Shown: piece by piece, positions 1 through 32,000 of the stretch | How positions within the stretch are numbered: position 1 is the stretch's first letter | Layout of the letters: the number at the start of each line of letters is the position of its first letter | Assembly (NCBI RefSeq): GCF_000186885.1 | Contig: NC_014972.1 | Span: forward strand, 1,710,001-1,742,000 | Direction of reading: 5' to 3' | Length of the DNA stretch: 32,000 nt | Source of the DNA: Desulfobulbus propionicus DSM 2032 | GTDB taxonomy: Bacteria; Desulfobacterota; Desulfobulbia; Desulfobulbales; Desulfobulbaceae | Program-made: the position numbers and the translations under genes | Notes under the pieces: generated by a model | Databases searched by the model: none | Told to the model about the DNA's origin: nothing | What the model saw: the letters and a program-made list of their open reading frames with translations, nothing else

Positions 1-414
1 GACGCCGACACCAATGAAGCCGATTTTGCCACGAGACGACCAGACCCCGGTTTGCCCGGCAACCCGGTGCGCCGGAATGTGGAAGGCGACCAGGGTGGCG
101 ATCAGCACCTCTTCCAGGAAGCGCATCCAGCGATGGAGGTCGCGGCCTCGTCTGCCGAGATGAACGAGTGGGTAACCCACCAACTGTCCCGGCCCGTGCC
201 AAGCCACATCCCCACCCCGGTTGATACGCTCAACGGGGAGGGTGGAATCGAGGATGTTGGCCAGATCGCCGCCCCGGCCGATGGTATAGACGGCGGGATG
301 TTCGAGCAGCAGCAGGGTCTCTTCCTCGTTGCCGGCGGCAATTTCCGCTGCCAGCCGCTCCTGCAGAGCCAGGGCCTCGCGGTACTCGACCAGGCCGCAG
401 TCGAGGATGCGCAT
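1..414 (-). CDS. lipB: Octanoyltransferase (lipoyl(octanoyl) transferase) LipB, 3' end cut by window edge
   Basis: Not in the ORF track because it runs off the window. My reverse-strand translation from the ATG (complement of 412-414) gives MRILDCGLVEYREALALQERLAAEIAAGNEEETLLLLEHPAVYTIGRGGDLANILDSTLPVERINRGGDVAWHGPGQL... The EHPxVYTxGR and RGGxxxxHGPGQ blocks are LipB hallmarks. The gene starts 4 nt after the ACP stop. Confidence 0.8.
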   Translation of the reverse strand, partial: MRILDCGLVEYREALALQERLAAEIAAGNEEETLLLLEHPAVYTIGRGGDLANILDSTLPVERINRGGDVAWHGPGQLVGYPLVHLGRRGRDLHRWMRFLEEVLIATLVAFHIPAHRVAGQTGVWSSRGKIGFIGVGV

Positions 415-418
415 GGCC

Positions 419-664
419 TCAGGGGAGGCGGGCCATGAGATACCTGGTCATGGCCGCCAGGGTCGACAGTTTGCCGTAGTCCGATTCGGGGATGTCCACC
501 CCGGTGCGTTCGTTCAGTCCAACCAGCACACGGAGAAAACTGAACGAATCGATGTCCAGGGCCTCGCGGATGTTCTCGTCCGGCGCCAGCTCGACCGGGT
601 CGCATTCGGGCGCGACCTTTTTCAGTTCGGCAAAAATATGGGAAAGCAGTTCCTGTTCGGTCAT
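419..664 (-). CDS. Small acyl/peptidyl carrier protein (phosphopantetheine-binding, 81 aa)
   Basis: 81-aa acidic ORF with a carrier-protein serine motif (EALDIDSFSFLRVL) at the usual position. Its ATG overlaps the E2 stop (ATGA at 661-664). Confidence 0.75.
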   Translation of the reverse strand: MTEQELLSHIFAELKKVAPECDPVELAPDENIREALDIDSFSFLRVLVGLNERTGVDIPESDYGKLSTLAAMTRYLMARLP

Positions 665-1863
665 AGAGCCTCCGGTTGCTGGAGATGGCGATTGAGGGCT
701 TCGAGGAACAGGGCACCCTGGTGGCCGTCGGTGGCGCGATGATCGGCGGCCAGAGTGGCGGTCACGCAGCGCCGCACTCCCAGCATGCCGTTTTCGGCCC
801 AGGGTCGCTCGCTGATCTTGCCGAAACCGATCAGCGCCACCTGCGGCGGATAGATGATGCCGAATACCGTTTTTATGCCCCGATCACCCAGGTTGGTGAC
901 CGACACGGTGGCGTCAGTGACCTCCGAACCGCGCAACCGTCCCGACCGGGTCCGCTCGATCAGGTCGGCCATGGCCTGCATCAGTTCACCCAGGCTGAGC
1001 CGGTCGACGTGATGAATGGCGGGCGAGATCAGGCCGCCGGTGCGCAGGGCGATGGCGAAACCGACATGGATGTCCGGTTGCACCTGAAGACGGTCATTCA
1101 ACCAAAAGCCGTTCAGTTCCGGCACGTCGCGCAGGGCCTTGGCCGTTGCCTTGAGGAGTAGGACAACCGGCAGGATGCGCTCGCGCATGGAACGTTGGCG
1201 GTTTTCCTCCTCCAGCCATTGCAAGGGGTGGCTCAGGTCGATCTCGGTTGCCAGGTAATAGTGGGGGATTTCTCGGTTGGAGCGACTGACCGCGGCGGCA
1301 ATGGCCTGCCGCATCCTGGTCTCGGGCGTGTCCCCAGCGGATTCGGCTGGTGCAGCCGTTGCCTGCGGGGACGTTATTGTTTTTGCCTGGGCCGCTGCCT
1401 CGATATCGCTGCGCTGGATGGCACCGCGCGGGCCGGTTCCCTGGACCGTGGCCAGATCAACCCCCAGTTCCAGGGCCAGACGCCTGGCCGAGGGCGAACA
1501 GGAGAGCCGCTCGGAAGATATCGTCGGTTGAGCTGGGATGGTTTCCTGCGGCTTGCTCACTGGGGAAGGTTCGGTTGTCTTCTCAACGGTGGGCTCGGCC
1601 CGCACCTCGGTGACCGCAGCCTTGGCCTCACCGGTCTCAATTCGGGCCAGCAAGGTGCCCACCGGCACAGTCTGGCCGGCAGCCACCAGCGGCTCACCCA
1701 TGATGCCGTCCTCGAACACCTCGATCTCGAACAGTCCCTTTTGGGTCTCGACCAGGGCGACGATATCGCCCCGTTTGACCCGCTGTCCCGGCACCACCAG
1801 CCATTCGACCAGTTTACCGGTTTCCATGTCGGCGCCCAGGCTGGGCATGCGAAATTCACCCAT
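661..1863 (-). CDS. 2-oxoacid dehydrogenase E2 component (dihydrolipoamide acyltransferase)
   Basis: N-terminal lipoyl domain ([18 protein letters not shown]...[11 protein letters not shown]), Ala/Pro-rich linker, E3/E1-binding-like segment ([25 protein letters not shown]) and catalytic domain with DHRATDG. Substrate (pyruvate, acetoin or branched-chain) cannot be assigned. Confidence 0.9.
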
Positions 1864-2848
1864 GATGCATCATCCTCCGGACTGTGGCCACAATTTTATC
1901 CACCTGGGGCAGGGCCGCCTCTTCCATGTGCTTGGCATAGGGCATGGGCACCTCGGCGCTGCACAGCCGCTCCACCGGCAGATCGAGATCGTAGAAGGCC
2001 TGTTCCATGATCCGGGCCGAGATCTCGGCCGACAGACTGCCGCTGCGCCAGCCCTCGTCAACAATCAGCACCCGGTGGGTGCGGGCAATCGAGGCCAGAT
2101 AGGTGGCATCGTCCAGGGGCCGCAGGGTGCGCAAGTCGATCACCTCGGCCTCGATCCCTTCCTCGGCCAGGATCTTGGCCGCATCCAGGCATTTGAACAG
2201 GCTGGCGCTATAGGTGATCAGGGTGAGGTCGCGTCCCGGCCGCCGCACCCGGGCAGTGTCGATGTCCACCGGTCCGGCATCCTCCGCAAGTTCCCCCTCC
2301 ATGTTGTAGAGGGTGTTGTTCTCAAAGATCAGCACCGGGTCCGGATCCTCAATCGCGGTCCACAGCATGCCGCGCGCGTCCTCGAGTGTGGCCGGCGACA
2401 ACACCCGCAAGCCAGGAATGTGGGCATACCAGCCCTCGAAGGAGTGGGCGTGCTGGGCGGCCAGCTGCTTGCCCGCGCCGGTGGCCATGCGGATGACCAG
2501 CGGCACGTTGAACTGGCCGCCTGACATGTGCAGCAGGCTGGCGGCGGTGTTGACGATCTGGTCCAGGGCGAGCAGGCTGAAGTTGACCGTCATCACCTCG
2601 ACGATGGGCCGCATGCCGCCCAAGGCCGCGCCGATGCCCGCACCGACGAAGCCGGATTCGCACAGCGGCGTGTCACGGATGCGTTCCGGCCCGAACTCGG
2701 CCAACAGTCCCTTGCTGACCGCATAGCAGCCACCGTAGTGGCCCACATCCTCGCCCATGAGGAAGACCCGCGAGTCCCGGTGCATGGCCTCGCGGATCGC
2801 CTGTTTGACCGCCTCGCGGTAGGTGGTGGTTTGCGTTGCGCTCATCAT
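1856..2848 (-). CDS. 2-oxoacid dehydrogenase E1 component beta subunit
   Basis: The track ORF 1856..3331 is over-extended. The homologous part starts at [36 protein letters not shown] (ATG at complement 2846-2848), giving 330 aa, typical of E1beta. This ATG overlaps the E1alpha stop (ATGATGA). Confidence 0.9.
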
Positions 2849-3815
2849 GCCCTCCTCTCGGTGGTGACAAAACGGGTCAGATCCTCGACCACTTCCCAGG
2901 TGCCGGCCTCGGCAAAGGCCACCGAGGCCTCGACCTCGGCCGCCACCTCGCGTTCGAGCGCGACCTGCTCGGCCTCGGTGAACAGGCCCGCCTCTCTCAG
3001 ACGGCCGGCCAGCAGCTCGATCGGATCGCGCTGCTTCCACTGCTCGACCTCCTCCTTGGTGCGATAGAGTTCGGTGTCGAACATCGAATGCGGCCGGAAA
3101 CGGTAGGTGCGGCATTCGAGCAGATAGGGTCCGTTGCCGGCTTGGATGTGGGCAACGGCTGCACGGGCCGCCTTTTCCACCGCCTGCACGTCCATGCCGT
3201 CCACTGCGGCTTCGGCCATGCCATAAGCCGCACCCTTGGCGGCGATATCCTGGTTGGCCTCGGTGTAGCGCAGGGCCGTCCCCATGGCGTAGAGGTTGTT
3301 TTCGCAGACAAAGAGGACCGGCAGCTTCCACAGGGCGGCCAGGTTCATGGACTCGTGGAAATAGCCCTCAGCCACGGCGCCATCGCCGAAGAAACAACTG
3401 GTGACCCGCTGTCGCCCCTGCATGTGATCGGCCAGGGCCAAACCCACCGCCAGAGGCAGACCGCCGCCGACAATGGCATTGCCGCCGTAAAAACGGGTGG
3501 TCGCGTCAAAGAGATGCATCGAACCGCCCCGCCCCCGGCAGCAGCCCTCGACCTTGCCATACATCTCGGCCATGATCGCGTTCGCGCTCATGCCGCGCGC
3601 CAGGGCCTGGCCGTGCTCGCGATAGGTGGCCACCACCGCATCCTCGGGGCTGAGCGCCGCCATCACCCCCACGGCCACCGCCTCCTCGCCGATGTAGAGG
3701 TGGAGGAAACCGCGAATCTTCATCGCGCTGTACAGTTCGGCCGATTTTTCCTCGAAGCGGCGGATGAGCAGCATCTGCCGCAGGTGGTGCAGTGCCTGAT
3801 CCTTGTTCAGTCCAT

Positions 3816-3819
<4 letters not shown>
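2845..3819 (-). CDS. 2-oxoacid dehydrogenase E1 component alpha subunit (TPP-dependent)
   Basis: 324 aa. RFEEK..LY....[17 protein letters not shown] and the TPP motif [31 protein letters not shown] are typical of PdhA/AcoA-type E1alpha. Confidence 0.9.
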
Positions 3820-5573
<1,754 letters not shown>

Positions 5574-6155
5574 GGGCACCTCCACCATACAATGGTTGCA
5601 AAGTTTGGTGCAAACATCGGTTACGGAAGAAGACCGCTTCTGCGGTTGCGTCGATCTTGACGTTTTGGATCAATCCTGATTGCGGCCTCGGCAATGTTTT
5701 CTTGAACGGCCTCGTGATGCTGTGAAAATACAACGTGGCATCGTTTTAATGTATACGCCCATGCCAGTCCGTTCACAATAAATAGATATATAATATGTAT
5801 TGGATAGGAAAAATATATATTTTACTGCATGGCCCGTTCACCTGTTTTGGTGTAGGATGACGTTCATTAGGCACAAGCTGTGGATTACGACCTGACGAAA
5901 ACCTGATCAATGAGGAGAAGAAAACTCGGGGTACGTGAATCTTTCTTGTCTTTATTCTTGTTTTTTTTAAATGATAGCTTATTCTTTTAACTAATAAAAT
6001 TTAGGACCAAGTGTTTTGCTTTGGTTGTGTTGGAGAAGATTGATCGACGGTAAGTTGTAGAGAATGCTTTTGTGTATTCCCATGTGATGTGCTGGCCTCG
6101 CTGAAATTTGGTTCCGCGAGAGGCTCATTTATAAAAACTGATCAAGGAGACAATC

Positions 6156-6326
6156 ATGACACAAGAAAAGAAAAAAGAAGTATGTCCTACCTGCGGAGGA
6201 AAGAAGGTGCTTGAGGGCGTTTGTGAGACCAGCAGCGAATGGCAAGGGAAAACTCCCGACGGCCAGGTGTGCACTCCCGATCAGAAATGCCCGACCTGCA
6301 AGGGAAAAGGGTATGTAGAGAGCTGA
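6156..6326 (+). CDS. Small (56 aa) zinc-finger protein with two DnaJ-type CxxCxGxG motifs
   Basis: Below the ORF-track size cutoff and found by eye. AGGAG at 6145-6149 sits 6 nt before the ATG. Translation: MTQEKKKEVCPTCGGKKVLEGVCETSSEWQGKTPDGQVCTPDQKCPTCKGKGYVES. A strong intrinsic terminator follows 55 nt downstream. Confidence 0.6.
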   Translation: MTQEKKKEVCPTCGGKKVLEGVCETSSEWQGKTPDGQVCTPDQKCPTCKGKGYVES

Positions 6327-6380
6327 TCGTTCACAATCAGCCGCACGCTAACACCGTTAGCAGCGTATTGATCGATACGA

Positions 6381-6435
6381 CCGGGTGTCCGGGAAAGAGC
6401 AGAACCAGCTCTTTTCTGGAACACCCGGTTTTTTT
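6381..6435 (+). terminator. Rho-independent terminator of the small zinc-finger gene
   Basis: CCGGGTGT (6381-6388) pairs with ACACCCGG (6421-6428). An inner AGAGC/GCTCT stem lies between them, and a run of 7 T follows (6429-6435). Confidence 0.7.
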
Positions 6436-6491
6436 GTTGGGCAAGGCAAAAGGACGGTGGTTCCGGCTAAGGCTGGCGGCACGGTCACGGG

Positions 6492-7640
6492 TTATGATCG
6501 CGAGCCGATATTGACATAGGACGTCAGCGCCGGCCCGGTGTAGTGGGCCGTTGGACGGATCAGCCGATTGTTCTTCCATTGTTCCAGAATGTGCGCGGTC
6601 CAGCCCACCACCCGGCTGACGGCAAAGATCGGGGTGAACAGCTCCACCGGGATGCCCATGGCGTGGTAGAGCGGGGCTGAGTAGAAGTCGACGTTGGCAA
6701 AGACCTTGGAGTTGGCCAGCATCAGTTCTTCCACTGCCTGGGCTGTTTCGTAGAGCTGTGTCTCCCCGGTAAGCGCAGTAATCTTGTTGACCTCCTTCCG
6801 CAGGATCGTGGCGCGCGGATCCTCGCAGCGGTACACCCGGTGGCCGAAACCGGGAATCTTCACCTTCTCCGCCAGTCGTGGCAGCACCCAATCGGCGGCC
6901 CGTTCCGGTTTGCCGATTTCTTCCAGCATGCGCATCACCTCGGCGTTGGCCCCACCGTGCAGCGGTCCCTTGAGGGCGGCGATGGCGCTGGTCACCGCCG
7001 AATAGATGTCGGTCATGGTGGCGGCGGTCACCCGGGCGGCAAAGGTCGAGGCATTGAGTTCGTGGTCGGCGTGCAGAATGAGCGCCGTGTCCATGGCCTT
7101 GACCATGATCGGGTCCGGCTCCCTGCCCTGGAGAGTGTAGAGAAAGTTGAAGGCAATGCCGTAGTTGGACCTGGGTTCGATCGGTTCCTTGCCGTCGCGC
7201 AGCCGCTGGTGCGAGGCGATGATCAGCGGGATGCGTTCGGTGAGGCGCTGGGCCTTGCGCAGGCTGGCGTCGAGCCGGGTGTTGCCGCTGTCCGGATCCC
7301 AGTGGCCCATGGAGGACACCGCGGTCCGCAGCACCTCCATCGGGGTGGCGGCGTGGGGAAACATGCGCAGGATCATGACCGTTTCCACCGGTAGCTTCAT
7401 GCAGCCGGTGAAGCCGTCGAGAAAAGCCTGGAATTCGACGAATCCGGGCAGGCGGCCGTACCACAACAGGTAGGCGACCTCCTCGAAGGTGGAATGCTCG
7501 GCCAGGTCGACGATGTCGTAGCCGCGATAGAGCAGGCGGCAGTTGTCGCCGTCCACCAGGCAGATGGAGGAATTGCAGGCAATGACGTCGGCCAGGCCTG
7601 CCTCGAACGGTTTGGCGGGAAGGGTTGAAGGGGTGGTCAT
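6492..7640 (-). CDS. gltA: Citrate synthase
   Basis: Hallmarks HADHELNAST and GFGHRVYRCEDPRA. I prefer the start at MTTPSTLPAKPFE (ATG complement 7638-7640, AAAGGAGAAG SD upstream) over the track start at 7721. Confidence 0.9.
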   Translation of the reverse strand: MTTPSTLPAKPFEAGLADVIACNSSICLVDGDNCRLLYRGYDIVDLAEHSTFEEVAYLLWYGRLPGFVEFQAFLDGFTGCMKLPVETVMILRMFPHAATPMEVLRTAVSSMGHWDPDSGNTRLDASLRKAQRLTERIPLIIASHQRLRDGKEPIEPRSNYGIAFNFLYTLQGREPDPIMVKAMDTALILHADHELNASTFAARVTAATMTDIYSAVTSAIAALKGPLHGGANAEVMRMLEEIGKPERAADWVLPRLAEKVKIPGFGHRVYRCEDPRATILRKEVNKITALTGETQLYETAQAVEELMLANSKVFANVDFYSAPLYHAMGIPVELFTPIFAVSRVVGWTAHILEQWKNNRLIRPTAHYTGPALTSYVNIGSRS

Positions 7641-7968
7641 GCGCTTCTCCTTTGACCGAGAGTGATGCAACGATTGACGTGGGGCGTTTCGCGCCAGCAA
7701 CTCTGCCAGGCGGGCTGACAATGCAGAGGTAAAGGCTAATGTTTAAGCACGGTCAAGGGAAATGCAAGGGCTTCCATGGCTGGGATTTTCTGTTTCCAGC
7801 GTTGGCGCTGATTCTGCCGGAAGGCTATCGAACCGGATCAGGCCCAACAGAGCCGCACCGGCGCGAATCAGCCCTTCGCCGCGGAAAGTCTGGCGGATAC
7901 GTTCACCGCACCCATGATTGGGTCGATAACCGTTTCGGTCCGGATCGGCTGGAAAAATTTTTCTTCCC

Positions 7969-7997
7969 TTGACAATGGGAGTATTGTTGGTTTTATC
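7969..7997 (+). promoter_or_regulatory. Candidate sigma70-type promoter for the riboswitch-exbBD-tonB transcript
   Basis: TTGACA at 7969-7974, a 17-nt spacer, then TTTATC at 7992-7997 (weak -10). Positioned just upstream of the riboswitch aptamer. Sequence match only. Confidence 0.3.
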
Positions 7998-8004
7998 TTC
8001 GTCC

Positions 8005-8165
8005 TGTTCAGGTGTTCGTGCGAACATAATAGGGAACCCCGTGGGAATCGGGGACGGGCCCGCCGCTGTGAACGGGGACGAACGCTGCACGGAAGTCACT
8101 GACGCCAATGTCGGGAAGACGCAGCCAGTAGGATGAACCGCAAGTCAGAAGACCTGCCTGGACAT
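8005..8165 (+). promoter_or_regulatory. Cobalamin (B12) riboswitch aptamer
   Basis: Conserved core blocks are readable: ATAATAGGGAACCCCGTGGGAATCGGGGACGGGCCCGCCGCTGTGAACGGGG, then GTCACTG...GGGAAG, then the B12 box AGTCAGAAGACCTGCC (8143-8158). Exact boundaries are approximate. Confidence 0.8.
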
Positions 8166-8228
8166 TGAGGAGACGACTGCGAGGACGGCGGCGTACCCGG
8201 TTCACCATTTCTGCGGATAAACAGGGCT

Positions 8229-8263
8229 ATCCCGGATCGATTGTTTCGATCCGGGATTTTTTT
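8229..8263 (+). terminator. Intrinsic terminator (likely riboswitch expression platform)
   Basis: ATCCCGGATCG (8229-8239), loop ATTGTTT, CGATCCGGGAT (8247-8257), followed directly by TTTTTT. A perfect 11-bp stem about 65 nt after the B12 box. Confidence 0.7.
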
Positions 8264-8497
8264 GGCCCTGGCGCAGGCTCCCGGCCATCCTTTGTTGTCG
8301 ACTCCGCCGATTTTTCTGGCGCGAGGAGCCCATGCACAGGAATCTGGCCATATCATTCCCCGTTGTCTCGAACCGCCGGCGGCAAGCCGCGCGTGCCAGC
8401 GCTTCGCCCACCCCCAAGCCTCCCCGTCATAAGCATCGCGTCCCGTCCGGGGTTCGGCCCCGGTTTCCGTCTCTTCAACGTGCATAAGGAATCCATA

Positions 8498-8917
8498 ATG
8501 GACTGGCTGCATTCCCTCATCGATTACGGCGTGCTCGGGCTGTTGCTGCTGCTGAGCGTGATCGCCCTTGCCGTGGCCCTGGAACGATTTCTCGTCTACC
8601 GGACCACACGGGTGGACGAATATCAGGATCGCAGAGCGCTCGAACTGCACCTGACCCACAAGCTGCACCTCATCGCCACCATTGGCGCCAATGCGCCCTA
8701 CATCGGCCTGCTGGGCACGGTGCTTGGCATCATGCTCACTTTCCATGACATCGGCGCCGCCGGATTCGATACCACCAAGATCATGACCGGCCTGGCGCTG
8801 GCGCTCAAGGCCACCGCCCTGGGGCTTTTGGTGGCCATCCCGGCGGTCACCCTCTACAACCTCCTGCTCCGCCGGTGCAAGGTACTGCTCATCCAGTGGG
8901 ATATCCGCCATGGATGA
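8498..8917 (+). CDS. exbB: MotA/TolQ/ExbB-family proton channel
   Basis: The homologous part of track ORF 8165..8917 starts at MDWLHSLIDYGVLGLLLLLSVIALAVALERF and contains APYIGLLGTVLGIM and LATTALGL-like KATALGLLVAIPA. The upstream extension covers the riboswitch terminator and is rejected. Confidence 0.85.
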   Translation: MDWLHSLIDYGVLGLLLLLSVIALAVALERFLVYRTTRVDEYQDRRALELHLTHKLHLIATIGANAPYIGLLGTVLGIMLTFHDIGAAGFDTTKIMTGLALALKATALGLLVAIPAVTLYNLLLRRCKVLLIQWDIRHG

Positions 8918-9293
8918 AAAGGGATTCGATTATCTCAACGTCATCCCCCTGGTTGACGTGATGCTGGTTCTGCTGACCATCGTCCTCACCACCTCGACCT
9001 TTATCGCCACGGGCGGCATCCAGGTGGAACTGCCCAAGGCCAGCGTCAGCGAAGACGCGGCCGCGCTCCATCCGCGAACCATCGTGATCAACAGGGAAGG
9101 GCGGCTATGGCTGGATTCGGCGGAGGTCGCGCTCGGCGGGCTGGAAGCGGCCCTGGCGGGGGTGGGCCGGAACACGCCGCTGATTGTCCGCGCCGATAAA
9201 CATCTTTCCCTGCAAATGTTTGTGGACGTGTACGAGGCGATCAAGCGCCTTGGCTTCACCACTCTCAGCCTGCAAACGGAACAGCAACCATGA
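8910..9293 (+). CDS. exbD: ExbD/TolR-family biopolymer transport protein
   Basis: 127 aa with N-terminal LNVIPLVDVMLVLLTIVL and a periplasmic domain. Overlaps exbB by 8 nt. Confidence 0.85.
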   Translation: MDEKGFDYLNVIPLVDVMLVLLTIVLTTSTFIATGGIQVELPKASVSEDAAALHPRTIVINREGRLWLDSAEVALGGLEAALAGVGRNTPLIVRADKHLSLQMFVDVYEAIKRLGFTTLSLQTEQQP

Positions 9294-10030
9294 GCCATCA
9301 AACCACCGCCACCCATGTTTCCCTCTTGGTGCACGCCGTTTTTTTCTTCGTTGCCGTGGGGCTTGGCCAGCATGCCGTGCCGCTCCGCCCGCCGGTGGCC
9401 ATTGATTTTTCCATCCTCTCCACCGGAGGATCGATGGAGGTCCAGCAGGAAAAAATTTCTTCTCCTCCGGCCAAGAAGAAGGACGTGGCAGAGCCGAAAA
9501 AAATTTCGCCCAAGGCCGTGGCGAGGAAGGTGCGGCCCAAGCCGGTGCAGCGGGAAAAGACATCTGTTCCGCCAAGGGAAAAGGATGCACGCTCCGAGGC
9601 CCTGCCTGTTGCCGCACAGCCGCGACCCTCAACCGGGAAAGAGGTGCTTCCCGACGCTGGCCAGACCGCCGCGACCGCAACGGTTGCAAGCGGACCGGCA
9701 GCAGCGAGCCCTCCTGCAAAGGGTGGACGGGGCGGTCTGTACGCTGTCGGTCAACTCGACGCGCCGCTTGCGGTGGTGTCCAAAACGCCGCCTGCCTATC
9801 CGCCGGCAGCCAAACGGCGCAATATCGAGGGGTGGATCAAGGTCAAGTTCGTGGTCGACGAACAAGGGCGCGTCGACCACGTGTCGGTGCTCGATGCCGA
9901 ACCCGAGGGCGTGTTCGAACAGAGCGTCCTGCGCTCCATCGGCGGTTGGCGATTCAAGCCGGGCACCATCAAGGGCATGGCGGTCAAGGCCCAGGTGGAA
10001 CAGACCATCACCTTCAAGCTGGAAGGGTGA
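9290..10030 (+). CDS. tonB: Energy transducer TonB
   Basis: N-terminal TM helix, Pro/Lys-rich spacer (PPAKKKDVAEPKKISPKAVARKVRPKPV) and a TonB C-terminal domain (YPPAAKRRNIEGWIKVKFVVDEQGRV...GGWRFKPG). ATGA overlap with exbD. Confidence 0.85.
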   Translation: MSHQTTATHVSLLVHAVFFFVAVGLGQHAVPLRPPVAIDFSILSTGGSMEVQQEKISSPPAKKKDVAEPKKISPKAVARKVRPKPVQREKTSVPPREKDARSEALPVAAQPRPSTGKEVLPDAGQTAATATVASGPAAASPPAKGGRGGLYAVGQLDAPLAVVSKTPPAYPPAAKRRNIEGWIKVKFVVDEQGRVDHVSVLDAEPEGVFEQSVLRSIGGWRFKPGTIKGMAVKAQVEQTITFKLEG

Positions 10031-10336
10031 AGGGCAAACGATCACGGACCGCCAGTTTTTTTGACGGTTCCTCTCCAAGCAGCCGTCTGCCGCCGCACTA
10101 AACGTCTTCCCCGACCGTTCATGTCCTGCTTTTTCCATGCAGGAATTGCGGCCGGTTGCCTTGTCCACGGGCGCTTCGTTTGCCGACGGAGCGTCTGTTT
10201 TTTTGTGGCAGCTCAGAGGACAGGAAACCGCGGACTGCCGGACCCGCCGCGATTGCATCCAGGAGTGAACAGCCGGGCAACGGATCTCTTGCCGGTGTGT
10301 ACAACAGCTATCCTCTTTCTATCCACTATTCACTTA

Positions 10337-10365
10337 TTGCAAACAGGTTCGCCTCTTTATCTAAT
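10337..10365 (+). promoter_or_regulatory. Candidate sigma70-type promoter of the TIR-STAND operon
   Basis: TTGCAA (10337-10342), a 17-nt spacer, then TCTAAT (10360-10365). It lies in a locally AT-rich patch about 110 nt upstream of the TIR gene ATG. Sequence match only. Confidence 0.3.
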
Positions 10366-10473
10366 GAATCCGCGATCAATGCATTTCCGCTTTCGAGGAA
10401 GCGCATTGCAGGGGACACGCTTGGCTGCCGTTCATCGCCGAAGGCATACTCCACCACCAGAGGGCAGTTAACG

Positions 10474-11946
10474 ATGTATGTACCACATTGCAAATACGAT
10501 ATTTTTATCAGTTACGCCCACGTTGACGACCTCCCCTTTCCCGGCTCATCCGCCGGCCATGCAAGAGGGTGGGTGACCACCTTTGTCGGTTGCCTCAAGA
10601 CCAGGCTCGCGCAAAAATTGGGCCGCAGCGATGCCTATTCCTTGTGGATGGATCATGAAATGGAAAGCTGGCCTTACATTTCGCAACAGTTGCTCAGCAA
10701 TATTCGTGATTCAGCCAGCTTGGTGGTCGTCCTCTCGCCCGGCTATGTGGCTTCACCGTGGTGCCAGCGGGAGCGCAACGCCTTTTTGGCTCTCCTGGAG
10801 GAACATGTGGCCCGTCCGGTGTTCCTTGTCGAACGGGAACGAGTGGAGGACGAGTTTCCCGCGGAACTGATGGATCGCAAGATTTTCCGCTTTTGGGTTC
10901 AGGAGCGCGAGGGCAAGGCACCGCGCATTCTGGGCGTTCCCTGCCCTGATCCGGCTGATCACGAATATTACAACCAGATCGATGACCTGTGTCAGGACAT
11001 CGCGACCAATCTGAAACGTCTCAGGGGTGCCGGTGGGGCGGTCACCGCTCTTGCCGCATCCTCTCCATCCAGCCTCGCGCCGGCCATGGCTCCCAGAGGA
11101 AGGGTATATCTCGCCCAGGTCACCGACGACCTTGATCTCCAGCGCAACAGTGTCAAGCGGTATCTGGAACAGGCCGGGGTGGAGGTGCTGCCGGCCACCT
11201 GGTATTCCCAGGATCCCAAGATCTTTCGCGCTCACGCCGAACAAGATCTTGAACGTTGCGACCTGTTCGTGCAACTGATCAGCGAGACAGCGGGCAAGAG
11301 ACCGGAAGACCTGCCCCAGGGGTATCCGCAGTTTCAGTTGGAGCTGGCCCTGGCAACCGATAAGCCCATTCTCCAGTGGCGAAACCCGACATTGGATTGT
11401 GCAGCCATCGAGGATAAGGCGCACCAGGCGTTTCTAACGGCAACAACGGTACGCTCCGAGGGGCTGGAAGATTTCAAAGGCGAGATCCTCAGGCGGCTGG
11501 TTACTCCGCCTGTGACTCACGGGTTGAAGAAGAGCGTCTATGTATTCGTGGACATGGAATCGGCGGATCGCCCTTTTGCCGAGCAGATCTGCGATATCCT
11601 CGATCGGTACGGCGCGGAATACGTACTGCCGGTGCAGAGCGACAATCCAACGGAAAACCGGCACGACCTGGAGCAGAATCTGGTCGAATGCGACGCGCTC
11701 ATCGTGATCTATGGCAGCGCGACCAAAACCTGGGTGCGCGGCCAATTGCAGGAAGCCCGCAAATCGGTCGCCTTGCGGAAAACGCCGCTGCGCGCCCTGG
11801 CCGTGTTTGAAGGGCCGCCCGAGGAAAAGGCGCCGCTGGACATGAAAATCCAGGGAATGCAGGTGCTCGATCATCGCAAGGGCATCAACGAACACCAGGT
11901 GCGGCAATTTCTTGACAGCCTGGTGGTGGCGGAGGCCGGCTCATGA
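10474..11946 (+). CDS. TIR-domain protein with two additional TIR/DUF4062-like Rossmannoid modules (490 aa)
   Basis: The homologous part starts at MYVPHCKYDIFISYAHVDD. The TIR-type block LVVVLSPGYVASPWCQRERNAFL keeps the Glu at the position of the TIR catalytic glutamate. Second module: RVYLAQV...LERCDLFVQLIS...KPILQW. Third module: VYVFVDME...LVECDALIVIYGS. The track ORF start at 10156 would run through the AT-rich promoter region and is rejected. Confidence 0.8.
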   Translation: MYVPHCKYDIFISYAHVDDLPFPGSSAGHARGWVTTFVGCLKTRLAQKLGRSDAYSLWMDHEMESWPYISQQLLSNIRDSASLVVVLSPGYVASPWCQRERNAFLALLEEHVARPVFLVERERVEDEFPAELMDRKIFRFWVQEREGKAPRILGVPCPDPADHEYYNQIDDLCQDIATNLKRLRGAGGAVTALAASSPSSLAPAMAPRGRVYLAQVTDDLDLQRNSVKRYLEQAGVEVLPATWYSQDPKIFRAHAEQDLERCDLFVQLISETAGKRPEDLPQGYPQFQLELALATDKPILQWRNPTLDCAAIEDKAHQAFLTATTVRSEGLEDFKGEILRRLVTPPVTHGLKKSVYVFVDMESADRPFAEQICDILDRYGAEYVLPVQSDNPTENRHDLEQNLVECDALIVIYGSATKTWVRGQLQEARKSVALRKTPLRALAVFEGPPEEKAPLDMKIQGMQVLDHRKGINEHQVRQFLDSLVVAEAGS

Positions 11947-14900
11947 GCACACGTCAACCGTACCCCGGCTTGCGCCCCTTTGACCGCGACGAGGCCGACA
12001 TCTTTTTTGGCCGGGAAGAACAGACCGACGATCTGCTCAGCCGCCTCAACGCCAGCCGTTTTCTCGCCATTGTCGGCACGTCCGGATGCGGCAAGTCGTC
12101 CCTGGTCCGCGCCGGCATGATTCCCGCCCTGGAGACCGGTTTCATGGCCGCCGCTGGCTCACGCTGGCAGTTCGTGCAGATGCGGCCGGGCAGCCACCCG
12201 ATCTGCAGATTGGCCACCGCCCTGGTCGACGAGGCGGAGCTGTTGCACGAGGGAGAGGAGCGATCGCAGGCCTTGGGATTCCTCAACGCGGCTCTGCGGC
12301 GGGGGCCAATGGGCCTGATTGACGCCTTGCGCCACACCCCGTTGCCGCCCCACACCAACCTGTTGATCCTGGTCGATCAGTTCGAGGAAATTTTTCGCTT
12401 CCGCCGGGAGGGAGACCGGGACGAGGCCGATGCCTTCGTGGCGCTGCTGCTGGCCAGCGCGCAACAACGCGATCTGCCGGTGTATGTCGTTTTGACCATG
12501 CGCTCCGATTTCATCGGCAGCTGCGCCCTGTTCAACGGTCTGCCCGAAGCGCTCAATCAGAGCCAATACTTGACTCCCCGCTTGAGCCGTGAACAACAAC
12601 ACATGGCCATTGTTGGCCCGGCACGCGTGTTCGGCGGCGAGGTGGAACCGGAACTGGTCAACGCGCTGCTCAACGCGATGGGCACGGACCCGGATCAACT
12701 GCCGCTGCTCCAGCATTTGCTGATGCGGTTGTGGCATGTTGCCGGATCGGTGCCACCGTCGTCTCCCGGTACGCCTTATCCAGGGGATGGTTCGTCGACA
12801 CGGCTGTTGACCATGGACGACTATGAAGCGGTCGGCGGTTTGCAGCAGGCCCTCTCCAACCATCTCAACGAGGCGTATGGGGAGCTGGACGGCAACCAGC
12901 GGCAGGCGGCCGAGATTCTGTTTCGTCGCCTGTCCGAACGAGGAACGGAACAGCGCGACATCCGCCGGCCCACGGTGTGCGTGGAGATAGAAGAGCTGAT
13001 CGGTATCCGCCATGACCAACTGGTTGCCGTGGTGGAGATCTTCCGCGCCCCTGATCGCAGTTTCCTTACCCCGCGGCAGCCAGAAGAGATTTTTCCCAAT
13101 ACCGTGCTGGATATCGCCCATGAATGCCTGATCCGCCAGTGGGACCGGTTGCGCGGCTGGGCAAGGGAGGAAGCGCGGTCGGCGGAAACCTACCGTCTTC
13201 TCGAACGGGCGGCGCAGCGCAAGGAAGAAGGCGAGGGCGGGTTTTATCGTCCCCCTGAATTGGAGGCAGCCCTGGCCTGGAGGGAACGGGAACAGCCTTC
13301 TCCGGTCTGGGCTCGGCGCTACGGCGGCGATTTTGCGCAGGCCATGCGGTTTTTAGCTGAAAGCGAGCAGGTCCACCGGTCCGAAGAAGCCCGGGCGGAA
13401 GAACGCCGGCGCAAGGAACTGCGCCGAAACCGCGTGCTCGCATGGGCCGGGGGGATGGCCACCGTCCTGCTGCTTGCCTTCATCGGCTTTTCGTCGTTGA
13501 ATTGGGTGGTTCCTCACCGCATCTACTGCAAGGACTTCACCAAACAATGGGGGAAGATCGTCCCCATCGGCCGCTTGCCTTCCTCGGCGGTCAGCCATCG
13601 ATCATGGACCATTCGCCTGACCAGCAAGGGCTGGAGCGGTGACATCCGAACCATGGAAGTGATCGATGCCCGCCATCAGCTCACTCCCAACCATTTCATC
13701 GGCACCTATTTGACCGACGCAAGACTGGTCACAACCCGGCAGGAAAAAGAATCGCGCTATGAATTGGCCTTTGACCGCGCCGGCCGGGTGGTTTCCGAGA
13801 CTGCCTTCGATCGGTTTGGCCGGATGGTCTGGGGCGCGGTGCACGCTCCGTATACCGAAGCGGAAGGGGTCCGGCCAACATCGACCCGGGCCACCTACCT
13901 GGGGCCGGATGGTCATCCTCAGCCGCAGGGTCGAAGTCGGGCCGAGTTTGTTGCAATTCGCTACGACACGAATGGCTTTGAGGAGGAATTGCGCTACACG
14001 GACCGGCAAGGCCGACCCATGCCGGGCCCAGACAACGCATTCGGCCAACAACGAATCTACGACAGCCGGGGACGGGAAATCCGCCGAACCTCGCTCAATG
14101 AGCGCGGACAGCCGATGGTCGACAAGGTGGGCAATGCAGTGGCTGAAGTTGACTATGACCCTGAAGACAATATTGTTGCGTCACGATTCCTCGACACCGC
14201 CAATCAGCCGACCCTGGTCAATGCCGACTATGCCAGCACCCGACTGGCTTATGACCGGTGGGGGCGGATGACCGAGCAGCGATTCTTTGGCTTGCGTGGC
14301 GAACCCGTCGTGGAGACGGGGCAGACCGGCGCCCACTGGATTGTCTGGCAATACGACGACCGGGGCAACGTCACCCATATCCGTCTGTACGATGCAGCCG
14401 ATGCGCCCATGGTCGGCGGCAAGGGGTATTTTGATTTTCCCGCCTTTGAGCAGCGTGCGTCCTTCACCGAACACAATCGTTTGAAAACGGTTGCCTACTT
14501 CGATCAAGGCAACGCTCCACTGACCGGCCCCGAAGGCTGGCATGGCTACCGGATCGAGTATGATCAGCGCGGCTTTGTCGCCCAAATCAGCTATTTCGAT
14601 CAAAACCTCAAGCCGGTCAACCTGCGCTCGTTCGGCTGGTCGCATTGGGCACGGGTGAACAATGCTTTTGGCCAGCCTCTTGAAGAACGGTTTTTCGACC
14701 AGGACAACCAGCCGGTGACCACGCTTGACGGCGGCTATCACCTGCGCAGGAACGCATACGATCCGGCTGGCAACTGTATTGCGCAAACTCATTTCGACGT
14801 GGACGATCAACCCGTGGCCGACAAAACCAACGGAGCTCACCGAGTGGCAACCGAGTTTGACCGTTTTCGCAATCCGGTCATGGTCGAGTATTTTGCTGCT

Positions 14901-16085
14901 GGGGACATGCGGATCAATACGAACCAGGGGGTGCATCGGCAGCAATCGACCTACGATGACTACGGCGGGCTGACGGACAGCAGTTGGTACGACAAGGACA
15001 ACCGCCCTGCCAATGGACCAGACGGCGTGCATCATGTTGCCTATGCCTACGATCAGCGGGGGATGATAACCCGCATGGAACGATACGATGCCAAGGGGCA
15101 GCCGGCTGTCGGCAAGGATGGCATGCATAAGGTGGTGTACGACCATAACGACAAAGGCCAGGAAATCAAATGGCAGGCGTTTGCTCTGGACGACAAACCG
15201 GCGGAAGACTCCGAGGGCAACCATCTGGCGATCAACGAGTTTGACCCGTGCGGCCGCGAGATCCGCAGTACCCGGTTGCGGGCGGATAACAGCCCCAACT
15301 GGGACCGCCAGTTGGGAATCGCCACCCGAAAACAGGTGTGGGACCGAGAAAACCGCTGGATCGAGCAGGCCTATTACGATGCCGAGGAACATTTGGTCAT
15401 GGGGCCGTTCGGGGCCGCCAGACAAATTGCTGTCTATCAGGCCGATGGCCGCGAGGAAATTCACCGCCATTTTGGAGCGAACGGCCAACTCGTCTACAAC
15501 CCGTTGGTCGGATATGCCGAGTTGCGCCTTCGTCGGGGCGATAACCACACCCTGTTGAGCGTGACCTTTTGGGGGTCAGATGGTTCCCCGATCAATGGTC
15601 CCCATGGCTATCATCGCGCCCAACAAGCGGAGGGATCATCGGAGGACAAGCGTTATTTCGATGCCCAGAACCATGAATGGCCCGCGCTGAGTCCGGAGGC
15701 CGCTGTTCCCATCATCTACATTACCGAGATCACCGACATCAAACAGCCCGCCGCCAAAGCCGGTCTGCACGCCGGCGACGTGTTGTGGCAATACGGCGAT
15801 TGGTCGTTTGCCGGTGCCCTGGAGGCAGAACGTGCTCAGGGGAACACGACCGACCCGGTCTTGCAGGTATGGCAAGCTTTTTGGGACGAAGTCGCATACT
15901 GGTTCTGGAGAGAGGACCCAGAGGGGTCGGTGACCGTGCCGGTGATCGTGATTCGCGATGGGCAACCCGAGCGCTTGACTCTTTCGCCGCTTCCGCAAGA
16001 TTTCGACCGTACCGGGCTGCGTTGCGATCAGCGGATGGTACCGAGTGCCTTGTTCGAGGCATGGAAAGCCGCAGCGGCAAAGTAA
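11943..16085 (+). CDS. Membrane-anchored STAND-type P-loop NTPase with YD-like repeat array and C-terminal PDZ-like domain (1380 aa)
   Basis: The N-terminus PYPGLRPFDRDEADIFFGREEQ, Walker A GTSGCGKSS, Walker B LLILVDQFEE, TMRSDF and LPLLQHLLMRLW form the pattern of 'novel STAND' (nSTAND-like) NTPases. GGAGG lies 7 nt upstream, and the ATG overlaps the TIR gene stop (ATGA 11943-11946). Confidence 0.8.
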   Translation: MSTRQPYPGLRPFDRDEADIFFGREEQTDDLLSRLNASRFLAIVGTSGCGKSSLVRAGMIPALETGFMAAAGSRWQFVQMRPGSHPICRLATALVDEAELLHEGEERSQALGFLNAALRRGPMGLIDALRHTPLPPHTNLLILVDQFEEIFRFRREGDRDEADAFVALLLASAQQRDLPVYVVLTMRSDFIGSCALFNGLPEALNQSQYLTPRLSREQQHMAIVGPARVFGGEVEPELVNALLNAMGTDPDQLPLLQHLLMRLWHVAGSVPPSSPGTPYPGDGSSTRLLTMDDYEAVGGLQQALSNHLNEAYGELDGNQRQAAEILFRRLSERGTEQRDIRRPTVCVEIEELIGIRHDQLVAVVEIFRAPDRSFLTPRQPEEIFPNTVLDIAHECLIRQWDRLRGWAREEARSAETYRLLERAAQRKEEGEGGFYRPPELEAALAWREREQPSPVWARRYGGDFAQAMRFLAESEQVHRSEEARAEERRRKELRRNRVLAWAGGMATVLLLAFIGFSSLNWVVPHRIYCKDFTKQWGKIVPIGRLPSSAVSHRSWTIRLTSKGWSGDIRTMEVIDARHQLTPNHFIGTYLTDARLVTTRQEKESRYELAFDRAGRVVSETAFDRFGRMVWGAVHAPYTEAEGVRPTSTRATYLGPDGHPQPQGRSRAEFVAIRYDTNGFEEELRYTDRQGRPMPGPDNAFGQQRIYDSRGREIRRTSLNERGQPMVDKVGNAVAEVDYDPEDNIVASRFLDTANQPTLVNADYASTRLAYDRWGRMTEQRFFGLRGEPVVETGQTGAHWIVWQYDDRGNVTHIRLYDAADAPMVGGKGYFDFPAFEQRASFTEHNRLKTVAYFDQGNAPLTGPEGWHGYRIEYDQRGFVAQISYFDQNLKPVNLRSFGWSHWARVNNAFGQPLEERFFDQDNQPVTTLDGGYHLRRNAYDPAGNCIAQTHFDVDDQPVADKTNGAHRVATEFDRFRNPVMVEYFAAGDMRINTNQGVHRQQSTYDDYGGLTDSSWYDKDNRPANGPDGVHHVAYAYDQRGMITRMERYDAKGQPAVGKDGMHKVVYDHNDKGQEIKWQAFALDDKPAEDSEGNHLAINEFDPCGREIRSTRLRADNSPNWDRQLGIATRKQVWDRENRWIEQAYYDAEEHLVMGPFGAARQIAVYQADGREEIHRHFGANGQLVYNPLVGYAELRLRRGDNHTLLSVTFWGSDGSPINGPHGYHRAQQAEGSSEDKRYFDAQNHEWPALSPEAAVPIIYITEITDIKQPAAKAGLHAGDVLWQYGDWSFAGALEAERAQGNTTDPVLQVWQAFWDEVAYWFWREDPEGSVTVPVIVIRDGQPERLTLSPLPQDFDRTGLRCDQRMVPSALFEAWKAAAAK
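13434..13511 (+). other. Predicted single transmembrane helix within the STAND protein
   Basis: VLAWAGGMATVLLLAFIGFSSLNWVV (about aa 498-523) is preceded by the basic stretch EERRRKELRRNR. The positive-inside rule places the NTPase in the cytoplasm. Prediction by eye only. Confidence 0.55.
13756..15680 (+). other. Protein-level array of about 18-20 degenerate ~32-33-aa YD/RHS-like repeats
   Basis: Recurrent pattern [YF][YF]D-x4-P-x5-G-x-H-x5-YD-x2-G-x7. Example units: YFDQGNAPLTGPEGWHGYRIEYDQRGFVAQIS, FFDQDNQPVTTLDGGYHLRRNAYDPAGNCIAQT, WYDKDNRPANGPDGVHHVAYAYDQRGMITRME, RYDAKGQPAVGKDGMHKVVYDHNDKGQEIKWQ. There is no DNA-level repetition. Confidence 0.65.
15705..15990 (+). other. PDZ-like domain at the C-terminus of the STAND protein
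   Basis: IIYITEITDIKQPAAKAGLHAGDVLWQYGDWSF ... VPVIVIRDGQPERLTLSP resembles the PDZ signature (xPAxxAGLxxGDhI ... V.V.R.G). Assignment by eye. Confidence 0.5.
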
Positions 16086-16238
16086 CCGGCTCGCCCTCGC
16101 CTTGACGGGGAAAAGCACTGCTCTTTCCCTCTCCCTCGCCGTGCTTGAGCCGCTGGTCATCCGTGGCCGATCCGCCGCCAGTGTCTGGCCGGCGATCGGT
16201 CGTCCCTCAAGCCAGTCAGGGTTTCCGCTGCTGGATCA

Positions 16239-16268
16239 TTGACGCTTGCTGCCCGCTTTTGTTAGTAT
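16239..16268 (+). promoter_or_regulatory. Candidate sigma70-type promoter of the sulfatase-family gene
   Basis: TTGACG (16239-16244), an 18-nt spacer, then TAGTAT (16263-16268), about 75 nt upstream of the GTG start. Sequence match only. Confidence 0.3.
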
Positions 16269-16342
16269 TGCGTTAGCAACCCGTTTTCATCCTTGATCAT
16301 TTTCCGCCTTGCATCGCCGCGTTTCCGCTGGAGTTCCCGTTT

Positions 16343-18460
16343 GTGAAAAATATTATCGCCTCCTTCTTTCTGCTCATCGCCTGTTTTTTGCCCGCGGTCT
16401 GGCGGCTGGTCTACCAGGGATTGGGGGAACCCATTGGCCTGCTGTCCGACCTCGGCTGTGGCCTGGGCATTCTGCTGCTCTCCCTGTTCAGCCCCCATTG
16501 GGTCCGCATCCCGGTGCTGATTCTCTGGGTATTGGCCCAGGCAGCGGCCCGCGAGCTGATCCTCACCATGCAGCGGCTGCCCAATTGGCAGGATTTGCAA
16601 TACCTGGCCGATCCCGAGTTCATCGCCAACAGCACCTCCGGATTCAATCTATCGTCCCCCTATCTGATCGGTGTGTTCATCCTCTCCACGCTGCTGGCCT
16701 GCTGCTTTCCAACCAGACGGCCAGGACGGCAATGGCTGCTGCGGGGCAGCGCGGTGTGTGTGGCCCTGCTGCTCGCCCATACCGTGGTGAACAGCCGGTT
16801 CGACAAGCAGAGCGTCATTGCCCGCTACAATCCCATGCACTGGTTCGCCGTCGACAGTCTGACCTCGGCGCTGCAGCGGCAATCCCTGCCCGATGCGGCC
16901 AGTCTGCCCACGGGCCTCAACGAGCTGGAGCTCGACGCCCCCTCCCTGCTCGCCAAGAAGGGCAGGGCCAAGAATGTGCTCATCGTCATTCTCGAAGGCA
17001 TTCCAGGCATGTACCATCCGGAAATCGGCAAGACGATGAACATGGCTTCCACGGACATCGAGATGCACCGTCTGGCCGCGGCCACCAGCGAGGCCATGCT
17101 GATTCCCGATTTCACCGCCCACAGCCACCAGACCATCCGCGGCCTCTACTCGATCCTGTGCGGCGATTTCAGCAAGCTGTCCTGGGACACGCCCAAGGCC
17201 TTTGAACTCCAGTCCAACCCGGCCCGCGCCCAGGACTGCCTGCCTTCCCTGATGAGTCAGTTCGGCTGGTCCACCCATTTTCTCCAGGCCGCTGGCCTTG
17301 GTTTCATGGGCAAGGACCGGATCATGCCGCGAATGGGCTTTCAGCAGGTGCACGGCACCGAGTGGTTCACCGAGCCCAATCCCTACCCGTTTGAATGGGG
17401 GGTGGTGGACAAGGTCTTCTTTCAGGGCGCGGCCAAGTATATTGCCCAGCTGCGCGCCAAGAAGCACCCCTGGATGCTGACCTTGCTGACCGTGGGCACC
17501 CATCAGCCCTATGCCGTGCCGGACGATGTCGCCAGCCATTTTGGTTCGCGGAAAGATGCCACCGTGGATCTGCTCGACCAGGCGGTGGCCGAGTTTATCG
17601 AGCAACTGCGCCGGGATGGCGTGCTCAAGGATACCCTGGTGATCATCACCTCGGATGAATCCCACGGCTCGCCCTTGGCTGATTGGGTGAGCAGCTGGGG
17701 ACTCGGCATGGTGTTGGCGCCGGAACAAAAACGGCTGCCGAGGATCAAGGAAGGCGGCTTCGGTCTGGTGGACATCACGGCCTCGGTGCTCGATTACCTG
17801 CAGGTCAAGATGCCGCCGACCCTGATCGGCCGCAGTTTTTTCCGCGTCTACGACACGCCACGGGAGATGGTCTCCTATACCACCTCGAAACGGCGCTGGC
17901 ATACCGTCGACAACCGGCGCTACGAGTGTGCCGATGACGGTCGCTGCCGCGTGGGCACGGCCCCAAGCCTGCTCGGTCCGCCGCCGGCCGAGTTTGTCGC
18001 CGACCGTGACGGCGGTCCGCGGCTGGCCGGCATTGCCCGTGTTCTGGATCAGAAGCTGCTCACCGACGAAACGACCAAGACTTTGCAGTTTGCCAACGGT
18101 GAACGGCGCAAACTGCCGGAAAAAATCACCAACGAATGGGGGGATAACCTGGTGGGGGCGCAATACCTCGATTTCCCGGCAAAATCAAAGGTGCAGGTGG
18201 CCATCCGCTATACCGCGCTCAAGGCGCCGCCCGCCGGCATCCAGCTCAAACTGCTGGTCAAGGAGTGGGAATACACCCAGCACGACATTCCCATCCCGGT
18301 CTTCCCGGTGGTGCACAAAGGCGAGGAGGGCGAGGTGGAGTTCGAGTTCGCCAATCCCAAGGCCCGCCAGTATTTTTCCTTTCACCTGCTGGGTGAAGGC
18401 AAGAATGCCGAGATTCGGATGGACGAGTTCAATGTGACCATCGACCAGGAGGAAGGATGA
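16343..18460 (+). CDS. Membrane-anchored sulfatase/alkaline-phosphatase superfamily enzyme (LtaS/OpgB/phosphoglycerol-transferase-like)
   Basis: GTG start. The N-terminal ~170 aa has several hydrophobic helices. The catalytic domain has NVLIVILEGIPG, HSHQTIRGLYSILCG (putative Thr nucleophile), TVGTHQPY and IITSDESHG. An extra ~150-aa C-terminal region has no recognisable motif. Confidence 0.8.
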   Translation: MKNIIASFFLLIACFLPAVWRLVYQGLGEPIGLLSDLGCGLGILLLSLFSPHWVRIPVLILWVLAQAAARELILTMQRLPNWQDLQYLADPEFIANSTSGFNLSSPYLIGVFILSTLLACCFPTRRPGRQWLLRGSAVCVALLLAHTVVNSRFDKQSVIARYNPMHWFAVDSLTSALQRQSLPDAASLPTGLNELELDAPSLLAKKGRAKNVLIVILEGIPGMYHPEIGKTMNMASTDIEMHRLAAATSEAMLIPDFTAHSHQTIRGLYSILCGDFSKLSWDTPKAFELQSNPARAQDCLPSLMSQFGWSTHFLQAAGLGFMGKDRIMPRMGFQQVHGTEWFTEPNPYPFEWGVVDKVFFQGAAKYIAQLRAKKHPWMLTLLTVGTHQPYAVPDDVASHFGSRKDATVDLLDQAVAEFIEQLRRDGVLKDTLVIITSDESHGSPLADWVSSWGLGMVLAPEQKRLPRIKEGGFGLVDITASVLDYLQVKMPPTLIGRSFFRVYDTPREMVSYTTSKRRWHTVDNRRYECADDGRCRVGTAPSLLGPPPAEFVADRDGGPRLAGIARVLDQKLLTDETTKTLQFANGERRKLPEKITNEWGDNLVGAQYLDFPAKSKVQVAIRYTALKAPPAGIQLKLLVKEWEYTQHDIPIPVFPVVHKGEEGEVEFEFANPKARQYFSFHLLGEGKNAEIRMDEFNVTIDQEEG

Positions 18461-18505
18461 CCCGGCTGTCTGGTTGGCCGACGGGGAGAGAGGCGCGGGC
18501 GGTGC

Positions 18506-19159
18506 TCAGAACAGGCTGAAGCGGACGTTCCAGCCGCAGGCCAGGATGGTGCCCATGACCGGGGATTTGATCTCGCGGGGGTGAAAATCGTAGTCGTGGT
18601 CGTCGAGGGTGGGGTAGTCGTCGATGCGGCGTAGGCGGGCCGACCGGGCCCGCAACAGCGGCAGGGGAATATGACGGCGGCTGACCGTGACCTGCTGTGG
18701 ACAGATGAGAAAATCGGCATGGCGTATCCGATCCACCAGAATGACCGTGCGGGTGTCGGGGTCAAAACGGCAGTGCAGCTCAAACAGGCGATCGATGCCC
18801 AAACGGCTGAGGAGTTCGCACCATTGCATTGCCGCGATGCGCCAGGTGACGATGATTTTCTTTCGTTTGGCTGTTGCCGCCACCGGACAGGCCATGGCAT
18901 TGACGGCCAACAGCCGCTCCCGCAGGGTTTCCAGGGGCAGGGGGTCGGCGGTGGCGGGAAAAAACCAGATGTTCTTCAGCAGGATGTTGGCCAGCCCAAG
19001 CAGCAGCAGAGGGAGCAGGGCAACCCACAGGGAGAGCGTCAACAGATAGGCCGGTGCGTCCAGACTGGCGCGCGCCGCCAGCAACGGCAGCAGGCTGATC
19101 GGCGCGATCAGCAGCAAGGCAAGCAGTGCCAGCAGGGTGAGCAGGCTTCGTTTCAGCAT
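18506..19159 (-). CDS. Hypothetical membrane protein (two N-terminal TM helices plus soluble domain)
   Basis: 217-aa ORF with a Leu-rich N-terminus (LLTLLALLALLLIAPISLLPLL; LLTLSLWVALLPLLLLGLANILL). It lies 15 nt downstream of ldcA on the same strand. I recognise no family. Confidence 0.55.
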   Translation of the reverse strand: MLKRSLLTLLALLALLLIAPISLLPLLAARASLDAPAYLLTLSLWVALLPLLLLGLANILLKNIWFFPATADPLPLETLRERLLAVNAMACPVAATAKRKKIIVTWRIAAMQWCELLSRLGIDRLFELHCRFDPDTRTVILVDRIRHADFLICPQQVTVSRRHIPLPLLRARSARLRRIDDYPTLDDHDYDFHPREIKSPVMGTILACGWNVRFSLF

Positions 19160-19174
19160 CGCAGGCCGCCGGTC

Positions 19175-20110
19175 TCAAACAAGGGTAACCGAACCGGGCA
19201 AGAGACTGAGAACGCCGCTGGCGGAATCCATCATTGCTTCCATACCGATGGGCAGGGCCAGGTTGCGTTCCCGGTGGCCCACCGGGACCCGGGCCCAGAT
19301 CGGAAACCCCGGTCCAGCCAGTTCTAACACCCGCGCCCACACCGCCTCCTGCAAGCGGAGATTATCCACTGCATTGCCGCCGGTGTCGAACTCGCCGAGC
19401 AGCAGGCCGGTCAACCCCTGGAGACGTCCGGCCAGGGCCAGTTGGGTCAGCATGCGATCCAGCCGGTAGAGCGGTTCATTGGTGTCTTCCAGCACCAAAA
19501 TGGAGCCTTCCCATGGGATGTCCCAGGGGGTGGCCAGCAGGTGCACCAGGGTGGTGAGGTTGCCGCCCGCCAACCGTCCCCGGCCAGTGCCGCCGCGCAG
19601 GATTTCCAGCCCCTTGGGCTTGATCAGTTCCTCGAAAGAACCGGTGAGCAGGCTAAAGAGCGCGGCCTGATAGGCCGGTTCGCTGCCGGCCAGCGAGGTG
19701 GCCACCGGCCCATGGATGGTGATCAGATTGGCCCGTTGGTGCAGGCTGTTCAGAAGCAGGGTCACGTCGCTGAAACCGGCCAGCCACTTGGGGCGCTGGC
19801 GAAACAGTTCCCAGTCGAGGTGCTCGATCATCCGCAGGCAGCCGTATCCGCCGCGAATGGCGAGGATGGCCTTGACCTCCTCATCGTTCCACAGGGCATG
19901 GAGATGTTCGGCCCGACGGGCATCGTCGTCCGCCAGATAGCCGGCAACCGGCTCGGCTGGGCCGCGCATCTTGACCTTGAATCCCGCCTCTTCGATGACC
20001 TTGATCCCGGCTTGCAGACGGTGCACCTCCCGCACCGGTCCAGCCGGACAGAACAGGCCGATGGCATCGCCGCGTTGCAGCCGGGGGGGCAGAAGAGGCG
20101 CTTCAGGCAT
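19175..20110 (-). CDS. ldcA: LD-carboxypeptidase (peptidase S66, muramoyltetrapeptide carboxypeptidase-like)
   Basis: Ser-Glu-His triad context: GFSDVTLL, ILVLEDTNEPLYRLDRMLTQL and PVGHRERNLALPIG. Overlaps coaX by 8 nt. Confidence 0.85.
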   Translation of the reverse strand: MPEAPLLPPRLQRGDAIGLFCPAGPVREVHRLQAGIKVIEEAGFKVKMRGPAEPVAGYLADDDARRAEHLHALWNDEEVKAILAIRGGYGCLRMIEHLDWELFRQRPKWLAGFSDVTLLLNSLHQRANLITIHGPVATSLAGSEPAYQAALFSLLTGSFEELIKPKGLEILRGGTGRGRLAGGNLTTLVHLLATPWDIPWEGSILVLEDTNEPLYRLDRMLTQLALAGRLQGLTGLLLGEFDTGGNAVDNLRLQEAVWARVLELAGPGFPIWARVPVGHRERNLALPIGMEAMMDSASGVLSLLPGSVTLV

Positions 20111-20903
20111 CTTTGCCCTTGCAGTTGAGGCGGTAGATCAGCTGCAGGCCGGTGAGGGTCAGCTCCGGATCGATCTCGTCGATGGTGTGGGTGTAGGGTT
20201 TGATCAACCCGGCCATGCCGCCGGTGGCAATGGTCTTGGCCCGTTCCTGATTCGGGGTCAACTGGCGGCTCAGCACCTCGACCATGCGGTCGACCAGGCC
20301 GCCGAAGCCGTACAGGGCGCCGCTGTGGATGGCCTTGACCGTGGTGGTGCCGATGGGGTGGTCCGGGGTGACGTCGATGTCCAGCCGGGGCAGCTTGGCG
20401 GTGCGGGTGGCCAGGGCGTCGAGCGAGATGCCGATGCCCGGATGGATGGTGCCGCCGACATAGGCCGGCTGTTCGTTGACGCAGTCAAAGGTGATGGCCG
20501 TGCCGAAGTCGATCACGATCAGTGGCGCCTGAAACCGATCCCAGGCCGCCACAGCATTGACGATCCGGTCCGCCCCGACCTCGGCCGGGTTCTCGGTGGC
20601 CACTTCCATGCCGAGCTTGAGCGTATGGTTGACCGACAGCGGCGGCTGGCGCAGCTTGGTCAGGTAGCTGCGGGCAAAGTGGAGCCAGCTGGTCTCCAGG
20701 ATGGGCACCACCGAGGCGATGATGAAGCCGGTGATCCGGTCCGGATTGATGCCCGCCATCTGGAAGAGGCCGTGGTAGCGGATGGCCAGCTCGTCGGCGG
20801 TGCGGTCCTGACGCGACTGCAGCCGCCAGTTGCCCATCAGTTGACCTTTTTCGAAAATACCGCTGACGGTATGGGAGTTTCCGACATCCACGGCTAGAAG
20901 CAT
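20103..20903 (-). CDS. coaX: Type III pantothenate kinase
   Basis: MLLAVDVGNSHTV, VIDFGTAITFD and GGTIHPGIGIS are CoaX hallmarks. Confidence 0.9.
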   Translation of the reverse strand: MLLAVDVGNSHTVSGIFEKGQLMGNWRLQSRQDRTADELAIRYHGLFQMAGINPDRITGFIIASVVPILETSWLHFARSYLTKLRQPPLSVNHTLKLGMEVATENPAEVGADRIVNAVAAWDRFQAPLIVIDFGTAITFDCVNEQPAYVGGTIHPGIGISLDALATRTAKLPRLDIDVTPDHPIGTTTVKAIHSGALYGFGGLVDRMVEVLSRQLTPNQERAKTIATGGMAGLIKPYTHTIDEIDPELTLTGLQLIYRLNCKGKDA

Positions 20904-20941
20904 GGCATCACCTGTTCGGGTTGGAAGGAAAACGCTGTGGT

Positions 20942-20969
20942 TTGTTTTTTTGCAAAGCGCTGGTAAAAT
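20942..20969 (+). promoter_or_regulatory. Candidate sigma70-type promoter for cutA
   Basis: TTGTTT (20942-20947), a 16-nt spacer, then TAAAAT (20964-20969), about 75 nt upstream of the cutA ATG. Sequence match only. Confidence 0.3.
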
Positions 20970-21043
20970 AGCCGAATTTGTCCAATTAATCCAGTCCGAG
21001 CTGGAACCTCAAGGCGTGTTGCCCGATTTTCAAGGAGAAAACC

Positions 21044-21373
21044 ATGACCCCCTACATCCAGGTAGTGACCACCGTGGCCGACCGGACCGTTGCCGAGCGG
21101 TTGGCCGCCCATCTGCTCGAACAGCGGCTCGCGGCCTGCGTCCAGATCACCCCGTGTACCTCCTGGTACCGCTGGCAGGGGGCGATCGAGCAGGGCGAGG
21201 AGATGGTCTGTACCGTCAAATCGCGCCGTGATCTCTTTCCCGAGCTGTGCCGTGCCGTCCGTGCCCTGCATCCCTACGAGGTGCCGGAGATCCTGGCCTC
21301 GCCGGTGGTGGACGGCGGCGAGAGTTATCTCCACTGGCTGGAGCAGGAACTGCGCCCGGCCAAGGAGGACTAA
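21044..21373 (+). CDS. cutA: Divalent-cation tolerance protein CutA
   Basis: 109 aa. The sequence AACVQI....S.Y.W.G.I...E......K......L...V...HPYEVPEI is typical of CutA1. AAGGAGA SD upstream. Confidence 0.9.
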   Translation: MTPYIQVVTTVADRTVAERLAAHLLEQRLAACVQITPCTSWYRWQGAIEQGEEMVCTVKSRRDLFPELCRAVRALHPYEVPEILASPVVDGGESYLHWLEQELRPAKED

Positions 21374-21377
21374 GCCC

Positions 21378-21581
21378 ATGAGCGAGGACAAAAAAAAACC
21401 ACGCGGCCGCCGCAAGAAAGAGTTCCGCTGCCACTGCTGCAAACAGGAAAAGCCCTTCTGCTGGAGCTGCACCTGCGGCTTTCAGATCTGCCCCGACTGC
21501 TTCGAGGAAAACAAGTGGGGCATCAGCAACGGCCCCACCTGGGTCTGCCCCGACTGTGAGCGGGTGCATATAATGGAGTGA
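21378..21581 (+). CDS. Cys-rich small protein (67 aa, zinc-ribbon-like)
   Basis: This is the 3' part of track ORF 21090..21581. The ATG at 21378 is preceded by AAGGAGGA (21362-21369). Translation: MSEDKKKPRGRRKKEFRCHCCKQEKPFCWSCTCGFQICPDCFEENKWGISNGPTWVCPDCERVHIME, with 11 Cys including two CPDC pairs. Confidence 0.55.
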   Translation: MSEDKKKPRGRRKKEFRCHCCKQEKPFCWSCTCGFQICPDCFEENKWGISNGPTWVCPDCERVHIME

Positions 21582-21621
21582 GGTTTTCGGAAGAGAGGCT
21601 GTATCTTCCGGGTTGTGAGAC

Positions 21622-21675
21622 GGGACGCTGGAGCGTCCAAAAGGCGTTCCCACGCTGGAGCGTGGGAACGATCAA
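21622..21675. repeat. REP doublet (two palindromic hairpin units)
   Basis: GGGACGCTGGAGCGTCC (21622-21638), a 6-nt spacer, then CGTTCCCACGCTGGAGCGTGGGAACG (21645-21670, perfect 12-nt arms) followed by ATCAA. The same architecture recurs at 23353-23406. Confidence 0.8.
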
Positions 21676-21699
21676 AATAGAAGTGATCAAGGAGCGTGT

Positions 21700-22770
21700 G
21701 TGGTGAGTAACGGGAAAGAATCCCAAGCAATGCTGGCGGTCCTCATTGATGCGGATAATGCGCAACCGTCTGTAACAGACGCGTTGATGGCTGAAATTGC
21801 CAAATATGGAATTGCGAGCGTCAAGCGCATCTATGGTGACTGGACTACTCCGCATTTAGTTGGGTGGAAATCTATCGTCCTAGAATATTCCATTCAACCC
21901 ATCCAGCAATTTCGTTACACTACCGGTAAGAACGCCACCGACAGCGCCATGATTATAGATGCGATGGATTTACTGTACACTAGGAGGTTTACGGGGTTTT
22001 GTTTGGTATCAAGCGATAGCGATTTTACACGTTTGGCTTCACGAATTCGCGAGGAAGGTTTTCCTGTATATGGATTTGGGGAGCGAAAAACGCCTCAAGC
22101 TTTTGTGTCAGCCTGCGATAAATTCATCTACACCGAAGTGCTGTGTACCGAAGAGCACGAATTATCCTCTGGCCACGCATATATCCGTGTCCCGGAAACC
22201 ACGAATGCATTAAAAGGCGACGCCAAGTTAGTCAATCTCATGAGACGAGCGATTGAAGCAGCGTCTGATGAAAATGGATGGGCACTATTAAGCGGGGTGG
22301 GGACGAATATTGCCAAACAATCACCTGAATTTGATCCCCGAAACTACGGTTACACTAAACTCGGTGAACTCGTTAAAGCCATGCAGTTATTTGAAATCGA
22401 GAAACGCGGCAATCGAGGTAACCAATCAACGGTTATCTATATCCGCGATCAGCGAAAAAAACGACTGCCTGAGACGCCCTCACTATCAATAGATCCGGTT
22501 TTTGTGAAACACTGGGATCAGTTTTTTGCCCGCTACAACGAAGGTGACAGCTTGGATGGAGTCATTGAAAAGATTACTCCTTTTTTGGGACTATTTATCA
22601 CCATGCCAATCCAAGGATTAAAAGGACTCCTTCATAAATCCAACCTTCCTGAGGACTTTCTGACACGTTTTAAGATCGGTCAAACGATATCCGTAACGAT
22701 TAAAGCAATCCGAAAAGAGAAGTATCAGGTTGAACTGCAAAGAAATCCGTCATTATGCGAGGAGGATTGA
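21700..22770 (+). CDS. NYN (LabA/DUF88-type PIN-like nuclease) - OST-HTH/LOTUS - S1-like RNA-binding domain protein
   Basis: GTG start with AGGAG 6 nt upstream. NYN blocks: AVLIDADN, GKNATDSAMIIDAMDLL and FCLVSSDSDFTRLASRIREEGFPVYGFG. LOTUS-like: GWALLSGVGTNIAKQSPEFDPRNYGYTKLGELVKAM. S1-like: GDSLDGVIEKITPFLGLFITMPIQGLKGLLHKSNL...FKIGQTISVTIKAI. Visibly lower GC than its surroundings. Confidence 0.8.
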   Translation: MVSNGKESQAMLAVLIDADNAQPSVTDALMAEIAKYGIASVKRIYGDWTTPHLVGWKSIVLEYSIQPIQQFRYTTGKNATDSAMIIDAMDLLYTRRFTGFCLVSSDSDFTRLASRIREEGFPVYGFGERKTPQAFVSACDKFIYTEVLCTEEHELSSGHAYIRVPETTNALKGDAKLVNLMRRAIEAASDENGWALLSGVGTNIAKQSPEFDPRNYGYTKLGELVKAMQLFEIEKRGNRGNQSTVIYIRDQRKKRLPETPSLSIDPVFVKHWDQFFARYNEGDSLDGVIEKITPFLGLFITMPIQGLKGLLHKSNLPEDFLTRFKIGQTISVTIKAIRKEKYQVELQRNPSLCEED

Positions 22771-22795
22771 TCGTTCCCACGCTCCAGCGTCCCCG
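22768..22795. repeat. Single REP unit in inverted orientation (collapsed doublet)
   Basis: TGATCGTTCCCACGCTCCAGCGTCCCCG. Its reverse complement, GGGGACGCTGGAGCGTGGGAACGATCA, joins the left arm of sub-unit 1 to the right arm of sub-unit 2 of the doublets. It begins at the NYN gene stop codon. Confidence 0.75.
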
Positions 22796-22811
22796 TTGAA
22801 AGAGAAAACCC

Positions 22812-23345
22812 ATGGCCAGAAGCCGCTACGTGATCCTGGAGCCGGACAAACCCCATTTTCTGACCTGCACGGTTGTCGAGTGGCTGCCTGTCTTCACCCG
22901 TCCGGATGCGGTGCGGATCCTCCTGGAAAGCTGGTCTCGTCAACGGGCAAACGCTGGGTTGCGGCTCTACGGCTACGTGATTCTGGAAAACCACCTGCAC
23001 TTCGTGGCCCAGGCCCCGCGTCTGGACAAGTGTCTGCACAGCTTCAAGTCCTTCACCGCCGCCCGGCTGATCGAGCTGCTGGAGGCGCACCGGGCGGAGC
23101 GGCTGCTGGCTCGCCTGCGACTGGCGAAACGGGCGCACAAGCACGACCGGCAATACCAGTTCTGGCAGGAAGGCTCCCATGCCGAACTGATTGTCAGCGA
23201 ACCGGTGCTGCGGGAAAAGCTGGAATATGTCCATCACAACCCGGTGAAACGGGGATACGTGGACCTGCCCGAGCATTGGCGGTATTCGAGTGCGCGGAAT
23301 TATCTCGGACAGCCGGGTTTGATCGAAATCGATCCGTGGTTCTGA
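22812..23345 (+). CDS. REP-associated tyrosine transposase (RAYT, IS200/IS605-like Y1 HUH transposase family)
   Basis: 177 aa. HUH motif in YVILENHLHFVAQ, catalytic-Tyr helix region EYVHHNPVKRGY, and a typical C-terminal W.YSS...Y. Flanked on both sides by inverted REP units. Confidence 0.85.
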   Translation: MARSRYVILEPDKPHFLTCTVVEWLPVFTRPDAVRILLESWSRQRANAGLRLYGYVILENHLHFVAQAPRLDKCLHSFKSFTAARLIELLEAHRAERLLARLRLAKRAHKHDRQYQFWQEGSHAELIVSEPVLREKLEYVHHNPVKRGYVDLPEHWRYSSARNYLGQPGLIEIDPWF

Positions 23346-23352
23346 ACGGAAA

Positions 23353-23406
23353 GGGACGCTCCAGCGTCCGGGATGCGTCCCCCCGCTGGAGCGGGGGAAC
23401 GATCAA
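23353..23406. repeat. REP doublet (second copy)
   Basis: GGGACGCTCCAGCGTCC (23353-23369), a 5-nt spacer, then GCGTCCCCCCGCTGGAGCGGGGGAACGATCAA (23375-23406). Relative to the 21645-21670 copy, the stem shows paired A>C / T>G substitutions. Confidence 0.8.
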
Positions 23407-23538
23407 CGCGATCTAACCGTAAGCAACATCCTGCCGGTATCTCCGTGATCATCCGCCCAGGGCATCATTCACCGTTTACCTTTCGCCAAGAACCTGCTAT
23501 TCACCTACCCACCTATCCACTTCTACCTCGAATCACCC

Positions 23539-25371
23539 ATGACCGAACATCAGTACGACGAATCCAAGATCAAGACGCTCAGTTCGCTGGAGCACATCCG
23601 CAAGCGGCCGGGCATGTACATCGGCCGCCTCGGCGACGGCTCCCATCCGGATGACGGCATCTATATCCTGCTCAAGGAGATCCTGGACAACGCGGTCGAC
23701 GAGTTCATCATGGGCCACGGCAAGCGGATCGATATCCATATCGGCGAGGACGGCCTCTGCCGGGTACGCGACTACGGCCGCGGCATTCCGCTGGGCAAGG
23801 TGGTGGAGTGTGTGTCGGTGATCAACACCGGCGCCAAGTACAACACCGAGGTGTTCCAATTTTCGGTCGGTCTCAACGGCGTGGGGACCAAGGCGGTCAA
23901 CGCCCTCTCGAGCCACTTCACGGTCACTGCCTTCCGCGACGGCCGGTACAAGACCGCCGTCTTTGCCCAAGGGCTATTGCAACGCGAGGAAGAAGGCGAG
24001 ACCACGGAGAAGAACGGCACCCTGATCGAGTTTCTCCCCGACAGCGAAAGTTTCCCCGGCTTTCGCTTCGATCCCCAGTATGTCGACCAGCGACTGTGGC
24101 GCTACGCCTATCTCAACGCGGGGCTGAGCCTTTATCTGGATCGCGATCTCTATCTGTCCAAAAACGGCCTGCTCGATCTCCTGGATCGCGAGGTGAGCAG
24201 CGAACGGATCTATCCGCCGATCCATTTCGTCGACAAATCGATCGAATTTGCCTTCACCCACACCGACGACTACGGCGAGTCCTACTTCTCGTTTGTCAAC
24301 GGTACCTACACCAGCGAGGGCGGCACCCATCTGTCCGCCTTCCGTGAGGGCATTCTCAAGGGCATCAACGAGTTCACCGGCAAGAAGTTCAACGGTCTGG
24401 ACGTGCGCGACGGCATTGTCGGCATCCTGGCGGTCAAGGTCCAGGAGCCGGTGTTCGAGTCGCAAACCAAGAACAAGCTGGGCAACACCGACATTCGTGG
24501 CCCCATTGTCAACGCGGTTAAGGATGCGGTGGCCACCCACCTGTACAAGTTTCCGGAGACGGCCGAAGTCTTGGTCGACAAGGTGCAGCGCAACGAGCGG
24601 GTGCGGCGGGAGTTGCAGTCGGTGCGCCGCGACGCCAAGGCCAAGGCCAAGAAGATCGCCTTCAAGATCCCGCAGCTCAAGGACTGCAAGTACCACCCAT
24701 CGCGCGGCCAGGCCTCCAAGCCGGGCCGGGAGAACATGCTCTTCATCACCGAGGGCCAGAGTGCCGCCGGCTCGATCGTCAGCGCCCGCGACCCCATGAC
24801 CCAAGCGGTGTTCAGCCTCAAGGGCAAGCCGATGAACGTGCTCGGCCAGCGGCTCGACGTGCTTTACAAGAACGAGGAGATGTACTCCTTGATGCAGGCC
24901 CTCAACATCGAGGACTCGATCGCCGATCTCCGTTACGACAAGGTCATCCTGGCCACCGACGCCGACGTCGACGGCCTCCATATCCGCAACCTGCTGCTGA
25001 CCTTTTTCCTCCACTACTTCGAGCAGCTGATCAAACAGGAGCGGGTCTATATTTTGGAGACGCCGATCTTCCGGGTGCGCAACAAGGAAAAGACCTTTTA
25101 CTGCTATTCCGATCGCGACATGGACGAGGCCATCACCGCGCTCAAGGTCAAGAGCAAGGCCGACCGGGCGGTGGAAACCACCCGCTTTAAGGGGCTGGGC
25201 GAGATTTCGCCCCCCGAATTCAAGCAGTTCATCGGCCAGGATATGCGGCTGCGGCAGGTGCGGCTTGATCGTCTCAGCGAGGTCAGCCGGGTGCTCAAGT
25301 TCTACATGGGCAAGAACACGCCGGAGCGCAAACAATACATCATGGACCACCTGATCGTGAGGCCGGTATGA
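23539..25371 (+). CDS. parE: Type IIA DNA topoisomerase subunit B (ParE/GyrB family, short form)
   Basis: GHKL ATPase N-terminus (LEHIRKRPGMYIG, EILDNAVDE, DYGRGIP), Toprim EGQSAAGS and ATDADVDGLHI. At 610 aa it lacks the GyrB insertion, hence ParE-like. The symbol is tentative. Confidence 0.75.
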   Translation: MTEHQYDESKIKTLSSLEHIRKRPGMYIGRLGDGSHPDDGIYILLKEILDNAVDEFIMGHGKRIDIHIGEDGLCRVRDYGRGIPLGKVVECVSVINTGAKYNTEVFQFSVGLNGVGTKAVNALSSHFTVTAFRDGRYKTAVFAQGLLQREEEGETTEKNGTLIEFLPDSESFPGFRFDPQYVDQRLWRYAYLNAGLSLYLDRDLYLSKNGLLDLLDREVSSERIYPPIHFVDKSIEFAFTHTDDYGESYFSFVNGTYTSEGGTHLSAFREGILKGINEFTGKKFNGLDVRDGIVGILAVKVQEPVFESQTKNKLGNTDIRGPIVNAVKDAVATHLYKFPETAEVLVDKVQRNERVRRELQSVRRDAKAKAKKIAFKIPQLKDCKYHPSRGQASKPGRENMLFITEGQSAAGSIVSARDPMTQAVFSLKGKPMNVLGQRLDVLYKNEEMYSLMQALNIEDSIADLRYDKVILATDADVDGLHIRNLLLTFFLHYFEQLIKQERVYILETPIFRVRNKEKTFYCYSDRDMDEAITALKVKSKADRAVETTRFKGLGEISPPEFKQFIGQDMRLRQVRLDRLSEVSRVLKFYMGKNTPERKQYIMDHLIVRPV

Positions 25372-27380
25372 GCGAAACCACCGAGCAGCCGCGCGGCAAG
25401 CTCCATCAACTGTTCGATACCAATTTTCTCGACTACACCTCCTACGTGATCCGCGAGCGGGCCATCCCGGATGTGGACGACGGCCTCAAGCCGGTGCAGC
25501 GACGCATCCTCCAAACGCTCGCCAACATGGACGACGGCCGTTTCCACAAGGTGGCCAACGTGGTCGGCGAAACCATGAAGCTCCATCCACACGGCGATCA
25601 ATCGATCTTCGATGCCTTGGTCAACCTGGCCAACAAGGGCTATCTGATTGACCGCCAGGGCAACTTCGGCAACATCTTCACCGGCGACCAGGCCTCGGCG
25701 CCGCGTTACATCGAGTGCCGATTGTCGCCGCTGGCGCGCGAAACCCTGTTCAACAAGGACCTGACCGAGTTCATCGACTCCTACGACGGCCGCATGCAGG
25801 AGCCGGTACGGCTGCCGGCCAAGATCCCGCTGCTGCTGCTCTTGGGTGCGGAAGGCATTGCCGTGGGCATGGCCACCAAGATCATGCCGCACAACTTCGG
25901 CGAGCTGCTCCAGGCCCAGATCGATTACCTGCGCGGCCAGGAATTTGTGCTCTATCCGGATTTTCCCCGCGGCGGCATCATTGATGTCGCCGATTACAAC
26001 CACGGCAACGGCCGTATCCGCTGCCGGGCCAAGCTGGAACAGCCGGATTCCAAAACCATCGTCATCACCGAGCTGCCCTACAATCTCACCACCCAAGCCC
26101 TGATCGAGTCGATCGAGAAGGCGGCCAAGGCGAACAAGCTCAAGATTGCCTCGATCAACGACTACACTGCCGAAAAGGTCGAAGTCGAGATCAAGCTGGC
26201 GCGAGGGGTGCTCGCGGAGGAGACCATCGACGCCCTCTACGCCTTCACCGACTGCGAGCTGAGCGTTTCGCCCAGCCTGGTGACCATTGTCGACAACATG
26301 CCGCGACAGATGGCGGTCGAGGAGGTCCTGCGGCGCAACACCGACCGGCTGGTGGCCAACCTGGAGCGCGAACTGCAGATCGAATTGGGACGGCTGGAGG
26401 ACAAGTGGCACGCGCGTAAGCTGGAGCAGATCTTCATCGAGGAGCGGCTCTACAAGCAGATCGAGGAGAAGACCAATTACAAGGAGGTGCAGGCCACGGT
26501 CCGCGACTCGTTGCTCCCCTTTGCCAACGAACTCAAGCGCAAGATCACGCCCGAGGACGTTGAGCGGCTGCTGGAGATCAAGATTCGCCGTATCTCGCGC
26601 TATGACATCAATCGCCAGCAGAAGGAACTGCGCGACATCGAGAAGCAGATCGGTCAGATCAAGAAGCACCTGACCGACATGATCGGCTTCACCGTTGCCT
26701 ACCTCGGGGAACTGGCAGCCAAGTACGGGTCGCAATTTCCACGAGCTAGCGAGCTGCGCGCCTTTGACGAGGTCGATGCCCGCGCTGCGGCCCTGTCCAA
26801 TCTCACCGTCGGCTACCACCGCGAATCAGGCTTTCTTGGTCACAAGATCAAGGCTGAGGACGAGGCGCATGACCTGGATTGTGCCTGTTCCGAGTACGAC
26901 CGGCTCTTGCTGATCTTCAAGGACGGCCTCTACAAGGTGATCCATGTGCCGGACAAGCTGTTTGTCGGGCCCGACCTGTACTGGCTGGGGGTGGTGAAGA
27001 ACGATCTGGTGTTCAACCTGATTTATCGCCACGGCCCGGAGAACCTGGCCTATGTCAAACGCTTCGCCACGCCCAAGTTCATCCTCGGCCGGGACTACCG
27101 GCTGTTCGAGGCGGACAAGCGATCCGCCATCCTGCTGTTGCTGCTCGGCAAGGAGGGGTTGCGGGTGCGGGCCAGCTTGGCGCCGTCGGCCCGGGCCAAG
27201 TACAACGCGGTGGAAATCGAACTCGACGAGGTGCTGATCAAGGGCGTGAGCGCCAAAGGCAAGCGTATTGCCAACCGGGCCGTGCGCCGGGTGACCGACA
27301 TCACCGGCACCCCCAAAAAAGCGCCGGTCAGTCCGCTGGAACTGCCGGGTTTCGGTGGTGGCAGCGGGGAGAAAGAATAG
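25368..27380 (+). CDS. parC: Type IIA DNA topoisomerase subunit A (ParC/GyrA family, short form)
   Basis: FLDYTSYVIRERAIPDVDDGLKPVQRRIL, HPHGDQSIFDALVNL, QGNFGN and the active-site Tyr context APRYIECRL. Only 670 aa. ATGA overlap with the B subunit. The symbol is tentative. Confidence 0.75.
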   Translation: MSETTEQPRGKLHQLFDTNFLDYTSYVIRERAIPDVDDGLKPVQRRILQTLANMDDGRFHKVANVVGETMKLHPHGDQSIFDALVNLANKGYLIDRQGNFGNIFTGDQASAPRYIECRLSPLARETLFNKDLTEFIDSYDGRMQEPVRLPAKIPLLLLLGAEGIAVGMATKIMPHNFGELLQAQIDYLRGQEFVLYPDFPRGGIIDVADYNHGNGRIRCRAKLEQPDSKTIVITELPYNLTTQALIESIEKAAKANKLKIASINDYTAEKVEVEIKLARGVLAEETIDALYAFTDCELSVSPSLVTIVDNMPRQMAVEEVLRRNTDRLVANLERELQIELGRLEDKWHARKLEQIFIEERLYKQIEEKTNYKEVQATVRDSLLPFANELKRKITPEDVERLLEIKIRRISRYDINRQQKELRDIEKQIGQIKKHLTDMIGFTVAYLGELAAKYGSQFPRASELRAFDEVDARAAALSNLTVGYHRESGFLGHKIKAEDEAHDLDCACSEYDRLLLIFKDGLYKVIHVPDKLFVGPDLYWLGVVKNDLVFNLIYRHGPENLAYVKRFATPKFILGRDYRLFEADKRSAILLLLLGKEGLRVRASLAPSARAKYNAVEIELDEVLIKGVSAKGKRIANRAVRRVTDITGTPKKAPVSPLELPGFGGGSGEKE

Positions 27381-27442
27381 GTGATGTGCTGTCGTTCCAA
27401 TCAACAGGCAGGTATCAGAAAGATTTCTAAAGGAGATCGTTC

Positions 27443-29125
27443 GTGAATATTAATGCTTCGATTATTGACCAGCGCCTTTCTGGTATTCAAGAAGAGATAC
27501 GCGACCAGGCTCAAGCCGAACTGAAAATCAATGATCCTGAAAAATTAAAATCTCTGGCTTTTGTCTACCTCTGTGTCAAAACCATGCTTGATCTTGACCC
27601 TGAGGAGGTTTTTGAGTGTTTAACCGAAGGAGGTGGTGATTTTGGTGTGGATGCCATGCACCTGACCGAAGAAATGGACGGTGAATTTACCGTAACCCTC
27701 TTTCAAGGGAAATATGATCGAAGCCTGACCGGTGAGAAGCAGTTCGGTGAAAATGCAATTAATGCAATGATCAATGCCGTTCGTCATATTTTTAATCCTC
27801 AGTCGCAGTTAGGGGCTATCAATGAACGGCTGAAGATCAAAGTGGAAGCTGCGCGTTCACTCATTCGTGACGGACTTATACCACGGGTGCGAGCTATTGC
27901 CTGCAATAATGGCGCGCGTTGGAATCATGCTGCTCAAGAGTCCATAACTCGGACCGGTTTCGGTGAACAAGTGACGTGGGAGCATGTCAACCACGACGTC
28001 CTGATTGGTGTGCTGCAACGGGTTAAACCTGTAAATGCAACCTTGCGGCTGACAGGAAAAGCGATCGTTGAGGATATGAATTTTAGTCGCGTCTGTATCG
28101 GTCGAATACCTGTAACCGAAATAGGTGCACTTATGCGAAACCATGGTGAGCGTCTTTTGGAACGCAATATTCGCAGGTATCTTGGACTTCATGGAAACCG
28201 AGTGAATGAAGGGATCAGTGCAACACTTCTTTCAGATAAACCTTCTGATTTTTATTTTTTTAACAACGGATTAACATTGGTCTGCAACGATTTTTCCTAC
28301 AATGCCCTGCAACAAAGTGACTATATGGTCAAAGTTGAGAATCTTCAGATTGTCAATGGTGGGCAGACTTGTATGACCATTTTCAAGACTCTCGAAGAAA
28401 TGCAACAGAATGATGATAGCTCTTTGAATGATGCCTCGGTTTTGGTGCGTCTCTATAAACTTCCTAAAGACAACGAAGATCTGGTGCTGAGGATAACACA
28501 CGCAACTAACAGCCAAAATCCAGTTGATCTAAAAGATTTGCGATCAAACGATGAGAAGCAGCAACGTCTATCCCAGAGTATCCAGGAGTTGGGGTATACG
28601 TATCGTCGGAAACGGATGGAGACAGCAGCAAAGGCAACGGAAATAACCTCGGGAGCGGCAGCCGAGGCAATTCTTGCTGTTTGGAGACAAGCCCCGCACC
28701 AAGCAAAATTCCTGACTCGAGAGCACTTCGGCAAATTGTATCATGTCATCTTTGCAGAGGACCTCAATGGCGCTCAAGCTGTGCTTGCGGTTCTGCTGTA
28801 CCGTATTGCTGAAAACCACAGAAAACGACCGGCAGAGGGCGATCCTCTTTTTGTTCGTTACGCCTCGTGCTTTATTGCCATGCAAATGGGAAAACGACTG
28901 CTGCAGGTGCTTAAGATTTCTCTTGATAAACTTGATCATCGTAATTTTGCACAGGCTAAAACGGCAATTGAAACTCATGGTGAGAACTATTTTCACGCCG
29001 CTGTGCAGGATGTTGATAGAGCCTTGAAAAGCCTTTACGGAGATCGAGAAGTCTCCATGCAGCAACTTTCCGCCACCTTCCGTCGAGGAGATCTCATTGA
29101 GCAGTTGAGCAGTAGCCCGATCTGA
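27443..29125 (+). CDS. AIPR-family abortive-infection (phage resistance) protein
   Basis: GTG start with AGGAG 7 nt upstream. Blocks GGGDFGVDAMH, NIRRYLGLHGNRVNEGISATL, FYFFNNGLTLVC and IVNGGQT match my recollection of the AIPR (Abi-like) family. The gene is clearly AT-richer than both neighbours. Confidence 0.75.
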   Translation: MNINASIIDQRLSGIQEEIRDQAQAELKINDPEKLKSLAFVYLCVKTMLDLDPEEVFECLTEGGGDFGVDAMHLTEEMDGEFTVTLFQGKYDRSLTGEKQFGENAINAMINAVRHIFNPQSQLGAINERLKIKVEAARSLIRDGLIPRVRAIACNNGARWNHAAQESITRTGFGEQVTWEHVNHDVLIGVLQRVKPVNATLRLTGKAIVEDMNFSRVCIGRIPVTEIGALMRNHGERLLERNIRRYLGLHGNRVNEGISATLLSDKPSDFYFFNNGLTLVCNDFSYNALQQSDYMVKVENLQIVNGGQTCMTIFKTLEEMQQNDDSSLNDASVLVRLYKLPKDNEDLVLRITHATNSQNPVDLKDLRSNDEKQQRLSQSIQELGYTYRRKRMETAAKATEITSGAAAEAILAVWRQAPHQAKFLTREHFGKLYHVIFAEDLNGAQAVLAVLLYRIAENHRKRPAEGDPLFVRYASCFIAMQMGKRLLQVLKISLDKLDHRNFAQAKTAIETHGENYFHAAVQDVDRALKSLYGDREVSMQQLSATFRRGDLIEQLSSSPI

Positions 29126-29148
29126 ATTTTTGTTTTCACGATGTAAAG

Positions 29149-30243
29149 ATGCAACAGACTCGGGTGCGAACCACAGCCGTCTACCGATCCCCCCTCTTTC
29201 TGGCCCATGAGACCGGGCGCGGCCATGTGGAGTCGCCGCAGCGGTTGCAGTGCATCTATCGGGAACTGGACCGGCCGGAGGTCGCTGCCCAGCTGCTTTT
29301 CCCCGAGTTCGGGCCGGCCCCGGTCAGCGCCATCGCCCTCAACCATAGCGACGAGCTTATCCGCGAGGTGGCCGCCACTGCCGGTCATGCCGCCTTCTAT
29401 CTCGATGCCGATACCCGGACCTCGGCTGCCTCCTATGAGGCGGCCCTGCTGGCTGCCGGGGCGGTGATCGACGGGATCAACCGGCTTGCCCGGGGCGAGA
29501 TCGACAACGGCTTCTGCCTGGTACGACCGCCGGGGCACCATGCCGAGCGCGATCAAGCCATGGGCTTCTGCCTGTTCAATAACGTTGCCGTCGGCGCCCG
29601 CTGGGCCAGGAAGCATTTGGGCCTGGAACGCATTCTGCTTCTCGATTGGGACCTGCATCACGGCAACGGCACCCAGCATTCCTTTTACCGCGACCCGTCG
29701 GTGCTCTACTGCTCGATCCATCAGTATCCCTGCTATCCCGGCTCCGGGGCCGTGGGGGAAGTGGGCGAGGGGCCAGGGCTTGGGTATACGATCAATGTGC
29801 CGCTCTGCAGTGGCCATGGCGATGCCGAGTATGCCCGCATCCTCAACCAGATGGTGGCGCCGCTTGTCCATGGTTACCGGCCGGAACTGATCCTGGTCTC
29901 CTGCGGTTTTGACTGCATGGCTGGCGACCCGCTCGGCGCGATGCGACTCACGGCCACGGGAATCGCCTCTATGACCCGAACCCTGGTGGAGCTTGCGGCA
30001 GAAGTCTGTGACAACCGACTGTTGCTGGTCCTGGAAGGGGGCTATGATCTCGACAACGTGCGCAGCGGCAGTCTGGCGGTACTGAGCGAATTGCATGGCG
30101 CTCCGTTGGCGGCGGAATATCCGGTGTATCTGCCTCCAGCGGACTTTGACCGGCTGCGCGCCTCCACAGCGGCCAGTGTTCATATAGATCGGGCGATTGA
30201 GGAGGTCAGGTGCTGGTGGCCTCGCGGCCCGCTGTCTCTCTAG
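29149..30243 (+). CDS. Histone deacetylase-family (class II HDAC / AcuC-like) deacetylase
   Basis: HVESPQRL, RPPGHHAE, DWDLHHGNGTQ, YPGSG and VLEGGYDL are arginase/deacetylase-fold HDAC hallmarks. Confidence 0.85.
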   Translation: MQQTRVRTTAVYRSPLFLAHETGRGHVESPQRLQCIYRELDRPEVAAQLLFPEFGPAPVSAIALNHSDELIREVAATAGHAAFYLDADTRTSAASYEAALLAAGAVIDGINRLARGEIDNGFCLVRPPGHHAERDQAMGFCLFNNVAVGARWARKHLGLERILLLDWDLHHGNGTQHSFYRDPSVLYCSIHQYPCYPGSGAVGEVGEGPGLGYTINVPLCSGHGDAEYARILNQMVAPLVHGYRPELILVSCGFDCMAGDPLGAMRLTATGIASMTRTLVELAAEVCDNRLLLVLEGGYDLDNVRSGSLAVLSELHGAPLAAEYPVYLPPADFDRLRASTAASVHIDRAIEEVRCWWPRGPLSL

Positions 30244-30244
30244 G

Positions 30245-30295
30245 CAGAACCAGGCGGCCCGCATGGTCTCTGCGTGCCGCCTGGTTCTGTTTTTT
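30245..30295 (+). terminator. Rho-independent terminator of the deacetylase gene
   Basis: A perfect 14-bp stem, CAGAACCAGGCGGC (30245-30258) with GCCGCCTGGTTCTG (30276-30289), followed by TTTTTT (30290-30295). Confidence 0.85.
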
Positions 30296-30303
30296 CTACG
30301 TGG

Positions 30304-31995
30304 TTATATTTTGAATTGATTGACAATTTCCTTGAGTTCGACCGCTAGATGCTGCAGGGAGCCTGCGCTGGTGCGAACCTTGTTGCTGTTGTCGGCGATC
30401 TCGCTGGAGGCCTTGCCGACTCCGGCAATGTCACGGGACATCGAGGTGGCCACGGCCGAACTTTGGTTGACGTTTTCGTTGACTTCCTGCAAGCCCAGCG
30501 ACGCCTGGGAAATATTGGAGGCAATTTCCTGGGTGGCCTTGGCCTGTTCGCCGACCGCCCGGGCAATGGTGGACACGATCTCGCTGACCCGGTTGATGAC
30601 TGTGGTGATCGCGCTGATGTCGGTCACCGTTTCGGCGGTGGTCTGCTGCACACCGGCGATCTGTTCCTTGATGTTGAGGGTGGCCTCGGCGGTCTGCTTG
30701 GCCAGTTCCTTGATCTCGTTGGCCACCACCGCGAATCCCTTGCCCGCTTCGCCGGCCCGAGCCGCCTCAATGGTGGCGTTCAGCGCCAGCAGGTTGGTCT
30801 GCTCGGAGATTTCGGTGATCGTTTCGGTCACCTTGCCGATCGCCCGGGCCGCGTCGCCCAAGGCATCCATCCTGGTCGCTGTCCTGGCGGCTTGGCTGAC
30901 GGCGTCCCCGGCAATCTGGTTGGCCTGCTCCACGTTCTCGGCGATGGCGCCGATGGTCGAGGTCATCTCCTCGGCGGCGCTGGCGACCATGGCAATATTG
31001 GTGGTTGATTGCTCCATGGCGGCCGCGACATTGTTGAGGTTGACGTTCATCTGCTCGGCGTCGGCGGCAACGTGCTCCGTCTGCCGGGAAGCGTCATTGG
31101 TTCCCTGGGCCAGACTGTCGGCAAACCCCAGGAGATCGGCGGACGAGCGGTCCAAGGCTTGGGTGTTGTGGCTGATTCTGCCGATGATGCCTTGCAGTTT
31201 CTCCATGAAGGTATTCAACCAGGTGGCCAGTTCGCCGATTTCATCCTGGGATCGCACCGTAAGCCGTTTGGTCAGATCGCCTTCGCCCTCGGCAATATCC
31301 TGCAAGCCGGCCACTGCCGCGTTGATCGGTTTGGCGATGACCATACCGAGCACGCCGGCCATGACCGCCGCCACCAGCGCCGCACTCAGCAAAATGACCA
31401 ACAGGCCGATAAGGGCTCTCTGGTAGATGCGCCGAGCATCCTGCTGCGCCTGTTCGGCGTTGCGCAGGCTGATTTCGGTCAACTTGTCCAGATTGCCGCG
31501 CATGTTTTCAAACAGTTCGCTGGCCTTTCCCAAGGACACTTCCAGAGCTTTCTGCCGGGCCTGAGGTTCCCCGGATCGGCTGCTGTCGACAATCTGGCGC
31601 GATACCGGTTCCCAGGCGGCTCGATCCCGATCGAATTGGGCGATCAGTCCCTTCTCTTCCTCCGAATCGACCAACGTCTTGAATTGATTGAACCGCTCAT
31701 CAACCTGCTGGAGATTTTTTTCATAGTCCTTGTGCAGGGTGGCAAAGATGGGAGCCTGCGGATCGGCGGCGATCATCGAACGCTCCGCCACCAGCAGCTG
31801 CTGTAAATCGCGGTCTGCTTCGATCAGTTTGTCGATACTGGGCAGGCTGACCGAGAATATTTCGTTGAGTTCCCTTTCGATGCGGGTCATGCCCTGATAG
31901 GCGACCCACCCAATGCCGGCCATGAACAGGAGAATCAGGGTGAAGGTGGCAATCAGCTTGTTGCGAATCTTCATGTGGGTAAAATTCATGGTCAT
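30304..31995 (-). CDS. Methyl-accepting chemotaxis protein (4HB-type sensor, HAMP, MCP signalling domain)
   Basis: N-terminal TM plus a four-helix-bundle-like sensor, a second TM ([26 protein letters not shown]), HAMP, and the conserved hairpin [35 protein letters not shown]. Confidence 0.9.
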
Positions 31996-32000
31996 CCCCT

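Follow-up and report, generated by a model that had tools for sequence, protein, structure and literature searches.

Bacterial nSTAND1 NTPases were defined as a clade by Kaur, Burroughs, Iyer and Aravind (2021, eLife, PMC8195603). Their systems share with the gene pair described here the NTPase clade (PF20703), TIR domains among the effectors, a variable C-terminal 'antigen-receptor-like' sensor and a predicted counter-invader role; the same authors see such systems as linked to a multicellular habit and not strictly to phage (PMC7159879, PMC8195603). DUF4062 proteins, a second family met at this locus, were shown experimentally to be anti-phage NADases (bioRxiv 10.64898/2026.05.01.722283, 10.64898/2026.06.25.731849). 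A preliminary description of the window (the whole stretch of 32,000 nucleotides that was analyzed) had proposed a transmembrane NLR-like switch. This idea fits the anatomy of the locus, but periplasmic sensing by transmembrane bacterial NLR-like proteins had been suggested earlier in a general form (Kibby et al. preprint 10.1101/2022.07.19.500537; Dore et al. PMC10907252).

Here, we describe two adjacent genes, A and B, which we read as a two-gene NLR-like conflict module, probably anti-phage or anti-competitor, with outside-in topology. We give this reading a probability of roughly 0.55.

Organization of the locus

The pair and its boundaries comprise the following features.

10167..10198, plus strand: terminator-like hairpin (stem of 14 pairs with a T run behind it; found by scan), located 3' of exbB-exbD-tonB
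10474-11946, plus strand: gene A ORF, 490 aa with its ATG start at 10474; cytoplasmic three-domain protein
11931..11946, plus strand: ribosome binding site and gene overlap (GGAGG at 11931-11935, 7-nt spacer, ATGA stop/start at 11943-11946)
11943-16085, plus strand: gene B ORF, 1380 aa, predicted single-pass membrane STAND protein

A longer ORF starting with TTG at 10156 also covers gene A; the ATG at 10474 is favored as the start because 59 homologs align from that methionine. On the left, the A-B unit is bounded by the hairpin; the scan also placed a promoter-like site downstream. The ATGA overlap with its ribosome binding site indicates that A and B form one transcription unit, and translational coupling of the two genes is probable; junctions of 4 nt or close to zero were also found at four other loci (L001, L004, L006 and L007). 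Hundreds of full-length homologs, long ORFs and strong family matches place the pair far beyond chance. ORF, Pfam and motif checks located every feature previously assigned to gene A, gene B and their junction exactly where it had been reported.

Gene A

Gene A was found to consist of a TIR domain, a TIR-like DUF4062 domain and a third alpha/beta domain.

10486..10953, plus strand: TIR domain, aa 5-160, Pfam TIR_2
11086..11508, plus strand: domain 2, aa 205-345, DUF4062-type TIR-like fold
11527..11943, plus strand: domain 3, aa 352-490, conserved flavodoxin-like alpha/beta domain

The protein opens with MYVPHCKYDIFISYAHVDD and also contains SPWCQRE; a hydropathy scan revealed no hydrophobic segment. 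Pfam assigned TIR_2 (E 6.7e-23, 81.9 bits, cut-off 28) and, at aa 210-276, DUF4062 (E 2.4e-6, 28.1 bits, cut-off 24.7). The AlphaFold model (pLDDT 89.4) contains three alpha/beta domains spanning aa 8-195, 210-343 and 356-489; this adds to the earlier description, in which A opens with a TIR domain.

The catalytic-type glutamate E100 of the WCQRE motif (nt 10771-10773) is invariant across 60 homologs of A, as are W96 and C97 in the homolog alignment, and it lines up with the WCxxE glutamate of the plant TIRs RUN1 and SNC1. Foldseek matched the model to the TIRs of RUN1, RPP1, SARM1 and MyD88 with probability 1.0, the best matches being plant TIR domains. Profile, fold and the glutamate at the catalytic position thus agree, and A is predicted to be a TIR-type NAD-cleaving protein. 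Its TIR could make a signal rather than deplete NAD+.

Domain 2 contains a glutamate (position 290) at the catalytic position in this protein, but the column holds E, D, Q, K, R, A or H across homologs. For domain 3, the homolog alignment and the AlphaFold model revealed neither a family match nor a conserved acidic catalytic residue; its co-linear resemblance to domain 2 is weak (hhalign E 0.002, probability 12%), and it is kept in 70 of 73 adjacent partner genes. We regard domain 3 as a candidate adaptor to the ATPase of B.

ATPase and predicted transmembrane helix of gene B

The N-terminal half of B contains an NTPase module followed by a single hydrophobic segment.

11958..13226, plus strand: nSTAND1 NTPase module, aa 6-428, Pfam PF20703
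12075-12101, plus strand: Walker A GTSGCGKSS, intact GxxxxGK[ST]
12360-12389, plus strand: Walker B LLILVDQFEE, intact hhhhD followed by acidic residues
13401..13502, plus strand: basic stretch RRRKELRRNR and transmembrane helix (aa 498-520, nt 13434-13502)

B belongs to the nSTAND1 clade as judged by a profile match far above the curated cut-off (PF20703, E 2.8e-97, 327.2 bits against 27.1, profile positions 1-372 of 379) and by intact Walker A and B motifs; it also carries the motifs PYPGLRPF, TMRSDF and LPLLQHLLMRLW. With this match and those in gene A, all three families anticipated in the preliminary description (TIR_2, DUF4062-like and nSTAND) were recovered above cut-off. Residues K51, D145, E148 and E149 are invariant in an alignment of 16 diverse homologs. 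Since the module begins at residue 6, B has no N-terminal effector or adaptor domain, as had been noted.

Topology was judged from hydropathy, charge bias and domain context. The segment aa 498-520 is single, 23 residues long and has a Kyte-Doolittle 19-residue mean of 2.1; no second segment in the whole protein reached 1.6. It is flanked by 8 K/R before and 2 in the 15 residues after it, and 857 residues lie C-terminal to it. In the AlphaFold model, the basic stretch and the helix form one straight continuous helix joining both halves of the protein. The order proposed earlier, i.e. basic stretch, one hydrophobic helix and then a long stretch of YD-like repeats, was thus borne out. The helix was found in 114 of 120 homologs of B, with more K+R on the ATPase side in 114/114 (mean 5.5 versus 1.9 on the opposite side). 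Among the nSTAND1 relatives, 71 of 79 have the helix, 4 of the other 8 being cut by contig ends; helix hydropathy in relatives has a median of 2.4 and reaches 3.0. One span, the positive-inside bias and a predicted ectodomain of extracytoplasmic type describe a single-pass receptor, and we infer that B spans the inner membrane once, N-in/C-out, with its ATPase in the cytoplasm.

Predicted ectodomain of gene B

Three parts were distinguished C-terminal to the helix.

13512..14222, plus strand: juxtamembrane part, aa 524-760, conserved in the alignment
14223..15662, plus strand: YD-type beta-hairpin repeats, aa 761-1240, about 20 repeats with a period of about 32 aa
15690..16082, plus strand: PDZ-like domain at the C-terminus, aa about 1250-1380, interrupted by a helical insertion; includes AAKAGLHAGDVLWQYG

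The juxtamembrane part opens with the family motif YYNxFxKxWGxPxGIG, which in this B reads IYCKDFTKQWGKIVPIG. YD-type beta-hairpins were identified in the repeat region, with the consensus GYHxxxxxYDxxGNxxExxYFDxxGxP; Pfam/NCBIfam matches to RHS_repeat and YD_repeat_2x were weak. Pfam applied directly to B returned no PDZ, but PDZ_6 is annotated in many B homologs, and a profile of the B C-terminus aligned with the C-termini of PDZ_6-bearing homologs at a probability of 96.7% (hhalign E 3.4e-10).

Foldseek searches with the B model (pLDDT 91.1, pTM 0.77) retrieved shells of the Rhs, Tc and teneurin type with E-values of 1e-24 to 1e-15, including T6SS Rhs cores (best, 2.6e-24) and Tc TcB/TcC. 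Together with the weak repeat matches, this would suit a Rhs/YD polymorphic toxin or delivery protein whose YD shell holds cargo and whose ATPase is accessory. However, TM-scores of only 0.1-0.28 and an rmsd of 20-30 angstroms point to a shared repeat unit and not to a closed shell. Furthermore, the DPxG[LWI] Rhs autoprotease motif is absent from B and there is no C-terminal toxin, the C-terminus being PDZ-like; the cytoplasmic ATPase at the N-terminus carries no secretion-system adaptor, PAAR, VgrG and a signal peptide all being absent; and the conserved partner is a TIR protein instead of an immunity gene. The toxin explanation is already largely refuted, and we consider it highly improbable.

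The combined juxtamembrane and YD (+PDZ) module was also found behind N-terminal signal peptides (in P0290, P0301, P0302, P0251 and P0339) and, C-terminal to a helix, in Ser/Thr kinases, AAA_35 ATPases and TIR proteins. The ectodomain family numbers about 3,600 cluster representatives. Because the same module follows signal peptides and sits on receptor-type kinases, the ectodomain of B probably lies outside the cytoplasm. This location, proposed in the preliminary description, is well supported by the comparisons, the helix and its positive-inside polarity being conserved as well. The shared YD/PDZ ectodomain suggests an unrecognized class of bacterial extracellular sensors common to kinases and immune modules.

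Alternatively, the same two-gene module may have a cytoplasmic sensor. Its helix would then only tether the protein (monotopic or re-entrant) or pack in the oligomer, and the YD/PDZ or WD40 part would read an intracellular invader component, as in Avs/bNACHT. To our knowledge, all characterized bacterial STAND defenses sense cytoplasmic phage proteins. Moreover, about 42 of 67 relatives have WD40 repeats in place of YD as the outer module behind the helix, those of Apaf-1 and TEP1 are cytoplasmic, and 4 cysteines in the 857 ectodomain residues give no sign of disulfide dependence. Against this stand the hydropathy of the 23-residue segment, a charge bias fitting N-in/C-out in every helix-bearing homolog, the straight helix of the model, the occurrence of the ectodomain after signal peptides of the cleavable type as well as on receptor-type kinases, and the fact that all structural matches of the YD part are extracellular YD shells. 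A cytoplasmic sensor consequently appears quite unlikely.

WD40 repeats of characterized STAND proteins are cytoplasmic, so those behind the helix in relatives are either periplasmic propellers or belong to proteins in which the helix is not a simple span.

Conservation, linkage, and distribution

A TIR(+DUF4062) gene lies directly upstream in 7/7 other YD-type B loci examined, and a TIR partner gene occupies the same upstream position in 70 of 79 more distant nSTAND1 relatives (62 full three-domain, 8 partial). Absence of such linkage had been named in advance as grounds for dropping the proposal; the linkage is conserved, and with the overlapping genes it upholds the view of the effector as a separate polypeptide. 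Pfam analysis of 70 partner proteins (66 from nSTAND1 relatives, the A of the window and three YD-type partners) identified TIR_2 in 59 and DUF4062 in 48. No fused A-B protein was found among relatives; one candidate fusion (L061) was rejected as an ORF-calling artefact. Distances among A proteins co-vary with those among B ATPases (Mantel r 0.877; 0/999 permutations as high).

By sequence comparison, the constant core of the family is a TIR gene, nSTAND1 and the helix, which occurs widely across phyla with patchy spread. ATPases are 54-75% identical and ectodomains 22-56% identical among B homologs; this divergence and the swapping of modules suggest receptor-like evolution of the ectodomain.

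The distribution bears on another explanation, namely that B is a non-immune transmembrane receptor for envelope stress, kin or contact recognition, or developmental cell death, with the TIR making an NAD-derived signal or adjusting NAD+. The window offers no obvious defense island around the pair. Instead, the neighbors are housekeeping and envelope genes, i.e. the exbB-exbD-tonB TonB system, a sulfatase-family membrane protein and an LD-carboxypeptidase. In DegS and RseP, PDZ domains act as sensors of envelope-stress peptides. The same ectodomain is found on many Ser/Thr receptor kinases, which are ordinary signaling proteins, and some partner proteins carry an extra kinase or cyclase domain; the multicellular habit stressed by Kaur et al. 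(PMC7159879, PMC8195603) points in the same direction. On the other hand, the combination of TIR, STAND and DUF4062 is so far known only from immunity and cell-death contexts. Patchy distribution, transposases flanking the pair in several loci and tandem paralogues such as two divergent copies of the pair within 8 kb in Paraburkholderia resemble defense genes, and the loci examined share no downstream receptor next to the pair that could take up a TIR-made signal. We regard a non-immune receptor as rather unlikely.

Proposed mechanism

Under the preferred reading, a conflict module with outside-in topology, the YD repeats and PDZ-like domain of B would lie in the periplasm; the neighboring exbB-exbD-tonB genes show that the cell possesses an outer membrane. 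The B ectodomain would bind an extracytoplasmic ligand, for which the PDZ suggests an exposed peptide C-terminus. Binding would relieve autoinhibition across the membrane, whereupon the ATPase of B would swap its nucleotide and oligomerize in a STAND-like manner. The oligomer would then cluster A, probably through the conserved domains 2 and 3 of A; this route is proposed because B has no N-terminal adaptor. Finally, the clustered TIRs, possibly with DUF4062, would hydrolyze NAD+, leading to growth arrest or death. The predicted topology, A:B contact, ligand-triggered oligomerization, NADase output and immune role all enter this scheme as inferences.

For the family as a whole, we tentatively suggest a bacterial counterpart of surface pattern-recognition receptors, a proposal we consider less likely than not. 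A STAND/NLR-like switch would detect periplasmic components of phage or competitors, either ahead of genome entry or while it takes place, and fire a TIR NADase inside; possible cues are tail or ejection proteins that have been ejected, damage to the envelope, and exposed peptide C-termini read via PDZ. The juxtamembrane and YD (+PDZ) module would serve as a general extracytoplasmic recognition domain shared by STAND proteins, AAA_35 ATPases, Ser/Thr kinases and TIR proteins, with TIR-helix-YD proteins having a TLR-like layout. If the sensor does lie outside the cytoplasm, bacteria would be able to link recognition at the envelope to a TIR death effector, much as Toll-like receptors allow in animals; this would raise the question of which phage or competitor parts show in the periplasm. 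With a large, conserved family, a compact pair of two genes in 5.6 kb, and E100 and K51 as obvious catalytic residues to mutate, the proposal is directly testable.

Comparison with known systems

PADLOC-DB v2.0.0 gave no system-specific match; the best hits were PDC-S66 for A (5.7e-4) and mad8 for B (1.2e-5, P-loop region only), and Pfam found no NACHT in B. A TIR/nSTAND1/helix system of this kind is named neither in PADLOC (2023) nor in the searchable literature. The pair is uncatalogued in that neither protein has a PADLOC model, as had been supposed, but it is not rare: judged from homologs, the architecture is widespread, mostly with WD40 instead of YD. Further assignments were rejected. 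Thoeris was dismissed since ThsB_TIR reached 17.5 bits in A, below the cut-off of 21.2, with no ThsA-like gene nearby; FxsC (NCBIfam NF040588) reached 45.1 bits against a cut-off of 130; and a Swarozyc/Evangelion type was discarded because the Glu 290 column is variable and because A has the order TIR-DUF4062-domain 3, with the STAND protein encoded by another gene, in place of the DUF4062-AUX layout.

In the nSTAND1 systems of Kaur et al. (PMC8195603), effectors or effector-associated domains are fused N-terminally, whereas here the effector is a separate three-domain protein. Their sensor is FGS/C-type lectin, often retroelement-diversified, and that of B consists of YD repeats and a PDZ-like domain. 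Neither a separate effector of this type nor a protein that starts with the NTPase, continues with a helix and ends in YD repeats and a PDZ-like domain is mentioned in the text of PMC8195603 that was consulted.

The bNACHT/Avs systems likewise pair a STAND ATPase switch with a sensor that varies and with a death effector, for example TIR. However, they belong to another NTPase clade, and characterized members are soluble single proteins sensing cytoplasmic phage proteins; members of their transmembrane class cross the membrane several times, in some cases within the NTPase, in contrast to one helix and an 860-residue ectodomain in B. Swarozyc and Evangelion are single proteins of DUF4062 and an auxiliary domain and respond to phage portal or replication in the cytoplasm, whereas DUF4062 in A lies between a canonical TIR and domain 3, separate from the ATPase. 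In the eukaryotic proteins TEP1 and NWD1, DUF4062 immediately precedes a NACHT ATPase that carries WD40 repeats; this order, DUF4062 then STAND, is that of A then B, and NWD2 and NPHP3 belong to the same eukaryotic DUF4062 set.

Toll-like receptors resemble the pair in having an extracellular repeat sensor, a single span and cytoplasmic TIR signaling, and the plant TIR-NLRs RPP1 and ROQ1 in having a STAND-driven oligomer that activates a TIR NADase. There is no sensor homology, the chain polarity of Toll-like receptors is opposite, and the TIR of A-B sits on a separate polypeptide; the comparison serves as a working analogy, and convergence most likely accounts for the resemblance. Rhs, Tc and teneurin shells share with B the beta-hairpin YD unit, and all are extracellular; B differs in its low global superposition and in having neither the autoprotease motif nor an encapsulated toxin. 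Unlike in these shells, the YD repeats of the B family serve as the ectodomain of cytoplasmic signaling modules.

Organization of the A-B gene pair

The two genes, their flanking elements and the genes directly downstream are located as follows:

10167-10198: terminator-like hairpin closing the upstream exbB-exbD-tonB genes
10474-11946, + strand: gene A, 490 aa
11943-16085, + strand: gene B, 1380 aa
16239-16268: promoter-like site preceding the downstream sulfatase-family gene
16343-18460, downstream of B: multi-span sulfatase-family (LTA-synthase/EptA-like) membrane protein, 705 aa
18506-19159, strand opposite to the preceding gene: hydrophobic protein, 217 aa, no Pfam match

Both open reading frames agreed exactly with the preliminary description. 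The ORF list also contains a longer, TTG-started version of A beginning at 10156; the Met at 10474 coincides with the alignment start of 59 full-length A homologs. The junction was found as described before, with GGAGG at 11931-11935, a spacer of 7 nt and the stop/start overlap ATGA at 11943-11946. Apparently, A-B is a self-contained unit, because a terminator-like hairpin lies upstream and the next gene downstream has a promoter-like site. The sulfatase-family gene was considered as a third component and rejected, since it has its own promoter-like site and is missing from all homologous loci. In the homologous loci read, neither this gene nor the 217-aa gene is conserved beside the pair.

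Domain structure of A and B

For protein A, 60 homologs (44-70% identity, each of 475-510 aa) were aligned and a structure was modelled with AlphaFold (pLDDT 89.4). Alignment and model revealed three alpha/beta domains comprising aa 8-195, 210-343, and 356-489; a strongly hydrophobic segment is absent by Kyte-Doolittle analysis. Domain 1 is a canonical TIR domain (TIR_2, E 6.7e-23), in which W96, C97, and E100 are invariant among the 60 homologs. Its Glu aligns with the WCxxE motif of the plant TIRs RUN1 and SNC1, and the best structural matches of A are the TIR domains of RUN1, RPP1, SARM1, and MyD88. Domain 2 is DUF4062 (E 2.4e-6), which two preprints of 2026 show to be a TIR-like anti-phage NADase (Swarozyc, 10.64898/2026.05.01.722283; Evangelion, 10.64898/2026.06.25.731849). 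A Glu is present at the expected catalytic position (E290), yet this column varies among the homologs. Domain 3 is conserved, carries no family assignment and shows a co-linear similarity to domain 2 which is not significant (hhalign E 0.002, probability 12%).

Protein B contains an nSTAND1 ATPase (Pfam E 2.8e-97, aa 6-428) with invariant Walker A Lys and Walker B acidic residues. The ATPase begins at residue 6; B therefore has no N-terminal effector or adaptor domain, as had been noted for the effector from the sequence. The arrangement proposed for the remainder, a basic stretch, one hydrophobic helix and about 860 further residues, was also recovered: RRRKELRRNR precedes the only strongly hydrophobic segment (aa 498-520, Kyte-Doolittle 19-residue mean 2.1), and 857 residues come after it. 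An AlphaFold model of aa 480-1380 (pLDDT 91.1, pTM 0.77) showed the basic stretch and the hydrophobic segment as one continuous helix, followed by about 20 beta-hairpin pairs that recur roughly every 32 residues and by a C-terminal alpha/beta domain. The profile of the C-terminus matches the C-termini of homologs bearing Pfam PDZ_6 (hhalign probability 96.7%, E 3.4e-10).

A Foldseek search with the model of B returned T6SS Rhs cores, Tc toxin TcB/TcC, and teneurins with E-values of 1e-24 to 1e-15 and TM-scores of just 0.1-0.28. Judged by the model, B shares the repeat unit of these proteins, not their closed cocoon. In spite of these matches, the reading of B as a Rhs-type toxin is hardly credible and was rejected, as the TM-scores are low and neither a DPxGL-type autoprotease motif nor a toxin domain was found in B.

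Conservation of the pair

More than 120 full-length homologs of B share 33-58% identity over about 90% of the length and an identical layout; their sources include Methylomonas, Chlorobium, Pelodictyon, Ca. Methylumidiphilus, Brocadiaceae, Acetobacteraceae, Polyangiaceae, and Paraburkholderia. Seven distinct loci of homologs with a YD-repeat ectodomain (YD-type; library proteins P0002, P0003, P0004, P0118, P0069, P0090, and P0020) were read. In all seven, a TIR (+DUF4062) gene encoding 418-508 aa abuts the start of the B homolog, and the surroundings of these pairs are otherwise unrelated to each other. Directly downstream of one YD-type pair lies a SLATT_1/DUF4231 gene (L088:12689-13153); SLATT_1/DUF4231 proteins are membrane components of predicted conflict systems.

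Furthermore, one genome per species was scanned with the full-length B alignment A2, which yielded the 80 closest nSTAND1 domains instead of YD-type proteins. Among the 79 loci analyzed, 73 have an adjacent upstream gene of at least 200 aa on the same strand; 62 of these partners contain all three A domains, eight a partial set, and three are unrelated. A set of 70 partner proteins (66 from the 79 nSTAND1 relatives, A itself, and three YD-type partners) was searched with Pfam; 59 of them contain TIR_2 and 48 contain DUF4062. Pairwise distances of A correlate with those of the B ATPase (Mantel r 0.877), a value reached by 0 of 999 permutations. According to the preliminary description, a lack of conserved linkage between B homologs and TIR genes would refute it; in view of these results, this check did not refute the finding.

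Two apparent deviations were rejected. Effector swapping in Bacteroidota partners had been suspected since single-sequence phmmer searches missed the TIR domain; profile searches restored it in most cases, and the idea was given up save for a few N-termini that could not be assigned (loci L046 and L069). An apparent A-B fusion at locus L061 was a spurious out-of-frame ORF extension. Paraburkholderia sp. HD33-4 (locus L086) carries two complete, divergently oriented TIR + nSTAND1 pairs within 8 kb (L086:1-2253 and L086:6586-12668); a patatin gene is found near these pairs and likewise at locus L001.

A strongly hydrophobic helix follows the ATPase in 71 of the 79 nSTAND1 relatives (median peak 2.4), and four of the eight without it are truncated at the end of a contig. 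Behind the helix, these relatives lack a YD-like region; about 42 of 67 have WD40 propellers there. Since the helix is kept and the region behind it varies, the conserved core is [TIR-DUF4062-domain 3] + [nSTAND1-helix] with an exchangeable outer module, which in B is of the YD/PDZ kind. Members of the YD clade share 54-75% identity with B in the ATPase and 22-56% in the ectodomain; by sequence, this gap resembles the pattern typical of receptors with fast-evolving sensors. Some partners from planctomycete and verrucomicrobial relatives are extended at the N-terminus, with a Ser/Thr kinase or adenylate/guanylate cyclase domain placed before TIR-DUF4062-domain 3:

L040:5566-7968, kinase- or cyclase-extended partner protein
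L047:4824-7688, kinase- or cyclase-extended partner protein
L062:5635-7974, kinase- or cyclase-extended partner protein
L075:2157-4286, kinase- or cyclase-extended partner protein

Predicted location of the B ectodomain

We infer that the C-terminal part of B is extracytoplasmic, with good in-silico support from four independent lines that agree. The helix is present in 114 of 120 YD-clade homologs, and Lys and Arg within 15 residues of it average 5.5 on the ATPase side and 1.9 on the other, the ATPase side being higher in 114/114. Every structural match of the ectodomain is an extracellular YD shell. When 1.84 billion representative proteins were searched with the ectodomain only, 3,636 relatives were identified at E <= 1e-3. 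nSTAND1 was found in 53 of 129 new top matches; the other 76 are partly fragments without an N-terminal module, and in most of the full-length ones among them, the juxtamembrane + YD (+PDZ) module follows another kind of N-terminus. Among the N-termini confirmed or seen are a Ser/Thr kinase, an AAA_35 ATPase or a TIR domain, each with a helix, and in five proteins a plain signal peptide:

P0290, P0301, P0302, P0251, P0339: ectodomain module behind a plain N-terminal signal peptide

The main counter-argument comes by analogy: in known STAND proteins, WD40 sensors lie in the cytoplasm, and B might likewise have a cytoplasmic sensor with the helix as a tether. Helix conservation, charge bias, signal peptides and extracellular-type structural matches speak against this arrangement, which we regard as quite improbable. 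As the fourth line, the adjoining TonB system indicates a diderm host with an outer membrane, so that an extracytoplasmic ectodomain would face the periplasm.

Reuse of the juxtamembrane/YD/PDZ module as an ectodomain is widespread among receptor-type proteins of bacteria. Twelve proteins combine an N-terminal TIR with the same YD ectodomain and no ATPase (P0261, P0263, P0268, P0270, P0287, P0307, P0317, P0331, P0333, P0341, P0344, P0350). TIR_2 was located by Pfam at aa 22-134 of P0261, the one protein examined in this way; in several, e.g., P0263, P0333, P0341, P0344, and P0350, TIR and YD are separated by a hydrophobic helix located at about aa 175-270, a layout that by analogy resembles Toll-like receptors. 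A Ser/Thr kinase (Pkinase) + helix + YD (+PDZ_6) occurs in P0304, P0284, and P0308, and an AAA_35 ATPase + helix + YD in P0260.

Proposed mechanism

By analogy with characterized STAND proteins and TIR NADases, the following sequence is most likely. The ectodomain of B would bind a ligand, for which the PDZ-like domain hints at exposed peptide C-termini, and autoinhibition would be released across the membrane. The B ATPase would then oligomerize and cluster A, with domains 2 and 3 as candidate docking surface; the TIR domain would be activated, leading to loss of NAD+ and cell arrest or death. That the pair acts instead as a non-immune receptor for envelope or social signalling is unlikely.

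Other genes in the window

A gene at 27443-29125 encodes a member of the AIPR (abortive infection phage resistance) family (Pfam E 2.7e-54). The stretch around it has a markedly low GC content (0.45-0.53 vs about 0.61 for the window), and the gene probably serves in defence and was acquired horizontally. A NYN nuclease - OST-HTH/LOTUS - S1 RNA-binding protein is encoded at 21700-22770, followed by a 228-aa ORF (22730-23416) of low GC (0.48) and no Pfam match. Between the NYN and AIPR genes, short GyrB/ParE-like (610 aa) and GyrA/ParC-like (670 aa) genes with overlapping stop and start occupy 23539-27380. The ATPase-domain match of the former is rather weak (HATPase_c, E 1.4e-7); the two may simply represent topoisomerase IV.

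Comparison with known systems

PADLOC-DB v2.0.0 contains no model for A or for B; the preliminary description had likewise not recognized the architecture as a named defence system. Literature phrase searches for transmembrane, membrane-anchored or membrane-spanning STAND or NLR proteins returned nothing relevant; descriptions of a separate TIR-DUF4062 partner gene, of the single-helix nSTAND1 architecture or of YD/PDZ ectodomains as shared sensor were not found either. A link to 'EACC1', named alongside nSTAND1, was rejected, as EACC1, a small transmembrane protein that pairs with a caspase, is unrelated to A-B.

As defined by Kaur et al. (2021; PMC8195603), nSTAND1 proteins have FGS lectin sensors and carry their effectors or effector-associated domains in fusion, whereas the A-B pair has its effector in a separate gene and a YD/PDZ sensor. 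Some retroelement-diversified STAND sensors were predicted to be periplasmic (Dore et al. 2024; PMC10907252). In eukaryotic TEP1/NWD1, DUF4062, STAND, and WD40 are fused; relatives of A-B have the same order with DUF4062 on a separate protein. Judged from sequence, A-B is a real, conserved and uncharacterized variant of bacterial NLR-like/TIR conflict systems. The family is common, not exotic, and the outside-in idea had been put forward before in a general form; the components and logic of A-B are already known, its predicted topology and its sensor are not.

Follow-up and report, generated by a model that had tools for sequence, protein, structure and literature searches.

A predicted transmembrane nSTAND1 protein with a YD-like hairpin-repeat ectodomain, encoded with a TIR partner in Desulfobulbus propionicus

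STAND NTPases signal through ligand-induced oligomerisation, TIR NADases must assemble for their active site to form, and the swapping of effectors is typical of conflict systems. Conflict systems built on nSTAND1 have been described by Kaur, Iyer, Burroughs and Aravind (2021, eLife, PMC8195603), and a 2026 survey names TPR, WD40 and FGE-type domains as the sensors of STAND proteins (PMC13581612). In the literature we found 'transmembrane STAND ATPases' in a single preprint, as a passing mention, and no description of an architecture that combines a transmembrane STAND protein with YD-like repeats and a PDZ domain. Here we analyse a window of 32,000 nt from the chromosome of Desulfobulbus propionicus DSM 2032 that encodes a STAND NTPase with a long repeat array, which an earlier reading of the DNA (the original prediction) had placed outside the membrane and had called unusual for a STAND NTPase, a judgement that the sensor types named in the survey bear out.

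The receptor gene (11943–16085; this and all other features given below lie on the plus strand) encodes a protein of 1380 aa comprising an nSTAND1 NTPase domain, a transmembrane (TM) helix, a cap, YD-like repeats and a PDZ-like domain. The nSTAND1 domain (11958–13226, aa 6–428) matches PF20703 with an E-value of 2.8e-97, and on inspection both of its Walker motifs are intact (Walker A, GTSGCGKS, at aa 45; Walker B, LILVDQFEE, at aa 141). The sole region between the NTPase domain and the TM helix is a 70-aa charged helical linker (13227–13433, aa 429–497) that terminates in RAEERRRKELRRNR, a positively charged stretch flanking the helix on its cytoplasmic side. The original prediction had assigned the helix and the array together to 13434–15680, and both ends are correct: codon 498 (VLAWAGG...) of the open reading frame lies at nt 13434, and codon 1246, directly past the last RYFDAQN unit, at nt 15680.

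The single TM helix (13434–13511, aa 498–523; Kyte-Doolittle peak 2.11) is the only hydrophobic 19-mer with a mean above 1.3 in the whole protein, and the segment contains 25 uncharged residues flanked by eight K/R on its N-terminal side and four on its C-terminal side. In the AlphaFold2 model, aa 487–521 form one continuous helix that runs from the linker into the TM segment. The charge bias extends across the family, the N-terminal flank being the richer in K+R in 203 of 215 relatives (means of 5.6 and 2.2 for the N- and C-terminal flanks), and in one variant relative a Sec signal peptide and a trypsin-like protease replace the cytoplasmic head ahead of equivalent repeats. Judged from these sequence features, the segment is a real membrane helix with a predicted N-in/C-out orientation, and both the single helix and the extracytoplasmic placement of the array proposed originally are upheld. 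Relatives with kinase, TIR or cyclase heads keep an equivalent helix after the head, and the helix is thus not a buried part of the STAND helical domain. That the hydrophobic segment does not span the membrane, so that the array would be a sensor in the cytoplasm, the counterpart of TPR or WD40 arrays in other STAND proteins, we regard as very unlikely; it gains from the fact that the topology comes from hydropathy and charge-bias rules only, but has against it the mean hydropathy of 2.1 across 19 residues, the uncharged stretch and its unequal flanks, the retention of the helix behind unrelated head domains, the family-wide positive-inside bias, the signal-peptide variant and the closeness of the C-terminal PDZ domain to periplasmic ones (see below).

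Between the helix and the array lies a membrane-proximal cap (13512–13754, aa 524–604) that is modelled by AlphaFold2 as two non-YD hairpins and a loop, with strands at model positions 39–89. The cap is conserved family-wide (consensus YCKDFTKQWG...SWTIRLTSKGW); in support of this, many distant matches start aligning at query residue 1–3. The array itself (13755–15680, aa 605–1246) consists of 19–20 YD-like beta-hairpin units of 32 aa each. Autocorrelation with BLOSUM62 over aa 561–1260 peaked at a lag of 32 (z 10.6, the highest z over 500 shuffles at all lags being 4.07), with multiples at lags 64/65, 97 and 129 (z ~5) and sub-lags at 12 and 21 (z ~4). Iterating a repeat HMM on the family gave 19 units (aa 610–1222), and the AlphaFold2 model (pLDDT 90.7, pTM 0.79) contains 20 regular beta-hairpins (aa 605–1239). 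The periodicity and the count of about 18–20 units claimed originally are therefore sound; the claimed unit length of 32–33 aa also holds, except that in 119 homologs a spacing of 32 aa (57%) is commoner than one of 33 aa (16%).

The repeat motif had been read correctly as [YF][YF]D-x4-P-x5-G-x-H-x5-YD-x2-G, and the family consensus is YDERGNLTEEAYFDADGKPVLGKDG. Each unit has a hairpin turn with the classical Y-D-x-x-G motif and a link to the next hairpin made of a conserved, family-specific 14-residue loop, [YF]D-x4-P-x5-G-x-H, and it is this extra loop that makes the period 32 aa instead of about 21 aa. Two alternating half-units with a non-classical period had been proposed, in agreement with the autocorrelation and with our finding that only the first, YD-x2-G half of the unit aligns to Rhs/YD repeats. 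We found no tandem or dispersed repeats of ~96 nt in the DNA of the array; units are 17% identical to one another within the protein, as against 52% identity between a unit and its positional counterpart in orthologs of other phyla, which indicates an old, collinear array in which each position is conserved, as its divergence at the DNA level had suggested.

The proposed kinship to RHS/YD repeats is borne out by several comparisons. The protein scores 18.2 bits against TIGR01643 (YD repeat; cut-off 15.8), a PDB search with the unit profile returned Rhs proteins only (E 3e-6), and every one of the best 45 Foldseek matches of the model is an Rhs, Tc or teneurin shell (E 1e-25 to 1e-11). Against real YD shells, however, the model gives TM-scores of 0.1–0.28 and superposes poorly as a whole. 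Of the 'beta-rich solenoid or shell' originally envisaged, the beta-rich part stands; a solenoid or shell is less certain, and a closed shell built from only ~40 strands is unlikely. The same comparisons bear on another reading of the protein, as a polymorphic-toxin shell of the classical Rhs/YD kind which encloses and delivers a toxin at its C-terminal end. To this reading Rhs shells at the head of the Foldseek list, a TIGR01643 score above its cut-off and the JGI label 'YD repeat-containing protein' on several relatives might lead. We consider this reading scarcely credible, for the DPxGL/PxxxxDPxGL Rhs core motif is absent from the protein, its profile search gave no match to the Rhs-associated core family, its C-terminal end is a PDZ fold and not a toxin, and its N-terminal part is a cytoplasmic ATPase with a TM helix and no PAAR, VgrG or secretion domain; the small number of strands, the long period and the low TM-scores point the same way. 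An Rhs toxin identity was accordingly rejected. The array also has a local hairpin meander sheet architecture in common with MORN/YwqK-type repeats and OspA single-layer sheets, folds which rank directly after the Rhs group in the PDB Foldseek list and are the best matches in a viral structure library (E 1e-16). The window protein has no MORN sequence signature, and one relative matches MORN_2 at 17.9 bits, under the cut-off of 29.6; the YD motif and the PDB profile matches favour Rhs over MORN.

The C-terminal ~130 aa, not noted in the original prediction, are on the evidence of the model a divergent PDZ-like domain with a helical insert (15681–16082, aa 1247–1380; motif PAAKAGLHAGDVLWQYG; AlphaFold2 pLDDT 89). 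The best 50 PDB matches found for it by Foldseek are all PDZ domains, mostly periplasmic ones (RseP, MucP, DegS, DegQ, HtrA), at a similarity that is of fold level only (E 1e-4 to 0.05), and relatives have Pfam PDZ_6 or PDZ_2 at the corresponding position. PDZ domains of the periplasm, that of DegS for one, are sensors of peptide C-termini. The resemblance to RseP, MucP, DegS and DegQ, together with the trypsin-like protease joined to equivalent repeats in some relatives, raises the possibility of a regulated-proteolysis switch, as in RseA/DegS/RseP, in which stress on the envelope would make the PDZ/YD ectodomain accessible to proteases of the periplasm. The ectodomain would then be a cleavable inhibitor and not a ligand-binding receptor, and its cleavage would free or de-repress the STAND module in the cytoplasm. 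We think this improbable: the cassette has no protease gene and the PDZ similarity does not go beyond the fold, and such a switch would in any case be a sub-type of a sensor model and not a true alternative to it.

The TM-repeat(-PDZ) module forms a large family of more than 2000 clusters, in which the head in front of it can be an nSTAND1, TIR, kinase, cyclase or protease domain. Counts for the 119 closest relatives are 57 nSTAND1 heads, 18 TIR and 18 protein kinase; AAA_35 (2), cyclase (1), trypsin (1) and caspase plus nSTAND1 (1) are rarer. The survey suggested originally, for this repeat type fused to NTPases, thus finds such fusions in number, and the module is not STAND-specific. Given the varied heads and the positive-inside bias, the module is best read, on sequence grounds, as a common extracytoplasmic input. 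A different reading makes the ectodomain a scaffold for anchoring or adhesion, teneurin-like, or a periplasm-spanning or cell-wall-binding ruler; the cue sensed by the STAND module would then be cytoplasmic, and attachment to the membrane would do no more than localise the TIR/STAND machine. Teneurin YD shells, which are adhesion modules, are indeed present among the fold matches, the ectodomain is conserved and not diversifying, and ~40 strands at roughly 4.8 Å each may be comparable with the width of the periplasm. We nonetheless hold the scaffold to be unlikely, since kinases, cyclase, TIR and proteases are classical outputs for which a common input is the simplest reading, and since past its NTPase domain the STAND protein offers no other candidate sensor region, merely the linker. 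Taking the ectodomain as an input module, its identity of 52% across phyla, without hypervariability, agrees better with a conserved ligand (self or envelope) than with a fast arms race against phage proteins.

Directly upstream lies a partner gene (10474–11946) whose 490-aa product has an N-terminal TIR domain (TIR_2, E 6.6e-23), DUF4062 (E 2.3e-6) and a third alpha/beta region. Its TIR domain retains the WCxxE glutamate, the WCQRE motif aligning with the WCLNE motif of the SNC1 TIR, and in three metagenomes the product predicted by gene callers is the same 490-aa one. The stop codon of this gene overlaps the receptor start codon by 4 bp (ATGA). A TIR-containing gene directly upstream with a 4-bp overlap is found in the window and at all six homolog loci examined (from Thermoanaerobaculia, Desulfobacteraceae, Chlorobium and metagenomes), while the flanking genes vary. 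The TIR gene, missed in the first reading, is translationally coupled to the receptor gene, and the partner occurs in two swapped forms, TIR-DUF4062 and SIR2_2-TIR_2. No adaptor domain connecting the TIR and STAND proteins was recognised. A terminator-like hairpin 3′ of tonB (10167–10198; 14-bp stem, T7 tail) divides the exbB-exbD-tonB genes from the TIR/STAND pair.

We somewhat favour the view that 10474–11946 and 11943–16085 form a two-gene signalling or conflict cassette whose large protein is a predicted type-II (N-in, C-out) inner-membrane receptor. In this receptor one continuous juxtamembrane/TM helix would join the cytoplasmic nSTAND1 ATPase to a ~860-aa periplasmic ectodomain made of the short cap, ~20 divergent 32-aa YD-class hairpin repeats and the terminal PDZ-like domain. 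The ectodomain would bind a periplasmic ligand, for example a peptide C-terminus or a component of the envelope or of an invader, and binding would alter its conformation or clustering; this change would pass along the helix to the STAND module, causing ATP-dependent oligomerisation, and the oligomer would gather the co-translated TIR protein, switching on an NAD-cleaving or signalling activity that leads to growth arrest or death. In thousands of other proteins, a similar TM-repeat-PDZ module may supply the input to a head of the kinase, TIR, cyclase or protease type. The cassette model gains from the swapping of the partner gene and from the defence or mobile genes (HsdR, GmrSD, patatin, integrase, a TacA toxin-antitoxin gene) that adjoin some homolog loci. 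Against it count the restriction of defence genes to only some of these loci, the housekeeping genes that surround the cassette in the window, the conservation of the ectodomain and the lack of a recognised adaptor domain. PADLOC gave weak P-loop matches only, so the cassette is not a recognised defence system. The protein is probably an undescribed receptor that reports cell-envelope events to an intracellular cell-death or immunity machine.

The cassette resembles the nSTAND1 conflict systems (PMC8195603) and the STAND/Avs/NLR-like antiphage receptors (PMC13581612) in its full-length nSTAND1 domain (E 3e-97), its pairing with a TIR effector whose gene is swapped among relatives, and a defence-island context at some loci. 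Described STAND sensors, however, are cytoplasmic TPR, WD40 or FGE/C-lectin arrays, whereas the sole candidate sensor here is extracytoplasmic, behind a TM helix, and the effector is encoded in trans without a recognised adaptor domain. With RhsA (7Q97, a T6SS Rhs effector), TcB-TcC (4O9X) and teneurin (6FB3) the array has Y-D-x-x-G-(R/N) hairpin turns in common and, as in teneurins, it belongs to a predicted type-II membrane protein and would lie outside the cell. It differs from these shells in having 32 aa per period and not ~21, only ~20 hairpins, and a 14-residue loop without Rhs counterpart in place of the Rhs inter-hairpin turn; Rhs shells have a core/aspartyl-protease motif, a toxin and a plug, all lacking here, and are joined to a secretion adaptor and not to a cytoplasmic NTPase. 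As in PASTA- or NHL-sensor Ser/Thr kinases and CHASE2 receptors, one TM helix ties an extracytoplasmic domain to a cytoplasmic head, and in relatives TIR, kinase or cyclase heads are joined directly, as in transmembrane receptors. We found no evidence for common descent of the whole receptor with these or with Toll-like receptors; by functional analogy, nevertheless, the TIR-TM-repeat relatives mirror the Toll-like layout of repeat ectodomain, TM helix and TIR domain, in the opposite orientation, with the head N-terminal, and with YD-like hairpins instead of LRR.

The receptor gene (11943-16085, + strand) encodes a protein of 1380 aa whose NTPase domain is full length at aa 6-428 (PF20703, E 2.8e-97, model positions 1-372 of 379 in a Pfam scan). 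The Walker A motif (GTSGCGKS) and the Walker B motif (LILVDQFEE) are both intact, which by sequence places the NTPase in the nSTAND1 clade of STAND NTPases, as defined by Kaur et al. 2021 (PMC8195603). C-terminal of the NTPase the protein comprises a linker, a TM helix and a predicted extracytoplasmic ectodomain made of YD-like repeats and a PDZ-like domain, with no further region. We treated long antisense ORFs over the gene (e.g. 14181-15548, minus strand) as presumed artefacts of high GC content.

The original prediction had described an old array of about 18-20 units of roughly 32-33 aa, diverged at the DNA level, at nt 13434-15680, and these statements held throughout. Its coordinates are accurate: nt 13434 is codon 498, the start of the hydrophobic segment, and nt 15680 is codon 1246, directly past the last recognisable unit. 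Autocorrelation of aa 561-1260 (BLOSUM62) is maximal at lag 32 (z = 10.6), with harmonics at lags 64/65, 97 and 129 (z ~5) and sub-peaks at lags 12 and 21 (z ~4), as compared to a top z of 4.07 for all lags of 500 shuffled sequences. An HMM seeded with nine clear units found eight more in the window protein and, once iterated on the family, delimited 19 units between aa 610 and 1222; the structural model has 20. Family-wide, spacings of 32/33 aa account for 73% of consecutive units, and the number of units per protein has a median of 20 and a maximum of 39. We looked for a repeat at the DNA level in the array and found none. Mean identity between units inside the window protein is 17%, whereas units at the same position in orthologs are 52% identical, values that rule out recent amplification or hypervariability and indicate, at the level of sequence, an ancient, collinear array in which each position is conserved.

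The prediction that the array is rich in beta structure is supported by an AlphaFold2 model of aa 486-1380, obtained with an alignment of 39 homologs (mean pLDDT 90.7, pTM 0.79). In the model a single unbroken helix (aa 487-521, the juxtamembrane and TM segment) leads into a two-hairpin cap, which is followed by 20 regular beta-hairpins and a C-terminal alpha/beta domain. In each hairpin two strands, the first of 6 and the second of 7 residues, flank a tight turn, and the 14-residue loops between hairpins bring the period to 32. Mapped onto the model, the x-Y-x-Y part of the repeat motif closes strand 1, the tight turn corresponds to D-x-x-G, [YF][YF] closes strand 2, and D-x4-P-x5-G-x-H makes up the long connecting loop. 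When the model was compared with the PDB using Foldseek, the top 45 matches were all YD shells of Rhs, Tc-toxin BC, teneurin or SGS1 proteins (E 2.8e-25 to 2.9e-11), with OspA single-layer sheets ranking after them; in a viral structure library the best matches were MORN/YwqK hairpin repeats. These YD-shell matches might be taken to mean that the array forms a classical Rhs shell. Superposition of the model on the YD shells nevertheless gives TM-scores of 0.1-0.28 and rmsd values of 18-32 Å, and its approximately 40 strands are, we infer, too few for a full Rhs cocoon. The sheet may curl into a ring or be open; the original interpretation is supported in part, its solenoid or shell being a candidate shape for the array.

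Profile searches agree in part with the predicted relationship to YD repeats. TIGR01643 (YD_repeat_2x) scores 18.2 bits on the window protein, above its cut-off of 15.8, and Pfam RHS_repeat scores 14.7 bits, under its cut-off of 22. About one third of relatives have recorded RHS_repeat matches, and two relatives that we rescanned pass the RHS_repeat cut-off (P0039 with 46.6 bits and P0084 with 30.1 bits). A sequence search of the PDB with the ectodomain of the window protein gave no match. When we instead ran a 32-column profile built from 66 family units against 177,635 PDB sequences, the only proteins matched at E < 0.1 were Rhs proteins (7Q97, E 2.8e-6; 8H8B, 8UXT, 8UY4, 8H8A, 7PQ5, 5KIS and 8QJA). 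With one exception it is positions 1-15, the half containing the YD turn, that align, the second half having no counterpart, and the matched YD motifs in RhsA (7Q97) are spaced mostly 20-26 aa apart or multiples thereof. The window repeat is thus a YD-type hairpin repeat that has diverged, with a conserved long loop in place of the second turn, and it is partly homologous to the repeats of Rhs proteins. The protein itself is not an Rhs toxin; we rejected that reading because the DPxGL motif (PxxxxDPxGL) of the Rhs-associated core, any match to a core-domain family and a toxin are all missing from the window protein. No dedicated model for the 32-aa repeat was found in Pfam or NCBIfam. Of two candidates for such a model, the PF27244 entry in a precomputed list proved to be GtfB_M, with "faint" matches only, and the matches to PF25023 (TEN_YD-shell) were likewise faint.

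The sole strongly hydrophobic segment of the window protein is aa 498-523 (Kyte-Doolittle 19-mer mean of 2.11), and the question arises whether it spans the membrane, as had been proposed, or is a helix located elsewhere. Its N-terminal flank (RAEERRRKELRRNR) contains 8 K/R per 15 residues, as compared to 4 in the C-terminal flank, and the same bias is seen across 215 family members (mean K+R of 5.6 versus 2.2), in 203 of which the N-terminal flank is the more positive. A hydrophobic helix lies between head and repeats for every head type (111/127 at a stricter threshold). That it occurs with any head indicates that the helix is part of the repeat module and not of the STAND helical domain, and its presence behind unrelated heads contradicts the possibility that it is a buried STAND helix. 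In one relative, P0057, a trypsin-like protease preceded by a Sec-type signal peptide (residues 1-260) takes the place of the head and TM helix, ahead of the same 32-aa repeats; P0057 looks like a variant that is secreted or periplasmic and lacks a cytoplasmic head. All of the head domains, for their part, require cytoplasmic nucleotides. Taken together, the charge bias of the flanks, the conservation of the helix, the signal peptide of P0057 and the nucleotide requirement of the heads support a predicted N-in/C-out receptor with a periplasmic ectodomain, in keeping with the extracytoplasmic array behind a single TM helix that was originally put forward.

The C-terminus of the ectodomain ends in a domain that the original prediction overlooked. 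Modelled alone, the C-terminal 144 aa (pLDDT 89) have PDZ domains as all of their top 50 PDB matches in a fold search (E 1.4e-4 to 0.08, TMt up to 0.63), and the majority are periplasmic PDZ domains, from RseP, MucP, DegS, DegQ and HtrA. The domain has a helical insert and contains the motif PAAKAGLHAGDV. Its assignment as PDZ-like rests on the fold search, as Pfam PDZ models do not match the window protein at E<=1. Relatives have PDZ_6 or PDZ_2 matches at the corresponding position, and BLASTP of the domain against these relatives gave nothing significant, with one weak collinear match (E 0.054). Given the proteins to which these PDZ domains belong, one could alternatively, with lower probability, picture the receptor as a proteolytic switch. 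Separately, Desulfosediminicola flagellatus (NZ_CP050698.1; locus L013:3881-4480) has a 199-aa ORF whose match to the receptor (42% identity) is confined to the final repeats and the PDZ-like C-terminus; it could be a remnant or an independent PDZ-like protein.

With aa 530-1380 as query, a word-indexed search gave 119 proteins. When phmmer was run exhaustively over 1.84 billion cluster representatives, 3622 proteins passed E<=1e-3, of which 2282 also passed E<=1e-10 and 852 passed E<=1e-30. Among the named sources are Thermoanaerobaculia, Desulfobacteraceae, Chlorobium, Gammaproteobacteria, Gemmataceae and Azoarcus. The heads among the 119 are nSTAND1 (57), TIR (18), TIR with nSTAND1 (1), protein kinase (18), AAA_35 (2), adenylate/guanylate cyclase (1), trypsin (1) and caspase with nSTAND1 (1), a family-wide modularity that was overlooked by the original prediction. 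An ectodomain of this kind could, less probably, serve in anchoring or adhesion, the latter being a role in which YD repeats are found in teneurins. Because the TM-repeat module is common to so many output heads, it is most simply read as an input, or sensor, module. In two long relatives, P0167 (2883 aa) and P0241 (3011 aa), the TIR domain is situated mid-protein (at about aa 1470-1760), with repeats on the query-matching side.

Directly upstream of the receptor gene is a second gene that had been overlooked (10474-11946, + strand; 490 aa, TIR + DUF4062 in Pfam), whose stop codon overlaps the start codon of the STAND gene (ATGA). Its product matches TIR_2 with E 6.6e-23 and contains the sequence WCQRE, which aligns with the TIR motif WCLNE of plant SNC1. 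We take the glutamate of WCxxE in plant TIRs, and so that of WCQRE, to be catalytic. The match to the TIR fold together with this conserved, putatively catalytic glutamate identifies the partner as a predicted NADase effector of the TIR-domain type. A profile search of genome contigs with a 13-sequence alignment found 7 loci; the window protein alone found no relative in the contigs, and the 39-sequence alignment was too diverse for scanning. In all six of the homolog loci examined, a TIR-containing gene encoding 447-508 aa is present at the corresponding place, likewise with a 4-bp overlap, and the genes around the receptor cassette vary from locus to locus. The partner comes in two forms, TIR-DUF4062 and SIR2_2-TIR_2, that are unrelated by BLASTP: the former is found in the window, in Chlorobium (44% identical to that of the window) and at the P0003 locus, and the latter at the loci of P0004, P0006 and P0008. 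The partner of P0040 shares the C-terminal TIR_2 of the latter form, with no SIR2_2 match on record. The form of the partner is swapped between loci (L001, L003 and L006 versus the window, L004 and L014) while the receptor stays collinear.

A strong terminator-like hairpin (10167-10198; 14-bp stem, T7 tail) between tonB and the TIR gene separates the partner gene from exbB-exbD-tonB and marks the TIR/STAND pair as a transcription unit of its own. HsdR, GmrSD, patatin, an integrase or a toxin-antitoxin pair adjoin some of the loci; housekeeping genes surround others, including that in the window. PADLOC-DB v2 assigns the pair to no known anti-phage system, the only matches of the component proteins being mad8 (E 1.2e-5, 23 bits, in the P-loop region) and PDC-S66 (E 6e-4). 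Downstream of the receptor gene, by 258 bp and on the same strand, lies a gene for a sulfatase-family membrane protein (16343-18460; LTA-synthase/phosphoglycerol-transferase-like) that has a promoter-like site of its own (16239-16268) and is not conserved beside receptor homologs. Further along are a gene for an NYN nuclease + OST-HTH/LOTUS + S1 protein (21700-22770), with a local GC dip to 0.48 at 22-23 kb, and a GyrB-like gene (610 aa) that overlaps a short GyrA/TopoIV-A-like gene (670 aa) by 4 bp. The gyrase-like pair is followed by a gene for an AIPR (abortive-infection) protein (27443-29125), over which GC falls to 0.45-0.53 at about 27-29 kb, and the region 23539-29125 could represent a defence or mobile island in its own right.

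What this work establishes directly is the order of the domains, the conservation of the operon, the integrity of the catalytic motifs and, as a prediction, the topology; from these we infer a mechanism. A ligand in the periplasm would bind to the YD-like sheet, the PDZ domain or both, and the single helix would relay the signal, probably by clustering. The STAND ATPase would then oligomerise and bring the TIR partner together as an active NADase or generator of a signal. We consider the chances that this mechanism is correct as a whole to be slightly better than even. For a STAND ATPase, a candidate sensor confined to the periplasm would mean gating from the envelope, and perhaps a response that precedes genome entry or does not need it.

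Such a sensor is unusual, as originally suggested: the STAND sensors listed in a 2026 survey are TPR, WD40 and FGE-type (PMC13581612), and neither this survey nor Kaur 2021 (PMC8195603), a 2020 conflict-systems paper or a 2024 DGR paper mentions YD/Rhs sensors or places a YD-type sensor of a STAND NTPase in the periplasm or outside the cell. Literature searches for architectures combining nSTAND1, STAND, TIR, kinase, PDZ or transmembrane with YD or RHS found no description, nor did any paper in the library searched pair "TIR domain" with "YD repeat"; the sole related statement found was a passing mention of "transmembrane STAND ATPases" in one preprint. The family is already abundant in databases, yet unannotated and unstudied. 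More than 2000 sequence clusters contain the module, with TIR, kinase, cyclase, protease or STAND heads in front of it, and identifying a single ligand would therefore aid annotation of a large receptor family.

We rate the receptor as a combination of three known kinds: a variant YD repeat, a conflict system of the STAND-TIR type and a receptor with a single membrane pass. Rhs/YD proteins have a period of approximately 20-21 residues, with one hairpin per repeat and tight turns on both edges, whereas the period in the window protein and its family is 32 aa. Rhs toxins have a core with an aspartyl autoprotease motif and then a C-terminal toxin, whereas the window protein has neither and ends in a PDZ-like fold. 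The receptor module would widen the uses of YD repeats past toxin cocoons and teneurin adhesion. In STAND NTPases the C-terminal repeat sensor (of the TPR/WD40/LRR type) is located in the NTPase's own compartment, which is not where the repeats of the window protein are predicted to be. The bacterial STAND/NLR-like immune proteins studied to date, to our knowledge, sense phage proteins inside the cytoplasm. Tentatively, and at clearly less than even odds, we suggest that the TM/32-aa repeat/PDZ module might define a large class of bacterial envelope-surveillance receptors that couple periplasmic invaders or damage to cytoplasmic immune or death heads (STAND with TIR, TIR alone, caspase or kinase). 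If so, the receptor would be the first STAND/NLR-like switch gated from outside the cytoplasm, and the module would correspond, in prokaryotes, to Toll-like receptors and other transmembrane pattern-recognition receptors.
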